Of a DNA stretch of 64,000 nucleotides, positions 1 to 64,000 are shown piece by piece. The notes beneath the pieces are model-generated. The model was not told the DNA's origin. It worked only from the letters and a program-made list of their open reading frames with translations, and searched no databases. The stretch spans positions 291,749-355,748 of the forward strand of contig CAWEKG010000003.1 in NCBI GenBank assembly GCA_963809595.1, given 5' to 3'. Origin of the DNA: an uncultured Chloroflexia bacterium. Its GTDB lineage: Bacteria > Chloroflexota > Limnocylindria > Limnocylindrales > CSP1-4. Numbering within the stretch: the stretch's first letter is position 1; the number at the start of each line of letters is the position of its first letter. The position numbers were made by a program, and so were the translations under genes.

Positions 1-72
1 TCGGTCGAGATCCGGCCGATCTTGGAGATGCCGGCGGGCGTCGCCGTCGAGGCCATTGGCGCCGCCGGCTGA
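1..72 (+). CDS. 3' end of an upstream gene (partial), ending ...[18 protein letters not shown]
   Basis: The frame is open from the window edge to a TGA at 70-72. This stop overlaps the start of the sigma factor, suggesting co-transcription. The product is unknown; it may be a YCII-like partner of ECF42 sigma factors. Confidence 0.3.
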
Positions 73-1321
73 CGCGAGGTCAGTCGTCGACCGCCTGTTC
101 CGCGAGGAATCAGGTCGGGCCGTCGCGACCCTCATCCGGCTGACCGGTGACTTCGATCTGGCCGAGGACGCGGTCCAGGAGGCATTCATCGTCGCCCTGG
201 AGCGCTGGCCGCGCGACGGACTGCCCCGGAACCCCGGCGCCTGGATCACGACGACCGCCCGGAACCGGGCGATCGACCGCCTCCGTCGAGCCAGGCGGCT
301 GGCCGATAAGGAAGCGCTCCTCGCCAGGGAGGCGGAGCTCACGGCCGAGCTGGCGACGATCGAGCCGGGAGATGAGCAGGAGATGAGCCCGATCGCCGAC
401 GATCGACTCCGGCTCATCTTCACCTGCTGCCATCCGGCCCTGCCGATCGAGGCCCAGGTCGGGCTGACCCTGCGGACCCTCGGCGGTCTCACCACGCCCG
501 AGATCGCCCGGGCGTTCCTGGTCCCCGAGCCCACCCTGGCCCAGCGCCTGGTCCGGGCCAAGAAGAAGATCCGTGACGCCGGGATCCCCTACCGGGTCCC
601 GCCGGACCATCTCCTGCCCGAGCGTCTGGACGCCGTCCTGCGGGTCATCTACCTCGTCTTCAACGAGGGTTATGCCGCGTCGTCCGGGGACGCCCTCGTC
701 CGTCGCGAGCTGTGCGGCGAGGCGATCCGTCTCGGCCGGGTCCTCGTCGAGCTCATGCCGGACGAGCCGGAGGCGCTCGGTCTCCTCGCCCTGATGCTTC
801 TCCACGATGCCCGGCGGGAGGCGCGGGTAGGGTCCGATGGGGCCATCGTCCTCCTCGAGGAGCAGGACCGGTTGCGCTGGGACCGCGGCCGGATCGAGGA
901 GGGCTCGACGCTCGTCCAACGCGCCCTGCGGATGCGCCGGCCCGGCCCCTACCAGCTCCAGGCCGCGATCGCCGCGGTCCACGACGAAGCGTCCACCCCC
1001 GACGAGACCGACTGGGCCCAGATCGCCCTGCTCTACGACGCCCTCCTGGCCCTCGACTCGTCGCCCGTCGTGGAGCTGAACCGGGCGGTGGCGGTGGCCA
1101 TGGTCGACGGACCGGAGCGCGGGCTGGCGCTCATGGACGGGCTGGTGGACGGGGGCCGTCTCGAGGACTACCACCTCCTGCACGCGGCCCGGGCAGACCT
1201 GCTCCGTCGTCTCGATCGGCCCGCCGACGCGTCCCGGGCCTACGCGCGCGCTCTCGAGCTGGCCGGTAACGAGGCCGAGCGGGACTTCCTCATGCGCCGC
1301 CTCGCCGAGGTCCGGGGCTAG
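56..1321 (+). CDS. ECF-family RNA polymerase sigma factor with a long C-terminal extension (ECF42-like)
   Basis: The N-terminus has sigma-70 region 2 and region 4 motifs ([33 protein letters not shown]). An IYLVFNEGY motif and a ~230-aa helical/TPR-like tail are typical of ECF42/DUF6596 sigma factors. The start is TTG at 56. Confidence 0.8.
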
Positions 1322-1420
1322 CGCCCGACGACGACGACGGTCGGCCGTGGGCCGACGACCACGGATGACGCGACCGGCGTCGTGCCGACCCCTTGTCGCC
1401 GACCCGGCTCGGATGCGACG

Positions 1421-2476
1421 ATGTGTCGCGTGACGACGTCCTCCGTCGCCGAGCAGATCGGCGTCCGTCTCCGCGTCCCGTTCCTCGCGGCGTGCGTCCT
1501 GATCGCTGCGGTCCTCACGGTCCCGTGGGTCGCCTACCTCACGCCCGCCGCCGAGTCCTCACTCCTGACCAACGTCTATAACCCAGGGATGGGCCAGTTC
1601 CGGGCCATCGACGACGCCCTCTACAAGGCGCTCCTCTTCGGCCTGCTGGTCTACGTCCTGTGGGCGACGCGCTTCATCCGCGAGCGAAGCCGAGCGACCG
1701 CGACGGCGGTCGGCACGCTCGTGGACGATGCACCGGCCACCTTCGAGCGTGCCTTCCGATCCGCCGGCCGGATCCTCCCGCCGATCGTCGCTGCGCTGGC
1801 CATGCTCAGCGTCTACTTCGTCGACGCGATCCGCCAGGGTCGGCTCGTCGAGCCTGACATGCTCCCCGCCTATCTCGCGGACCTGGTCATGGTGGCCTGC
1901 CGGTTCGTGATCATGTTCAGCTTCGTGTGGGCCTACTTCGCCTCGGTCTGGGGACTCGCCAACGTCTGCGGCCGGCCGCTCCACATGGCGCCCTACTTCC
2001 GGGATCCGTTGCTCGGGACCCGGCCGCTCGGCTCGCTCTCGCTGTCCCTGGCGAGCGCCTTCCTCGTAGGGCTGGTGCTCAGCGCGGTCTGGGTCGCAGC
2101 CGGCGCGGCGACTCCCGCGCTCTTCGGGCTCACCTTCGGCGTCATGACCGTCGGCGTGGTCCTGTTCTTCCTGCCGCTGAACGCGGTCCATGTCCAGATG
2201 GCCGCCCAGAAGCGTCGCGAGTCCGACATCCTGGCGGGCCGCTACGAGGAGCTGTTCATCGGCCAGACCGGCGGACCGGCCGGAGCGGGACGGCAGACGG
2301 GTCTCGAGGACGTCCGGGCGGCCGTCGGCTTCCGCGTCGTCCGCGATCAGGTCGGGACGATCCGGACCTGGCCGTTCGACACGGCGATCCTCGCCCGGCT
2401 GGCGACCTCGTTCTTCCTGCCGATCGTCCTCACGATCGTGGGTCGCCAGGCGGTCCTCGTGGTGCTGGGCCTCTAG
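1421..2476 (+). CDS. polytopic integral membrane protein, function unknown
   Basis: Multiple hydrophobic helices and no recognisable catalytic motifs. The start is ambiguous, between 1382 and 1583. It lies downstream of the ECF sigma factor. Confidence 0.5.
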   Translation: MCRVTTSSVAEQIGVRLRVPFLAACVLIAAVLTVPWVAYLTPAAESSLLTNVYNPGMGQFRAIDDALYKALLFGLLVYVLWATRFIRERSRATATAVGTLVDDAPATFERAFRSAGRILPPIVAALAMLSVYFVDAIRQGRLVEPDMLPAYLADLVMVACRFVIMFSFVWAYFASVWGLANVCGRPLHMAPYFRDPLLGTRPLGSLSLSLASAFLVGLVLSAVWVAAGAATPALFGLTFGVMTVGVVLFFLPLNAVHVQMAAQKRRESDILAGRYEELFIGQTGGPAGAGRQTGLEDVRAAVGFRVVRDQVGTIRTWPFDTAILARLATSFFLPIVLTIVGRQAVLVVLGL

Positions 2477-2582
2477 CGGCAGGTTTGCTATCCTGCGGCC
2501 GGGGGTCGTCCCGAGCCCCCATCCTTCGCCGCGCTGGCAGGCTCGGCCCCCGACCCCTTGACCGACCCGAGGGAGACGCCCG

Positions 2583-4595
2583 ATGTCCTCGCTCCACAGA
2601 ACCCTCGACCGGGCGGCCGTCGCGACGCTGCTGGCGGCCCTTCTTCTCCCGGCGGCCCTCGTCCAGGCCGCGACCGGACCCGGCGCGGTCACCGGCACGC
2701 TGACCTCCGAGGACCCGATCACGCTCAGCTCGAGCGCGGTCGCGGTCGTCGTCCTGGTCGACCAGTCATCGGGGCCGGCCGCCGGCACGATCATCGGTCT
2801 CCAGCGGATCAATGCGCCGGGCAGCGTCCCCATCGCCTTCAGCGTGCCCTACGACCAGGGCGCCATCCAGACGCTGGGCGCCTACGCGATCTTCGCCTCG
2901 ATCCAGGACGGCCCCAAGGTCTGGCAGAACCTGGCCGGCGTCCCGGTCATCACCGGAGGGCCCACGAGCGGGGTAGCCGTCCCGATGCAGGCGGTCCCCT
3001 CCTCGCCACCGGCCCAGGTCAGCGGGACGATCACCCGGACCGACTTGACAGCCCTCAGCCCGAACGCCGTGGCGGTCGCGGCGCTCGTCAAGACCGAAAC
3101 CGGTACCGTCGTCGGCAGCCAGGTCGTCACGGCGCCGGCCGCGAACAGCATCCCCTTCGCGATCGGCTACGACCCGGCCCTCGTCGACCCGGCGGCGGCC
3201 TACGTGGTCCGTGCCGCGATCGTCGACGCGCCTTCGGCGTGGAGCGGCGGCGCGGGGGTCGCGGTCATCACCGGCGGTGCGCCGACGAGCGGAGTCACCC
3301 TGCCGGTGACCGTGTCCACGGTCACCATCCCGACGCCTCAACCGACGGTGACGCCACCACCCACCCCGACGCCTCCACCGACGGCGACGCCGAGGCCCAC
3401 GACGAAGCCGAGCGCCTCGCCCAAACCGACTCCGACCGCTACGCCCCAGCCGACTCCGACCGCGACGCCCACGCCGGCGCCGACCGCCAGTCCGACTCCG
3501 GCGCCGACCGCCACACCGGCGCCGACCCCGAGCCCCAGCCCGACCCCGACCCCGACCGAGGCCCCCAGCGTCTCGGTCGCGCCGAGCGCCACGACGTCCC
3601 CGGCGGCTTCGCCGACCCCGTCATCCGGCACGGTGACCGGCACCCTGGTCTACGCCGAGCCGGCGACGCTCTCGGCCGATGCCCGGGCGGTGGTCCTCCT
3701 CGTCGCCGGGACGACCGCGGCGACCACCGAGACGATCGTCGGCAGCCAGATCATCTCGCCGACCGGTCAGCAGCCGATCGCGTTCAGCGTCGGCTACCAG
3801 ACCGCCGATATCGATCCCGACTTGACCTACACGATCCAGGCCGAGATCCAGGACGGCGATCACGTCTGGGCGACCACGAAGGGCGTGAAGGTCCTGACCC
3901 AGGGGAACCCATCGACCGGGGTCACCGTGAAGCTGGCCCTGCGCGCGGACCTGCTCAAGGGTGAGGTCACCGGGCAGATCACCGGCGTCGGGATCCAGCT
4001 TGAACCGGGCGCCTACTCGGCCGCCGTCCTCATCCGCGTCGACACCGGCGAGAGCCTCGGGGTGGACGCGAACGCGGCGCCGACGACCGTCCCGATCCCG
4101 TTCTCGATCGCCTTCGACCCCGCCACGATCGACCCGAACGCCGACTACGTGGTCCGAGCCGAGATCGTCTCGGGGACGCGGCGCTGGGAGGACACCACCG
4201 GCGTGCCGGTCGTCACGAAGGGGAACCAGCTGACCGGCGTCTCGGTCCCGGTGACCGAGGTCCAGCCCCCCTCGCCGAGCCCGTCCGCGAGCCCTGCCCC
4301 GGCCCCGACCGAGACCGGCGGCGGTACATCGAACTGGCTCATCCTGCTCGTGATCATCCTCGGGATCGCCCTGGCCGCGGCGGTCTACCTGTGGTACCGG
4401 GCGCGGAACCCGGCCGGCGGGCCGCCGGCCGGAGGAGCGGCGGCGACGGGAGCCGCTGCGGCCGGTGCCGCAGCGGCCGATGCGACGGCGCCCGGCGAGA
4501 CGCCGTCGGATGGCCAGGAGGCCGAAGCCGGGGACTCGGAGCCCGAGGTCGACGTCACCCCACCAGACGTCGGGACACCGGGGTCGGCCGGCTGA
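2583..4595 (+). CDS. surface-anchored protein with four tandem YbaY-like ~130-aa domains, a Pro/Thr-rich linker, a C-terminal TM helix and an acidic tail
   Basis: It has a signal peptide ([16 protein letters not shown]). Four repeats of the pattern ...LVD.S...GTIIG.Q.I....PI.FS..YD...I.....Y.I.A.I.DG...W... resemble the E. coli YbaY lipoprotein domain. A ~100-aa PTPTPT linker falls at 3340-3650. A TM segment ([21 protein letters not shown]) is followed by a D/E-rich tail. The RBS GAGGGAGA precedes the ATG. Confidence 0.75.
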
Positions 4596-4727
4596 GACGG
4601 GTCGCCGAGCCCGGCCGCGGGAGTACGATGGAGCCCAGCCGGCGAACTCGGGATCGAGGCCTCGGACCCCGGTCCTGACCTCGGGCCGTGGACCGGACGA
4701 GCGACGCCGGCCGGACGGAGGTCGTCG

Positions 4728-5063
4728 ATGCGCGCTCGAGTGAGTCTCGTCCTCGCGGTCGCGCTGAGCCTGTCGGCCTGCGGTGGGTCGAGTCCGTCGG
4801 TGTCGCCCAGCGCGCCGTCGTCGTCGTCCGCCGCGTCGGGGGCGCCGGCCCAGAGCGCGGGACCGGGCGCGAGCCTCACCGCCTCGGCCGGTCCGTCGAT
4901 CCCGCCGGCGGGCACGATCTACATCATCCGCAAGGGCGACACCCTGTACGCGATCGCCCGGAGGTTCCACCTCACGCTGAAGGCGCTCCGGGCGGCGAAC
5001 CCGTCGGTCACCGACCCAACGAAGATCCGGATCGGGCAGAAGCTGGTCATCCCCGCGCCGTAG
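4728..5063 (+). CDS. LysM domain lipoprotein
   Basis: Signal peptide with lipobox LSAC, an S/A-rich linker, and a C-terminal LysM motif (YIIRKGDTLYAIARRFHLTLKALRAANP...IRIGQKLVIP). Confidence 0.85.
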   Translation: MRARVSLVLAVALSLSACGGSSPSVSPSAPSSSSAASGAPAQSAGPGASLTASAGPSIPPAGTIYIIRKGDTLYAIARRFHLTLKALRAANPSVTDPTKIRIGQKLVIPAP

Positions 5064-5070
5064 GGCACCC

Positions 5071-5535
5071 TCAGCCGACCGATCGGGGGCTCCGCCACGA
5101 CGTGTACCGCGGCGGCCAGGCGTCCGCGTCGGGCCGCTCCCCGAGCACGGCATGGTCGATCGAGAACTCGAACAGCCGATAGCCGTCGTCGACCTCGAAG
5201 GACCAGGCGCCGGCGGCCGCGGCCCGGAAGTTCGGGTCCATCACCTCGCTGGCCCGACCGCGGACGAGGAACTCGCTCGGCTCGGTCGCGTCCTGGTGGG
5301 CGTGCAGGGCATACCGACCGTCGGCAGCGAGATCCCCGACCTTGGCCGAGCCGACGATGAGGAACGACACCAGGCGTCCCCCCACGATGGCCACGTAGAC
5401 GGGGTTGATCCGGGGCGGCGCGTCCGCCCGGACCGTGGCCAGGAGCGCCTCGCCGATCCCGGTCCGCTCGATGAGCCTGCGTCCGGTCGCTGCGATGCCC
5501 GGCGCCGCGGTCGCGAACTCGTCCCAGGTGACCAT
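5071..5535 (-). CDS. pyridoxamine 5'-phosphate oxidase-family (PNPOx-like, possibly F420-dependent) protein
   Basis: PNPOx-fold signature segments (INPVYVAIVGGRLVSF..., GRYALHAH...EFLVRGRA). The internal Met at MVTWDEF is the likely start. Confidence 0.6.
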   Translation of the reverse strand: MVTWDEFATAAPGIAATGRRLIERTGIGEALLATVRADAPPRINPVYVAIVGGRLVSFLIVGSAKVGDLAADGRYALHAHQDATEPSEFLVRGRASEVMDPNFRAAAAGAWSFEVDDGYRLFEFSIDHAVLGERPDADAWPPRYTSWRSPRSVG

Positions 5536-5737
5536 CGGCTCGACCTCCCTTCTCGTTCTCGTCGCGCTCAGCGTATGGCCTGCAGCGTCCGGTCGGCGCG
5601 GGACCTGCCACTGGCCGCCCGGCAATGGGTCAGCCGGCCCTGTTCCCGGTCGATGTCACGTGACAGGGTGACCCCCGAACGGCGTCCACTCACCGCCCGG
5701 CATCGGCCGGCGGCGACCGACCGGCTGATCGGAGGCC

Positions 5738-6595
5738 ATGGTGACCGAGCGGAAACGGATGACGCTCCCCGGGTTGTTCGCCAAGGTGTCGGACGGGACG
5801 CCGATCACCTGGTTGACCTGCTACGACTACCCGACCGCCCATTTCCAGGACCTGGCGGGGATCGACATGATCCTCGTCGGGGACAGCCTTGGCATGACGA
5901 TGCTCGGGTACGACAGCACCCTGCCGGTGACGATGGACGACATGATCCGGCACACCGCCGCGGTCCGGCGCGGGGCGCCCAACGCCTGGCTCGTCGGCGA
6001 CATGCCGTACATGAGCTACCAGCCCAGCGTCGAGACGGCGATCCGCAACGCCGGCCGGTTCATGGCCGAGACGGGCTGCGACTCGGTCAAGCTGGAGGGC
6101 GGCGCGGAGATGGCCGACCGGGTCGCCGGGATCGCCCGGGCGGGGATCCCGGTCATCGGTCACCTGGGGCTCACCCCACAGAGCGTGAGCGCCCTGGGCG
6201 GGTTCCGGCTCCAGGGTAAGGGCGCAGCGCAGGCGAAGAAGATGGTCGACGACGCCAAGGCGCTCGAGGCCGCCGGCGCCTTCTGCATCCTCCTGGAGCT
6301 GGTGCCCGACCGGGTCTGCCGGCTCATCACGGAGCGTGCCGAGCACTGCATCATCATGAGCCTCGGCTCCGGACCGCACGCCCACGGCCAGCTGCTCATC
6401 TACCACGACGCCTTCGGCCTCTACCCCAAGTTCACCCCGCGGATGGCCCGCGTCTTCGCCGACGCCGGGGCGGTGATCCGCGAGGGTCTCGACGGCTACG
6501 TGCGCGAGGTCACCGAGCGGACCTTCCCGGGACCGGAGAACTGGTTCGGGATGAAGGACGAGGAGTACGACGAGCTGGTGAGGTTGCTGGGATGA
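5738..6595 (+). CDS. panB: 3-methyl-2-oxobutanoate hydroxymethyltransferase (ketopantoate hydroxymethyltransferase)
   Basis: Canonical PanB motifs: TCYDYPTA, DSVKLEGG, GIPVIGHLGLTPQS. Length ~285 aa. Confidence 0.9.
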   Translation: MVTERKRMTLPGLFAKVSDGTPITWLTCYDYPTAHFQDLAGIDMILVGDSLGMTMLGYDSTLPVTMDDMIRHTAAVRRGAPNAWLVGDMPYMSYQPSVETAIRNAGRFMAETGCDSVKLEGGAEMADRVAGIARAGIPVIGHLGLTPQSVSALGGFRLQGKGAAQAKKMVDDAKALEAAGAFCILLELVPDRVCRLITERAEHCIIMSLGSGPHAHGQLLIYHDAFGLYPKFTPRMARVFADAGAVIREGLDGYVREVTERTFPGPENWFGMKDEEYDELVRLLG

Positions 6596-7860
6596 CGGCC
6601 CCCGATATCCGCCAGCGACTCGCGATCCCGACGTCCCGCCTCGACGACCTCAACGCGTTCCTGCTCGATCCCGATACCCAGGTCGTCAACGACGTGCTCG
6701 AGGTCGTCGCTCGCTACGGGACACCCGAGGAGATCAACCGCCGGGCGCGTGAGGCAGGTCGGTTGCCCGCCCTGCTCGAGCGGGTCCGGGCGACGAACCC
6801 TGCCCATCTCGCCGACCTCGAGTGGCTGGCCGCCGAGCGCGACCGCGGCGCCTTCGTGTCGGTGGCCGACTACCGCCGCGGGATCCTCGGGGCCGCGGCC
6901 GACAGCGCGACCTTCCGGGACGACCTGGCGGTCACCCTTGAGGTAAGCGCGCTCCAGTACTTCCCGTGGGTCATCGCGGCCGCCCGACGGGCGATCGAGG
7001 CGCGGTCGCTCATGCCCGCCCGCTGGATCCAGGTGCGCCGGATGAAGGAGCAGGAGGCCGACGGCGACCTCCCGGCGATCGCCGCGGCGATGGCGATCAT
7101 CGGCGCGAGCTACGTCGAGACGCTCGACACGAAGGGCACCGACGGCTCGAACATCCATCTCGGCGGCCCGGCCACCATCACCGGCTACTTCGGCGGGATC
7201 GGCGAGCCGAACGATCATCCGCTCCTCTGGCTGGACGAGTTCCTCCACTACTACACCGAGTACGGCGTCCGCCAGGTCCTGAACATCAACCCGGGCACGG
7301 TGCTGGCGGGCTACATCCTCCATCGCCTCGGTGTCGACATCGAGTTCAAGATCTCCGTCTTCATGGGCAACGACAACCCGTTCGCCGGGATGTGGACCCT
7401 GATCGGAGCGAAGCTCTTCGCCCGGGAAGACGGGACCTCGGCCCTGGTCGGCTTCAACTGGGGCAATTCGGTCGACAACCGGACCCTGGAGATCACCTCC
7501 GGGATCCGTAGGGCGCTCGGGTTCGAGGATGTCGTCCGCTTCGAGCACCACATCACCGAGACCTGGAAGAGCATCGTCATCCAGCCATACGACCGGCGGG
7601 CCGAGCTCTGCGAGCTGGCGGTGCGGGTCCCCAACATCTCGGCCAAGCACGAGGGCGGCGACCCCGAGGTCGACGGCCACCGCGACCACCCGTCGGACAT
7701 CCTCGACTACTTCCGGGAGAAGGACGAGGTGGTCGCGAGCGGCGACTGGGACGCCCTCCAGCTCAACTTCATGGACAAGGTCGATGCGGCGAACCACACC
7801 GCCCGTGCCCTGACCGAGCACGGTCTGAGCTTCGTCGCCGCGAGCGCCCTTCATCGCTGA
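6592..7860 (+). CDS. conserved hypothetical protein (422 aa), translationally coupled to panB
   Basis: The ATG overlaps the panB stop (ATGA). It has a complex, non-repetitive, well-balanced composition, unlike the Arg/Pro-rich antisense artefacts. I could not assign a family (no Rossmann, Cys-cluster or P-loop motifs). Confidence 0.6.
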   Translation: MTAPDIRQRLAIPTSRLDDLNAFLLDPDTQVVNDVLEVVARYGTPEEINRRAREAGRLPALLERVRATNPAHLADLEWLAAERDRGAFVSVADYRRGILGAAADSATFRDDLAVTLEVSALQYFPWVIAAARRAIEARSLMPARWIQVRRMKEQEADGDLPAIAAAMAIIGASYVETLDTKGTDGSNIHLGGPATITGYFGGIGEPNDHPLLWLDEFLHYYTEYGVRQVLNINPGTVLAGYILHRLGVDIEFKISVFMGNDNPFAGMWTLIGAKLFAREDGTSALVGFNWGNSVDNRTLEITSGIRRALGFEDVVRFEHHITETWKSIVIQPYDRRAELCELAVRVPNISAKHEGGDPEVDGHRDHPSDILDYFREKDEVVASGDWDALQLNFMDKVDAANHTARALTEHGLSFVAASALHR

Positions 7861-8053
7861 GCCGCCGACCCCCGAGCGCCGACGCTCGTTTGCGGTGCAT
7901 CGGCACACCGTCCGTTCGCGGCCCTGGCGACCGGCCGCCAAGAAACCGGTCGACACACCCGATTCGCGTGCAGTAGATTCGCGCTCTCAGCGTCCCCCCG
8001 TCGGTCGATGCGGCGCGGCGAACGCTGCCCGCGCGCGAAGAGGAGGAGGAAAC

Positions 8054-9833
8054 GTGGTGTCTCGGCGACGTCTCACGCGCTCGATCCTGGTCTCGATGGC
8101 GGTCTCGGCGCTCCTCGGGAGCCAGATCGCCGCCCTGCCCGTCGCGGCCGCCGGTCCGCGGCACCCGAACGTCCACGGTCGCTACATCGTGGTGGCCAAG
8201 AGCCACGCCGACTTCGCCTCGGCGCGGCGGGCCGCCATCCGCGCCGGCGCGACGATCATCGACGAGATGCCCGCCACGGACACGCTGGTCGTGTCCGGCT
8301 CCGTTGCGACCCACGCGACCATCGCGACCGACAGCTCGGTCCAGGCCGTCGCGCTCGACCACCTCGAGCGGGTCGTCCCGCCCGAGTCGGTCGGGGTCAG
8401 CTCGTTCCACGCCCCGAAGGGTCATAGCGGCGCGCCCGGTAACTCCAAGGTCAAGCCCGACCCGGCGTTCTCGCTCAAGGGCCTGATGTGGGACTTCGGC
8501 CGGATCGGCGCCCAGGACGCCTGGAAGTCGACCCTCGGTCGGTCGTCCGTCCTCGTCGGCGTCGCCGACACGGGTCTCGACTTCACCCACTCGGAGCTCG
8601 CCTCGAAGGTCGTCCACGTCGAGGACTTCACGACGACCGAGGATCCGCCGCTGTGCAAGACCTACTTCGACTACAGCGATGCCGACGCGTCCGCTGAGTT
8701 CGGCGGCCCGGCGAACACCGACTGGAACGGCCACGGCTCGTGGATCGGCGGGAACATCGCCGGGGCCCTCGACGGGGTCGGGATCAACGGGATCGCCCCG
8801 AAGGTCGGGCTCGTCGCGCTCAAGATCGCCCAGTGGTGCGGCTACGCCTACGACTCGACGATCCTCGCCTCGTTCCAGTACGCCGCCGACCACGGGATCA
8901 ACGTCGTCTCGATCTCCTTCGGCGGGTACCTCGACCGGTCGGATCCCGACCAGGAGACGATCTACCAGCAGTACGTGAAGACGGTGGCCTACGCCCGCTC
9001 CAAGGGCACGGTGATCGCAGCCGCGGCCGGCAACGAGCACGTCCGGGTCGGGGCCGGTGGCCGCGTCCTGAGCCACGGCATCCTGTGGATCCCCGGTGAT
9101 GTGCCCGATCCGGTCTCGAACCCGATCGACTACTACGGCCTGTACGAGGTCCCCGGCGGCGTCCCGGGTGTCGTCGACGTCTCGGCGACCGGCAATGTGG
9201 TGGTCGGCAAGTCGGCATCGTGCCCGACCGGGACGTGGGAGACGAGCGACGCGACCTGCAAGCCAGCCTCCGATGCGCATCAGCCGTCGGGCGTGGGTCG
9301 CAAGAACCAGCTCACCTACTACAGCAACTACGGGCCCCGGATCGACGTCGCCGCCCCCGGCGGCGCACGCAAGTTCAACCTGCCGAACGCGGATCGGGGC
9401 GGCACCGGTGGCTTCCCCTACACCGATGCCGACGGGACGACCGCCTACGAGGACTTCGGCATCACCTCGAACTGGGCTCTCCAGATCCCGTGCTGGGTGA
9501 ACCTGGGTCCGCAGTTCTACCCGGACGAGTGCTACTCGAACATCCAGGGCACGTCGATGGCCGCGCCTCACGCCTCGGCCGTCCTGGCCCTGATCGCCAG
9601 CGCTCACCCCGCCCTGGCCCACAGCCCGAGTGCGCTCGTCTGGCTGCTCAAGGCGTCGGCCGACGACATCTCGGGCAACACCACCCGGGCGCTCAGCGCG
9701 ACCGACACGTCGCCCGGCGACCGGACCGGGATCGCCTGCCCGACCGGCTACTGCCACCTCGGCGGTGCCGCCGATCTCGGATCACGAAGCCTACGGGGCC
9801 GGGCTGGTCGACGCCGGAGCCGGCGTCCGCTAG
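8054..9833 (+). CDS. secreted subtilisin-like serine peptidase (S8 family), with a frame disruption near the C-terminus
   Basis: Strong RBS AGGAGGAGGA followed by GTG. It has a signal peptide and the catalytic triad motifs VADTGLD (Asp), HGSWIGG (His) and GTSMAAPH (Ser). The conserved S8 C-terminus ...HEAYGAGLVDAGAGVR* is encoded from 9783 to 9833, one frame off from the body; the shift lies near 9765-9782. Confidence 0.8.
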
Positions 9834-9855
9834 CCCTCCCCTCGTCGCACGCAGT

Positions 9856-9885
9856 GAGAGAGCCGGCCGACAGGCCGGCTCTCTC
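9856..9885. terminator. bidirectional intrinsic-terminator-like hairpin between convergent genes
   Basis: Perfect 13-bp stem GAGAGAGCCGGCC / GGCCGGCTCTCTC with the 4-nt loop GACA. It lies between the protease stop (9833) and the corrinoid-protein stop (9925). The U-tract is weak, as is common at high GC. Confidence 0.55.
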
Positions 9886-9924
9886 GTTCGAGACGACCCG
9901 TCCGGATCGCCCGCTCCGTCGCGG

Positions 9925-10572
9925 TCAGGCTCCCAGGAGCGTCCGGGCGATGTTCACCGCCCCGACCGCGTCCTCGCCGAACCCGTCGGCCCCGATCTCG
10001 TCGGCCCAGGCCGCCGTGACCGGGGCGCCGCCCACGATGACCTTCACGTCGTCGCGGAGGCCGGCCTCGGCGAGTGCGTGGATCACGGCCCGCTGGCCGA
10101 CCATCGTGGTCGTCAGCAGGGCGGAGACGCCGACCACGTTGGCGCCGACCTCGCGGACCTTCTCGACGAAGCGCTCGGGTGCGACGTCGACCCCGAGGTC
10201 GTGGACCTCGAAGCCGTTGGCCGTGAGCATCATCCCGACGAGGTTCTTGCCGATCTCGTGGATGTCGCCCTTGGCGGTGCCGATGACGACCCGGCCGACG
10301 ACCTGGCGGCGGGATGCCCGGGCGAGCATCTCCGGCTCGAGGACCCCGATCGCGGTCTGCATCGCTCGGGCGCCGGCCATCATGTCGGGCAGGAACATCA
10401 CCCCGCAGCGGAAGTCCTCGCCGACCTGGTGGATCCCCGGCACGTACCCCTCATCGATGGCCACGAGCGGGTCGACCCCGTCGGCCAGGGCCTCCCGGGC
10501 CAGCTCGGCGGCCTCGTCAGGATCGCCGTCGATGATGCTCTGGCGCATCGCCGCGAACAGGTCTTCGTTCAT
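9925..10572 (-). CDS. cobalamin-binding corrinoid protein (MtbC/MttC/MtgC-like)
   Basis: N-terminal helical B12-binding cap plus a Rossmann B12-binding domain. The DxHxxG motif is present (GDIHEIGKNLVG). Good RBS CAGGAGG before the ATG at 10572. Length ~215 aa. Confidence 0.85.
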   Translation of the reverse strand: MNEDLFAAMRQSIIDGDPDEAAELAREALADGVDPLVAIDEGYVPGIHQVGEDFRCGVMFLPDMMAGARAMQTAIGVLEPEMLARASRRQVVGRVVIGTAKGDIHEIGKNLVGMMLTANGFEVHDLGVDVAPERFVEKVREVGANVVGVSALLTTTMVGQRAVIHALAEAGLRDDVKVIVGGAPVTAAWADEIGADGFGEDAVGAVNIARTLLGA

Positions 10573-10669
10573 GGTCGGAGCCTCCTGGGGGTGGGTTGAC
10601 GAGGGTGTCCCGTCCCGGTGACGTCCGGGTGGGACCTGGGGGGCCGGGCGCTGCGCCCGCACGGATCGT

Positions 10670-12103
10670 TCATCCGAGCTCCGCGTCCGCGGCGGCAAGG
10701 ATGCGCTCCAGGTCCGCCTCGACCGTCTCGGGCAGGGGAGCGACGGGCGGTCCTTCGATGATCTCCCGGACGCGCTCGCGGGCCCGCCCGTACATCGTCG
10801 GCGACCCGATCTCCCGCCAGTGCTCGTAGGCCTGACGCCCGAGGAGACCAGGGGTCAGGAACTCGCGACTGCGGGCGGCGCGGCGGGTGACCGGGCTGGC
10901 CAGGAAGTTCCCGCCGGGACCGACGGCGGCGATCTCCCCGACGAAGTCCGGGTCGGCCGGAGCGCCGATCCCCTCCACCAGCCGCTCCACGAAGCGAGCC
11001 AGCTCGTTGTCGACGAGGATCTGCTCCAGGACCAGTGCCTGGTCGCCCTGGACCTCGCCGAAGCCCACGATGATGTCCGCTCCCGCGGAGGCCGGCGGGA
11101 GCATCGTCACGAGCTTCTCGAGGACGGCCTCCGGACCGGGCGCCGGGGCGTCCGCGGTACAGCCCGCGGCGGTCGTGGGCAGGCCGTAGAAGCGGCCCAT
11201 CGTCACGAGGGCGGCGGACATCAGGCCCATCTCCGGCGTCCCGCCGAGGAAGGCGCCCGTCCGGAAGTCCATCGTGCCGGTCGCGCTGCTGTAGATCATC
11301 GGGCGACCCGGGTGGGCCAGCTGGAAGACGACGATCGCCGATAGCGCCTCGGCGTTGGCCAGGGCGACGTTGGCCAGGAGCCCGGCGGGTCCCGTGGTGC
11401 CGGTGACCGGCATCGGCATGACCATGACCGGCAGGTCCAGGGCCCCAAGGTCGAGGTATCCGTCCAGCATCGGTCCGTCGTGGACGAGCGGGGCGATCGG
11501 GCAGTAGATCAGCGACCAGGGATGGCGCTCCCGGACCACATCCGAACCGCCGGCGACGAGCGTCAGCGCCTCGGCCAGGTACGGCGCCTGCTCACGGGTG
11601 TGGAGCTCGTGCTGACCGTGCTTCGACGAGGCGCGGATCATCGTCACGAACTCGTGGAGCGCGCGGCTCCCGGCGGGGGCATCGGACGCGGTGACCGGCG
11701 GCCAGGCCAGGACCCCCATCTCGGCGGTCTGGAAGACCCGCAGCGCCAGCTCGGTATCCCGCCGGGTGCCGTAGCGCCGCTCGCCGGTCTCGAAGTCGAT
11801 GGTGAAGGCCGCCGTCCCGTCGAGCCCATAGCGGGTCAGCGCCGACGGAAGGGCGAAGTCGTGGACGGGATCGCGGGCGCCCAGCACGATCTCCCGGGGG
11901 GCGGTCGCGAGGGCAGTCTCGACCACGTTCCGCGGCAACCGGGCGATCCCTGTCTCGGCGTCCACCTCGCCGCCGGCCGCCCCAAGGAGGGGCAGCGCCC
12001 GCTCGCCGTGGAACCGGACGCCGGTCTCGGCCAGGATCCGCAGGCTCGCCTCGTGGACCTGCTCGCGGTCGGCCTCGCCCAGGAAGGTCGCCGTATAGCG
12101 CAT
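10670..12103 (-). CDS. MttB-superfamily (trimethylamine methyltransferase family, COG5598) methyltransferase, non-pyrrolysine paralog 1
   Basis: 477 aa, similar throughout to MttB/MtgB-type TIM-barrel methyltransferases. No in-frame amber codon. Directly upstream of the corrinoid-protein gene. Confidence 0.8.
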   Translation of the reverse strand: MRYTATFLGEADREQVHEASLRILAETGVRFHGERALPLLGAAGGEVDAETGIARLPRNVVETALATAPREIVLGARDPVHDFALPSALTRYGLDGTAAFTIDFETGERRYGTRRDTELALRVFQTAEMGVLAWPPVTASDAPAGSRALHEFVTMIRASSKHGQHELHTREQAPYLAEALTLVAGGSDVVRERHPWSLIYCPIAPLVHDGPMLDGYLDLGALDLPVMVMPMPVTGTTGPAGLLANVALANAEALSAIVVFQLAHPGRPMIYSSATGTMDFRTGAFLGGTPEMGLMSAALVTMGRFYGLPTTAAGCTADAPAPGPEAVLEKLVTMLPPASAGADIIVGFGEVQGDQALVLEQILVDNELARFVERLVEGIGAPADPDFVGEIAAVGPGGNFLASPVTRRAARSREFLTPGLLGRQAYEHWREIGSPTMYGRARERVREIIEGPPVAPLPETVEADLERILAAADAELG

Positions 12104-12106
12104 CCC

Positions 12107-13561
12107 TCAGCCCGCCATCCCGGCGCCGGGCACGGCCTCGGCCGCCCGGTCGACCAGGCCCGCCAGCTCCCGCGCGATCGCCTCGTCCAGGGGCAGGGGA
12201 CGGTGGGCCGCCAGCGTCTCCGTCACCAGCCGACCGGCGTCGTCCACGACGTCCGGCCGTCCGCCGGCCGACCAGTGCTCCCAGGTGTCGTGGACCCCCA
12301 GGCGGTCCGGGTACCACTCGCCCTGATGGGTGGCCCGACGAGTCGCCGGCCGGGCCAGGAAGTCGCCCCCGGGGCCGACCTCGTCGAGCGCCGCCTCGAC
12401 GGCCTCTTCGAGCGCGGCGTCGATCCCGCGCCGGACGCGGAGGCAGCGGCGGAACCCCTCGATGTCGAGGACCAGCTGCTCGAGCGAGAGGACCGTGGAC
12501 CCGCCGAGGAGGCCCGGACCGACCAGCAGGTCCGGCCAGGCCAGGACGGGGAGGAGCCAGTTGACCGCCCGCTCGGCGGCGGCCTGGGCGCCCGGCAGAT
12601 GGGCGTCGGTCCCACCGACGGACGCCTCGACCGGCAGGCCGTAGAAGCGGGCCATCTCCGTCGTCGCCGCGCCGAGGAGCGCGTGTTCCACCGCGCCGCC
12701 GGCCCAGCGCCCGGTGCGCGGCTCCATCACGGCGAGGGCCGGCGCGAAGATGAAGGGCGTCCCGGGTGCCGCCGCCTGGACCAGGCACAGGGTGGCCAGG
12801 GTCTCGGCCGTTCCCAGGACGGTCGTGGACAGCAGCCCGACCGGCGCCGTGAGACCCATCATCGGCATCGGCATGGCCGCCACGGGCAGTCCCCACTCGG
12901 CGGTCGCCAGCCAGGCGTCGGTGTAGGGGCCCTCCAGCGCGAGGGGGCTCAGCGGGCAGAACAGGAACGAGAAGGGCCGCCGCCGCCGGACCTCGTCGCG
13001 CCCGCCGAAGAGGACGCCCAGGACCTCCAGGAGCCAGCCCGCTTCGGCCGGGTCGGCGGCCGAGTCCTGGACGTGGCGCGAGAACCGGGTGAACGCCCCG
13101 GCCCAGCCCCGGACGACGGCGCCGGGCGCCGGATCGGGGCCCTCGAAGTCGACCATCCGCCAGTAGACGCCGACCTCCTCGGAGGCGTCGAGCAGGTCGG
13201 TGGACCGCTCCCAGTCCGCCTGCTCGGCCGGTCGGCGCTCACCCGTCGCGAGGTCGAGGACCTGGAGCGCCTCGCCGTCGGCGACCAGGCTGCAACCGGC
13301 CCCGTCGAGGGCCAGCTCCCAGCCTGGTCGTCGTCCGCCCAGGCTGAACGTGCGTGGCGCGGCGGCCAGCGCCGCCTCGACGACCGCTCGCGGAAGACGG
13401 ACCCGACGCTCGCCCTCGTCGACCGTCGCCCCGGACGCCGCGAGGACCTGCCGGGCCCGATCGGACTCCACCCGGAGCCCGGTCCGGGCCAGCACCGCCA
13501 GGGCCCGCTCGTGGACCTCGGCCCGTCGGGCCGCCGGGAGGACCTCGACGGTGGTCGTCAC
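12107..13561 (-). CDS. MttB-superfamily methyltransferase, non-pyrrolysine paralog 2
   Basis: 484 aa and clearly paralogous to the neighbours, with shared blocks such as ...GPGG.FLA...TR... near the C-terminus and GLP..AA.GGTDA. Its stop lies 3 nt from the next gene's start. Confidence 0.8.
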   Translation of the reverse strand: MTTTVEVLPAARRAEVHERALAVLARTGLRVESDRARQVLAASGATVDEGERRVRLPRAVVEAALAAAPRTFSLGGRRPGWELALDGAGCSLVADGEALQVLDLATGERRPAEQADWERSTDLLDASEEVGVYWRMVDFEGPDPAPGAVVRGWAGAFTRFSRHVQDSAADPAEAGWLLEVLGVLFGGRDEVRRRRPFSFLFCPLSPLALEGPYTDAWLATAEWGLPVAAMPMPMMGLTAPVGLLSTTVLGTAETLATLCLVQAAAPGTPFIFAPALAVMEPRTGRWAGGAVEHALLGAATTEMARFYGLPVEASVGGTDAHLPGAQAAAERAVNWLLPVLAWPDLLVGPGLLGGSTVLSLEQLVLDIEGFRRCLRVRRGIDAALEEAVEAALDEVGPGGDFLARPATRRATHQGEWYPDRLGVHDTWEHWSAGGRPDVVDDAGRLVTETLAAHRPLPLDEAIARELAGLVDRAAEAVPGAGMAG

Positions 13562-13592
13562 CGGTCGTTCCGCAGCACCCGGGTCGGACCGC

Positions 13593-15095
13593 TCACTCGG
13601 CCTCCCCCAGGTCGCGGTCGGCTGCGCCGAGGATCCGGGTCAGCTCGTCGGCCTGCGCCGGGTCGAGCGGCGTCGGATGGTGGTGCTCGCGGATCCAGGC
13701 GACCCGCTCCCGGGCGACCTCCACCGGGTCGCGGAAGCGGCCGCCCTCGACCAGCTCGTGGGTCAGGCTCCGCTTGAGGGCGGTCCGCATGTGCGTCCGG
13801 GTGTGCCGCTCGGCCAGGAAATGGCCGCCCGGCCCGACGTCGGCGATGACATCGAGGGCGAGGGTCTCGTCGCTGACGTCCTCCGCCAGCAGCGCGTGGC
13901 GTGCCCGCTGGTAGAGGTCGTCGTCGAGGATGATCGCCTCCGGATAGAGGAGCGTGTACGTCCGGTCCAGACCGAGTCCGGTGACCAGCTCCGGGCCGGC
14001 GAGCGCCCCGAGAAGCGGGTCGAGGGCGACCTCCGCGGCGGCCTGCCAGGTGCCGGCCGACGGCGAGTCGGTGCCGAAGCAGGCGGCCATCGACGGGAGC
14101 CCCCAGCGGTGGGCCATCTCGACCGGGGCGTAGCGGGCCCGGCCGTCGAGCGAATAGCCGACGTAGTTGCCGGTCCGCGGGTCCGCCCAGGCCTTCATGA
14201 TCGAGTGGAAGACCGGCGCACCCGGGTAGGCCAGCTGGAGCAGGACGATCCCCGAGATGACCTCGGCGTCGCCGACGACCAGGGCGCCGGCCGAGGTCGC
14301 CGGTGCCGTCGTCCCCAGCGTCGGCATCGACAGGAACCCGACCGGGATCCCGGCCTCGGCGAAGACGAGCGACGCCTCGAGGCCGGCCTCGTCCTGGGCC
14401 AGCGGGGCGATCGAGCAGATGAGGTCGGACAGGACGGGCCGCTCCCGAAGCGACTCGCGGCTGCCGGCGAGGACGGTCGCCATCTCGATCGCGCGACGGG
14501 CCGGCTCGGCGCCCATGACCATCGCCTGGAAGTGCTTGACCGTGTTGTTGTAGGCGGCGTCGATCTCGTGGAGCTGGGACGTCCGACCGTGGTCCTGGGC
14601 GCTCACGGTCGGCCACATGAAGCCGATCGACGGGAGGGCGTCGGCGATCCGGGCGATCTCGGCCACGTCGCTCTTGCGCGAGGGTCGCTCCTGGCGGGTG
14701 TCGAAGTCGATCGTGGCCACGCCGCAGCCGTCGGTGGTGAAGTAGCTGACGCCCTCCTCGAGCCGGAGATCGAAGCCGGGATCCCGGGCCGCCATCGTGA
14801 AGCTGCGGGGCGCCGTCGACAGGGCCCGCCGGACGAGGTCCCGCGGGAAGCGGACGATCCGGGTCGCCCGGTCGACGGTCGCGCCGTGGCCGTCGAGGAT
14901 CTCGAGGGCCGTCTCGGACGGGAACCGCACCCCGACGTCCTCGAGGACCCGGAGGGTGGCGTCCTGGAGCCGATCGAGCTGCTCGTCGTCGAGGAAGCGC
15001 ACCCGGTGCGCCGAGCGCAGCGGCTCGAGCGGCGGGGTGGGGCTGGGCGTCCCAGCGATGAGGGCGTCGTCGACGCCCGGCTGACCGACCATCAC
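13593..15095 (-). CDS. MttB-superfamily methyltransferase, non-pyrrolysine paralog 3
   Basis: 500 aa and the best MttB-like of the three (...YFTTDGCGVATIDFDT..., ...GPGGHFLAERHTRTHMR...). First gene of the likely mttB3-mttB2-mttB1-corrinoid operon. Confidence 0.8.
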   Translation of the reverse strand: MMVGQPGVDDALIAGTPSPTPPLEPLRSAHRVRFLDDEQLDRLQDATLRVLEDVGVRFPSETALEILDGHGATVDRATRIVRFPRDLVRRALSTAPRSFTMAARDPGFDLRLEEGVSYFTTDGCGVATIDFDTRQERPSRKSDVAEIARIADALPSIGFMWPTVSAQDHGRTSQLHEIDAAYNNTVKHFQAMVMGAEPARRAIEMATVLAGSRESLRERPVLSDLICSIAPLAQDEAGLEASLVFAEAGIPVGFLSMPTLGTTAPATSAGALVVGDAEVISGIVLLQLAYPGAPVFHSIMKAWADPRTGNYVGYSLDGRARYAPVEMAHRWGLPSMAACFGTDSPSAGTWQAAAEVALDPLLGALAGPELVTGLGLDRTYTLLYPEAIILDDDLYQRARHALLAEDVSDETLALDVIADVGPGGHFLAERHTRTHMRTALKRSLTHELVEGGRFRDPVEVARERVAWIREHHHPTPLDPAQADELTRILGAADRDLGEAE

Positions 15096-15250
15096 CGTCC
15101 TCCAGCTCGGCTTCCCACCTCGTGGGAGCCCGCCGGGCGACCGGGGTCACGCGGCGTCGGATGCCTTGGGACGCCGGGCAACGGTGCCACACGGTCGCTC
15201 GGCTGGGGCGCACTGTCCCGCCGACCGAGCCGCCGAGTCAGGCCGGGAAC

Positions 15251-15309
15251 GACAGACGATCCCGCGGCGGCCGGTCGAGGAGGTAACCGGTCAAGCGGGA
15301 TCGTCTGGC
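15251..15309. promoter_or_regulatory. long imperfect hairpin between araB and the mttB cluster
   Basis: GACAGACGATCCCGC ... GCGGGATCGTCTGGC, a 15-bp inverted repeat with one mismatch around a 29-nt loop that can itself pair (CCGGT/ACCGG). It sits just downstream of the araB stop and upstream of mttB3. Candidate terminator or regulatory structure. Confidence 0.35.
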
Positions 15310-15327
15310 GAGGCAGGCACAGTATGG

Positions 15328-17109
15328 TCAGGCGGTGGCGCTCTCGACTCCGCGCGAGGTCGGGACGGAGGCGGCTGGGTCGGGGACGACGGGGGTCATA
15401 TCCGCGGCGGCCGGTCCCGACCGTGCCCGTTCGAGTTCGTCGCGGCGGATGGCCTTGAGGGTCTTCATCACCGGATCGGCGCCGCGCCCGAACAGGTCGT
15501 GGAGGCGGACGTACTCGGCATACAAGCGGTCGTAGACGGCGACATTCGCATCGATCGGCTCGAAGACCTCGTCGCGGAGGTGGGCCATCCGGCCTGCGGC
15601 GGCGGCGATATCGGGGTACCCCCCGGCTGCCTCCCCGGCTGCGACCGCCGCGAACATCGCCGAGCCGAGGGCCGGGGTCTGGGCCGATGCGGCCTGCCGC
15701 CAGGTTCGTCCGGTGACGTCGGCGAAGATCTGCATCAGGAGGCGGTTGCGCTCCGGGAGCCCGCCGCAGGCGACCACTCGGTCGATCGCGACACCGCCGG
15801 CCTCGAACGCGTCGATGATCACCCGCGTCCCGAAGGCCGTCGCCTCGAGCAGCGCTCGGTAGATCTCGGCGGGCTGGGTGGCGAGGGTCATCCCGATGAG
15901 GAGTCCGGAAAGATCGGCATCGACGAGGATCGAGCGGTTGCCGTTCCACCAGTCGAGGGCGAGAAGTCCGGACTCGCCGGGTCGTAGCCCGCCGGCGTCG
16001 GCCTCGAGGACCTCATGGACGCTCGACCCACTCGAGCGGGCTCGCTCGTGGTAGATGGCCGGCACACCATGCGTGACGAACCAGCCGAACAGGTCGCCGA
16101 CCGACGCCTGACCGGCTTCGAAGCCGAAGCGTCCCGGGACGACCCCGTCCCGGACGACCCCGCACATCCCCGGGATCGCCGGCGCCGAGTCGGCCAGGAC
16201 GATGTGGCAGATGCTCGTTCCCATGATCGCCACGAGCGTGCCCGGTCCGGTGACCGACGCTGCCGGCGCGGAGACGTGGGCATCCACGTTGGCGACGGCC
16301 ACCGCGATCCCCGGTCGGAGTCCGGTCCACCCGGCTGCCCGCTCGCTCAGCCCACCGGCGGGCGTGCCCAGACGGGCGATGGACCGCGACATCTTGTCGT
16401 CGACCACTCGGGCGAAGCGCGGGTCCAGCGCGCCGAAGAAGCGAACGTCGGGAAAGCCGTCCTCGGCCGACCAGAGCGCCTTGTAGCCGGCCGTGCAGCT
16501 GCTCCTCGTCTCGACCCCGGTCAGCTGCCAGACGATCCAGTCGGCGGCCTCGATCAGGCGATCGGCGGCGTCGTAGACGAGGGGGGCCTCGCGCAGGATC
16601 TGGAGCGCCTTGGGAAAGAACCACTCGGATGAGATCTTGCCGCCGTACCGGTCGAGCCACGGCTCGCCGTGCGCGGCAGCGACCCGGTTGATCTCGTCCG
16701 CTTCGGGTTGCGCTGCGTGGTGCTTCCAGAGCTTGACCCAGGCGTGGGGATCGCGCCGGTAGGCGTCGAGCTGGCACAGCGGCGTACCGTCGGCCATCGT
16801 CGGCAGCATCGTGCACGAGGTGAAGTCGATGCCGATGCCGATGACCTGCCCGGGGTCGATCCTGGCGTCGGCGACCGCACACGGGACGGCCCGGCGGAGC
16901 GCCTCGAGGTAGTCCGCCGGATCCTGGAGCGCCCAGTCCGGGCCGAGCGCGACATCCTCGTCGGGCGCCGGCAGCCGTTCGTCGATGACCCCGTTGGCGT
17001 ACTGGTGGACCGCGACACCGAGCTCCCGGCCGTCCGCGACGTCGACGACGACCGCTCGGGCGGATGCCGTTCCGAAGTCCACGCCGATGGCGTACCGTCC
17101 CGCGCCCAT
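15328..17109 (-). CDS. araB: L-ribulokinase
   Basis: FGGY kinase with AraB-specific N-terminus (YAIGVDFGTASARAVVVD, YANGVIDE, WKHHAAQPEADEIN). Length 593 aa. Confidence 0.85.
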   Translation of the reverse strand: MGAGRYAIGVDFGTASARAVVVDVADGRELGVAVHQYANGVIDERLPAPDEDVALGPDWALQDPADYLEALRRAVPCAVADARIDPGQVIGIGIDFTSCTMLPTMADGTPLCQLDAYRRDPHAWVKLWKHHAAQPEADEINRVAAAHGEPWLDRYGGKISSEWFFPKALQILREAPLVYDAADRLIEAADWIVWQLTGVETRSSCTAGYKALWSAEDGFPDVRFFGALDPRFARVVDDKMSRSIARLGTPAGGLSERAAGWTGLRPGIAVAVANVDAHVSAPAASVTGPGTLVAIMGTSICHIVLADSAPAIPGMCGVVRDGVVPGRFGFEAGQASVGDLFGWFVTHGVPAIYHERARSSGSSVHEVLEADAGGLRPGESGLLALDWWNGNRSILVDADLSGLLIGMTLATQPAEIYRALLEATAFGTRVIIDAFEAGGVAIDRVVACGGLPERNRLLMQIFADVTGRTWRQAASAQTPALGSAMFAAVAAGEAAGGYPDIAAAAGRMAHLRDEVFEPIDANVAVYDRLYAEYVRLHDLFGRGADPVMKTLKAIRRDELERARSGPAAADMTPVVPDPAASVPTSRGVESATA

Positions 17110-18155
17110 CAGCCACCCTCATCCTGTGAACCGATCGAGGGGTTGACGACGATCTTCAGCCCACGTCGCGCGGCAAGGGCGACGAACGCCTCCGGGGCCG
17201 CGCTCAGCGGGAAGCACTCGGTGATGAGCGGCTCGAGGGTGACCTGCCCGGCGGCGACGAGGGCGATCGCCCGCTGGAGGTCCAGCGGCGTCATCCGCCG
17301 ACAGACCAGGAGGGTCAGGCCCTTGCGTCGGGCGAGGCTCGCCGGGAAGCTCGTCCGGTCGCCCGCTGGGATGCCGACGAGCACTACTCGACCGCCGGGG
17401 CGCGCGGCGCCCATCGCGTCGACCAGCGCATCGTCGTCGCCCGCGACCTCGAAGGCGACGTCCACGGGTTCCCGGGAGAGCGGGGCCGTCCGGTCGCCCG
17501 TCTGGACCAGGACCGCTTCGGTGGCGCCCAGCGAAGCGGCCGCGGCCACTCGATGGGTCAGCCGGTCGGTCGCCACGATCCCAGCCGCGCCGGCCAGGCG
17601 GAGGAGCTCGACGAGGAGCAGCCCCAGCGGGCCGCTGCCGTACACGCCGGCGCGGCCGCCCACGCCGACCTGAGCGAGCTCGAGGGCGTGGAGCGCGACG
17701 CCGAGCGGCTCGAGCAGCGTGGCCGCATCGGAGTCGAGCCGATCCGGCAGCTGGTGACAGAGGCGCTCCGGCCAGGTCATCAGCGCGCGCAGCGCCCCAT
17801 CGGTCGTGCCGTGCCCGGCGAACCGCATGGCGACACAGAGGTTCGACCGGCCGCGGAGGCACGGATCGCACGCCCCGCAGGGATCGGCCGGGTCGACGGC
17901 GACGCGCTCGCCCGAGCGGGGGCCGGAGGCGATCACCGCGCTGAACTCGTGGCCCAGGACCAGGGGCGCGGCCAGTCGCGCGTCGCCGATCGCGCCCTCT
18001 TCGTACCAGTGGAGATCCGAGCCGCACAGGCCGACCGAGGTGACCCGCAGGAGGACCTCACCGGCCGCCGGCCGGGGTGCGGGCTCGCGCGAGATCCGGA
18101 TGTCGCCGGGCCCGTGGATCCGGGCCACCTCGACCGGGGCGATCGCGGCAGTCAA
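17109..18155 (-). CDS. Zn-dependent medium-chain dehydrogenase (sorbitol/xylitol/L-arabinitol dehydrogenase-like)
   Basis: MDR motifs: GLCGSDLH, GHEFSAVI, a structural Zn Cys cluster (CGACDPC) and a GxGxxG NAD fold (VYGSGPLG). Embedded in the ara operon. Confidence 0.75.
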   Translation of the reverse strand: MTAAIAPVEVARIHGPGDIRISREPAPRPAAGEVLLRVTSVGLCGSDLHWYEEGAIGDARLAAPLVLGHEFSAVIASGPRSGERVAVDPADPCGACDPCLRGRSNLCVAMRFAGHGTTDGALRALMTWPERLCHQLPDRLDSDAATLLEPLGVALHALELAQVGVGGRAGVYGSGPLGLLLVELLRLAGAAGIVATDRLTHRVAAAASLGATEAVLVQTGDRTAPLSREPVDVAFEVAGDDDALVDAMGAARPGGRVVLVGIPAGDRTSFPASLARRKGLTLLVCRRMTPLDLQRAIALVAAGQVTLEPLITECFPLSAAPEAFVALAARRGLKIVVNPSIGSQDEGG

Positions 18156-18868
18156 CGCCGGACCTGCCCGTAATAGGCACCGGCCCCGTGCTTGCGGGTG
18201 AAGTGGCGCTCGAGGAGCTCCGCCGCGATGGGTCGCACGGCCGGCTCGAGCGCGACCGTCCGTCCGGCCATCTCGGCAACAAGCTCGAGGGCCACTGCGT
18301 TCTCGACCGCGTGCGGCGCGTCGGTGCCCCAGATGAACGGCCCGTGGGATGCAACCAGCACCGCCGGCATCTCGACCGGACCGAGCCCTGCCAGGTCGAG
18401 GGCCTCGATGATGACCGCGCCGGTCTCCGCCTCGTACTCCCCGGCCACCTCTGTTGCGCTGAGCTGGCGGGTGACGGGCACCGTGCCGTGGAAGTGATCG
18501 GCGTGGGTCGTGCCGAGGGCGGGGATCCCCCGACCGGCCTGAGCCCAGGCGGTCGCCGCCGTCGAGTGGGTGTGGACGACGCCCCCGATCTCCCGGTAGC
18601 GGCGGTACAGGGCCAGGTGGGTCGGCGTGTCCGAGGACGGTCGAAGGCTGCCGCCGATGACGTGGCCGTCGTCGAGGGCGACCGCGACGAGATCCTCGGG
18701 GCGGAGTCCCGCGTAGGGCACGCCGCTGGGCTTGATCACGATGAGCCCGGCGTCACGGTCGATCGCGCTGGCGTTGCCGAACGAGAGGGCGACGAGGCCG
18801 GCTCGGACGAGCTCCTGGTTCGCCCACCAGACCGCCTCGCGAAGCTCGTCCGCGACCGACTGCGTCAC
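18152..18868 (-). CDS. araD: L-ribulose-5-phosphate 4-epimerase
   Basis: Class II aldolase/adducin fold with AraD-like motifs (GLVALSFGNAS, IKPSGV, HTHS). Length 238 aa. Confidence 0.8.
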   Translation of the reverse strand: MTQSVADELREAVWWANQELVRAGLVALSFGNASAIDRDAGLIVIKPSGVPYAGLRPEDLVAVALDDGHVIGGSLRPSSDTPTHLALYRRYREIGGVVHTHSTAATAWAQAGRGIPALGTTHADHFHGTVPVTRQLSATEVAGEYEAETGAVIIEALDLAGLGPVEMPAVLVASHGPFIWGTDAPHAVENAVALELVAEMAGRTVALEPAVRPIAAELLERHFTRKHGAGAYYGQVRR

Positions 18869-18871
18869 GAC

Positions 18872-20377
18872 CTACAGCCCGCGCGCCAGGTGGTGGTAGG
18901 CCTGGTTCCAGCGGAGCTCGCGACGGAAGACCGGGACGGTGGTCGTCTCGTCGATGAGCAGTAGCTCGATCCCGGCCATCTCCGCGAAGTCGGTCAGCGG
19001 CTCCGCATCCAGAGCGCGACTCAGGACCGTGTGATGGGCTCCGCCGGCGGCAAGCCAGGCCTCGACGGCGGTCCGCATGTCGGGTCGCGGCTTCCAGACG
19101 GCCCGAGCGACCGGCAGCCGCGGCAAGGCGTGCGGTGCTGCGACGATGTCGATCACGTTTGCCACGAGCCGGAACCGGTCACCGAGGTCGGTCAGGCCGG
19201 CCACCACCGCCGGGCCCGGCGCCGCGTCGAAGACGAGCCGGACCGGGTCCGACCGCCCACCGATCCCGAGCGGGTGGATCTCGCAGCTCGGCCGTCCGGC
19301 CGCGATCGACGGACAGACCTCGAGCATGTGGGCCCCGAGAACGGTCGGGCCGGCCGGGTCGAGGTCGTAGGTGTAGTCCTCCATGAACGAGGTCCCACCC
19401 GGCAGGCCGGTCGCCATCACCTTGAGCAGGCGGACCATGACCGCGCTCTTCCAGTCACCCTCGGCACCGAAGCCGAACCCGTCGGCCATCAGCCGCTGGG
19501 CGGCGATGCCGGGCAGCTGGAGCAGGCCGTCGAGGTCCTCGAAGGTGTCGGTGAACGCACCGAACCCCCCGGCGATCAGGAACGTTCGCAGGGCTGCCTC
19601 GATCCGGGCGGCCTCCCGCAGCTCGTCGCGTCGGGCGCCGCCGGGAGCCAGCTCGGGCGCGACGTCGTACTCGTCGGCATAGGCTTCGAGGAGGCGGTCG
19701 ACGTCGACCTCCGGCACGTCCCGGATCGCGGCCCCGAGGTCGCTCGTGCCGTAGCCATTGATCGCCACGCCGAGCCGGATCTGGGCCTCGACCTTGTCGC
19801 CCTCGGTGTCGGCGACGTGGCGCATGTTGTCGCCGAAGCGGGCCACCTTGAGCCGATGGGCCTCCCGCCAGGCGCAGGCCGCCCGCGACCAGGCACCGAT
19901 CCGGTCGGCGACGTAGGGATCCTGCCAATGCCCGGCGACGGTCTTCCGGGCGACCCGCAGGCGAGTCTCGATGTAGCCGAACTCGCGGTCCCCGTGGGCC
20001 GCCTGGTGGAGGTTCATGAAGTCCATGTCGATCTCGCCCCAGGGCAGATCGCGATTGAACTGGGTGTGCAGGTGGAGGAGCGGCTTGGCCAATCCTTGGA
20101 GACCGGCGATCCACATCCGGGCCGGCGAGAACGTGTGCATCCAGGCGAGGACCCCGACGCAGGCGTCCGTGGCGTTGGCCTCGAGACAGGTCGCCGCGAT
20201 CGCCTCCGGCGACGCCACGACCGGCCGGAAGACGACCCGGACCGGGATCGCCGCCGTCGCATCCAGGGCGCCCGCGACACGCTCGGCATCGGCCGCGACC
20301 TGGCGCAGCGCGTCGGCTCCGTACAGGTCCTGGCTGCCGGTGACGAACCATACCTCGAACGCGCCGAGGGGCTTCAC
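18872..20377 (-). CDS. araA: L-arabinose isomerase
   Basis: 501 aa with AraA-specific blocks ([32 protein letters not shown]). GTG start with GGAG 8 nt upstream. The operator block overlaps its 5' UTR. Confidence 0.9.
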
Positions 20378-20387
20378 GAGGCCGCTC

Positions 20388-20428
20388 CGTTATCGGTCCC
20401 GTTATCGATAACGGGAACGCTAACGGGA
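20388..20428. promoter_or_regulatory. nested palindromic LacI-type operator (CCGTTATCGG-TC-CCCGTTATCGATAACGGG-AA-CGCTAACGGG) in the araA promoter/5' UTR
   Basis: An 18-bp perfect palindrome CCCGTTATCGATAACGGG at 20398-20415, flanked by a direct copy of each half-site. A near-identical block recurs at 26545-26584 in front of the LacI-family regulator gene. Confidence 0.7.
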
Positions 20429-20486
20429 CAGTAGCACCGGCGACCGCCAAGCGTCAAGATGGCTCGATCAAGGCGCGACGCGACCA

Positions 20487-21401
20487 TCACTCAGCCGTGA
20501 GGTCGAGGAGGTAGTTGACGAAGTAGCGCTGCTTCTTCGACTCGACGCTCAACGGCAGGTACAGGCCGGACACCTCGCTGGGGAGCGCCACGGTCGTCGT
20601 CCATTCGGCCGTCCCGCCGGCCGGGGTCAGGGGCACCGAGGCGAGGTCGGGGCTCTCGTAGTAGCCGTAGAGGATGCCGTCGCCCCCGATCACCGGTGGA
20701 GTCCCGATGTGGACCGAGGAGGGGTACTCGCCGGGGTTCGTCGTCTGCCAGTCGAGCTCCAGCCCCTTGGCCGTCCGACGCGCCTCGACCAGCCTCAGGC
20801 CGACGCCGTTGATCGCGGTCATCTTCAGGTCGGCCGGCTGGACGAGACCGTCGACCGGCACACCGATCGGATACCGGAGATCGGTCGCGATGGGGTCGAG
20901 CGGCACCTCGAGCTTGGCATCGGTCTTCGTCGCGTCGGGGTCGTAGTAGTTGTACTCACCCGACACATAGCTGTAGTCGAGCGCAAGCCTGGACCCCGGA
21001 CCTGCCGTGGCCCCCGCGCACTCGACCCGGATCAGCTCCGTCGTCGGTGCCTTCTTTGGCCCCGCCTGGTAACCGCGCATCTGCATCCCGGGGCCCAGGC
21101 GGTGGCCGCCGGTCCCGACCTTGACCGTGGCGCAGTCCGTCGTCCTGCCGTCGCCGGTCGTGAGCACGGCAGGCTTCTCGGCGGCGGTCATCGCGCTCCA
21201 CGCCCCGGTCTCGTTCCGGATCGTCAGGTCCACCCGCAGGTCGCCAGCGGCGGTCGTCTCGATACTGGTCGGGACCGCGCTCCAGCCCTTCGACCCTGCC
21301 CCGACCGGGGCACTCGCCTCGGGTGGCAGCACGACGTACTGGCAGCCGGCCAGGACGACCGTTGCGGCCACGACCAGGCCGACTGCTCGAGCGATCTTCA
21401 T
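20487..21401 (-). CDS. lipoprotein of unknown function, last gene of the sugar ABC transporter operon
   Basis: Lipobox LAGC after MKIARAVGLVVAATVVLAGC. The start ATG overlaps the permease stop (ATGA). No family recognised. Confidence 0.55.
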   Translation of the reverse strand: MKIARAVGLVVAATVVLAGCQYVVLPPEASAPVGAGSKGWSAVPTSIETTAAGDLRVDLTIRNETGAWSAMTAAEKPAVLTTGDGRTTDCATVKVGTGGHRLGPGMQMRGYQAGPKKAPTTELIRVECAGATAGPGSRLALDYSYVSGEYNYYDPDATKTDAKLEVPLDPIATDLRYPIGVPVDGLVQPADLKMTAINGVGLRLVEARRTAKGLELDWQTTNPGEYPSSVHIGTPPVIGGDGILYGYYESPDLASVPLTPAGGTAEWTTTVALPSEVSGLYLPLSVESKKQRYFVNYLLDLTAE

Positions 21402-22477
21402 CCCGGCCCCTCGTGGGCCGGTGTCTCCCCTGCCGTCGCCGGGGCGAGCGACCGCCGCCCGGCTGACCGTCGGGCCCCCTTCTGGCCCGACAGGAAGCTC
21501 TGGACGCCGATGAACACGAGGGTCAGGGCGCCCACCACGATGGGCGTCCACCACGAGCTCAGCTGTCCGTTGAATTGGATCAAGGTCTGGATGACGATGA
21601 TGATGAGGACGCCGAACATCGTCCCGAAGACGTAGCCGACCCCACCGGTCAGCAGGGTCCCCCCGATGACGACTGCGCCGATCACGGTCAGCTCCATGCC
21701 CATCGCGTAGAGGCCGTGGCCCGACCCGACATCGACGCTGAGGGCGATCCCGGCCAGCGCCGAGCACAGGCCGTTGAGCGTGTAGACGAGCATCTTGGTC
21801 CGGTTGACCGGCAACCCCATCAGCCGCGCCGACAGTTCGTTGCCGCCGATCGCGTAGACCGCCCGACCGAAGCCGGTGTAGTGCGCGACGAACATCGCGA
21901 CCACCACGATGACCAGCTCGACCACGACCGGGATCGATACGAACTCACCCTGCCTGGTGGCCGGATCGCTCAGGCCGGGGATGAGCAGCTTCGTACCGGC
22001 GAGGACCTCGTAGAGCCGATTGCGGATCGGGATCGCGTCGTCACTGATGAAGAAGCACAGACCCCGGGCCACCCACAGGCCGGCCAGCGTGGCGATGAAC
22101 GGCTGCACCTTGAGGTAGGTGATGAAGAATCCCATCGTGACGCCGAAGGCCATGCCCATGACCAGCACGATGAGCATCACCAGCCAGGGATCCATCCCGT
22201 TGTTCCGCAGCAGGGCGGCGGAGACGACGGTGGTCAGTGCGACCACCCCACCGACCGACAGGTCGATCCCGCCCGACAGGATGACGAAGGTCATCCCGAT
22301 CGCACTGATGAGCAGGAACGGCGCCGCACGGAACATGTTGAGGAAGACCTGGGGGTCGCGCATCCCCTCGTACACGACCGCCCCGTAGGCATAGGCCAGG
22401 CAGAAGAGGGTGATCGTCGCGGCCAGTGGCGCGAACCGCCGATACCGGCCGAGTCGGTCGCGGATCCGCCCGGTCAC
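21398..22477 (-). CDS. sugar ABC transporter permease (CUT2, RbsC/AraH family)
   Basis: About 10 TM helices and BPD_transp_2-like composition. Overlaps adjacent genes in operon fashion. Confidence 0.8.
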   Translation of the reverse strand: MTGRIRDRLGRYRRFAPLAATITLFCLAYAYGAVVYEGMRDPQVFLNMFRAAPFLLISAIGMTFVILSGGIDLSVGGVVALTTVVSAALLRNNGMDPWLVMLIVLVMGMAFGVTMGFFITYLKVQPFIATLAGLWVARGLCFFISDDAIPIRNRLYEVLAGTKLLIPGLSDPATRQGEFVSIPVVVELVIVVVAMFVAHYTGFGRAVYAIGGNELSARLMGLPVNRTKMLVYTLNGLCSALAGIALSVDVGSGHGLYAMGMELTVIGAVVIGGTLLTGGVGYVFGTMFGVLIIIVIQTLIQFNGQLSSWWTPIVVGALTLVFIGVQSFLSGQKGARRSAGRRSLAPATAGETPAHEGPG

Positions 22478-23532
22478 GGTGCGGCGCTCCGCTGGGTGGC
22501 GAACCCGCGGACCCAGTCACGGACCTGGACCGAGAACAGCAGGATGACCAGGATGACGACGAAGCCCTTGATCGCCAGCAGACCACTGGCCGGGACCCCG
22601 ACGGCATACATCGACGTCGTGATCGCCTGGATGACGAGCGCGCCGACGAGGCTGGCGAACAGCGAGAAGCGGCCGCCGGCGCCGAGCGCGGTACCTCCGA
22701 TCACGACCGCAAGGATCGCGTCGAGCTCGAAGTTCAGCCCGATGTTGTTGGCGTCGGACGTCCGGATGCCGGAGCTCGCGACCAGGCCCGCCATGCCCGC
22801 GCAGAAGCCGCAGAACATGTACGCCACGAGCTTTACCCGCTTCTCGTCGATCCCGCTGTAGAAGCTCGCACGGGCGTTGATCCCGACCGCTTCGACGAAC
22901 GTCCCCAGCGCCGTCCGCCTGGTGAACAGCCAGGCCACTGCGAACACCGCGGCGACGATGAAAAGTGAGACGGGCAGCACGACCCAGCCGTTGCCGAAGA
23001 AGGCGTAGGGCTCATAGAAGATCTGGATCCGTACGCCATTCGTGATGAGCTGGGCGATCCCGCGGCCGGCGATCATCAGGATCAACGTGGCGACCATCGG
23101 CTGGATACCGGCGTAGGCAACCAGGACACCGTTCCAGACCCCACATAGGGTCGCCACGACGAGGGTGATGAACACCACGGCCCACAGCGGGATCGCGCTG
23201 AAGTTCGGGTCGTGCGACAGTGTCTTGAGGTCGGGGTTGATGAGGATCGCGGCGACGGACGCCGAGATCGCCATCACCGCGCCGACCGAGAGGTCGACCC
23301 CGCCGGTTGCGATCACCAGGGTCATCCCGAGCGCCAGGAGCATGATCGTCGAGCCATTGCGCGGGATGTCGACGAGGCTCCCGTAGAGATGGCCATCGAT
23401 CGTCTGGAGCCCGAAGAAGCCGGGCACCGCGAACAGGTCGAAGAGCAGGATCAGGCCGAGAGCGACGAGCGGGAACAGGAGTCTGCTGTCGCCGACCCGG
23501 CGGAGCCTCGACGGGCGCTCAGGCAAGGTCAC
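22474..23532 (-). CDS. sugar ABC transporter permease (CUT2, RbsC/AraH family), second permease
   Basis: Paralogous polytopic permease. Overlaps the ATPase gene end. Confidence 0.8.
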   Translation of the reverse strand: MTLPERPSRLRRVGDSRLLFPLVALGLILLFDLFAVPGFFGLQTIDGHLYGSLVDIPRNGSTIMLLALGMTLVIATGGVDLSVGAVMAISASVAAILINPDLKTLSHDPNFSAIPLWAVVFITLVVATLCGVWNGVLVAYAGIQPMVATLILMIAGRGIAQLITNGVRIQIFYEPYAFFGNGWVVLPVSLFIVAAVFAVAWLFTRRTALGTFVEAVGINARASFYSGIDEKRVKLVAYMFCGFCAGMAGLVASSGIRTSDANNIGLNFELDAILAVVIGGTALGAGGRFSLFASLVGALVIQAITTSMYAVGVPASGLLAIKGFVVILVILLFSVQVRDWVRGFATQRSAAP

Positions 23533-25087
23533 CGTCGACTCCTGCCATCGCCTGCATGATCGCCTGCTCGTCCACCTCTCCCTCGAACTCGGTGACCTTG
23601 GCCCGGTCCCGAAGGACGATGATCCGATGGCTCGTACGCAGGACCTCCTCGAGCTCGGACGAGATGAAGACGCACGACTTGCCGTCCTCGGCCAGGGCGA
23701 GGACGAGCCGCTGGACCTCCGCCTTGGCCCCGATGTCGATGCCCCGGGTCGGCTCGTCGAGGATGAGGACCTGCGGGTCGGTGGCCAGCCAGCGGGCGAG
23801 GATGACCTTCTGCTGGTTGCCCCCGCTCAGGTTCTTGACCAGCTGGTCGGCGTCGGGCGTCGCGATCTTGAGCGCCTTGATGTACCGGTCGGCGATCGCG
23901 TACTGGTCGGCCGGGCTGAGGTAACGCAGCCAGCCGCGCCCCGCCTGGACCGCGAGGACGATGTTCTCGCGCACGGTCAGTTCTTCGATGATGCCCTCGG
24001 CCTTGCGGTCTTCGGGGCACAGGGCCACGCCGCGGCCGATGGATCGCAACGGTGAGAAGGTCCGGACCGGAATGCCGTTGACCGCGACGGTCCCGCTGTC
24101 CGGCTTGTCGATGCCGAACAGGAGGTCGGCGATCTCGGTCCGCCCCGAGCCGAGCAGGCCGGCCAGGCCGACCACCTCGCCGGCGCGCAGCTCCAGGTCG
24201 AACGGCTCGATGGAGCCGCCCCGGCCGAGTCCCGTCGCCACGAGTCTCGTCTCACCGCCGCCGCCCTGGCCGCCGGCCAGCTTGATCCTGGCCATGTCGT
24301 CGAGCTCGGTCAGCTCGCGCCCGAGCATCTTCGTGATGAGGTCGAAGCGGGGCATCGCTGCGGTCGGGTAGGTCCCGACCAGCCGCCCGTTGCGAAGGAC
24401 CGTGATCCGGTCGGCGACGGCGTAGACCTGGTCGAGGAAGTGGGTGATGAAGACGATCGCCAGGCCCGAGCTCTTCAGCTTGCGCATCACGCCGAAGAGC
24501 TGCTCGGTCTCGTGAACGTCAAGGCTCGACGTCGGCTCGTCCAGGATCAGGATCCGGGCGGACGAGATCTCGAGCGCCCGGGCGATCGCCGCCATCTGCT
24601 GGATCGCGACCGAGTACGAGCCGAGCGGCTGGGTCACGTCGACCTCGACGTCCAGGCCCCGGAGGATCTGGTCCGCCCGTCGGTGAAGCGCGCGCGAGTC
24701 GATCCGACCGAGGCGTCGCGGTGCCCGGCCGATCAGGATGTTCTCCCCGACCGACAGGTTCGGACAGAGGTTCACCTCCTGGTAGACCGTGCTGATCCCC
24801 AGTGACTGGGCGTGTTGGGGTGACCGGACGTGGATGTCCTGCCGGCCCAGGGTGATCGTCCCGGCGTCCGGCCGCTCGACCCCGGTCAGGATCTTGATCA
24901 GGGTCGACTTGCCGGCTCCGTTCTCCCCGACGATGGCGTGGATCTCGCCTTCGCGGAGGTCGAAGTCCACGCTCTGGAGCGCCTGGACGCCGGGGAAGCC
25001 CTTGTCGATGCCCTGCATGGACAGCAGCGTGTCCACGTCTGTCACGGACCTACCTGCCTGCTTCTGGTTGGCCTTTGGAGATGGCAT
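23519..25087 (-). CDS. sugar ABC transporter ATP-binding protein with duplicated NBDs (RbsA/AraG/XylG type)
   Basis: 522 aa with two Walker A motifs (GENGAGKST and GLLGSGRTE) and two signature motifs (LSGGNQQK and LSVAIQQ). Confidence 0.9.
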   Translation of the reverse strand: MPSPKANQKQAGRSVTDVDTLLSMQGIDKGFPGVQALQSVDFDLREGEIHAIVGENGAGKSTLIKILTGVERPDAGTITLGRQDIHVRSPQHAQSLGISTVYQEVNLCPNLSVGENILIGRAPRRLGRIDSRALHRRADQILRGLDVEVDVTQPLGSYSVAIQQMAAIARALEISSARILILDEPTSSLDVHETEQLFGVMRKLKSSGLAIVFITHFLDQVYAVADRITVLRNGRLVGTYPTAAMPRFDLITKMLGRELTELDDMARIKLAGGQGGGGETRLVATGLGRGGSIEPFDLELRAGEVVGLAGLLGSGRTEIADLLFGIDKPDSGTVAVNGIPVRTFSPLRSIGRGVALCPEDRKAEGIIEELTVRENIVLAVQAGRGWLRYLSPADQYAIADRYIKALKIATPDADQLVKNLSGGNQQKVILARWLATDPQVLILDEPTRGIDIGAKAEVQRLVLALAEDGKSCVFISSELEEVLRTSHRIIVLRDRAKVTEFEGEVDEQAIMQAMAGVDGDLA

Positions 25088-25165
25088 CGAGGGGCGACCT
25101 GGGTGTCGCCCCTCGATGAGCCGGAACCTCGCCCACCGCGGTGGAGCGCGGGGGCGGTCGGTCGA

Positions 25166-26218
25166 TCAGTACTGGCGGGTCGGCAAGATCGCGGCCGCGT
25201 CGGCCGCCTGGAAGACGGCCTCGATGGACGGGACCCACTTGGGCAGGGTCTCGCCGTTGACCGCCTTCAGAGCGGCCTCGTAGACCTGCTTGGCGAGGAG
25301 CGGGTTGCACTCGACGACGGTGTTGATGGTGCCGTCGATCATCGCCTGGAACGCGCCCTTGGTGGCGTCGACCGTGATGACCTTGACGTCGGTCGCCGGC
25401 TTGAGTCCGGCTTCCTTGAGCGCCTGCACGGCGCCGAGGCCCATCTCGTCGTTCTGGGCGAAGACGCCCTGGATGTCCTTGCTCTTCTTCAGGAAGGCCG
25501 CCATGACCTCCTTGCCCTTGTCAGAGGCCCAGTCGGCCGTCTGGCTCTCGGTGATGGTGATGCCGCAGGCGCCCATGTTCTCGCGGAATCCCTTGCCGCG
25601 GTCGATGGCCGCCGAGGAGCCGACGTTGCCGACGAGCTCGACGACGTTCTTCTTGGCGCTGCCCTCGAGCAGCTTGCACATCTCGTCGGCGGCCTTGCGG
25701 CCCTCCAGGGTGAAGTCCGAGCCGATGTACGTTGCGTAGAGATCCTCGGAGGCGTCGATCCGGCGATCCTCGAGGACGACCGTCTTGCCCTTCGCCTTGG
25801 CTTCCTTCAGCACGTCATCCCAGCCGGCCGCTTCCAGCGCGGCGAGGACGATGACGTTGACCGAGTCGTCGGCGATGAACTGGCGGAACGCCGTCAGCTG
25901 GTTCTCCATCTTGTTCTGGGCGTCGTAGAACTTGAGGTTGAGACCCAGCTTGGCGGCCTCGTCCTTGAACGACGCCGTGTTGGCGGCACGCCAGCCGCCC
26001 TCGGACCCGGTCTGGATGAACCCGACCGTCAGGTCCTTGTAGTCCTTCAGCGTGGCCGCGACCGAGGCGGCGACCGAGGGTGCCGCGACCGAGGGTGCGG
26101 CGACCGACGGCGCCGCCACCGACGGGGCAGTCGAACTGCCGGTCGAGCTGCAGGCGGCGACCAGGGTCATGACCGCCAGCGCGGTCGCGATCGGGAGGAA
26201 GGTCCTGGAACGTGTCAC
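25166..26218 (-). CDS. sugar ABC transporter substrate-binding lipoprotein (CUT2, periplasmic binding protein type I)
   Basis: Lipobox VAACSS, an (APSVA)4 linker repeat, and a PBP1 fold similar to arabinose/ribose/xylose binding proteins. Confidence 0.85.
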   Translation of the reverse strand: MTRSRTFLPIATALAVMTLVAACSSTGSSTAPSVAAPSVAAPSVAAPSVAASVAATLKDYKDLTVGFIQTGSEGGWRAANTASFKDEAAKLGLNLKFYDAQNKMENQLTAFRQFIADDSVNVIVLAALEAAGWDDVLKEAKAKGKTVVLEDRRIDASEDLYATYIGSDFTLEGRKAADEMCKLLEGSAKKNVVELVGNVGSSAAIDRGKGFRENMGACGITITESQTADWASDKGKEVMAAFLKKSKDIQGVFAQNDEMGLGAVQALKEAGLKPATDVKVITVDATKGAFQAMIDGTINTVVECNPLLAKQVYEAALKAVNGETLPKWVPSIEAVFQAADAAAILPTRQY

Positions 26219-26544
26219 TGTCTAGCCTCCGAGTAGAAGTCCATCTCACAACACTGCTTACCACGGATCGTTCGGCTGGCGACGCCGGCCGGGCCCGCGA
26301 GGCTCACGCCTCGATCGGGCCGGTCCTCGCCTGGGACTCAGGTGGCGCGTGGCACCATGGGCACCTCCTCCAGCATCACCGCTCAGGGCAAGTGCATCGC
26401 GCGGGAACGGCCGAGCAACCCCGGCAGGCTGCCCCCGGCCGCGAGCGGGCGGGTAGACTCCGTCCCAGATGACATCGCGCTCGGCATGGTCCCGTGGGAT
26501 CTCCTCTGTGGAGAGACCTGCTCTTGCGGGCGATCCGGTGCTCT

Positions 26545-26584
26545 GTTATCGTTCCCGTTAGCGATAACGGGACCGATAACGGGA
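26545..26584. promoter_or_regulatory. second copy of the LacI-type operator block, in the divergent promoter between the SBP gene and the regulator gene
   Basis: TGTTATCG-TT-CCCGTTAGCGATAACGGG-AC-CGATAACGGGAC. Same architecture and same 3' flank (GGGACnGTAGCA) as the 20388-20428 block. Confidence 0.7.
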
Positions 26585-26666
26585 CGGTAGCATCCTCCGC
26601 CGTGGCCCGTCAAGAGCGAACGTCGAATCTGATTCGGTGATGAGGCCCATGACAGCTCGACGTCGG

Positions 26667-27713
26667 ATGACGATCAAGGAAGTCGCCCAGGCAGCCGGCG
26701 TCTCGACCCAGACGGTGTCGCGCGTCCTGAACGATCGCCCGGACGTCGCGCCGGAGACCTACGAGCGGGTCCAGAAGGTCATCGCCGACACCGGCTACGC
26801 CCCGAACATGCTGGCTCGGAGTCTCACCCAGGGCCGCAGCCACATCCTTGGCGTGGTCGCCTTCGGGCTGGAGTACTTCGGGCCGTCGCGGGTGCTGACC
26901 GGGATCGAGCAGCAGGCCGCCGAGATGGGCTACTCGATCTCGCTCAACCTCCTCCACGACCCCGCGACGGCCGATGTCGGCGAGGTCCTCGCCAGCCTCC
27001 TTGGACGCCAGGTCGACGGGATCATCTGGGCCATCCCGGAGGTGGGTGGCAACCGCGCCTGGTCGCACGAGCGGAGTCCCGACCTGCCGGTCCCGGTCAC
27101 CCTGGTCGGGAGCATGGCGGGTCAGACCTCATTACCGTCGATCGGCATCGACAACCGGGCGATCGGGCGGCTGGCGACCGAGCATCTGATCGCCGGTGGG
27201 GCGCGTCGCGCGGCCATCGTCACCGGCCCGCTCGGGTGGTGGGAGGCGCAGGAGCGACTCGAAGGCTGGCGCGAGACGCTGGACGCTCATGGCATCGGTG
27301 AGCGCGATCGGCTCGTCGTGGAGGGCGACTGGGGTGCCCAGAGTGGTGAGCTCGCGCTCGACCGGCTGATGGAGGGGCTCCCGGGCGTCGACGCCGTGTT
27401 CGCCAGCAACGACCAGATGGCGCTCGGGATCCTTCACGGAGCGCATCGGATTGGTCGACGGATCCCCGATGACCTGTCCGTTGTCGGGGTCGACGACATC
27501 CCAGAGTCGTCCCACTTCTGGCCGTCGTTGACGACCGTCCACCAGCCGCTTCGCGATGCCGGCGCGCAGGCCGTCGAGGAGATCGATCGATCGATCCGTC
27601 AGGAGGGACAACGCCGGGAGCGGGATACCCTGGCCCCGGCGGTCACCCTGCTCCAGCCGCGGCTCGTCGTCCGCAACAGCAGTCGACCGGTGGGGACCGA
27701 AGCGAACCTCTGA
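26667..27713 (+). CDS. LacI-family transcriptional regulator, probable arabinose (AraR-like) repressor
   Basis: N-terminal HTH (MTIKEVAQAAGVSTQTVSRVLN) and a periplasmic-binding-protein-like effector domain. It sits next to an operator shared with the ara genes. The start may be as early as 26637. Confidence 0.85.
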   Translation: MTIKEVAQAAGVSTQTVSRVLNDRPDVAPETYERVQKVIADTGYAPNMLARSLTQGRSHILGVVAFGLEYFGPSRVLTGIEQQAAEMGYSISLNLLHDPATADVGEVLASLLGRQVDGIIWAIPEVGGNRAWSHERSPDLPVPVTLVGSMAGQTSLPSIGIDNRAIGRLATEHLIAGGARRAAIVTGPLGWWEAQERLEGWRETLDAHGIGERDRLVVEGDWGAQSGELALDRLMEGLPGVDAVFASNDQMALGILHGAHRIGRRIPDDLSVVGVDDIPESSHFWPSLTTVHQPLRDAGAQAVEEIDRSIRQEGQRRERDTLAPAVTLLQPRLVVRNSSRPVGTEANL

Positions 27714-27756
27714 CCGGCGTGACGCCGCCGGCCTCGGCCGCGCCGAGGGGGCCGGG

Positions 27757-28374
27757 TCAGCCGGCGAAGGCGTCGCCGAGGTGGTCGATGGCGGCGTCGA
27801 GCACCCGGGCGAGATCGTCGCGGCCCTCATGCTGCTGCCAGTCGTCCATCGCGACCTCCACGGCCGTGAAGACGGCCGAGGCGGTCACCCGCGACCCGAG
27901 GTCGTCGGGCGGCAGGCCCCGTCGCTCGGCGAGCATCGCCCCGACGATCCGGCCCATCTCGAGCTGGAACTCCCAGCGCCGCGCCCGCAGGGTCGGCGTG
28001 CGGTAGACGAGCCGGAGCCGGGACAGGAGCGCCTCGCGGTCCTCCACGGAGACCAGGGTGAGACTGCCGGCGACCACCTCTCGAACGGACTCGAGCAGCG
28101 GCTCCTCGGCCGGGCGGGCGGCGATCAGGGCGATGAGCCCGGAGCTGACGTCGTCCCCGAAGGCGACCTCCTCCTTCGTCGCGAAGTAGCGGAAGAAGGT
28201 CCTCGGCGAGACGTCGGCCGCCGCGGCGATGTCGTCGATCGTGGTCGCCTCGTAGCCCTGGCGCTCGAAGAGGTCCAGCGCCGCGGCGATCAGGGCCGCC
28301 CGGGTGCGCGCCCGCTTCCGTTGCCGAAGGGAGGTGGGTTCGTCCGTCCCGAGGAGCTCGAGTCCCGTGGTCAT
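27757..28374 (-). CDS. TetR-family transcriptional regulator
   Basis: TetR HTH (TTIDDIAAAADVSPRTFFRYF). Start chosen at the internal Met (MTTGLELL). Confidence 0.8.
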   Translation of the reverse strand: MTTGLELLGTDEPTSLRQRKRARTRAALIAAALDLFERQGYEATTIDDIAAAADVSPRTFFRYFATKEEVAFGDDVSSGLIALIAARPAEEPLLESVREVVAGSLTLVSVEDREALLSRLRLVYRTPTLRARRWEFQLEMGRIVGAMLAERRGLPPDDLGSRVTASAVFTAVEVAMDDWQQHEGRDDLARVLDAAIDHLGDAFAG

Positions 28375-28529
28375 GCCCGAAACGATAGCACGGGTCGGCG
28401 GTCGCTGCCAGATGGCACATCCTGTTATCTGGCAGCACTTGACAAATGACAGACACTGTCGTAATGTCGGACGCGGTTCGCCCGAGGTGCCCGCCGAGGG
28501 GGCACCGCGGAACGACAGGGAGTCGCGAC

Positions 28530-29006
28530 ATGTCCACATCCATCCGATCGGGACCCGTACCGGCGGGCATCGATCCGGCAGCGGTCCGGGCCGGGGCGAC
28601 CGGCGATCGACGGCGTCGCCTCGCCATGCGGGCGACCGCGGCGATCACCGCCGGCTGCCTGGTCGTCCTCGCGATGATGCTCGCGAACCGGCACACGACC
28701 GGCGAGGAGATCTGGGGCGTCCTGGTGGCCGTCAGCGGGGCCATCGTCGGCGGACTGAGCCTGGCCTACCTGGCCACCTCTCGTCGAAGCCGGGCGGCTC
28801 GTTTCGGCCTTATCGCACTCTGGGCGACGGTGGCCTTCTTCGGCTACGGCGGCTACAACGACCACCGGCTTCCCCGGCCGGCCGACACGATGAGCGACCA
28901 GCGCGACCGTCCGCCGCTGGCCCCCCTGATCTTCACGGCCTGGGGTATCGCCGGAGCGGTGGCCTTGCAGATCGGTCCCAGGCGGACCGAGAACGAAGGA
29001 GACTGA
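28530..29006 (+). CDS. small integral membrane protein (4 TM), unknown function
   Basis: Hydrophobic helices and an RBS GACAGGGAG before the ATG. Divergent from the TetR gene. Confidence 0.5.
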   Translation: MSTSIRSGPVPAGIDPAAVRAGATGDRRRRLAMRATAAITAGCLVVLAMMLANRHTTGEEIWGVLVAVSGAIVGGLSLAYLATSRRSRAARFGLIALWATVAFFGYGGYNDHRLPRPADTMSDQRDRPPLAPLIFTAWGIAGAVALQIGPRRTENEGD

Positions 29007-29007
29007 G

Positions 29008-29481
29008 ATGCACGCGATCGTCATCTACGACACGAAGTTCGGGAACACGGCGAAGATCGCCCAAGCGATCGGGCGGGGGGCCGCCACACGCGGTAGCGTC
29101 CAGGTGCTGGACGTCACCGAGGCCCTCGGCCCGCTCGCGGAGCGACCGGACCTGGTGATCGTCGGCGGACCCACCCAGAACCGCGGCCTCAGCCGCTCGT
29201 TGCGGGCCTTCGTCGACGCCCTGCCGGCCGCTCTGCGCGGCGTCCCGGCCGCCTCGTTCGACACCCGCTACCGGGGGTCGACCTGGCTCATGGGTTCGGC
29301 AGCCGGCGAGGCCGCCAAGCGGCTCGGCAAGGCGGGCAGCCGCCTCGCCGCTCCGCCCGAGAGCTTCTTCATGGCTCGGGGCGGCCCGATCGAGCGCCAG
29401 GGTCTCGAGACCGGCGAGGTCGAGCGCGCGGAGTCGTGGGGGCGCGCGGTGGGAGCCGCCGTCGTCAGCCAGGCCGGCTGA
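29008..29481 (+). CDS. flavodoxin-like fold protein
   Basis: MHAIVIYDTKFGNTAKIAQAI matches the flavodoxin/WrbA-type FMN-binding N-terminus. Length 157 aa. Confidence 0.7.
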   Translation: MHAIVIYDTKFGNTAKIAQAIGRGAATRGSVQVLDVTEALGPLAERPDLVIVGGPTQNRGLSRSLRAFVDALPAALRGVPAASFDTRYRGSTWLMGSAAGEAAKRLGKAGSRLAAPPESFFMARGGPIERQGLETGEVERAESWGRAVGAAVVSQAG

Positions 29482-29501
29482 GACGGCGACCCCGGAGCGG
29501 A

Positions 29502-30299
29502 CTAGGACGCGCCGGCACCCACGAGCACCTGCGATGGGGCAGGTCCCGTCGCTTCGCCCGGCCCGGCCGACGGCGGGGTACGGACCAAGCCGTCGCGCAT
29601 CCGGACGATCCGGTCGCACGCCTCCCCGACCTCGCTGTCATGGGTCACCAGGATGAAGGTCTGGCCGCGGTCCAGGTTGAACCGCCGGAGCAGGGCGAGG
29701 ACCTCGGCCGAGCGCTCTGAATCGAGGTTCCCGGTCGGCTCGTCGGCGAGCACCAGGCGAGGCTGGTTGACGAGGGCACGGGCGATCGCGACCCGTTGCT
29801 GCTCGCCACCCGAGAGCTCGGATGGCCGATGGCCCGCCCGGTCGGCCAGGCCGACCAGGTCGAGCGCGTCGAGGGTCGCGGTCCGGCCCTTCGCCCCGCT
29901 CGTCCCCGCGTAGTCGCAGGCGAGCATCACGTTCTCGAACGCGGTCAGGGTCGGGACGAGATTGAAGTCCTGGAAGACGAAGCCCATCTCCCGGGCCCGG
30001 ATCCGGGTCCGCTCGCGGTCGCCGAGATCGACCATGTCGCGACCGTCGAACGTCAGCTCGGGCCGCGGCCCGTCGTCGAGGTCGGGGGCGTGGAGCAACC
30101 CCAGGATGTGCATGAGGGTGCTCTTGCCCGATCCGGACGGGCCCATGATCGCGACCATCTCGCCGGCGTCGATGGCGAACTCGACGCCCCGGAGGGCCTT
30201 CACCTCGTTGTGCTTGCCGAGCTTGTAGGTCTTGCGCAGGGCCCGTCCGGCGAGCAGTCCCAGCGGTCGATCTTCGAAGGGGGTGGTCATGGCGGTCAC
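29502..30299 (-). CDS. ABC transporter ATP-binding protein (MacB/LolD/FtsE type)
   Basis: Walker A GPSGSGKST, signature LSGGEQQRVAIARAL and Walker B LVLADEPTGNLD. Confidence 0.9.
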   Translation of the reverse strand: MTAMTTPFEDRPLGLLAGRALRKTYKLGKHNEVKALRGVEFAIDAGEMVAIMGPSGSGKSTLMHILGLLHAPDLDDGPRPELTFDGRDMVDLGDRERTRIRAREMGFVFQDFNLVPTLTAFENVMLACDYAGTSGAKGRTATLDALDLVGLADRAGHRPSELSGGEQQRVAIARALVNQPRLVLADEPTGNLDSERSAEVLALLRRFNLDRGQTFILVTHDSEVGEACDRIVRMRDGLVRTPPSAGPGEATGPAPSQVLVGAGAS

Positions 30300-31471
30300 T
30301 CGTAGCGCAGGGCCGTGACCGGGTCGAGCCGGGCGGCATGGAGGGCCGGGACGAAGCCGGCGATGGCGCCGAGGATCGTCGAGAAGGCGATGGCGGTGAT
30401 CGCGGTGCCGGTCGTGAGGTCGAACAGGACCGTGCCCGAGGACCGGCCGGCCTCGTTCACCACCGTGACGACGATCGCCCCGAGGATGAGCCCGACGGCG
30501 CCCCCGATGAAGCCGATGAGGGCCGCCTCGATGACGAGCTCGCGGACGATCCGCGTCCGACTCCCGCCGATGGCCCGCTTGATCCCGATCTCACGGGTCC
30601 GCTCGGCGATCGACATCGCCATCGTGTTCACGACCGACAGCCCGCCCACGAGGAGGCTGATCAGGGCGATCCCGACGAGGATCGAGTTGAGGATCGAGGT
30701 GGCGCTGCCGATCTGCTGGTCGAAGTCTTTGCCGGTCATCGCCGCGACACCGGGGACCTGGTCCTCGATCCGCGCGGCGAGGGTCTCGATGTCCTGACCG
30801 GGCGTCGGATAGACGACCATCGAGGTCGCGATGTCGGACGGGGTGACCTTCGACTGAAGCATCGGCGGCAGGGTGCGCACGAAGAGCCGCTGGGCGGCGG
30901 CCAACGGGACCGAGGCGGCCTGGTCCGGCGCCGTGAGCGTCGGCTGGTAGACCCCGATGACCTGGAAGGGCAGGCCCTTGAGGGTGATCGAGTCGCCGAC
31001 GTGCTTGGCGTACTTGTGGGCGATGTCGGTCCCGAGCACGGTGACGTTCGAGTCGCCGTCGGCAGCCGTGAGCGCCCGGCCCTCGGCCATCTCGAGCTTG
31101 AACGACTCGCGACCCTGGTCGGCTCCGGGGACGGCGCCGTTGATCATCGGCGGCACCCCCATCGTCACCGCGCCGGCCTGGTCGTCCATGAGCATCATCA
31201 CGGCGGGCACGACCACGTCGACGCCGGAGACCTTCCGGACCTGGTCCGCCGTCCTGAGCGACATCGGAGCGCTCGAGAAGCCGCCCATCGAGCCCGACGC
31301 GTCACTCAGGGTGATCTTGTCCGCGTAGTAGCTCGAGCCGCCGGTGACGAGCGCGTTGATCTTGTTGGCCATCGAGCCGAAGACGACCAGCGCCCAGATC
31401 CCGATCGTGATCCCGAGGATCGTGAGCGCGGTCCTGACCTTCCGCCGGCCGAGGTTGCGCAGGTACCGCAT
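30296..31471 (-). CDS. ABC transporter permease, FtsX/MacB family
   Basis: N-terminal TM helix, a large extracytoplasmic domain, and a C-terminal FtsX-like 3-TM bundle. Overlaps the ATPase gene. Confidence 0.8.
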   Translation of the reverse strand: MRYLRNLGRRKVRTALTILGITIGIWALVVFGSMANKINALVTGGSSYYADKITLSDASGSMGGFSSAPMSLRTADQVRKVSGVDVVVPAVMMLMDDQAGAVTMGVPPMINGAVPGADQGRESFKLEMAEGRALTAADGDSNVTVLGTDIAHKYAKHVGDSITLKGLPFQVIGVYQPTLTAPDQAASVPLAAAQRLFVRTLPPMLQSKVTPSDIATSMVVYPTPGQDIETLAARIEDQVPGVAAMTGKDFDQQIGSATSILNSILVGIALISLLVGGLSVVNTMAMSIAERTREIGIKRAIGGSRTRIVRELVIEAALIGFIGGAVGLILGAIVVTVVNEAGRSSGTVLFDLTTGTAITAIAFSTILGAIAGFVPALHAARLDPVTALRYE

Positions 31472-31936
31472 CGAAACGCCTCATGCGGAGCGCCGCGTCC
31501 AGTGGCTTCCGTCGCCGAGCGCTCAAGGGACGCATGTTCGAGCCCGCGACCGGGCGGGACGCGAGAGCGGGAGGCCGAGGCCTCCTCGAGTGGGTCCGAC
31601 CGGCCACCGCCCGGGATCGGAGGGCGATGGGTGGCAGATCCAGGGGATCGCCGGGCCTCCTCAGACTCCGCCAAGTCTCGACGGATCGGAGCCGGATGAC
31701 CCGTTTCGTTCGGATCATCTCGACGGTCCGATCGGCCTGACCTCGGGTCACCACGATGCCGACGCCGAACAGCGATCGGGACCCGGGGGTGAGGTCCGCG
31801 ATCGCTGTTGCCCGCAGGTTCCCCGATGCACGACCCGGGGTCGAGGGCCGTCTGGCCGTCAGGTACCTACTCGACCGGATGGGTCCCCGACCGGGCGGTG
31901 ACGGTCACCGTCTCCGGCCGGGATCGAACGCCGCGC

Positions 31937-32533
31937 CTAGACGAACAGCGAGACGTCGGCGTCGGCCGCCCAGGCCAGGAAGCTCGTCGCGCCGCAGACC
32001 GGGTCGATCCCCTCGATGAACTCGCTCTCATCGAAGCCGAAGACGTCCATCGTCATCCCGCAGGGCTGCAACTTCACACCCATCTCGATGGCCAGGTCGA
32101 TCAGCTCGTCGATCGAGGCCACGCCGTGGTCCTTGAACTTGCTCTTCATCATCCGCGAGGCCATCGGGGTCATCCCCGGCATCACGGTCAGCAGCTGCGG
32201 CATCGTGATGGGCATCGGCATGGCCGGGTTCCCGACCGTGCCGATCTCGAGCTTCCGATCCTTCTTCAGGATCGCGAGCCCGTAGAAGGTGAAGAAGATC
32301 CCGGCCTCCCAGCCGAGCGTCTTCGCCGTCGTGGCCAGGATGAGCGGCGGGTAGGCCCAGTCGAGGGTGCCCTTCGTGGCGATGATGGCGAGCTTCTTCG
32401 GTTTGGCCGCGCGCTCGGCCTCCTTCACCGCGAGCAGCTCCTCGACCCGGGCGGCGACCATCGCGTCGACCCGATCGCGGATCAGGGCGTCGAGGTCGAC
32501 TCCCGCCGACGTGGATCCGGTCGTCTCGACCAT
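31937..32533 (-). CDS. DsrE/DsrF-like (sulfur-relay-like) family protein
   Basis: KLAIIATKGTLDWAYPPLILATTA...GWEAGIFFTFYGL resembles the DsrE_2 fold. Paired with the TusA-like gene upstream. Confidence 0.5.
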   Translation of the reverse strand: MVETTGSTSAGVDLDALIRDRVDAMVAARVEELLAVKEAERAAKPKKLAIIATKGTLDWAYPPLILATTAKTLGWEAGIFFTFYGLAILKKDRKLEIGTVGNPAMPMPITMPQLLTVMPGMTPMASRMMKSKFKDHGVASIDELIDLAIEMGVKLQPCGMTMDVFGFDESEFIEGIDPVCGATSFLAWAADADVSLFV

Positions 32534-32577
32534 GGGACTTTCCTCCTTAACGCCGGATCAGGCCGGGGCGCGCCGGG

Positions 32578-32817
32578 TCACGCCTTCTGGATCCAGAAGC
32601 GCATGACCTTGCCGTCGGTCTCCTGGGCGAGCAACGGGTTGCCGGTGGACTTGGACCACGCCGCCACGTCCGGGATGGACCCCGGATCGGTCGCCTCCAG
32701 CAGGATCACCTGGGCCGGCTCGAGTTCCTTCATCGCCTTGGCGAGCTTCACGATCGGCATCGGGCAGAGCAGGCCCTTCGCGTCGAGCGTCCGATCCGAC
32801 GTCGGGCTGTCGCCCAT
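32578..32817 (-). CDS. TusA-like sulfurtransferase (SirA/YedF/YeeD family)
   Basis: 79 aa with a CPxP-type motif (GLLCPMPIVKLAKAM). Only the C-terminal part of the 504-aa track ORF is real. Confidence 0.75.
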   Translation of the reverse strand: MGDSPTSDRTLDAKGLLCPMPIVKLAKAMKELEPAQVILLEATDPGSIPDVAAWSKSTGNPLLAQETDGKVMRFWIQKA

Positions 32818-33045
32818 GGGTGAGTCTCCTCTGGGGCGCGTGACCGCGTCGATCGCGGGATCACGGCAGGCGTATATAGTCCCCGGCCGAACGCGGATGT
32901 CAACCTGCCTCATCCATGACGGAACCTCACCTACCGACCCATGAGCGGGGGCGCGCGCCGGTCGTCGCCCCTCGACGTCGCCTGCCCGAGGCCCGATGAT
33001 GGCCGACACGTCTCGCGGCGCTCCCGCAGGTGAAGGAGAAGGTGC

Positions 33046-34206
33046 GTGCTCTCGCGTCCCGAGCCGGCCTGTCTGCTGATCGCCGACATCTCCGGCTACA
33101 CGAGCTATCTCGCCGGCGCCGAGCTCGACCACGCCCAGGACATCCTGGCCGACCTGATGACGACGGTCGTCGGCGCCCTCCGGCCGGGCTTCCGGCTCGC
33201 CAAGCTCGAGGGTGACGCGGCCTTCGCCTACCTGCTCACCGAGCGGATCGACGGCTCGCAGCTCCTCGACACGGTCGAGCGTACCTACTTCGCCTTCCGG
33301 CGGCGGCTGCGCGATATCGCCCAGGCGACCGCCTGCGAGTGCAACGCGTGCGTCCTGATGCCCCGGCTCGACCTCAAGGTCATCGCCCACCACGGCTCGA
33401 TCATCCGTCACCGGATCGCCGGCCACGAGGAGCTGGTGGGCTCCGATGTGATCGTCGCCCATCGGCTTCTCAAGAACCACGTCGTCGAGCGGCTCGGGAC
33501 CGACGCTTACGCGCTGTTCAGCGTCCCGTGCGTGGCTGCCATGGGGATCGACCCCGTCGCGCTCGGGATGACCGAATACCGCGACACCGATCCCGATCTG
33601 GGCGAGCTGGCCGGCTGGGTCCACGACCTCGGGGCAGCCTGGACGGCCGAGCTCGAGCGCCGGAGGGTGGTCGTCGCGGAGCGGGACGCCGGGTACGTCC
33701 TCGAGACGATCCAGCCCGCACCCCGCGACCTCGTCTGGTCGTTCATGACCGACCCGGCGCTGCGTCCCCGGTGGCAGGCCGGCGTCACCGGTGTCGACGA
33801 GCTGCCGACGGCGCCGCGACGCGGGGTCGGGACGACGAACCACTGCATGCACGGGGCGGAGGTCCTCATCGAGGAGATCCTCGACTGGCGACCGACCGAC
33901 CACGTGACTCTCCGGACGACGATGCCGAACGGCTTCAAGGCGATGTCCACCTTCATGTTCGAGGACGCCCCGGAGGGCACCCGGGTCCGGCTCCTGTTCA
34001 CCTGGGGCAAGAGCCGTCGCGAGCGTGAGGAGCTCACCTCCGTGCGCGACTTCATCGCAGATCTCATCGAGCGCGGTCAGTCGAACCTGCACGATGTGCT
34101 TGCCGAGGAGATGGCTCGCCGGGCGGCGCTGGCGGTTGATGCGCCGCCTGAGCCGGTCAGGCCGAGGTCGCAGGATCGGGAGCTTCGCGAGCCGGTCAGG
34201 CGTTAG
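33046..34206 (+). CDS. DUF2652-like (nucleotidyl-cyclase-like fold) N-terminal domain fused to an SRPBCC/polyketide-cyclase-like domain
   Basis: GTG start after the RBS GAAGGAGAAGG. The N-terminus (LIADISGYTSYL) resembles DUF2652. The C-terminal half resembles SRPBCC ligand-binding domains. Confidence 0.55.
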   Translation: MLSRPEPACLLIADISGYTSYLAGAELDHAQDILADLMTTVVGALRPGFRLAKLEGDAAFAYLLTERIDGSQLLDTVERTYFAFRRRLRDIAQATACECNACVLMPRLDLKVIAHHGSIIRHRIAGHEELVGSDVIVAHRLLKNHVVERLGTDAYALFSVPCVAAMGIDPVALGMTEYRDTDPDLGELAGWVHDLGAAWTAELERRRVVVAERDAGYVLETIQPAPRDLVWSFMTDPALRPRWQAGVTGVDELPTAPRRGVGTTNHCMHGAEVLIEEILDWRPTDHVTLRTTMPNGFKAMSTFMFEDAPEGTRVRLLFTWGKSRREREELTSVRDFIADLIERGQSNLHDVLAEEMARRAALAVDAPPEPVRPRSQDRELREPVRR

Positions 34207-34236
34207 GCTCGGCGGACGAAGAACAGGGCCTGGACG

Positions 34237-34620
34237 TCAATGCACTTCCCCGCAGGCAAGGAACGAGCCGTCGGTCCAGTTGCCGCCGGACATCTCGACC
34301 CAGGAGCCGGTCCTCGTGACCACGTTGCCCCGACCGTCGATGACCTCGACCCCACCCAGTGAGCTGCGCCCGGTGTAGCCGATGGGCCAGGTGACCGCAT
34401 AACGGTGGCCGCTCTGCGCTTCGATGACTGCCGTGCCGGCCACGTCGTCGACCACCAGTTGGCCCGAGGTACCGCTGGTGTAGCAGCCGATCATGCCTGG
34501 CGGCGCATCGGGATACAGTGAGCCCGTCTTCAGGGTGACGCTGCGTCCGAACGGTCCGAGGGCGAGGACGGCTGCCAGGGCCAGGAGACCCAGCCCGCCG
34601 CCGATCAGGCGTTTGTCCAT
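34237..34620 (-). CDS. small secreted protein, unknown function
   Basis: Signal peptide MDKRLIGGGLGLLALAAVLALG. Length 127 aa. Confidence 0.45.
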   Translation of the reverse strand: MDKRLIGGGLGLLALAAVLALGPFGRSVTLKTGSLYPDAPPGMIGCYTSGTSGQLVVDDVAGTAVIEAQSGHRYAVTWPIGYTGRSSLGGVEVIDGRGNVVTRTGSWVEMSGGNWTDGSFLACGEVH

Positions 34621-34720
34621 ACCCGATCGTTAGATCACCCCTTCGTCGCGGGCAAGGACCCAGACGTACGAGGATCGTCCGCCACCCGGATACGCCGGCG
34701 TCCCGGCGGGCCCTCGACGA

Positions 34721-37456
34721 TCACCTCGACCGGGCCGTCATGGCCCGGGACGGCCGTCGCCTGCCATGAGCGCGCCGGCGGATCAGCCACTTCTCGATCT
34801 CGACCGCAACGAACGCCAGCGTGGACGCGGCCAGCATCACTGCCAGCTCGATGGGGGCGAGCGCCTCCGTCTCGAAGATCGGCTGGAGCGGCGGCAGGTA
34901 GATGATGGCGAGCTGCATGGCGACCGTCGCCGCAACGGCACGCGCCAGCGGCACGTTCGTTCGCCAACCGAGCGTGAAGAAGCTCTCGGTCTCCGAGCGG
35001 ACGGCCAGCGCGTGACCGAGCTGCAGGAACGCGAGCGTCGAGAAGACGATGGTCTGCCAGTGCCAGTCGAAGTTGATGGCCGTCGCCTGCATGCCCAGGC
35101 ACACCCCTCCGATGAGGAGCCCGACCCACAGTGCGTGCTGCCAGAGGCCACGGGCGAAGATCGATTCGCTCATCGGGCGCGGCGGTCTGCGCATCGTGTC
35201 CCGCTCGGCCGGCTCGACGCCAAGGGCGAGTCCCGGCAGGCCGTCGGTCACGAGATTGATCCACAGGATGTGGACCGGCAGCAGGGGCAACGGCAAGCCG
35301 GCGAATGGCGCCAGGAACATGACCCAGATCTCGCCCGAGTTGCCCGTCAGCGCATAGCGGACGAACCGCCGGATGTTGTCGTAGATCCGACGACCCTCCT
35401 CGACCGCCGAGATGATCGTGGCGAAGTTGTCGTCGGCAAGGACCATGTCGGCGGCTTCCTTGCTCACCTCGGTTCCAGCCATCCCCATCGCAACACCGAT
35501 GTCCGCCAACTTGAGTGCGGGCGCGTCATTGACCCCGTCGCCGGTCATCGCGACGACCGCTCCGCGGGTCTTCCACGCCTCGACGATCCGGAGCTTCTGC
35601 TCGGGGTTCGTCCGCGCGTAGACGGCAACGTCGTCGACGAGCCCGTCGAACGCTCCATCGTCCAGCGTCTCGAGCTCGGCCCCCGTGAGCGTCTGCCCGC
35701 CGTCGGTGAGGATCCCGAGCCGGCGCGCGATCGCCTGCGCCGTCAAGACGTGGTCGCCCGTGATCATGACCGGAGTGATACCCGCTGCCCGCGCCGCGGC
35801 CACGGCGTCAGCCGACTCAGGTCGTGGCGGGTCGGCCATCGCGACCAGCCCCAGGAACGACAGGCCCGCCTCGGCTCCACCCAGATCGACGGGCAGCTCG
35901 TCAAGGCTCCGCTCGGCCAGGGCCAGCACGCGGTAGCCCTCGGACGCGTAGCGATCGGCGGCGGCCTGCGCACGCTCCCACGCCTCGTGGTCGACGGGAT
36001 CGCCGAGCGGCGCGAGGGCCTCGACGCCGCCCTTCACCGCGACCCACAGCCGGCCCTGATCGTGGTGGACGGTCGACATCCGCCGGCGGGTGGCGTCGAA
36101 GGCGACCTCCGCGACGCGTGGCAATCGCGCCTCGAGGCTGGGGCGATCGACGCCAAGCTTGCCCGCCAGAGCGAGGAGGGCGCCCTCCGTGGGATCCCCG
36201 GTGATCGTCCACGGATCGCCATCTCGGAGTGGGGCGTGCAGCGTCGCGTCGTTGCAGGCCGCTGCCGCCAGGGCGAGGCGCGGCAGGTACGGATCGCGAT
36301 GCTGGACCGCGTCGCCGGAGATCGCTCCCGTCGGCTCGTAGCCGATGCCGGTGACGCGATGCTCGGCCGCGGGCGTCCAGACCCACTCGACCAGCATCCG
36401 GTTCTGGGTCAGGGTGCCCGTCTTGTCCGAGCACACGACGTTGACGGATCCCAGCGTCTCGACCGCCGGCAGCTTGCGGGTGAGGGCTCGCCGGCTGGCC
36501 ATGCGCTGGGCCCCGAGGGCGAGCGACACGGTCACCACGGCAGGAAGCGCCTCGGGGATGGCCGCCACGGCGAGGCTCACCGCGGTGAGGAACATCAGCT
36601 CGACGGACTCCCCGCGGGCGACCCCAACCACGAAGACGATCGCGCAGACGACGAGGGCTGCAGCAGCGAGCCCCTTGCCGAGTGTCGAGAGCCGGCGCTG
36701 GAGTGGGGTGGGGCCAGCATCATGGGCCTGGAGCAGGTCGGCGATCCGTCCGAGAGCCGTCGCCATGCCCGTCGTCACGACGATCCCGGCACCCCGTCCG
36801 TAGGTCACCGCGGTGCCCTTGAAGGCCATGTTCCGCTGATCGGCCATGAGCGCGTCCGTGACGTCGGGAAGTGCCGCGACGACCTTGGCAGCGGGCTCCG
36901 ACTCGCCGGTCAGCGCAGCCTCGTTGACTCGGAGGGCGGCGGACTCGGTGAGCCGTACGTCGGCGGCGACGATGTCGCCGGTCTCGAGACGGACGACATC
37001 ACCGGGCACCAGCTCGGCGGCCGGAACCTCTGCAACCTCACCGCCCCGCACGACGCGGGCGGTCGGGCTCGTCATCTGCTTGAGCGCGGCCATCGCCTGT
37101 TCGGCGCGGTAGTCCTGGATGAACCCGATCACGCCGTTGAGCACCACGATGGCGAGAATGACGAACGTGTCCTTGAGGTCGCCGATGAGCGCGGTGACGA
37201 TGGCCGCGATCATGAGCACGACGATCATCGTGTTCGTGAACTGCTCGACGAACAGGCGCCAGTGCGGCTTGCGCCCGCGCTCGACCAGCTCGTTCGGTCC
37301 GAACCGGGCCAATCGCTCGGCGGCGTCGGCCACGGTCAAACCCAGCGCCGGATCGGTCGCCAGCGATGCGGCGACCGCAGGCCCTTCGATCGTCCACGGA
37401 CGAGCCGGCACCTGGGGCTGATCGATCGTGGCTCGCGTCACGCTGCAGACCTCCAC
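34721..37456 (-). CDS. cation-transporting P-type ATPase (P2-type, Ca2+/Mg2+-ATPase-like)
   Basis: 911 aa with the phosphorylation motif DKTGTLT, a TGES-type actuator motif (TGESEP), GDGVNDAPAL and ten TM helices. Confidence 0.9.
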   Translation of the reverse strand: MEVCSVTRATIDQPQVPARPWTIEGPAVAASLATDPALGLTVADAAERLARFGPNELVERGRKPHWRLFVEQFTNTMIVVLMIAAIVTALIGDLKDTFVILAIVVLNGVIGFIQDYRAEQAMAALKQMTSPTARVVRGGEVAEVPAAELVPGDVVRLETGDIVAADVRLTESAALRVNEAALTGESEPAAKVVAALPDVTDALMADQRNMAFKGTAVTYGRGAGIVVTTGMATALGRIADLLQAHDAGPTPLQRRLSTLGKGLAAAALVVCAIVFVVGVARGESVELMFLTAVSLAVAAIPEALPAVVTVSLALGAQRMASRRALTRKLPAVETLGSVNVVCSDKTGTLTQNRMLVEWVWTPAAEHRVTGIGYEPTGAISGDAVQHRDPYLPRLALAAAACNDATLHAPLRDGDPWTITGDPTEGALLALAGKLGVDRPSLEARLPRVAEVAFDATRRRMSTVHHDQGRLWVAVKGGVEALAPLGDPVDHEAWERAQAAADRYASEGYRVLALAERSLDELPVDLGGAEAGLSFLGLVAMADPPRPESADAVAAARAAGITPVMITGDHVLTAQAIARRLGILTDGGQTLTGAELETLDDGAFDGLVDDVAVYARTNPEQKLRIVEAWKTRGAVVAMTGDGVNDAPALKLADIGVAMGMAGTEVSKEAADMVLADDNFATIISAVEEGRRIYDNIRRFVRYALTGNSGEIWVMFLAPFAGLPLPLLPVHILWINLVTDGLPGLALGVEPAERDTMRRPPRPMSESIFARGLWQHALWVGLLIGGVCLGMQATAINFDWHWQTIVFSTLAFLQLGHALAVRSETESFFTLGWRTNVPLARAVAATVAMQLAIIYLPPLQPIFETEALAPIELAVMLAASTLAFVAVEIEKWLIRRRAHGRRRPSRAMTARSR

Positions 37457-37462
37457 AGGCGA

Positions 37463-37669
37463 TCAGGTCCGCGCCGGTCGATGCAACGTGGTCGGCTGTC
37501 GAATGACCCCGGACCACCCGCCGCCCTCAGCCTCGATGAGGCGCTCGAGCTCCCCGTGGTCGAGGAAGATGCCCCGGCAATCCTCGCACTGCTCGACGAC
37601 CACCCCGCTGCGGTCGTAGAGGCACATCCGGCCGCCGCACTTGTGGCACGCGGGCCCCTCGGGCGGCCT
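37463..37669 (-). CDS. zinc-ribbon domain protein (zf-TFIIB/FmdB-like)
   Basis: Two CxxC pairs (CHKCGG...CEDCRG). Immediately upstream of the P-type ATPase. Confidence 0.5.
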   Translation of the reverse strand, partial: RPPEGPACHKCGGRMCLYDRSGVVVEQCEDCRGIFLDHGELERLIEAEGGGWSGVIRQPTTLHRPART

Positions 37670-38073
37670 CATCGTGCGGCTGTCCGCGATGGCCATGCCA
37701 GTCGGTCGGGTGGGATCGCACGGGCCGACGTTCGCCCGAGCATGACGCTGGCGAGACCGGCCGTGAACGAGGGATAGAGGTTGGTAGCCATGCGCAGCCT
37801 CCGGCATCATCGAGCCGAAGGTCTCGCCCGCTCGCGTCGCGGGCCGCGGGACCGGGCGACATGTCGCCGTGATGACGATCCAGCGGTCGAGGGCTACTCC
37901 CCTTCGATGCTTATTCTATGGTCCCCGCCGGCGTGCCGCTGCGAGCCGAAAGTCACAAGTGATCGAGTCGGACATCCCGCCAGTGCCGGCAGGCCCCTTC
38001 GCAGCCCGAGATACGGGTGTTGACTCAGCGGCGCCGTCCATGATGGTCGTCGGCCCGCGGGTGCGGTGATGGT

Positions 38074-38745
38074 TCAGTCCTCCTCACCGTCCTCGAAGTC
38101 CGGCCAGGCCGCGATGTCTACGCCGTGGTTCTCCGGCGAGGCGAGCGTCCACCAATGGGGCACGTGCGAATTGTCAACCAGGCGCCCTCCCGCTGCGAGT
38201 GCCGCGGCGACCCGTGCCTCGGCCTGATCAGCGGGGACGCTGACGTCGATGTGGGTCCGGCCCCGGCCGGGCTTTGGTGGACGGAGGCGCTGGAACGACA
38301 CGTGAGGATTGCGTCGGTGCCGATCGACGACGTCCTCACCTGCCCCGAGACTCTTGTACCCGAGGGCTGCGGCCCAGAACGGACCTACGTCGCTGCCGGC
38401 ATCCTGTGCTACGGCGATCCCGACGACCTGTACCTGGGAGGGGTCTGATTCGACCCGCAGTGTCCGGGCCTCGGCCGAGATCCGGCGCGCCAACTCGACA
38501 TCACGGTCGCTCAACGCTCCGTACTCGCCCGACGCGGTCCGGACTGTGACGCCATCGGGCCGAAGGTCAACATCGGGAAAGTGGCCCACTGCCTGGGCGA
38601 TGTCAGCGATCACGGTCACGAATCTGGCGCCTTGCGCGAACGACCCCGCACGGAAATAGGCGTGGGCGCCCGAGAAGAGGACCCGCCAGTCCTCGACTCC
38701 GTCGGCGTCGTGGAAGGCTTTGGCAGTGGTTCTGCGGTCGCTCAT
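38074..38745 (-). CDS. pterin-4a-carbinolamine dehydratase-like domain fused to a VOC/glyoxalase-like domain
   Basis: The N-terminal ~95 aa match the PCD fold (WRVLFSGAHAYF...VDLRPDGVTVRT). The C-terminal half is VOC-like. Confidence 0.55.
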   Translation of the reverse strand: MSDRRTTAKAFHDADGVEDWRVLFSGAHAYFRAGSFAQGARFVTVIADIAQAVGHFPDVDLRPDGVTVRTASGEYGALSDRDVELARRISAEARTLRVESDPSQVQVVGIAVAQDAGSDVGPFWAAALGYKSLGAGEDVVDRHRRNPHVSFQRLRPPKPGRGRTHIDVSVPADQAEARVAAALAAGGRLVDNSHVPHWWTLASPENHGVDIAAWPDFEDGEED

Positions 38746-39226
38746 CGGGAACGCCCTCCTAGCCCACCGCCTTCTTCACGAGCGCGGCGAGCTTCTCTTC
38801 GTCCTCTGGGGTCGACTTCTCGATCCCCCACGAGGTTGCCCACATCGATCCGTCATCGATCATTCATCATGCGGCGGAGACAACTCTACGTTCTCGAGTT
38901 CGGCAGACTCCGGGCCTCGAGGTACGACCAAGTCCAGGGTTCGGGTAGGCCGGTCAGCGGAAGAGCACTCGTTGGCGCCGCTTGCCGGCACCGGTCGCGG
39001 ACGCCATGCCGAAGGCAAGGTCGTTTACGTCGCTTCGCCAGCGGAGTCCGGTTCTTCACCGTCTGGCAGCTCGGGCTGCCTAGTTCGCATCGGACAATAG
39101 TCGCTGTCTCGTGTTTACGACCCTGTCGCAGCGTGTCAATAGTTGCTGACAGTGACGGGGTGCCGGGAGGCACCAGCAACTGTGGGCGCCCTACAGTCGC
39201 TGAGCTCACGCTCAAACCGAGAGAAG

Positions 39227-39288
39227 TGGAGCCGACACTCGGATTTGAACCGAGGACCTGCTGTCTACGAAACAGCTGCTCTACCGCC
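39227..39288 (-). repeat. 3' fragment (62 nt, D-arm to CCA) of tRNA-Thr(CGU), with 1 mismatch to the intact gene at 41557-41631
   Basis: GGCGGTAGAGCAGCTGTTTCGTAGACAGCAGGTCCTCGGTTCAAATCCGAGTGTCGGCTCCA (minus strand). The 5' acceptor arm is missing. It abuts the stop of the TetR gene and reads like an att-site remnant. Confidence 0.8.
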
Positions 39289-40054
39289 CTTGGTCACGCT
39301 CAATCCGTGCGTTGGGGGGTAATCCGCTTGGGGGGTGACTTGGGGGTGATTCAGCCGAGAGGCGAAGCGGAGAGGTTGGCAGCTCGGCAGGGAGGTCGAA
39401 CCGATCGGTCGGCATGAGCTGCCAGCGGAGCGCCTCGGAGAGCCAATCGCGAAAGGCCGGTGGGGCCCACCCGCGCTGGTTCACCAGCAGGTGGTAGAGC
39501 CCGGGATCGTTCAGTGCCCAGACGGCGTCGGCGGCGGCGACCAGGTCAAGGTCCTCGCGCAGGCCCCCGCGTGCCTTCACGCCCGCCACGACGTTCCTGG
39601 CTCCGCCGAGACGCTCGGCCACGACCTTCTCCCAGACTTCCCGCGCCTCCGGGTCTGCGCTGGCTGCTCCTCGGACTGCCTCATAGATGGGCGCCAGACG
39701 GCTGTGCACGTCAGTCATGATCCCGGCGTAGCCGTCGAGGAAGGCCGCGGGATCGGTCCGGGCCATCACGGCCCGCGACTCGGGCCGGTCCGGGAGCGCG
39801 ACCGGGGCATCGTCACCGACGAGCGCGACGTCGTAGGCGGCCTTCAGGATCGCCGCCTTGCCGCCGACCGAGTTGAAGACCGTCGCCCGGCTGACACCGG
39901 CGGCCTCGGCGATAGCGTCGATCGACGTCAGGACATATCCGTGCTCGATGAAGAGTCGGCCGGCTGCCTGGAGGATGGCGAGGCGAGTGGACGCCGCCTG
40001 CGCCTGTCGCAGCGGTGACCGATATCGGCGCTTGACAGGGTCGGTCATGTCCAC
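39281..40054 (-). CDS. TetR-family transcriptional regulator
   Basis: TetR HTH (TSIDAIAEAAGVSRATVFNSVGGK). The Pro-rich C-terminus overlaps the tRNA fragment by a few nt. Confidence 0.8.
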   Translation of the reverse strand: MDMTDPVKRRYRSPLRQAQAASTRLAILQAAGRLFIEHGYVLTSIDAIAEAAGVSRATVFNSVGGKAAILKAAYDVALVGDDAPVALPDRPESRAVMARTDPAAFLDGYAGIMTDVHSRLAPIYEAVRGAASADPEAREVWEKVVAERLGGARNVVAGVKARGGLREDLDLVAAADAVWALNDPGLYHLLVNQRGWAPPAFRDWLSEALRWQLMPTDRFDLPAELPTSPLRLSAESPPSHPPSGLPPNARIERDQGR

Positions 40055-40108
40055 TAGATTGCCAGTCTAACCAACATATCAACAGTATAGCGGAAGTGAG
40101 GGAGCCCG

Positions 40109-40552
40109 ATGACTGTAGCGGTCGGCATCGATCCCCTGGCCGTCGTCGAGCGGCTCCGGGCGGCCATCAACACGCATGACCTCGATGCGCTGGTCGGCTG
40201 CTTCACGCCGGGCTACATCAGCCAGGCGCCCGCTCATCCCGCCAGGGACTTCGTGGGTCGCGACCAGGTGCGCCAGAACTGGGGCCAGATCCTGGCCGGC
40301 GTCCCCGATCTGCGAGCCGAGCTCGTCCGCTCGACCGTCGTCGCCGACATGGTCTGGGCCGAGTGGGACTGGACCGGGACGCGTCGCGACGGGCAGCCCC
40401 ACCACATGGCGGGCGTGACGATCCAGGGTGTCGAGGGCGACGCCATCGCCTGGGTCCGTTTCTACATGGAGGTCGTCGAGGCCGGCGGGCAAGGACCTGA
40501 ATTGGCCGTGCGTGAGCGTGTCGGCGCCCCGATCATCGGAGTCGAGTCGTGA
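40109..40552 (+). CDS. SnoaL-like/NTF2-like family protein
   Basis: 147 aa with the NTF2-like pattern (LRAAINTHDLDALVGCFTPGY...). Confidence 0.6.
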   Translation: MTVAVGIDPLAVVERLRAAINTHDLDALVGCFTPGYISQAPAHPARDFVGRDQVRQNWGQILAGVPDLRAELVRSTVVADMVWAEWDWTGTRRDGQPHHMAGVTIQGVEGDAIAWVRFYMEVVEAGGQGPELAVRERVGAPIIGVES

Positions 40553-41469
40553 CCACCCTGCTCGTCGGCGGAACCGGCCACCTCGGTCCCGGACTCATCC
40601 GCCTGCTGAGCGCGAACGGGCGCGGGCCGCGGGTCCTGACGCGCGATCCGGCGCGAGCCCGCGGAGTCCTGGGCGATGGCGTCGAACTGGTGGCCGGGGA
40701 CGTCCGCGATTCCGTGAGCCTGACCGGAGCGCTGGAAGGGGCCACAACGGTCATCTCGGCGTTCAGCGGCTTCGGCGATCCGAAGGGACCCGGTCCGCGG
40801 GCGATCGACCGGGACGGCAACATCGCGCTCATCCGCGCGGCTCGTCTCGGTGGCGTCGAGCACTTCGTGCTGCTGTCCGTCACGCAAGCCTCGCCAGACC
40901 ATCCGATGGAGCTCATGCGCTCCAAATACGCGGCCGAGCAGGAACTCAAGTCGTCCGGTCTCGCCTGGACGATCATCCGACCGGCGCTCTACATGCAGAC
41001 CTGGCTCCACACTGCCGCCGACCCGCTTGTTGAGACGGGCCGGACGCGGGTCTTCGGTCGGGGCGACAACCCGCTGAACCTCGTTTCGGCCGATGACGTC
41101 GCCCAGATCGTCGAGCTCGCGCTCGTCGATCCAGCTCTGCGCGGCGCCATGCTGGAGGTCGGCGGCCCGGAGAACGTGTCGATGAACCAGCTACTCACCA
41201 CCGTCGAGCGGGTGACCGGCCGGTCTGGTCGGGTGGATCACGTCCCGCTGCCGGTGCTCCGGCTCATGTCGAATTTATTGCGCCCGATCCGCCCGGCGCT
41301 GGCGGGCCTGATCGGCGCGGCCGTCGTGATGGACACGCGGGACATGTCATTCGACGCCTCGGCGACGGCGCGGCGCTTCCCATCCATCACCCCGACCTCG
41401 CTTGAGGCCGTCGTCCGCGGGCTCTATGACCCCGATGGGCAGGCGAGCGGCGCCACGGTCCGGGAATGA
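40549..41469 (+). CDS. NAD(P)H-binding NmrA-like/atypical SDR family protein
   Basis: N-terminal GxxGxxG (LLVGGTGHLG) and NmrA-like features. Overlaps the preceding gene (ATGA). Confidence 0.75.
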   Translation: MTTLLVGGTGHLGPGLIRLLSANGRGPRVLTRDPARARGVLGDGVELVAGDVRDSVSLTGALEGATTVISAFSGFGDPKGPGPRAIDRDGNIALIRAARLGGVEHFVLLSVTQASPDHPMELMRSKYAAEQELKSSGLAWTIIRPALYMQTWLHTAADPLVETGRTRVFGRGDNPLNLVSADDVAQIVELALVDPALRGAMLEVGGPENVSMNQLLTTVERVTGRSGRVDHVPLPVLRLMSNLLRPIRPALAGLIGAAVVMDTRDMSFDASATARRFPSITPTSLEAVVRGLYDPDGQASGATVRE

Positions 41470-41556
41470 TCACCGGCGTAAGCCCATTCCCCGGCGGGCC
41501 AGCATCGGACAGAAGTCAGGAAGCCGGCCTCGCGGCCGGCTTCCGGTTGGGATTAC

Positions 41557-41631
41557 TGGAGCCGACACTCGGATTTGAACCGAGGACCTGCTGTTTACGA
41601 AACAGCTGCTCTACCGCTGAGCTATGTCGGC
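41557..41631 (-). tRNA. tRNA-Thr (anticodon CGU), with encoded CCA
   Basis: Folds into a cloverleaf: acceptor GCCGACA/TGTCGGC, D-arm GCTC-AGCGGTA-GAGC, anticodon arm GCTGT-TTCGTAA-ACAGC, T-arm CTCGG-TTCAAAT-CCGAG, discriminator T, then CCA. Confidence 0.9.
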
Positions 41632-41990
41632 GCCGATCAAGAATAGCCGATGCTCAGGGACATCAGCTATTCGCGCTTATGCGAACACGTTTGACATCGT
41701 GCTCAAAACCCTGGCACAACGCTCGAACAGCTGATGACTATTTGACGAACCTCCGGCTCGTCCCAGGAGACAAGAACGCTCGTTCTATAGCAGCGACCTC
41801 GCTCGAGGGTCAGCCGCCCGACGAACGAGCCGCTGGCTTCGAATCAGGTGCCAAACCCAAATCCAGGTCAGAGGAAATTCTGCGATGGCGTCTGACGACG
41901 TCGGCCGACTCCTGTCGGCGCGCTTCTGAACACTTGTTTTGTTCTGCGTGGGCTCTATGGGCGAGGCCGCTTGCTGATCAGCCGACGGGG

Positions 41991-43668
41991 TCAGCTGCCC
42001 TGCTTGCACTCCGTCTTATCGACCCACGTCGTGCAGACCGCGATCTCGATGCGCAGGGGCGACTCGGGGTGGAGGGTGATCTGTCCGCCGAGCGGCGGCT
42101 GCTGGAACAGGTAGAGCATCCCGCCGTCATCGAGGCGCTGCTTGCCGAGTATCTCCATGCCCAGGGTCGCTAGCCGCTGATCCCAATACGCTTCCACCTC
42201 GTCCTCCGAGGCCGTGCTGGCCAGGAAGAGGATGCAGTTGTTCGGCAGAGCGGGGTAGGTATCGGTCTCCGAGGAGCCGGGCAGGCCCTGCGCCAGCTGG
42301 CGCGCCGTCTCGATGCATACTCCGGCCGATCCGCTGGGGCCGGCGCTGGCGGCCTCGCTGGGGCCCTCGCTGGGGCTCGGCGACGCATTCGGCGTGTGGT
42401 ACATGACGTCGAGGAGGGCGAAGCCCGATGGTCGCATCACCATATTCAGCGTCGGCTCCATAGCCTGGTACAGGGCCTTGACGGTCGATCCGGCGGGAGA
42501 GCCGGCGGCGTCCCCAAGCAGGATCGACTTTGACGACCGCGGCGAGGGCGGTCATCTCGGCTCGATCGACCCACGCGTTGACCCACATCTGGGCGGTCAC
42601 CGGATCCCCGTTGTCCGCAGTGTCTTTGCTTTCGGTTGCCGTCTGGTAGGTCAGCGCGGCAACGCCGGTGTCGTCGACCTGCGATTGCCCGGCAACATCG
42701 GTGGCGTGCGCGCCCAGGCCGCTGGAGTCCCAGACGACCGACGACCCCTCGACCGGGACCGACGCCAGCTGGGCATCGGCCAGCGAGGCACAATCGGCGA
42801 CGTCGTCGGCGAAGACGTCCGCGCCGGAGAGCACGGTCAGGTCGACCTCGCCCTCGACCGGGTCCTGGCCCTCGATGCCGTAGGCGACGGCGGCCGGGTC
42901 GGGCACCAGGCTCACCGTCCACGGCCGAGCCAGGCTCGTTGCGTAGCTCAGGAGCGCAAGCGCGCCGATGGTCTTTTGGAGCAGCCCGGGGTTGTCCTTG
43001 TACTGCGGCGCGTAGAGGTCGATCAGCTGCTTCAGCCACGCCGGCGGGTCCGCCGTGGAGTTGACGATGCCGTTCAGCGCATCGGACAGGTAGGCCGAAA
43101 TCTCGGCGCAGTAGCCCGAGCTGGAGACCAACCGGATGGATGCACCGGAACTCACGGCGCCGCTGCCGCCGTCGACGTCGGCCACAAAGGCGACCAGAGC
43201 GAGCGTCGGGAAGACCTTCGCCGTCGGCTCCAATGCGCCGCCCGTACCGACGAGGGATGCGGCCAGGGTTGCTCCCGGGGTGGTTCCCGCAGCGGCCCAG
43301 GCGGCGATGAGCGCACTGACCGGCCCGCCGCCGCCGGCAGAGGTCAACGCGTCGAGGTCCGCGCCTTTCGTGCCACCCCCACCCGCACGTTCGAGGGCGA
43401 GGTTGCGGACCTGGAGGCGGAGGAGCCGGACCGCCGACCGTTTGCCCGTGACGGCCGCGATGGGAGCAGCATCGGACGGCCGAACCCGGGTCTCGATGCC
43501 GAGTCTGGCGAGATCGTCGACCGCTTGCTGCACATCTGCCTGGCTGAATGCCCCCGCGCCCGGGGTCGGACCCGGGGAGGACGCACCGCCGGATCCCGTC
43601 CCCGATGGGGTCGAGCTGCAACCCGCCAGGATCACGAGCGTCATGGCGCCGGCCAGCAGCGTCCTCAC
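41991..43668 (-). CDS. large lipoprotein of unknown function, apparently frameshifted near 42470
   Basis: Signal peptide plus lipobox LAGCSS. The body is in the 42127..43794 frame up to ...AVVKVDPAW. The protein-like continuation (DAAGSPAGSTVKALYQAMEPTLNMVM... to ...KQGS*) is in the 41991..42461 frame. The switch falls in a GGGG run. Confidence 0.55.
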
Positions 43669-43708
43669 GCGGGATCGGTGCCGAGGATCCGCGCCAGATC
43701 TGTTCACG

Positions 43709-44278
43709 TCAGTGGATCGCGGCGAGCACCGCCTGTGCGACGGCGACCGCGTCGTCCTTGCGGTCCTTGCCCGAGGGATCGTAGATGTCGACATAGAGTG
43801 CGCCCTGGTCCGGCGAGAGCTTCACCGTGAGGTAGGTTTCGTCCGAACTCGGATGCACCACGAAGGCCGCCGCTCCCAGCCCGGAGACGTCCTCCTGGCC
43901 TGGAGCTGGTACACCGCCGCCGACGCCCGTGTCGCTGGAAGCGAGGGTGACCTGGAGTTGGATCGTCCCATCGGAGTACGTGCATTCGTACGGAGGAAAC
44001 GTCTGGCTTTTCGGCGGCGGAGCGCTGGGGACGACCCCGGCGGCGAGATCAGGGGTCACCAGAGTGCACACGTCGGTCACCTTGCTGGCCGCGTCGACCA
44101 GGGACGTGCCGCCGTCTCCGCCAGTCGTCGACGGCTGGGTCTCGGCCGAGGGTTGCGACTCGCTCGAAGGCTGCGACGCCCCGGCCGACTGGTCCGCGCC
44201 CGCAGGCGGGTTCGCCGTCGAAGCCCCGCAGGCCGATAGCATCAAGCCGACGAGACCAACCATCACTATGCGCTTCAT
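43709..44278 (-). CDS. DUF3558-like actinobacterial lipoprotein
   Basis: Lipobox LSAC after MKRIVMVGLVGLMLSAC, an S/Q/P-rich linker and a conserved CTLVTP block. RBS GAGGA before the ATG. Confidence 0.65.
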   Translation of the reverse strand: MKRIVMVGLVGLMLSACGASTANPPAGADQSAGASQPSSESQPSAETQPSTTGGDGGTSLVDAASKVTDVCTLVTPDLAAGVVPSAPPPKSQTFPPYECTYSDGTIQLQVTLASSDTGVGGGVPAPGQEDVSGLGAAAFVVHPSSDETYLTVKLSPDQGALYVDIYDPSGKDRKDDAVAVAQAVLAAIH

Positions 44279-44387
44279 GGCATCCTCAGCCCTGCGGCGA
44301 CCGCGCCGCTGCGAATGATGCTCCAGACAAGTGTGCCCGTTTGTATCAGCCCGCCACGCTCGTAGCACTGCGCTGAGGGCGAGAGAC

Positions 44388-44424
44388 TTACGAAACGGCT
44401 GCTCTACCGCTGAGCTATGTCGGC
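44388..44424 (-). repeat. 5' half (nt 1-37) of tRNA-Thr(CGU), followed by a non-tRNA sequence with a conserved motif
   Basis: GCCGACATAGCTCAGCGGTAGAGCAGCCGTTTCGTAA (minus strand). It diverges after the anticodon loop into GTCTCTCGCCCTCAGCGCAGTGCTAC...CTGATACAAACGGGCACAC, shared with the copy at 48286-48322. Its upstream flank is homologous to the region upstream of the intact tRNA. Confidence 0.75.
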
Positions 44425-44593
44425 CCGGGTTTCACGCTCAGTCACACCTATGACTGGCGATTCCAACGAATCCACTGCGCGACCGCAATGGCGATACAAC
44501 GAGAGTCTTCGAGACCTACGACGACGTCCGGCCGTGCCGATGTTAGCGCACCCGGCGATTCGTCCTACAGAGCGACCTCGTTCGCGCGCGCTG

Positions 44594-45187
44594 TCAAGCG
44601 AGTGGTAGTCGCCTCTCAAGCCACGTTGCAAGGAGGTCCGACACTAGGCTGACTGCTTCCTCGCTCGTCCGACCTGCCTCTTGGAGCGAGCCGATGACCC
44701 ATCGACCGAACACAGTCAACACCACCGCCACGGCATCCTCGTCCGAAGACAGCGGTCCGAGCGCCGTGCGGACGAGCGCATCGAGCTGTAGGTAGAATTG
44801 GGCCTCGGCATCGGCCCAGAACGAGACACCAGGGCCTTCACGTTGCGACGCGCGATACCACGACTCGCTTCGATCGAAGAACGCCGACAACTCCCGGACG
44901 AGGAGATCGACCCGATCTCGCAGCCCCACGACCCCGTCGAATATTTCCGGCGTCGGCATCCGTAGTTCACTCAAGATCTCCCCGGTGACCTCGGTCGCCA
45001 GCGCGGCGGCGGACCCGAAGTGGTTGGCGACCGTCCCCGGAGCGACATCGGCTCGCCGGGCGATGTCGAGCATCGTCGTCGACGAGACGCCCCGCTCCTG
45101 GTACAGCTCCAGGGCCGCGGCGACGATCCGGCGGCGCGTATCCGCCTGCTGCACCGCCCGCTTCCCGAGCTCGTACTTCCTTGGCAA
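44594..45187 (-). CDS. TetR-family transcriptional regulator
   Basis: TetR HTH (TTMLDIARRADVAPGTVANHF). Length 197 aa. Confidence 0.8.
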   Translation of the reverse strand: MPRKYELGKRAVQQADTRRRIVAAALELYQERGVSSTTMLDIARRADVAPGTVANHFGSAAALATEVTGEILSELRMPTPEIFDGVVGLRDRVDLLVRELSAFFDRSESWYRASQREGPGVSFWADAEAQFYLQLDALVRTALGPLSSDEDAVAVVLTVFGRWVIGSLQEAGRTSEEAVSLVSDLLATWLERRLPLA

Positions 45188-45316
45188 TCGGCTGTCTCTC
45201 CAATCTATTGACTTAATGATGCATCCATTATAGCATCGTGCCGTCGACCACCGCCGACGGCCGTCTGCTCATCGCGATGGTAGGTATGTCGTCGCCCAGA
45301 GATGAGGACCTGAGGC

Positions 45317-45828
45317 ATGAATTGGGCGGAACTCTACCCGTGGCTGCTCGTATTCCACGTCTTGTGTGTGCTCGGGTTCCTCGCGATCCACGGCGTGTCG
45401 ATGGGTGTCTGGTGGCGCGTCCGTCGCGAGCGCGACCGAGTGACATTCGCCGCATGGTTCGACCTGTCGGCCGGGTTCATGACGCCGATGCTGGTCACCG
45501 GCCTCCTGCTCATCGTGAGCGGCATCGTCGTCGGGATCGCGGCAGGGTGGTGGTTCAACGGCCAGTGGTGGCTGTGGGTGTCCGTCGTCCTGCTCGCCGT
45601 CATCGTCCTGTCGATGAACTCGCTCAACGCCATCCCGATGGTCGAGATGCGGCGTGGGCTCGGGATCCCGAGCCTGGCGGACCGCGCGGCTGGCACAAGT
45701 CGTGAGGCCGGTGGACGATGCGACCCTCGACACCCTCCTGCGTGACCGCCGTCCGCTCATCGGCAGCGCGCTTGCGATCGTCGGGATCGTCGTGGTCACG
45801 TGGCTGATGGAGTCCAAGCCGTTCTGAA
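45317..45828 (+). CDS. DUF2269-like integral membrane protein, apparently frameshifted near 45690-45740
   Basis: 4-TM protein. The plausible C-terminus (...LLRDRRPLIGSALAIVGIVVVTWLMESKPF*) lies in a different frame ending at 45828. Confidence 0.5.
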
Positions 45829-45855
45829 CGACCGCTCAGTGCGGCAAGAGGATCG

Positions 45856-46446
45856 ATGATGGTGACTAGATCGCTGGTGGTGGGGGAGGCGCGAACGGGG
45901 CACGACCTCGGAGACGCTGGCCGGCGGGCCGCTCAGGCGGCGGCTGGTCTGACGATCTGTGGCGCGACGGCCCTAGCCGCGTTCTTCGCGGTCGGCGAAC
46001 CATGGGGCACACTCAACGACACTCTGTCGATCGGCTTGGCCTGGTCCACATTGCCGATCGCGATCGACCTGGCTCGGCGGCATCCGGGGTCGCGGCTCCT
46101 TGGTCTCGGCGTCGTCTCTGATCTGTTCGGCGTCACCACGACGACGCTCTTCACGTCGCTGCTGATCTCGCGCCGGATGACCTTCGAGGACAGCCTCCTG
46201 CCGATCCTCACCGGCCAGGCGTTCATCGGTGCCTGGCTCATCCTCGCGGGCGCGTGGGCCTGGTCGCACCAAGGATCCCGCCGCGTGTCGGTGCTGGGCA
46301 TCGCCGGCGGCACGGGCCTCGTGGCGACCGCCGCCGGAATCGCGACGGGCGGCATGGAGAGTCCGGTCGCAGCCGTCGGGTTCATCTCGGCCCTTGTCGG
46401 CACGACTGGCTTCTACGCGCTCCTGGGTCTCCGGCTCGCTCGATGA
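45856..46446 (+). CDS. integral membrane protein (5-6 TM), unknown function
   Basis: Hydrophobic helical composition. Tandem with a similar gene at 46555. Confidence 0.45.
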   Translation: MMVTRSLVVGEARTGHDLGDAGRRAAQAAAGLTICGATALAAFFAVGEPWGTLNDTLSIGLAWSTLPIAIDLARRHPGSRLLGLGVVSDLFGVTTTTLFTSLLISRRMTFEDSLLPILTGQAFIGAWLILAGAWAWSHQGSRRVSVLGIAGGTGLVATAAGIATGGMESPVAAVGFISALVGTTGFYALLGLRLAR

Positions 46447-46554
46447 CCGACTAGCTGAAGGAGGGCTGATCGCTTTGATCGCCGCCCGCGCCGGTCATGG
46501 CTGCTGCTCCCGGTCCTGACGCTCCAACTACACGACCTGCATGAGGAGTCAACG

Positions 46555-47118
46555 ATGGCATCAGAAAGCCTGCTATCAATGTCCGGGATGCGCCTCGCCG
46601 GGCTGGCCTCACTCGCGAGTGCCGCAGTCGCTACAGTTGCTGTGATCCTTCTGTTCGCGATGTACGGCGCTTTCGGCGTCGGGGCGGCGTCCGCCGGCCA
46701 GACGTTCGGCGGGATCAATGACGTACTCACCTTGGTCGCTTATGTGCTGGCGGTGCCGGGTGTCCTGGCGACCGCGGCTATCCTCAGGTCTTCTCGTCCG
46801 GGTCTCGTTTCCCTTGGGGCGCTCGTCGCGCTCGCGGCACTTGGCGCGATCGCTGTGCTTCAGTGGCAGCTGGTCACGGGTGCCGTGACGTTCGAGCAGC
46901 AGATCGGACCGGTCTCGGTGGCCTTCCTTGCCCTGGGTGGGTGGTACGTCCTCTCCGGCTACTTGGGCGCGGGCGTCCTCCCCTATGGTGTCGGGATCGG
47001 TGCGCTGGCCGCGCTCTACGTCGGCTATCCGGTGCTCGCCTACCGCTTGGGTCGCTCGCTGGTGGCGAGGACCGGGGGTGTTGTCCAACCGCCAAGGGCG
47101 ATTGGCGAGGTGCAATGA
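46555..47118 (+). CDS. integral membrane protein, unknown function (similar architecture to the 45856 gene)
   Basis: Ala/Gly/Leu-rich TM helices. Length 187 aa. Confidence 0.45.
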   Translation: MASESLLSMSGMRLAGLASLASAAVATVAVILLFAMYGAFGVGAASAGQTFGGINDVLTLVAYVLAVPGVLATAAILRSSRPGLVSLGALVALAALGAIAVLQWQLVTGAVTFEQQIGPVSVAFLALGGWYVLSGYLGAGVLPYGVGIGALAALYVGYPVLAYRLGRSLVARTGGVVQPPRAIGEVQ

Positions 47119-47324
47119 CAAGCGTGGGAGATCGAGTCTGGATGAGGTGACCCCATTCGTCAGACGATGACGCCTGCGGCCCGCAGCATCGATCCTGGAC
47201 GGGCGCGCCGGCGACGCAGGTCGACAGATGATGGTGCATGCCGGCGAGGGCCAAGCATCCCTTCGAGCCGTGGCTTCTTGCGGACGGGACAAGACGAGAT
47301 AGGACAAGGGGAAGGAGAATCCCG

Positions 47325-47933
47325 ATGACGATGCGGGCCGGCGAGGTCTACGAACATCCCGGCGAACGATTGGTGGTCAGAGTCGGAACTGCCGAGTCTC
47401 AGGGCCGCGAGCTGATCATCGATCTCTACGTCCCGGGCAATGCGCCCGGGGTGCCGCCTCACCTTCACCCGCAGATGGAAGAGGCGCTCACGGTCATCCG
47501 AGGCAAGGTCGAAGTCATGTCACCGGATGGAGGGTGGCGGCTGGTTGGACCCGGCGAGCGCGTCGTCATTCCGGCGAACACGGCGCACAGTTGGCGGCCG
47601 GTCGGCGAAGACATCCGGATTCTGGGAGAGGCTCGCCCCGGGGCGAGATTCGAGGAGATGTGGCGCCAGTTCCTGGGCCTGTCGATGGACGAGAAGCTGG
47701 GCCCGAAGGGAGACCACCTGCCCTTCCTCCAGGCGATGGCGATGATCCGCGAGTTCCCGGACGTTATGGCGCTGGCCGGACCGCCAGTATTCCTGCAGCA
47801 CGCGCTGGCCGCGGTCCTCGCGCCGATTGCACGGCTCCGCGGATACAGGGGCAAGTATGAGGAGTACCTGAACCGAGGACCCTCCATGACCGTCGAACTC
47901 GAGCCGCTGCCGGTCTTTCCCTTGAAGCAATAG
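47325..47933 (+). CDS. cupin-domain protein
   Basis: Strong RBS GGGAAGGAGAA before the ATG. Cupin beta-barrel motif region (GVPPHLHPQMEEALTVIRGKVEV...IPANTAHSW). Confidence 0.7.
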   Translation: MTMRAGEVYEHPGERLVVRVGTAESQGRELIIDLYVPGNAPGVPPHLHPQMEEALTVIRGKVEVMSPDGGWRLVGPGERVVIPANTAHSWRPVGEDIRILGEARPGARFEEMWRQFLGLSMDEKLGPKGDHLPFLQAMAMIREFPDVMALAGPPVFLQHALAAVLAPIARLRGYRGKYEEYLNRGPSMTVELEPLPVFPLKQ

Positions 47934-48285
47934 CGTCCATTGAGCCACTCAGCTACATAGAGCAGACCTCGAGACGGCGTATCTATTGTGCGACCCTCTC
48001 CGCGAACGATGCCGCCGTGCTGCTCGATCGTCCACCCCGGTCCCAAGTCGACACGATGGCCGGCGAACGTACGATGACTCCCACTGTGCCGAGTGGCCAA
48101 GACCCTGACTCTTGGATCAGCCTACGATCTTATGAGACGATTCCGAGTAGCTAGGGTCCGTTTGGAGGCAGGCCGGCCGCAGCGTCGATCCTAGGCGAGC
48201 ATCCACTCGAAAGCGTATAGCTGATATGTGTGCCCGTTTGTATCAGGTCTCCACTCGGGGTAGCACTGCGCAGAGGGCTAGAGAC

Positions 48286-48322
48286 TTACGAAACAGCTGC
48301 TCTACCGCTGAGCTATGTCGGC
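48286..48322 (-). repeat. second 5'-half copy of tRNA-Thr(CGU), with the same downstream motif and upstream promoter-like flank
   Basis: GCCGACATAGCTCAGCGGTAGAGCAGCTGTTTCGTAA, followed by GTCTCTAGCCCTCTGCGCAGTGCTAC...GAGACCTGATACAAACGGGCACAC. About 130 bp upstream (48323-48460) aligns with the flank of the intact tRNA (41632-41760). Confidence 0.75.
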
Positions 48323-48569
48323 GCGAGCGCCAGTATAGGTGATGCTCGTGGGACATCGGCTCTTCGAGGCTGAGGGAGTGCGCTCGCGGACTTGCGTCAA
48401 TGCCGGCGCAACGCTCGTGCAACTGATGACTGTGAGGCAGCGGCACCGGTGGTGGATCCCGTGGACGGGTCGACGCTGGTGCGGAGACGGAAGCGCCTAG
48501 CCCCGCGAGATCGGCCCTCCTCGATCGTCTCTTCGGCCCCGTCGCACGTCTGGTGCGGCTCGGGTTCGC

Positions 48570-49304
48570 TCAGCCGGGCCGGAAGTCGATCGACTGGATG
48601 ATGCGATGGAGCTCATCCCGGATCGAGGGAGACATGTCGACGGTCCGCGAGGTCTGGGCCACGAAGCGAACCCCATTGACGTCCACGATCCATGCCTCGT
48701 TGACGCGGCCTGGCGCGTCGGCAGCACCGAGCCAGAAGACCGAGTCATCCGTGACCGGTCGCCCAGCCTCCAGGTGGGCGCCGTCCCAATACCGGAACTC
48801 GGCGATCTGGTCCCGGTCGCAGTCGGTGATGTCGACGCCGTCGGCGACCGCGAACTCGATGCGGAGCCCGTCGAAGCCGTCGAGGGTGATCGGGACAGCT
48901 GGCGCCGCATCAGTGAGGTGCTGTCGGTCAAGGGCGGTCGCCAGTTCCGCGACCGACGCGCCCGCCGACGGGTCGACCGGCCCCTTCTTCCAATGGCAGG
49001 GGTCCGCGTACACGTTGCCGACCAGCCAGAACCCGACCATCGCCGGGGCGGTGCCACCTCCCGCGACGGGCACTTCCTTGAAGAACAGATCGCAGCCATC
49101 CCAGCCCTCGGTCAGGGTGATCGACAGGGGAACGGGCGTCGCCTGGTCCGATGCGACAGTCCACGTCCCGGCCTCGCCTCGCACGCCCGCCGGGCATGAT
49201 GCCGTCATCGGGCTCGACCTCGGCGTCCCGGCGCACGCCGCGAGAACCACGGTCACGAGGACCAGAGCGAGCAGGGCCCGAGACATCGGGGTGACCTCCA
49301 GCAA
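48570..49304 (-). CDS. lipoprotein of unknown function
   Basis: Lipobox LAAC after MSRALLALVLVTVVLAAC. Length 244 aa. Confidence 0.55.
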   Translation of the reverse strand: MLEVTPMSRALLALVLVTVVLAACAGTPRSSPMTASCPAGVRGEAGTWTVASDQATPVPLSITLTEGWDGCDLFFKEVPVAGGGTAPAMVGFWLVGNVYADPCHWKKGPVDPSAGASVAELATALDRQHLTDAAPAVPITLDGFDGLRIEFAVADGVDITDCDRDQIAEFRYWDGAHLEAGRPVTDDSVFWLGAADAPGRVNEAWIVDVNGVRFVAQTSRTVDMSPSIRDELHRIIQSIDFRPG

Positions 49305-49445
49305 GATGGTCGCGACGGGACGGTCGCGGCCTTACACCAACGAGATGCCGTCGAAGGCCGCGCGGTTGGGTGCAAACCGAATCCCGCCGACCGGCATCTG
49401 GACAAGCGGCGCCACACTGGATCACGACCCGAGAGGGGATTCCTG

Positions 49446-50042
49446 TTGGACACGCTGGGCGCGCGAGACCGCATCGCGACATCGCCGGATGATGGCCTCA
49501 TCCGACGTGCGCGATCGGGTGACGCCGCAGCGTTCGACGCCCTGGTCGCGACCCGGGTCGATCGTTGCTATCGCCTGGCGTGGTCGATCCTGAACAGCGA
49601 CGCGGACGCGGCCGACGCGACCCAGGAGGCCTTCGTGTCCGCGTGGCGGGAGCTTCCCCGTCTGCGTGACACTTCCGCCTTCGATGGTTGGCTCAATCGG
49701 ATCGTTGCCAACGCGGCGCGGATGTCGCGGCGTCATCGCATTCGCCTCCGCGAGGTCCACATCCGTGAGGCCAGGGCCGATGGGGCGACGTTGGAAGCCC
49801 GCGAAGATCCGGCCGACCCGGCCGCCCATGCGGAGATCGATCGCGTCGCCGAGAGCGACGCGATCGGCCGCGCATTCGATCGATTGCGGCCCGAGGACCG
49901 CGCGATGCTGGCCTTGCATCACGTCGAGGAGCGACCCGTCCGGGAGATCGCCCGTTCGCTCGGCATCCCGGTCGGCACGGCCAAGTGGCGTCTCCATGCC
50001 GCGCGACGGGCGCTGGAGAAGGCGATGGAGGCCGAGTCGTGA
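49446..50042 (+). CDS. ECF-family RNA polymerase sigma factor
   Basis: Region 2 (DATQEAFVSAWRELPRL...) and region 4 (ERPVREIARSLGIPVGTAKWRLHAAR). TTG start. Length 198 aa. Confidence 0.85.
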   Translation: MDTLGARDRIATSPDDGLIRRARSGDAAAFDALVATRVDRCYRLAWSILNSDADAADATQEAFVSAWRELPRLRDTSAFDGWLNRIVANAARMSRRHRIRLREVHIREARADGATLEAREDPADPAAHAEIDRVAESDAIGRAFDRLRPEDRAMLALHHVEERPVREIARSLGIPVGTAKWRLHAARRALEKAMEAES

Positions 50043-51619
50043 TCGACCGACGCCTGAGCGATGCCAGGATCAGCGCCGCCCTTCGCACGCATCTGCCGGC
50101 GAGCGCTCCGGCGGGCCTCCAGGATCGCATCCGCATCGAGGTCGCCCAGGTGCGGCAGCTTCGCCCCCTGCCGTCGCTGGTGGCCGGCCTCGGCGATGCC
50201 GATCCGACGGCTCGCCGCACCGCCCTCCTCGTGGCAGCCGCGCTCCTCCTGGCTCTCGCGCTTGCCGCTGCCCTGGCAGTCGGGGCGTCGCGCCTCCTCC
50301 GACCAGACCCCCTCCGCGACCTGTCCCTCGACCCTCCGAAGGACGTCCCGGCGTTCGTCCTGTCAGTGCACGATCGCCTGCCCGAACTCGGCTCCGTCGC
50401 CATCACGACCGTGCAGGATGGGACCAAGCCCGGCGCGATCTACGTCGCCTCGAACGGCGACATTCGGGTCGAACGCTACCGCACCGCCGCGGCCACTGAG
50501 CCCGAGTGGGTGAGAGTCATCTCAGGCACCGCGACCTGGGAGCTCGTGTCGATGCCGTCCGGGCCCGCGTGGGTGAACACGGGTGGGATCGCCGAGGACC
50601 CGCGCGTCTTCATCCTCGCGACCCTGGGGCCGTCGCCGTTGGATCAGGGCTGCGAGATGACGCGCGATGGTGTATCGGGCACGCCGGCGATCGGCTGGAC
50701 GTATGTCGGGCTGGAGACGGTCGCCGGTCGTCGCGTTCACCGGTTCCAATGCCACGGCGAGAACATCTGGATCGACGTCGAAACCCGCTTGCCGATGCGT
50801 GTGCAGGCGCCCGACGGATCCCACGGCATCGAGGTGACCGAAGTCGCGTTCGGCCCGCAGCCCGCCACCCTGTTCTCACCCGATCCGCCGCCGGGAGTCC
50901 CCGTGATCCCGCAAGGGGTCTACAGCTGCTCGATCGATCCGTCGTGCCTGGCCTCGCCGCGGCCGGTCGTCACCCCGCCGCCGGCCTCGGACCAGCCGTC
51001 CGGACCGGTCGAACTTGCTCCTGTGATCTCCCACGCGCTCGCCGCCTACGCAGACCCTCCCGCGTTCGACGTGGTCATTGCACAGAGCAACACGAAGCGC
51101 AGCGAGGCCGCACGGTCGCGCGTCGTGTTCGATGGGACCAGCCGATGGCGGACCGAAGAGATCGCCGTCGTTGGCGACGGGCGCCTGGCCACGATCAAGC
51201 TCTTCGGCCCCCGCTATCTCTTTGTGCGCGAGACCCACGATGACGGCTCTACCGTCTGGATCGACCGGTCCTTCCGACCCGACGCGCCCCGTGGCTTCCC
51301 ACTCTGGAGTCCTGGTGCGACATGCGCCGGCGGGTGGCGACACCGCGGAGTCGACCTCGTCGCAGACCGTAAGGCCGACCACATCGCCTGTCCGCAAGCG
51401 GACGATTGGACCGACTTCTGGATCGATCGCGAGAGCGGGCTCGCGCTGCGGATCGTCGGACGCGAGGACCCGGTTTCGGGAGCGGACGTCGCCGAGGTCG
51501 TCGAGCTGCGGCTCGGACCATCGCCCGCCTCGATGTTCGAGCTTCCACCGGATGCGGTCGTCGTGCAAGCCGGCGCCCAGAGCCAGACGCCTGGCCCGCT
51601 GTCCACATCCGGCCCATAG
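50038..51619 (+). CDS. putative membrane-anchored anti-sigma factor with a large extracytoplasmic domain
   Basis: GTG start overlapping the sigma stop (GTGA). A short cytoplasmic N-terminus, one TM helix (ALLVAAALLLALALAAALAV), and a ~450-aa extracytoplasmic domain. Confidence 0.6.
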
Positions 51620-51660
51620 CGCATGACGTAGTAGCCCCACGTGTTCGTGGTGGCTGGCGC

Positions 51661-52956
51661 TCAGTGGGCCCCGGCGAGCTCCCAGCTCGAGCCGTCGGGA
51701 CCGTCGCGGACCTCGACGCCGGCGGCGGTCAGACGCTCCCGGATGAGATCTGCGGTCGCCCAGTCCTGCGTGTCGCGGGCGCGCGTCCGGAGCGCAAGCA
51801 GGGCGTCGACGAAGGGCTCGATGGTCGATCGCGGGTCCGCCCCGAGACCCGCCGCCTCGCCGAGTCGGGCGATCAGCGACCGGAAGGTGGCCCGGGCGTT
51901 GTCGAGATCCGGGCTGTCCTCGCCGGCCCGGAGCCTGGCTTCGATCGCCGAGTCGAGATCGAGGAGGGCCGCCACAGCGGCCCGGCGATCCCGCTGACCG
52001 AGGGCCGCGACGAAGGCGCCCTCGAGCGTGGCCATCTCGTCGCGCAGCGGCTCGGCCGACGGTGACGACCGTCCACCGCCGAGCGCCCCGGACGATCCGC
52101 CGCCCCCGATCGGCCGGGACTCCCAGGCGAGGTCGACGGCCTCCCCGGTCGCCAGGTCACGGGCGACCTCGGAGATCGTCTCGAAGGCGACCTCGCTCCC
52201 CCTGAGGAGGACCGCGCTCCGCCCGTCGACCCGGACCGTCACGTCGCCGAGACCCGAGATCGAAGCCGTCCGCCGGTCCAGGTCCAGGACGAGCGCCGTG
52301 TGGCTGTCGACGCCGAGGATGAACGTGCCCGGGGGCAGCTGGCCCTCCAGCGTCCGGAGCCGGCGCTCGCCCATGTAGCAGAAGCGGGTGTCGTGGTTGC
52401 CGCCCTCGGCGTTGTCGTAGTGGGGGACCACAGCCGCCTGGAGCCCGGTCGCCGGCCCGAGCAGGTCGAGCCCGGGCAGCCAGCAGGGGTCGGCTCCGAC
52501 CTTGTAGATCTCATAGACCGGGATCGTGACCGTCCCCAGGGTGAGGGCGGCGGCGCTGGCCATCGTCAGGATCCCGCCATCGCGCAGGCCGTCGGCGAGC
52601 GCGACCGGTATCGGGCCGTCGGCCCACTGGCGCAGGGCGTAGCTGGGGCTGCCCGGCCCGGCCATGAGGTAGCGCGCCTCGCGTATCCGGGCGACGGCGG
52701 TGGCGAGGGTGACCGCGTCGACCTCCCGCGACCGGTACGAGGCGACCGCCACCTCCCGGCCGATGCTCTCGCGGAAGAAGCTCACCGTCCGGGCGCTCAG
52801 CTCGTCAGCGTTCTCCTGGAAGCCGTAGGGGGTGTCGATGATGGCGGCGGTGGCGGGCTCGGCGCCGAACCGCTCGAACAGGGCGCGGTGAACCTTGGCC
52901 ATCGTCGGCGCGATCTCGCCGGAGCCCATGATCGCGAGGATGCGCGGGCCGCTCAT
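51661..52956 (-). CDS. two-domain protein: N-terminal class-I glutamine-amidotransferase/peptidase-S51-like domain plus a C-terminal helical domain resembling the CysRS/MshC C-terminus
   Basis: The start ATG overlaps the stop of the upstream hydrolase (ATGA). The N-terminus reads MSGPRILAIMGSGEIAP.... The C-terminus (...TQDWATADLIRERLTAAGVEVRDGPDGSSWEL) matches the conserved C-terminal motif of cysteinyl-tRNA synthetase/MshC. Confidence 0.5.
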   Translation of the reverse strand: MSGPRILAIMGSGEIAPTMAKVHRALFERFGAEPATAAIIDTPYGFQENADELSARTVSFFRESIGREVAVASYRSREVDAVTLATAVARIREARYLMAGPGSPSYALRQWADGPIPVALADGLRDGGILTMASAAALTLGTVTIPVYEIYKVGADPCWLPGLDLLGPATGLQAAVVPHYDNAEGGNHDTRFCYMGERRLRTLEGQLPPGTFILGVDSHTALVLDLDRRTASISGLGDVTVRVDGRSAVLLRGSEVAFETISEVARDLATGEAVDLAWESRPIGGGGSSGALGGGRSSPSAEPLRDEMATLEGAFVAALGQRDRRAAVAALLDLDSAIEARLRAGEDSPDLDNARATFRSLIARLGEAAGLGADPRSTIEPFVDALLALRTRARDTQDWATADLIRERLTAAGVEVRDGPDGSSWELAGAH

Positions 52957-53885
52957 CCGGGGGATCCGCTCGCGGCAGGTCCCGAGGCCGATCCCGGGGG
53001 TCCGCCGGCCGCGACGAAGCCGTCGAAGACGCCGGCCGCGAAGTCGTGCATGGCGCCGGAGAGCGCGTCGGGGTGCTGGGCGTGGATGTCGTGGTCGCCG
53101 GCGAACCAGCGGACGTGGGCGTCCGGGATCGCCGCCGCGGCCGCTTCGATGGCGTGCCGCTTCCGCCCGGTCCGGTCCGGGTCGCCGCCGTCGGCGGGCG
53201 CCAGCATGACGGGCACGGTGATCTCGGGGTAGCGCCGGCTGGGATGGTGCTCCCACAGACCGCGCAGGACAGTCAGGTGGTGCTCGTACGTGAGCCATGG
53301 GGCGATCCTGCCGTCGGGCCGGACCTCGAAGTTCGCCAGCGTCCCGCGGATCCCGCTCTCGGGCCAGTCGTGGTGGGCCGAGCGGATGTAGCCCTCGATC
53401 TCCTCGAACCGGCGCCCGGCCAGCCGGGGTGGCGCGAGGGCGGCCAGGCAGGCGTCCCAGTCGGCGAACTCGCGGCTCGGTTCGAGCCAGCCGCCATCCA
53501 CGCAGACGATCCCCCGGACGCGACCGGGGTGACGGGCCGCCAGCTCGAGGACCACGTTGCCGCCCCAGGACTGGCCGGCCGCGATCGGTCGGTCGAGCCC
53601 CAGGCGATCGATCAGGGTCGCCAGGTCGTCGGCCACCGTCGGGACATGGTACGGACCGTCCGGCTTCGAGGACCGCCCGTGCCCGCGGAGATCCACCGTG
53701 AAGACCCGATGGCCGTTGGCGACGAGACCGGCCGCAACCCCGTCCCACGTACGGGCGTTCGAGGCCAGGCCGTGGACCAGCAGGAAGGGCGTGACGACGG
53801 TGCCGTCCGGCCCGGCGTGGTCGTCCGGCCCGACGGCATCATCCCGCGCGCCGACGTCCCACGCATCGACCACGAGGTCGACACC
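52953..53885 (-). CDS. alpha/beta-fold hydrolase
   Basis: Nucleophile elbow GQSWGG and an HG oxyanion motif (LLVHGLASN). The start is uncertain (ORF open to 54089). Confidence 0.7.
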   Translation of the reverse strand, partial: GVDLVVDAWDVGARDDAVGPDDHAGPDGTVVTPFLLVHGLASNARTWDGVAAGLVANGHRVFTVDLRGHGRSSKPDGPYHVPTVADDLATLIDRLGLDRPIAAGQSWGGNVVLELAARHPGRVRGIVCVDGGWLEPSREFADWDACLAALAPPRLAGRRFEEIEGYIRSAHHDWPESGIRGTLANFEVRPDGRIAPWLTYEHHLTVLRGLWEHHPSRRYPEITVPVMLAPADGGDPDRTGRKRHAIEAAAAAIPDAHVRWFAGDHDIHAQHPDALSGAMHDFAAGVFDGFVAAGGPPGSASGPAASGSPG

Positions 53886-54198
53886 GTCGGCCACCTGGAT
53901 CCGCTCGGTCCGCATCCACCGGATGGTAGCGGGCGCGTCGACCTCGACCTCGGCCCTGGCCGCCGTTCCACCTCGGCGTCCGGCTTCGGCCGACTCTCTA
54001 CCTCGACCACCCGTACGCGATGAAATGGATGCATCAAGGAGCGCCGCTGTGGGAACGGGTTCACCACCTCTCCGATCGAGGCGATGCATCCAATGGCATC
54101 ACGGGTCGATGGGTCCGGGCGCCGGCGACCCAGGCGGATCACGGGACGGGGCAGACGCGGGACGAAGGGGGAGGTCGAGGCCGCACTCGGGCCCGAGC

Positions 54199-56214
54199 TC
54201 AGGCCGGTGCGATCCCCAGGGCGCGGGCGATGACGGCCCCGGTGCCGAGGGCCAGGACGAGGGTCGCCCCGGCCATCCCGAGCGCCGGCCGCCAACCGAA
54301 CTCGTCGGCCAGGGTGGCCAGCGTCGCGGCGCACGGCACCGAGATCGAGACGACGATGGCGAAGACGAACAGCTGGGCCGACGACATGAAGCCGCCCAGG
54401 GTCGCCGCGCCGGCGCCGTACTGGACGATCGCCAGGGCGAGGAGGAGCTGGAGGGCCAGCTCCTTGCGCAGGAAGGCGAAGACGATGGCGACCCCGGCGA
54501 TGGCCGGCAGCCCGAGCAGGGTCTCGGTGATCGGGCCCAGGATCGAGGCGAGGGGGACCCACAGCCCCGACTCGTAGATGAGGCCGAGCACGAACGACCC
54601 GACCAGCATGATCGGGGTGGCCATGACCACGAACGAGCGGAACCGCGACCAGGCCTTGGCCCAGACATGCCGGACGACGGGCCGGCGGAGGGGAGCGAGC
54701 TCGAGGACCAGGGCGGGCTGTCGTCCCGGCACCACCGCGTTCGCGGCCAGGCTTGCGGCGAAGGTGATCAGGGCGACGACGCCGAACGCGGCCAGGGCGA
54801 CGAGCGGTCCGGCGAACGGGGCGAGAGCCGCGATCACGACCGCGGTCCGCGCCGAGCAGGGCGTCAGCGTGACCAGGAAGGCACCCAGGAGGCGCTCCCG
54901 GTGGGTGGCCAGGATCCGCGTCCCGTAGATCCCCGGCACGTTGCAGCCGGCTGCGGTGAGCAGGGGCACGGCGGTCCGGCCGGGCAGGCCCAGGACGTTG
55001 AAGACGCGATCCATCAGGACGGCCGCGCTGGTCAGGTAGCCAGAATCCTCGAGGCCGGCCACCAGGACATAGAACGTGAGGACGTAGGGGACGCCGATCG
55101 TCAGCATCGCCAGGAGCCCGCCGTCGACGGCCCACAGGATCGCGGTCGCCAGGGCCGGGAAGGGGACGATCGTCGTCACCAGCGTCGTCATCGCCGGGGA
55201 GACGGTCGCGCTCCAGAAGGAGGCCAGGACCCCGGACAGGAACCCGCCGACCACGACCATCGTGGCGAACAGGCCGAGCGTGACGCCGACGAACAGGGGC
55301 AGCCCCGGGAACGGCGAGGTGGCCAGCCTGGCGAGGCGGTCGGCCGTGGTGGCCGACGTGGTCCGGCGTCGCTCCACCTGCCCCGCCCACGCCGCGGCGA
55401 CCTGCCACAGGACCGGCTCGACCACGTCGGAGAGCCGGAGGGTCGCGGCGCCCCGGACCGAGACCGCGCCGCCGGTCACCGCCGCGAGGAGGCCGTCCGG
55501 GTCGTAGACGGCGGCGCCGAGGGAGTTCGACGAGCGGATCGTGCCGGCCTCGCCCTGGATCGCCCGCTCCACCTGGAACGGGAAGATGCCCGCCGGAGCC
55601 GTGGCGTGCGGTGACCGTCGTCCGTCGCCGACCTCGAGCCGCTGCCAGGCCAGGGCCACCGCATCGGCCATCGCCGCGTCCACGCCCCGGCCCGTCCGAC
55701 CGGTCGTCCGGTGGACCGGCGCGACGAGGAGCTGGGAGAGGCGGCCCGCGTCGATCTCGACGCCGTGGCCCGTCGCCTCATCGGTGAGGTTCGCGGCGAG
55801 GACGACCGGCAGACCCAGCTCCCGACAGGCGAGCACGAGCGGCAGGTGCCGGCCCAGGTCGCCGCTGTCGGCGACGACGAGGATCGAATCTGGCGCTTGG
55901 TCCAGCAGCAGCCGCCAGAACGGATCTTCGCCGGCCGGCCGATCGGTCAGCGAGCGGGTCCCGGGCAGGTCGACGAGCCAGGCCCCCCTGCCCCCGGCCA
56001 CGATGCGGCGACGCTCGACGTAGACCGTGGTCCCCGGCGTGTTCGAGGTCTCGACGAAGCGGTGGCTGGCCCGCGCGAGGAAGGTGGACTTGCCGACGTT
56101 CGGCCGGCCGACCAGGGCGACGGTGGGCAGTCGCTCATCGCCGAACGCAGGGCTCGCCGTGCCGTCCCGGTCGTCGGTCTCGCGTGTCGCGGTACGTCGG
56201 TGTCGGCCGATCAT
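54199..56214 (-). CDS. feoB: ferrous iron transport protein B
   Basis: N-terminal GTPase (GRPNVGKSTFL G1, DLPGT G3) followed by a polytopic Gate-type membrane domain. Length 671 aa. Confidence 0.9.
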   Translation of the reverse strand: MIGRHRRTATRETDDRDGTASPAFGDERLPTVALVGRPNVGKSTFLARASHRFVETSNTPGTTVYVERRRIVAGGRGAWLVDLPGTRSLTDRPAGEDPFWRLLLDQAPDSILVVADSGDLGRHLPLVLACRELGLPVVLAANLTDEATGHGVEIDAGRLSQLLVAPVHRTTGRTGRGVDAAMADAVALAWQRLEVGDGRRSPHATAPAGIFPFQVERAIQGEAGTIRSSNSLGAAVYDPDGLLAAVTGGAVSVRGAATLRLSDVVEPVLWQVAAAWAGQVERRRTTSATTADRLARLATSPFPGLPLFVGVTLGLFATMVVVGGFLSGVLASFWSATVSPAMTTLVTTIVPFPALATAILWAVDGGLLAMLTIGVPYVLTFYVLVAGLEDSGYLTSAAVLMDRVFNVLGLPGRTAVPLLTAAGCNVPGIYGTRILATHRERLLGAFLVTLTPCSARTAVVIAALAPFAGPLVALAAFGVVALITFAASLAANAVVPGRQPALVLELAPLRRPVVRHVWAKAWSRFRSFVVMATPIMLVGSFVLGLIYESGLWVPLASILGPITETLLGLPAIAGVAIVFAFLRKELALQLLLALAIVQYGAGAATLGGFMSSAQLFVFAIVVSISVPCAATLATLADEFGWRPALGMAGATLVLALGTGAVIARALGIAPA

Positions 56215-57924
56215 CGGACGGCCACGGGTCGATCCGCGGCGGCCGCGGCTCGCTCGCCGGGGTGCATCTCGACCGTCCCGGCCACCGACCGGGCGAGGGC
56301 TACCCGGGCCCGTCCGACGTCGAGCACGAGGGGACCGCCGAACGGGGCCGCCGCGGCGACCGACAGGTCGGCCCCGGGCTGGATCCCTTCGTGGGCGAGC
56401 TCGGCCCGATGCGTCGGGCCGACGCTCGCGACCCGGCCGCCGTCTCCCGGGGCGAGACGGTCGAGCGGGACGGTGGGCGCAGACGCAGACGCGGGCTGTC
56501 GGCCGCCGGACGACCCGCCGCCGGCCGGCGCGCTCTCAGCCGCCTCGCCGGCCAGCAGTGCCCCCACGGTCGACGCGGCCGCCCGGCCCTGCCCGATGCA
56601 GTCCGGCAATCCGACGCCCCGGTACGGAGCCCCGGCGAGCACGAGCCCGGGCAGGTCGGCGAGCGCCTCGAATACGGCCTCGACGCGGTCCAGGTGTCCG
56701 ACCGTGTAGTGCGGCATCTGGCCGTCCCAGCGGGCGACCCGCCGGAGGATCGGGCGGCCGTGCGCCCCGAGGGTCGTCGCGATGTCCCGCTCGGCGGCGG
56801 CCAGGAGCTCCTCGTCGCTGCCGGCCAGGATCCCCGGCCGCCGCGACCCGATGAAGCAGCGCAGGAGGATCGTCCCGTCCGGCGCGCGCCCGGCCCACTT
56901 CCGGGAGCTGAACGTGCAGGCGTCGATGGCCAGCGGCTCGCCCGCCGCGACGAGGAAGCCGTGCCCGGTCGGCGGCTCCGCGAAGGCGTCGAGCGGATAG
57001 GCCAGGGTGACGACGGCCGTGCTGCCGTGGGGGATCGTCCGGATCCGTTCGGCCGCGACCGGGACGAGACCCTCGAGCAGCTCCGCGGCAGCCGGACCGG
57101 AGGTCGCCAGGACCACCGCGTCGAAGTGCGTGGTCGGCTCGTCGCCCAGGCGGGTGTCGTACCCGCCTGTGGTCCGCCGGATCGGCCCGACCGAGGTGGC
57201 CGTCCGGACCGTGACATCCGTCATCGCGCTTATCGACTCGGCGAGCGCGTCGGTGAGCTGACCCGTCCCACCGGCCAGGGTCACGAACGGCGAGCCGCCC
57301 GGCTGCCCCTTCCGGGCGCGTCCCGAGGCCAGGCTGGCCAGGAGGAGGCTGCGGTGCTCGCGCTCGGCCTCGCGGAGCTGGGGGACCACGGCCAGCAGGC
57401 TCAGCTCGTCGACCGGCGTCCCGTAGACGCCGCCGATGAGCGGTCCCGCCAGCCGCTCCACGAGGGCGCCGCCGAGCCGCCGGCGGAGGAACGTGCCCAC
57501 GGCGACGTCGCTCGTCCAGTCCGTCGCGGGGGAGGACGAGGTCGAGCCCCATCCGGAGCTTCTCGAAGGGCGAGAAGAGGTCGCTCGTGACGAACGGGCG
57601 CATCCGGGTCGGCAGGACGAGGCCCATCCCGTCGGGCAGTCGGCGGAAGCGGCCGCCGCTCCGGATGTGGACCGTCCGGGGCTCGGTCGGCCGGATGATC
57701 GCCTCGCCGAGGCCGAGCTCGCGGGCCAGCTCGAGGGCCGCCGGCCGGTAGCTGATGAACGAGTCCGGTCCCGACTCGATGAGGAAGCCGTCCTGTCGCT
57801 CCGTGCCGACCTTGCCGCCCAGCCGGGCGCTCGCCTCGGCGAGGACGACCGGGATCCCGGCCCGACCCAGCGCGTAGGCCGCGGTCAGGCCGGTGATCCC
57901 ACCGCCGACGACGAGGACGGACAT
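56214..57924 (-). CDS. hemY: protoporphyrinogen/coproporphyrinogen III oxidase (HemY/CgoX) fused in frame, via a Gly/Ser linker, to a C-terminal FeoA domain; one frame disruption near 57500-57520
   Basis: N-terminal FAD motif (VLVVGGGITGLTAAYAL) in the frame of ORF 56536..58041. The rest of HemY (LIGGVYG..., WDGQMPHYTVGHLDRV, LAGAPYRGVGLPDCI) is in the frame of ORF 56211..57500. It continues without a stop through APAGGGSSGGRQPASASAPT into an FeoA-like SH3 domain (VPLDRLAPGDGGRVASVG...EMHPGE). Its stop overlaps the feoB ATG. Confidence 0.65.
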
Positions 57925-57935
57925 CGCCGCGACAC

Positions 57936-59133
57936 TCAGACGGCCGGGACGGCGGTCGTCGGCGGCACGTACGGGCAGAGCGGATCGGTCTCGAGCGGGT
58001 CGCCGGTCCAGGCGAAGGCGCGGGCCCGCGAGCCGCCGCACAGGCGGGCGTACTCGCAGCGGCCGCAGCGGCCCTTGTAGGTGGTCACGTCGCGCAGGCT
58101 GGTGAAGACCGGGTGGCTCCGGTAGAGCTCCACGATGTCGTCCTGCCGGACGTTGCCGACGACGAGGGGCAGGAAGCCGGACGGATAGACGTTCCCGTCA
58201 TGCGACGACGAACATGATCCCGTTGCCGTCGCGGACGCCGAAGCCGCGACCGACCGGGGTCGCCGCGATCGCCGCGTCGTCGAGGCCCTCCTCGTGCATC
58301 CGGCGGATGGCGATCCGGCGGTAGTGGGTGGCCTCGGTCGTCTTGATCGCGAACGGCGACGTCTTCGAGAGCTCGTAGAGCCAGCCGTTCAGCCGCTCGG
58401 AATCGGCCGGGCCGATCTCCCGGAGGCTCGTCCCGCGGCCGACCGAGATGAGGTAGAAGAGGCTCCAGCGGATGATCCCGAGGCGCTTCATGAGCTCGTA
58501 GGTCGCCGGCAGGTCGGACAGCGTCTCGTCGGTGACCAGGGTGTTGATCTGGAGCGGGAGACCCACCTCGTGGGCCCAGCCGGCGGCCCGTACGGTCAGG
58601 TCGAAGGTGCCCGGGACGCCCCGGAACCCGTCGTGACGCTGGGCGTCGGAGCCGTCGATGCTCAGCGACATCGTCTGGATCCCGGCCGCCTTCAGGGCGT
58701 AGAGCCGCTCGATGGTCATGTCGGGGGTCGCGGCCGGGGCGAGCGAGGCGCCGATCCCGCGCTCGGTCGCGGCGGTCACGAGCGTCTCGAGGTCGGGCCG
58801 GCGGAGCGGGTCGCCGCCGGTGAAGACGACGTGGGGGTACGGCTGGCCGAACCCGGTGACCCGGTCGAGCAGGGCGAAGCCCTCCTCGGTCGTCAGCTCG
58901 CGCGGGTCGCGCTCGGGCATCGCCGTGGCCCGGCAGTGCTTGCACGCGAGGCCGCACGAGAGGGTCGTCTCCCAGTAGACGAGCATCGGCGCCCGGCCGA
59001 AGACGTAGCCCTCGGGCCGGACCGCGCCGACCGCGGTCGGATGGCCGCCGGGATGGCCGCCGGGGTGGCCGCCGGGATGCCCCGGCCGCTCGACGACCGG
59101 CTCGACGATCGGTTCGCTGATCAGCTGGCTCAT
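57936..59133 (-). CDS. radical SAM/SPASM-domain protein (AhbD-like candidate), with one frame disruption near 58140-58200
   Basis: CxxxCxxC (CGLACKHC) radical-SAM core in the frame of ORF 58198..59133. The C-terminal Cys-rich SPASM/twitch region (CGRCEYARLCGG...CPY) is in the frame of ORF 57936..58133. The N-terminus carries an (HPGG)4 repeat. Confidence 0.65.
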
Positions 59134-59157
59134 GGTGGACCTCGTGGATGCCGACGG

Positions 59158-60099
59158 TCAGGCGAGACCGACCGGGGCGTGGGACGCCGGGACCAGGGAC
59201 TCGACCGCGAGGTCGGCCAGCCCGGCGATGAAGGTGGGGTCGTCGTTCATCGAGCGGGCCCGCTCGAGGCGGATCCCCACCTCGGACGCGACGGCCTGCG
59301 CCTCGATGTCGATGTCGTAGAGGACCTCGAGGTGATCGGCCACGAAGCCGACCGGGCGGACCACGAGCCCGCGGACCCGGCTTGTCGCCAGCCGTCGGAT
59401 CTCGGCCAGGATGTCCGGCCCGAGCCACGGCTCGCCGGTCCGGCCGGCGCTCTGGTAGGCGAAGTCGTAGCCGGTCAGGCCGAGCCGCTCGGCGACGAGG
59501 GCGGCCGTGGCCGCCAGCTGGTCGGGGTACGGATCGCCCTCGGCCACGACCCGTGCCGGCAGGCTGTGGGCGGTGAACATCACCCGCACCTCGTTCGGGT
59601 CCGCGAACCGGCCGATCGCCTCGCGGGTCGTCTCGGCCAGCGCCTCGATGAACCGGGGCTGGTCGTGCCAGGAGTCGACGAAGATGACCGCGGGCGCCGA
59701 CTCGCCGAGCCCGGCCAGGGCGCCGTCCACGGCCCGCCGGTAGCCGGCCGCGTTCGAGGACGCCTGGGGGGCGAGGGCGATCGCCACGAACCGGCGCACA
59801 CCGTCGGCCGCCATCCCCTCGACGATCCGACCGATCCGCGGCTCGATGTGGCGCATCCCGGCGTAGACCCGGACCGGGTGACCGCGGGCGGCCAGCTCGA
59901 GCTCGAGGGCTGCCCGCTGGGCCTCGACGATCCGCGACAGGGGCGACCCGCCGCCGATCGCCCGGTAGCGCTCGAGGAGCTCGTCGAGGAGCTCCGGCGA
60001 GGGCGGGCTGCCCCGGCGGATGTCGGTGTAGTAGGCCTCGACCTGGTCGAGCCGATCGGGGCTCCCGTAGGCCATGAGCAGGACGGCGTCGGCGCTCAC
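59158..60099 (-). CDS. hemH: ferrochelatase (coproporphyrin ferrochelatase type)
   Basis: RBS AAGGAG then GTG. The GTG overlaps the hemE stop (GTGA). Ferrochelatase motifs are present (LLMAYGSP, FTAHSLP). Confidence 0.85.
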   Translation of the reverse strand: MSADAVLLMAYGSPDRLDQVEAYYTDIRRGSPPSPELLDELLERYRAIGGGSPLSRIVEAQRAALELELAARGHPVRVYAGMRHIEPRIGRIVEGMAADGVRRFVAIALAPQASSNAAGYRRAVDGALAGLGESAPAVIFVDSWHDQPRFIEALAETTREAIGRFADPNEVRVMFTAHSLPARVVAEGDPYPDQLAATAALVAERLGLTGYDFAYQSAGRTGEPWLGPDILAEIRRLATSRVRGLVVRPVGFVADHLEVLYDIDIEAQAVASEVGIRLERARSMNDDPTFIAGLADLAVESLVPASHAPVGLA

Positions 60100-61146
60100 T
60101 GCGCGCTCCTTCGGCTGGTCCGCTCGTGGACGAGGTCGACGAGACGGCGGAGGTCGTCGGGATCGGTCTCGGGCAGGACGCCGTGACCGAGGTTGAAGAC
60201 GTGGCCCGGGCGACCGCCGGCCTGGTCCAGGATCCAGTCCGCGGCGTCGGCGACCGCCTCGAACGGGCCGAGGAGGAGAGCCGGGTCGAGGTTCCCCTGG
60301 ACGGCCCGGTCGCCGACCAGCTCCCAGCCGTCGTCCAGGGCGATCCGCCAGTCGAGCCCGATCACGTCGCCGCCCGCCTCGGCCTGCCGGGAGAGCAGGC
60401 CGGCGGTCCCGATGCCGAAATGGGTCCGCGGGACGCCGAGGGGGGCGAGGCCGTCGAACAAGCGGCGCATCCAGGGCCCGACGTGGAGGTCGTAGTCGCG
60501 TGGCCCGAGACCGCCGACCCACGAGTCGAAGACCTGGACCGCCTGGGCCCCGGCCGCCACCTGCGCGCCGAGGTAGGCGATCGTCGTCTCGACGAGACGC
60601 TCCATGAGCGTCGCCCAGGCCGTCGGCTCGGCGTGCATGAAGGCGCGGGTCCGCAGGAACTCGCGCGACGGGCCGCCCTCGATGAGGTAGCAGGCGAGGG
60701 TGAACGGCGCCCCGGCGAAGCCGATGAGCGGGACCGGCGAGGCCGCCCGGATGAGCCGGATCGCCTCGAGGAGGGGACCGACCGCGGCCTCCGGATCGAA
60801 CGCCCGGAGCCGGGCCACGTCGGCGGCCGTCCGGATCGGCGTCTCGATGACCGGCCCGACGCCCGGCCTGATGTCGAAGGCGACGCCGAGCCCGGTGAAC
60901 GGCGTCGTGATGTCGGCGAAGAGGATCGCCGCGTCCACGCCGAGCCGGCGGACCGGCTGGAGGGTGACCTCGGCGCAGAGGGCCGGATCCCGGGTGATCT
61001 CGATGAGCGAGGCGCGCTCCCGGACGGCCCGGAACTCGGGCAGCGAGCGGCCGGCCTGGCGCATGAACCAGACCGGGGTCGCGTCGACCGGCTCGCGCCG
61101 GCAGGCGCGCAGGTAGCGCTCGGCCCGCGGATCGACGGCGGGGCAC
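60096..61146 (-). CDS. hemE: uroporphyrinogen decarboxylase; the N-terminus reads through without a canonical start in the current frame
   Basis: PVWFMRQAGR, ITRDPALCAEVTLQP and LIGFAGAPFTLACYLIEGG are classic URO-D motifs. In frame there is no ATG/GTG/TTG between the hemL stop (61188) and ...RYLRACRREPVDATPVW. Removing one C from the CCCC run at 61140-61143 gives a GTG start (V-PAVDPRAERYLRAC...). Confidence 0.8.
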
Positions 61147-61187
61147 GCCGGAGCCCGGACCCGAGGCGGCGAGGACCGGCGACCCGG

Positions 61188-62478
61188 TCACGAGCGGAAG
61201 GCCGCCCGGGCGGCCTCGATCGTCTCGGCCACCACCTCCGGCGCCGTGGGCCAGGGAGATGAACCAGGCCTCGAACTGGGACGGCGGGAGGAGGACGCCG
61301 GCATCGAGCATCGCCCCGAAGAACCGGGCGAAGGCGTCTCGATCGGACTCGCCGGCCTCGGCGTAGTCGCGCGGGGCCGCCGCCCGGAAGAAGACCGTCA
61401 GCAGGGCTCCCACCCGGCCGATCGAGATGCTCGCCCCGGCCGCCGCGGCCGCGTCCCGCAGACCGCTCTCGAGGGCCGCCCCGGTCGCCTCCAGCTCGAC
61501 GTAGCGGTCGGGTCCCAGGTGGCGCAGCGTGGCGACCCCGGCGGCCATCGTCAGGGGATGCCCGGAGAGGGTCCCGGCCTGGTAGACCGGACCGGCCGGG
61601 GCGACCAGGTCCATGATGTCGCGGCGGCCGCCGTAGGCGCCGACCGGCAGACCGCCGCCGATGATCTTGCCCAGGACCGTCAGGTCCGGGCGCATCCCGT
61701 AGCGCGCCTGGGCGCCGCCGTGGGCGACCCGGAAGCCGGTGATGACCTCGTCGAAGATGAGCAGGGCGCCATCGGCGGTGGTGACCTCGCGGAGCCCCTC
61801 GAGGAAGCCCGGGGCGGGCGGCACGACCCCGACGTTGGCGGCGACCGGCTCGACGATGATCGCGGCGATCCGGCCGGGGTGCCGCTCGAACGCCTCGCGG
61901 ACGGCGGCCAGGTCGTTGTAGGGCACGACGACCGTGGCCTCGGCGATGCTGGCCGGGACGCCGGCGCTGCCCGGGATGGCCAGCGTGGCGATGCCCGAGC
62001 CGGCCTCCACGAGGAGGCCGTCGGAGTGGCCGTGGTAGCCGCCGGCGAACTTCAGGACGAGGTCGCGGCCGGTGGCGCCGCGGGCGAGCCGGAGCGCGCT
62101 CATCGCGGCCTCGGTGCCCGAGGAGGTGAAGCGGAGTCGCTCCATCGAGGGGAGGGCTGACCGGATCGCCTCGCCCAGCTCGATCTCGCGGGGCGAGGTC
62201 GCCCCGAGGGCGAAGCCGTCGAGGGCCGCCGCCCGGACCGCCTCCACGACGTCCGGATGGGCGTGACCGAGGATCGCCGGCCCCCAGGCGCCGATGTAGT
62301 CGAGGTACCAGCGGCCGTCCGCGTCGCGGACGCGCGGTCCCTCGCCGGCGTCCAGGATGAGCGGCGGTCGGCCGACCGACCGGAAGGCCCGGACCGGGCT
62401 GTTGACGCCGCCCGGGAAGAGGTCCTCGGCTCGCCGGATGAGCTCGGCCTGGCGGGTCTCGATCGTCGTCTCCATCAA
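61188..62478 (-). CDS. hemL: glutamate-1-semialdehyde 2,1-aminomutase, with one frame disruption near 61240
   Basis: TTG/ATG start. GSA-AT motifs are present ([17 protein letters not shown], a PLP Lys region [16 protein letters not shown]). The body is in one frame to ...FISLAHG. The conserved C-terminus [17 protein letters not shown] is in the adjacent frame, with its stop at 61188. Confidence 0.85.
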
Positions 62479-63464
62479 TCGTTCCCTTCGCGGAGCCAGG
62501 CCGCCAGGTCCGCGGCCGCGTAGGTGATCACGAACGTCGCCCCGGCCCGGACGATCGAGGTCGCGGCCTCGAGGTGGGTCCGCCGCCGGTCGATCCAGCC
62601 GAGACGGGCGGCCGCCTCGATCTGGGCGTACTCGCCGCTGACCTGGTAGGCGCCGATCGGGACCTCGAACCGCTCGCGGGCGGCGGCGAGGATGTCGAGC
62701 GAGGGCATCGCCGGCTTGACCAGGAGCATGTCGGCGCCCTCGTCGAGGTCGACCGCCATCTCGCGCATCGCCTCGCGTCGGTTGGCCGGGTCCATCTGGT
62801 AGCCCCGTCGGTCACCGAACGCGGGAGCCGAGTCGGCGGCCTCGCGGAAGGGCCCGTAGAACGCCGAGGCGGTCTTGGCGGCGTAGGCCAGGATCGGGGT
62901 CTCGCTGAAGCCGGCATCGTCGAGACCGGCCCGGATCGCGGCGACCTGGCCGTCCATCATCGCGCTGGGGGCGACGACGTCGGCGCCGGCCCGGGCCTGC
63001 GACGCGGCGGTCTCGGCCAGCCGGGCGATCGCCTCGTCGTTGAGGACGCTGCCCCCGGCGTCCACCGGCCCGCAGTGACCGTGGTCGGTGTACTCGCACA
63101 GGCAGGTGTCGGCGATGAGGACCAGGTCCAGTCCCGCGTCGCGGATCCGGCCGAGCGTCTCCTGGACGATCCCGTCCTCGATCCAGGCGCCGGTCCCGAT
63201 CGGGTCCTTGGCGGCCGGCAGGCCGAACAGGATGACCGCACCGACGTCGAGAGCCGCCAGACGGCGTGACTCGACGACGGCCTCGTCCGGGCTGAGCCGG
63301 GAGACGCCGGGCAGCGACGAGATCGGCGAGCGGGTCGCCCGTCCGGGCTGGACGAAGAGCGGGGCGACGAGCTGGCGGGGGTGGAGACGGGTCTCGCGGA
63401 CCAGCGCCCGGAGCGGGGCGGTCCGGCGCAGGCGCCGAAGGCGGTGGCCGGGGTCGGGGGTCAC
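62475..63464 (-). CDS. hemB: porphobilinogen synthase (delta-aminolevulinate dehydratase)
   Basis: 329 aa with the active-site Lys region (...[12 protein letters not shown]..., [11 protein letters not shown]) and a Zn/Cys-type motif ([14 protein letters not shown]). Confidence 0.9.
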
Positions 63465-63489
63465 GGTCGCGGTGGGCGGCGAGCGACGG

Positions 63490-64000
63490 TCATCGGGTCA
63501 CCTCGACGGTGGCGGGGGTCTCGGTCAGCTCGGCGACGATCCCGGCGGCGAGCGCCTCGGCCGATCGACCGGCTGCCTCGCGGACCCGGCCGAAGCCGTG
63601 CTCGCGGGCGACCGTGGCGGTGGCCGGGCCGATGCACCAGGCGGTCGACCGGAGGGCGACCCGGCGGTCCTGGGGCGTGAGCACGGCGAGCAGGCCCCGG
63701 ACCGTGGAGCCGCTGGTGAAGACGACGGCGTCGAACGGGCCCTCGGCGAACGCGGCGGCCAGCGGCGCCCGGGAGTCGGCCGGGCCCTCGACCGTCCGGT
63801 AGGCGACCACCTCGTCGACGATCGCGCCGCGGGCGAGCAGCCGCGTCGGCAGGATCCCGTCGGCGATGTCCGCCCGGGCGAGGAGGACGCGCTCGCCGGG
63901 TCGGATCGGGAGCTCCTCGGCGATGCCTTCGCCGTCGTTCTCGGACGGCACGAAGGCGACCTTGACGCCGCCGGCCGCGAGGACCGCAGCCGTCGCCGGC
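63490..64000 (-). CDS. hemD: uroporphyrinogen-III synthase (partial, runs off the window end)
   Basis: HemD-like C-terminal half (...[14 protein letters not shown]...). The ORF stays open to the window edge. Upstream of hemB as in hemCDB clusters. Confidence 0.7.

What the first reader, a model, noticed from the sequence alone, without database searches (positions are those of the whole stretch)
57936..59133. Radical-SAM/SPASM enzyme at the position where HemQ would be expected in a coproporphyrin-type heme operon
Between hemH (ferrochelatase) and hemY there is a CxxxCxxC radical-SAM protein (~375 aa reconstructed). It has a Cys-rich SPASM/twitch C-terminus (CGRCEYARLCGG...CPY) and an unusual N-terminal (HPGG)4 repeat. 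No hemQ/chdC (coproheme decarboxylase) is present in the operon. AhbD, the oxygen-independent radical-SAM coproheme decarboxylase of the siroheme-dependent route, has this architecture. An AhbD-like enzyme serving a hemY/hemH pathway would be a hybrid pathway arrangement.
Basis: inference. Interest (0 to 1): 0.6.

Follow-up and report, generated by a model that had tools for sequence, protein, structure and literature searches.

The report
AhbD-like radical-SAM gene in heme operon
The gene between ferrochelatase and hemY most likely encodes an oxygen-independent enzyme for the last step of heme synthesis; this arrangement is already in the literature, and the break in the gene is probably an assembly error.

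Summary
Window 57936-59133 (- strand) encodes a 398-aa radical-SAM/SPASM protein between hemH and hemY. The operon is hemD-hemB-hemL-hemE-hemH-rSAM-hemY::feoA-feoB.

The reading frame is broken by one extra base at about 58206. hemY and two unrelated genes in the window are broken the same way. Short-read assemblies of close relatives (90% aa identity) have all these genes intact. The breaks are therefore most likely assembly errors.

The protein belongs to NCBIfam TIGR04053 (452 bits, cutoff 395). Its nearest characterised family is AhbD, the heme b synthase (299 bits, below the cutoff of 500). It keeps the CX3CX2C motif and the CX2CX5CX20C auxiliary-cluster motif. Three of the four AuxI cysteine positions are Glu267, Ser318 and Ser368, the signature published for AhbDs of non-methanogenic archaea; the fourth is Val300.

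In 36 of 80 species genomes the family sits directly beside heme genes, mostly hemY, and in 7 of them beside hemQ. The best reading is an oxygen-independent coproheme decarboxylase serving the coproporphyrin pathway.

Reviews already report ahbD colocalised with hemY/hemH/hemQ. The window has no hemQ, but relatives carry a hemQ-hemH2 pair elsewhere, so replacement of HemQ is not shown. This is a new member of a known kind, of low to moderate interest.

The parts
58207..59133 (-). Radical-SAM gene, 5' part: codons 1-309 (radical-SAM core and the start of the SPASM-like domain)
   Evidence: ORF; tblastn with P0001 gives 91% identity over residues 1-309 in frame -2; GC3 0.96
58206..58206 (-). Single extra base that shifts the frame. 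The window reads ATGTTCGTCGTCGCATGAC; the relative reads ATGTTCATC-TCGCATGAC. Exact position is ambiguous within GTCG.
   Evidence: blastn alignment to L002; removing one base restores a 1197-nt ORF and the conserved F-V-S-H-D
57936..58205 (-). Radical-SAM gene, 3' part: codons 310-398 plus stop (SPASM-like C-terminus)
   Evidence: tblastn residues 310-398 in frame -3, 88% identity; 64 of 89 codons identical to L002, 14 synonymous and 11 non-synonymous changes
59038..59079 (-). N-terminal His-Pro-Gly-Gly repeat (H19-P32; three HPGG plus HP)
   Evidence: Read from the sequence; 2-5 HP copies in 106 of 120 close homologs; predicted disordered, pLDDT <50 for residues 1-33
58933..58956 (-). CX3CX2C radical-SAM cluster motif (C60, C64, C67)
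   Evidence: Read from the sequence; Cys in 103-104 of 112 aligned sequences (111 representatives plus the window protein)
57975..58067 (-). CX2CX5CX20C motif (C356, C359, C365, C386), the predicted AuxII [4Fe-4S] site; Ser368 occupies the position of the AuxI Cys
   Evidence: motif matches the CX2CX5CX20-38C reported for all AhbDs (PMC10452713)
59158..60099 (-). hemH (ferrochelatase, 313 aa); ends 24 nt before the radical-SAM start codon
   Evidence: PF00762 268 bits, full profile; TIGR00109 216 bits against a cutoff of 125
56211..57924 (-). hemY (CgoX/PgoX-type FAD oxidase) fused to a C-terminal FeoA domain; frameshifted by one extra base at about 57496/57497; starts 11 nt after the radical-SAM stop codon
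   Evidence: the repaired protein covers Amino_oxidase positions 1-442 of 443 and also matches FeoA; relatives have an intact 490-aa HemY or a 553-aa HemY-FeoA
54199..56214 (-). feoB (ferrous iron transporter); its start codon overlaps the hemY::feoA stop by 4 nt
   Evidence: ORF; the homologous gene in L003 has FeoB_N, Gate and FeoB_C domains
60096..61187 (-). hemE (uroporphyrinogen decarboxylase); the start codon lies somewhere between 61064 and 61187
   Evidence: PF01208 on the orthologs in L002 and L004
61240..64000 (-). hemL (61240-62478), hemB (62475-63464) and the 3' end of a hemC/hemD fusion (63490 to beyond 64000, cut by the window end)
   Evidence: tblastn with window and L004 references; Pfam labels on L004 genes

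Best explanation
The gene encodes an AhbD-type radical-SAM heme synthase, that is, an oxygen-independent coproheme decarboxylase, of the TIGR04053 subfamily. It is co-transcribed with the coproporphyrin-pathway genes hemE, hemH and hemY.

Inferred mechanism, by analogy with characterised AhbD:
- The CX3CX2C [4Fe-4S] cluster reductively cleaves SAM.
- The 5'-deoxyadenosyl radical abstracts a hydrogen from the propionate side chains on rings A and B of Fe-coproporphyrin III, the product of HemY plus HemH.
- Each substrate radical loses CO2 and one electron, giving a vinyl group. Two SAM are used per heme b.
- The electron leaves through the single C-terminal auxiliary [4Fe-4S] cluster (C356/C359/C365/C386).

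The AuxI cluster of methanogen and sulfate-reducer AhbD is absent. Its ligand positions are Glu267, Val300, Ser318 and Ser368, as published for AhbDs of non-methanogenic archaea.

The enzyme probably works alongside, not instead of, a peroxide-dependent HemQ encoded elsewhere, in the way hemN pairs with hemF. The one-base frameshift in this copy is most likely an assembly error rather than gene inactivation.

Shown here: family membership, motifs, operon position, conservation of synteny, absence of hemQ from the window. Inferred: substrate, chemistry, cluster content, artefactual nature of the frameshift.
For: Family and sequence:
- NCBIfam: TIGR04053 452 bits (cutoff 395). Next best are AhbD TIGR04545 at 299 bits, NirJ2 174, AhbC 138, NirJ 131. 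Peptide maturases score about 100 or less.
- JGI names several close homologs 'AdoMet-dependent heme synthase'.
- In an alignment of 111 representatives at 50% identity, positions 267/300/318/368 are C/C/C/C in nine sequences. Five of these were scanned, and AhbD was the best NCBIfam hit for each. The same positions are E/x/S/S in the window protein and most others.
- The nine full-SPASM sequences form an exclusive clade in a neighbour-joining tree. Identity between the two groups is 37%; within the groups it is 40% and 45%.
- PMC10452713 reports that all AhbDs share CX3CX2C and CX2CX5CX20-38C, and that AhbDs of non-methanogenic archaea replace three AuxI Cys with Glu, Ser and Ser.

Synteny:
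- hemE-hemH-rSAM-hemY is intact in relatives at 82-90% aa identity and across Limnocylindrales-like genomes.
- Of 80 GTDB species loci, 36 have a heme gene within 400 nt of the radical-SAM gene. hemY is adjacent in 28 and hemQ in 7. 49 have a heme gene within 10 kb.
- Actinomycetota have hemA-hemE-rSAM-hemY-hemQ-hemH.

Structure and precedent:
- The AF2 model has pLDDT 90. The nearest solved folds are the SPASM enzymes PqqE, SuiB and anSME.
- In Haloferax volcanii, deleting ahbD impairs only anaerobic, heme-remediable growth, while the ChdC homolog serves aerobic growth (PMC5746218).

Frameshift as artefact:
- Four one-base frame breaks in 64 kb, two of them in unrelated genes.
- The codons after the break are still conserved.
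- Illumina-type k141 contigs of close relatives are intact.
- Long-read-style assemblies of relatives carry similar breaks: hemH in L004, L005 and L006; hemY in L077.
Against: - No member of TIGR04053 from a bacterium with the coproporphyrin pathway has been assayed. NCBI leaves the family unnamed, and the protein fails the AhbD equivalog cutoff (299 against 500).
- In M. barkeri AhbD, perturbing AuxI stalls the reaction at the monovinyl intermediate (PMC10452713). An enzyme without AuxI may therefore behave differently.
- HemY in the same operon is an O2-dependent oxidase, so an O2-independent partner is not obviously required.
- In about half of the surveyed genomes, mainly Acidobacteriota, the gene has no adjacent heme gene.
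- I could not confirm that the archaeal Glu/Ser/Ser AhbDs score as TIGR04053.
- The frameshift could be real. I had no reads, and I could not find the source contig.
Confidence: 0.68

Rival explanations
1. The gene, and hemY beside it, are genuine pseudogenes. The organism has inactivated this branch and makes heme through a hemQ-containing module elsewhere, or scavenges heme.
For: Both the radical-SAM gene and hemY carry one-base insertions relative to intact relatives. Relatives own a separate hemQ-hemH2 module.
Against: Breaks of the same kind occur in an S8 protease and in a lipoprotein-like gene elsewhere in the window. There are no stop codons or further decay. Codons downstream of the break are still conserved, all four Cys are retained, and GC3 periodicity continues in the shifted frame. 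Frame breaks are seen in relatives only in long-read-style assemblies. hemY is needed for either decarboxylase, so losing it would abolish the whole pathway.
Confidence: 0.13
2. The enzyme is a tetrapyrrole radical-SAM enzyme with a different reaction. It might catalyse oxygen-independent oxidation of coproporphyrinogen III, acting as an anaerobic counterpart of its most frequent neighbour HemY. It might instead perform an AhbC/NirJ-like side-chain chemistry, or act as a heme chaperone.
For: hemY is the most frequent direct neighbour, adjacent in 28 of 80 loci. The family is a separate NCBIfam equivalog with no assigned function. It lacks the AuxI cluster that matters for the second decarboxylation in M. 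barkeri AhbD.
Against: AhbD is by far the closest characterised family, at 299 bits against 131-174 for NirJ, NirJ2 and AhbC. The Glu/Ser/Ser signature is that of proteins treated as AhbD in archaea. Direct hemQ-rSAM adjacency in 7 lineages fits an isofunctional pair. [quoted passage not shown]
Confidence: 0.15
3. It is a SPASM peptide maturase (RiPP-type) or another unrelated SPASM enzyme that lies in the heme operon by chance.
For: The SPASM fold resembles SuiB, SkfB, CteB and anSME. There are weak HMM hits to maturase families.
Against: Maturase HMM scores are about 100 bits or less, far below their cutoffs. Synteny with heme genes is conserved across at least five phyla. Gene spacing is tight: 24 nt and 11 nt to the neighbouring genes, leaving no room for a precursor peptide gene.
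Confidence: 0.03

Closest known systems
AhbD (AdoMet-dependent heme synthase / oxygen-independent coproheme decarboxylase; NCBIfam TIGR04545), characterised from Methanosarcina barkeri and Desulfovibrio
   Same: Radical-SAM core with CX3CX2C. C-terminal SPASM-type domain with CX2CX5CX20-38C. About 40% identity to full-SPASM AhbD-type representatives. Second-best HMM hit at 299 bits. Associated with genes that make coproheme.
   Different: Scores below the AhbD equivalog cutoff of 500. Lacks all four AuxI cysteines (E267, V300, S318, S368). Sits with hemY/hemH rather than ahbA/B/C. Carries an N-terminal HPGG repeat tail.
AhbD of non-methanogenic archaea (Aeropyrum, Sulfolobus, Pyrobaculum, Halorubrum group; PMC10452713). 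Haloferax volcanii ahbD has genetic support (PMC5746218).
   Same: The same reduced cysteine set, with Glu, Ser and Ser replacing three AuxI Cys. In haloarchaea it co-exists with an aerobic ChdC-type enzyme.
   Different: Those enzymes act after the siroheme/Ahb route. This one is bacterial and sits in a coproporphyrin-pathway operon. I could not test whether the archaeal proteins fall within TIGR04053.
TIGR04053 family radical SAM/SPASM protein (BA_1875 family)
   Same: Full-length match, 452 bits against a cutoff of 395. Close homologs are named this way by NCBI and JGI.
   Different: None. This is the family the protein belongs to. The family has no experimentally assigned function.
HemQ/ChdC (peroxide-dependent coproheme decarboxylase, chlorite-dismutase fold)
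   Same: Predicted to catalyse the same net reaction on the same substrate. Often encoded next to this radical-SAM gene.
   Different: Unrelated fold and chemistry. Absent from the window. Present in relatives inside the operon or as a hemQ-hemH2 pair.
HemN/CgdH (radical-SAM coproporphyrinogen dehydrogenase)
   Same: A radical-SAM enzyme that converts propionate to vinyl; the oxygen-independent member of an isoenzyme pair.
   Different: It acts on the metal-free porphyrinogen, binds two SAM, has no SPASM domain and shows no significant sequence similarity. No HemN family appears among the NCBIfam hits shown (best 25 of 42).

Membership tests
TIGR04053 radical SAM/SPASM family | Full-length HMM score at or above the curated cutoff (395 bits) | tested here: met
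   452.3 bits, profile positions 3-366 of 366.
AhbD (heme b synthase) | NCBIfam TIGR04545 equivalog score at or above 500 bits | tested here: not met
   299 bits. The full-SPASM representatives score 371-497 bits, with AhbD as their best hit.
AhbD (heme b synthase) | N-terminal CX3CX2C radical-SAM motif | tested here: met
   C60, C64, C67
AhbD (heme b synthase) | C-terminal CX2CX5CX20-38C motif (AuxII ligands), present in all AhbDs according to PMC10452713 | tested here: met
   C356-X2-C359-X5-C365-X20-C386; all four are invariant in alignment A1
AhbD (heme b synthase), methanogen/sulfate-reducer type | Full eight-Cys SPASM motif with an AuxI cluster (M. barkeri C223, C256, C274, C324) | tested here: not met
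   The aligned positions are E267, V300, S318 and S368. This matches the Glu/Ser/Ser pattern of non-methanogenic archaeal AhbDs.
AhbD (heme b synthase) | SAM-dependent conversion of Fe-coproporphyrin III to heme b | not testable with these tools
   Needs an anaerobic enzyme assay or genetic complementation
AhbD (heme b synthase) | Genomic linkage to genes that produce coproheme (ahbABC or hemY/hemH) | tested here: met
   Lies directly between hemH and hemY, and this is conserved in relatives. ahbA/ahbB were not searched for. Only 1 of 86 loci has a second NirJ-like paralog nearby.
SPASM peptide maturases (sactipeptide, ranthipeptide, PqqE, MftC) | Family HMM above cutoff, and an adjacent precursor peptide gene | tested here: not met
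   Best scores are PqqE 104 (cutoff 381), MftC 98 (cutoff 265) and StsB 100 (cutoff 625). The neighbours are heme genes separated by 11-24 nt.
NirJ / AhbC | Family HMM above cutoff | tested here: not met
   NirJ2 174 (cutoff 500), AhbC 138 (cutoff 650), NirJ 131 (cutoff 515), NirJ1 127 (cutoff 650)
Coproporphyrin-dependent (CPD) heme pathway operon | hemY (CgoX), hemH (CpfC) and a coproheme decarboxylase, with no hemF/hemN step | tested here: inconclusive
   hemY and hemH are present and of the right families. No hemQ in the window. The substrate specificity of HemY and HemH (copro- versus proto-) cannot be read from these HMMs. hemF and hemN were not searched for, and the rest of the genome is unavailable.

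The most novel reading that the evidence does not exclude
In this Limnocylindrales lineage the heme operon may encode a complete terminal branch of its own: HemY, a short HemH, and a single-auxiliary-cluster AhbD-like enzyme. That enzyme would be the main coproheme decarboxylase, working even in an aerobe next to an O2-dependent HemY. A second, separately encoded hemQ-hemH2 module would form a parallel branch with its own ferrochelatase. The conserved, copy-number-variable N-terminal HPGG histidine repeat would be a functional heme- or iron-binding or partner-docking tail. The HemY-FeoA fusion would couple iron import directly to heme synthesis.
Probability: 0.2. Interest if true: 0.5.

Novelty: new member of a known kind. 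Interest (0 to 1): 0.3.

Why it matters
The identity of the oxygen-independent coproheme decarboxylase of the coproporphyrin pathway is still only a bioinformatic proposal. [quoted passage not shown] PMC10965808 calls the enzyme 'yet unknown'.

This window adds one more example. My survey shows that the candidate family is TIGR04053, which lacks AuxI. The family is embedded in heme operons of Chloroflexota, Actinomycetota and Armatimonadota, among others, often directly beside hemQ. That gives experimenters a well-defined target. It also points to a mechanistic question: how is the second decarboxylation done without AuxI?

For the window itself the practical message is ordinary. The gene should be annotated as AhbD-like, and the frame break should be treated as a probable assembly error.

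Tried and rejected
- Programmed frameshift at the radical-SAM break: rejected. The conserved Ser-His-Asp codons (TCG CAT GAC) are already in the shifted frame upstream of the in-frame TGA, so the shift lies in GTCG and not at the stop. No slippery site is visible. Close relatives are unbroken.
- Common sequence motif at the four break sites: none convincing beyond ubiquitous CGA/TCG.
- Finding the source contig by exact-protein look-up with two window proteins: not on record. The assembly type of the window therefore remains inferred.
- L004 against L005 as evidence of indel-dominated error: not convincing, with 51 mismatches against 4 gap openings. Dropped.
- A 55-sequence alignment was too diverse for the genome scan. 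A 12-sequence alignment worked.
- The afdb50 fold library was unavailable. The PDB has no AhbD-family structure. The best sequence hit is PqqE at E = 3e-21, and the best fold hits are PqqE, SuiB and anSME, so structure does not discriminate function.
- The MMBR 2017 review (PMC5312243) is not held. The term 'TIGR04053' occurs in no held paper.
- Neighbourhood clustering in Acidobacteriota found a c-type cytochrome, a SIS-domain protein and an isochorismatase-like protein, but no clear heme-synthesis context. These assignments are from reading the sequences; they were not scanned against a family library.
- Whole-genome presence or absence of hemQ, ahbA/B/C, hemN or cgoN could not be tested, because only the 64-kb window is available.
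Full report
**What is in the sequence**

The window has about 72% G+C. Genes from 54 to 64 kb lie on the - strand. The finding's coordinates are exact. An ATG at 59133 opens a 311-aa ORF that stops at 58198. A second ORF in another frame runs to the stop at 57936. Translating the junction shows ...GNGIMFVVA* in one frame and SHDGNVYPSGF... in the next.

A blastn alignment to the 85%-identical relative L002 shows a single extra base. The window reads ATGTTCGTCGTCGCATGAC where the relative reads ATGTTCATC-TCGCATGAC. Removing one base at about 58206 gives a 1197-nt ORF of 398 aa. tblastn with the intact homolog P0001 confirms the junction: residues 1-309 in frame -2 and residues 310-398 in frame -3.

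- CX3CX2C at C60/C64/C67.
- CGRCEYARLCGG...LCPY at the C-terminus.
- An N-terminal HPGG repeat with three full units plus HP.

**The frameshift is probably an assembly artefact**

hemY, immediately downstream, is also split by one extra base at about 57496/57497. The repaired HemY covers the whole Amino_oxidase profile (positions 1-442 of 443) and also matches a FeoA domain.

Two unrelated genes in the window are broken in the same way:
- An S8 protease at about 9766-9774. Its conserved C-terminus ISDHEAYGAGLVDAGAGVR* lies in another frame.
- A lipoprotein-like gene at about 42524-42529.

That is at least four frame breaks in 64 kb. None shows stop codons or other decay. After the radical-SAM break, 64 of 89 codons are identical to L002 and all four cysteines are retained.

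Close relatives on MEGAHIT-style 'k141' contigs have intact genes: radical-SAM 398 aa, HemY 490 or 553 aa. Relatives on 'contig_N' or chromosome-level long-read-style assemblies carry similar breaks: hemH in L004, L005 and L006, and hemY in L077.

I could not find the source contig, and I had no reads. I rate the artefact explanation at about 0.8, as an inference. A programmed frameshift is unlikely. The conserved S-H-D codons are already in the new frame before the TGA, and relatives are unbroken.

**Operon**

On the - strand, in order:
- hemC/D fusion, cut by the window end (63490 onward).
- hemB, 62475-63464.
- hemL, 61240-62478.
- hemE, 60096 to about 61187.
- hemH, 59158-60099.
- radical-SAM gene, 57936-59133.
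- hemY::feoA, 56211-57924.
- feoB, 54199-56214.

Spacing is tight. hemB/hemL and hemY::feoA/feoB overlap by 4 nt. The gaps on either side of the radical-SAM gene are 24 nt and 11 nt.

The window holds only one hemH and one radical-SAM copy. An HMM built from 15 HemQ sequences finds nothing in the six-frame translation (best E = 1.4). The same HMM recovers HemQ in 19 related loci.

**What the protein is**

NCBIfam places it in TIGR04053 at 452 bits against a cutoff of 395. The next hits are AhbD/TIGR04545 at 299 bits (cutoff 500, so a fail), NirJ2 174, AhbC 138, NirJ 131, PqqE 104 and maturases at about 100 or less. Pfam gives Radical_SAM plus SPASM.

Thousands of homologs exist. The best are 90% identical, 398 aa, uninterrupted, and come from 'Candidatus Limnocylindrales'/Chloroflexota metagenome bins. 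JGI labels several of them 'AdoMet-dependent heme synthase'.

An exhaustive search of representatives at 50% identity returned 150 relatives, and I aligned 111 of them.
- The three radical-SAM cysteines and C356/C359/C365/C386 are nearly invariant.
- Positions 267/300/318/368 are C/C/C/C in nine sequences. Five of these were scanned, and AhbD was the best NCBIfam hit for each.
- The same positions are E/x/S/S in the window protein and most others.
- The nine full-SPASM sequences form an exclusive clade in a neighbour-joining tree. Identity between the groups is 37%; within the groups it is 40% and 45%.

Fix et al. 2023 (PMC10452713) describe exactly this split. AhbDs of methanogens and sulfate reducers have eight SPASM cysteines and two auxiliary clusters. 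AhbDs of non-methanogenic archaea keep only CX2CX5CX20-38C and replace three AuxI ligands with Glu, Ser and Ser. The window protein is therefore an AhbD relative of the type with one auxiliary cluster.

The AF2 model is confident (pLDDT 90) apart from a disordered tail at residues 1-33. Its nearest solved folds are PqqE, SuiB and anSME. No AhbD-family structure is in the PDB.

**Context across genomes**

A scan of one genome per GTDB species returned 80 loci. Arrangements by lineage:
- Limnocylindrales-like Chloroflexota: hemE-hemH-rSAM-hemY.
- Propionibacteriaceae and other Actinomycetota: hemA-hemE-rSAM-hemY-hemQ-hemH. The hemQ identity is confirmed by PF06778 at 211 bits.
- Anaerolineae, Armatimonadota (Chthonomonas) and Fervidifonticultor: hemQ directly upstream of the radical-SAM gene, inside full heme operons.
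- Acidobacteriota: hemY-rSAM, or the radical-SAM gene alone.

Overall, 36 of 80 loci have a heme gene within 400 nt. hemY is adjacent in 28 and hemQ in 7. 49 of 80 have a heme gene within 10 kb. Only one locus has a second NirJ-like paralog nearby.

This conserved linkage to the last steps of the coproporphyrin pathway, together with the frequent hemQ-rSAM pairing, is what one expects of an oxygen-independent isoenzyme of HemQ.

**Does it replace HemQ here?**

This is not established. HemQ is found in several relatives:
- The closest GTDB relative (L007, 84% identity) has a chlorite-dismutase-family gene between hemB and hemL.
- L012 and L077 have a canonical actinobacterial-type HemQ a few kb from the operon (NF042928, 315 bits against a cutoff of 235).
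- A search with that HemQ returned thousands of homologs. The only two NCBI-named proteins among the 120 best listed are from Ca. Limnocylindrales.
- Two long contigs show a hemQ-hemH2 pair. In L087 it sits at an unrelated site. In L088 it sits in a divergent feoA-feoB-hemQ-hemH2 unit upstream of hemA.

In the window, the region upstream of hemA lies beyond position 64000. A hemQ elsewhere in this genome is therefore quite possible.

**Literature**

[quoted passage not shown] - Mingers et al. 2024 still call the oxygen-independent enzyme unknown (PMC10965808).
- In Haloferax volcanii, ahbD is needed for anaerobic growth and the ChdC homolog for aerobic growth, and both defects are rescued by heme (PMC5746218).

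It still lacks biochemical proof.

**Mechanism proposed (inferred from AhbD)**

The radical-SAM cluster cleaves SAM. The 5'-deoxyadenosyl radical abstracts a hydrogen from the ring A and then the ring B propionate of Fe-coproporphyrin III. Each substrate radical loses CO2 and one electron to give a vinyl group. The electron leaves through the single auxiliary cluster. Two SAM are consumed per heme b.

One question is open. M. barkeri AhbD with a perturbed AuxI accumulates the monovinyl intermediate, so it is unclear how AuxI-less enzymes complete the second step.

**N-terminal repeat**

The (G)HPGG units vary from 2 to 5 copies, and 106 of 120 close homologs have at least two. They are followed by a conserved VGAVRPEGYVY segment. 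His-rich tails also recur sporadically in distant members such as P0263 and P0152. The function of the repeat is unknown.

**Verdict**

It is a new member of a known kind, of modest interest.

Noticed in passing
window 56211-57924 (-), 54199-56214 (-): HemY carries a C-terminal FeoA domain (PF04023, 41 bits) and overlaps feoB by 4 nt, so ferrous-iron import is fused or coupled to the heme operon. The fusion also occurs in the relative L003 (553 aa; FeoA hit on record). Other relatives keep separate feoA-feoB units beside the operon (L088; feoB hits at the upstream edge of L010, L011, L013 and L077).
   Followed up: partly
window ~57496/57497; L077 ~11518-11523: The hemY frameshift in the window and the one in the distant relative L077 (about 50% aa identity) fall at the same codon. 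In both, an extra C sits just before the conserved GAC-G(A/T)C (Asp-Asp/Val-Ile-Ala-Val-Gly) stretch. This may be a systematic base-calling hotspot; it is unexplained.
   Followed up: partly
window ~9766-9774 (+) and ~42524-42529 (-): Two further one-base frame breaks. One is in an S8 subtilase, whose ORF then runs on spuriously to 10621. The other is in a roughly 550-aa lipoprotein-like gene with no Pfam match. At least four genes in the 64 kb are affected.
   Followed up: partly
L077 16725-18337; L087 10001-11874; L088 10001-11760: Relatives carry a hemQ gene immediately followed by a second, longer ferrochelatase (361-387 aa in L087 and L088). This forms a separate module from the main heme operon, which has its own short hemH.
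   Followed up: partly
window ~37700-50000: A stretch with lower G+C (about 66% against 72-75%) and weak codon-position signal surrounds the only tRNA, tRNA-Thr(CGT) at 41557-41631 (-). It may be an acquired island.
   Followed up: no
window 2583-4595 (+): A 670-aa secreted-looking protein with internally repeated domains separated by long Pro/Thr/Ala-rich linkers and a C-terminal membrane anchor. A roughly 200-nt patch (3352-3558) shows its codon signal in a different phase.
   Followed up: no
window 59158-62478 (-): The 1106-aa 'ORF' listed here is not a gene. The hemL frame stays open by chance through hemE (which is in another frame) and into hemH, because stop codons are rare at this G+C content.
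   Followed up: yes
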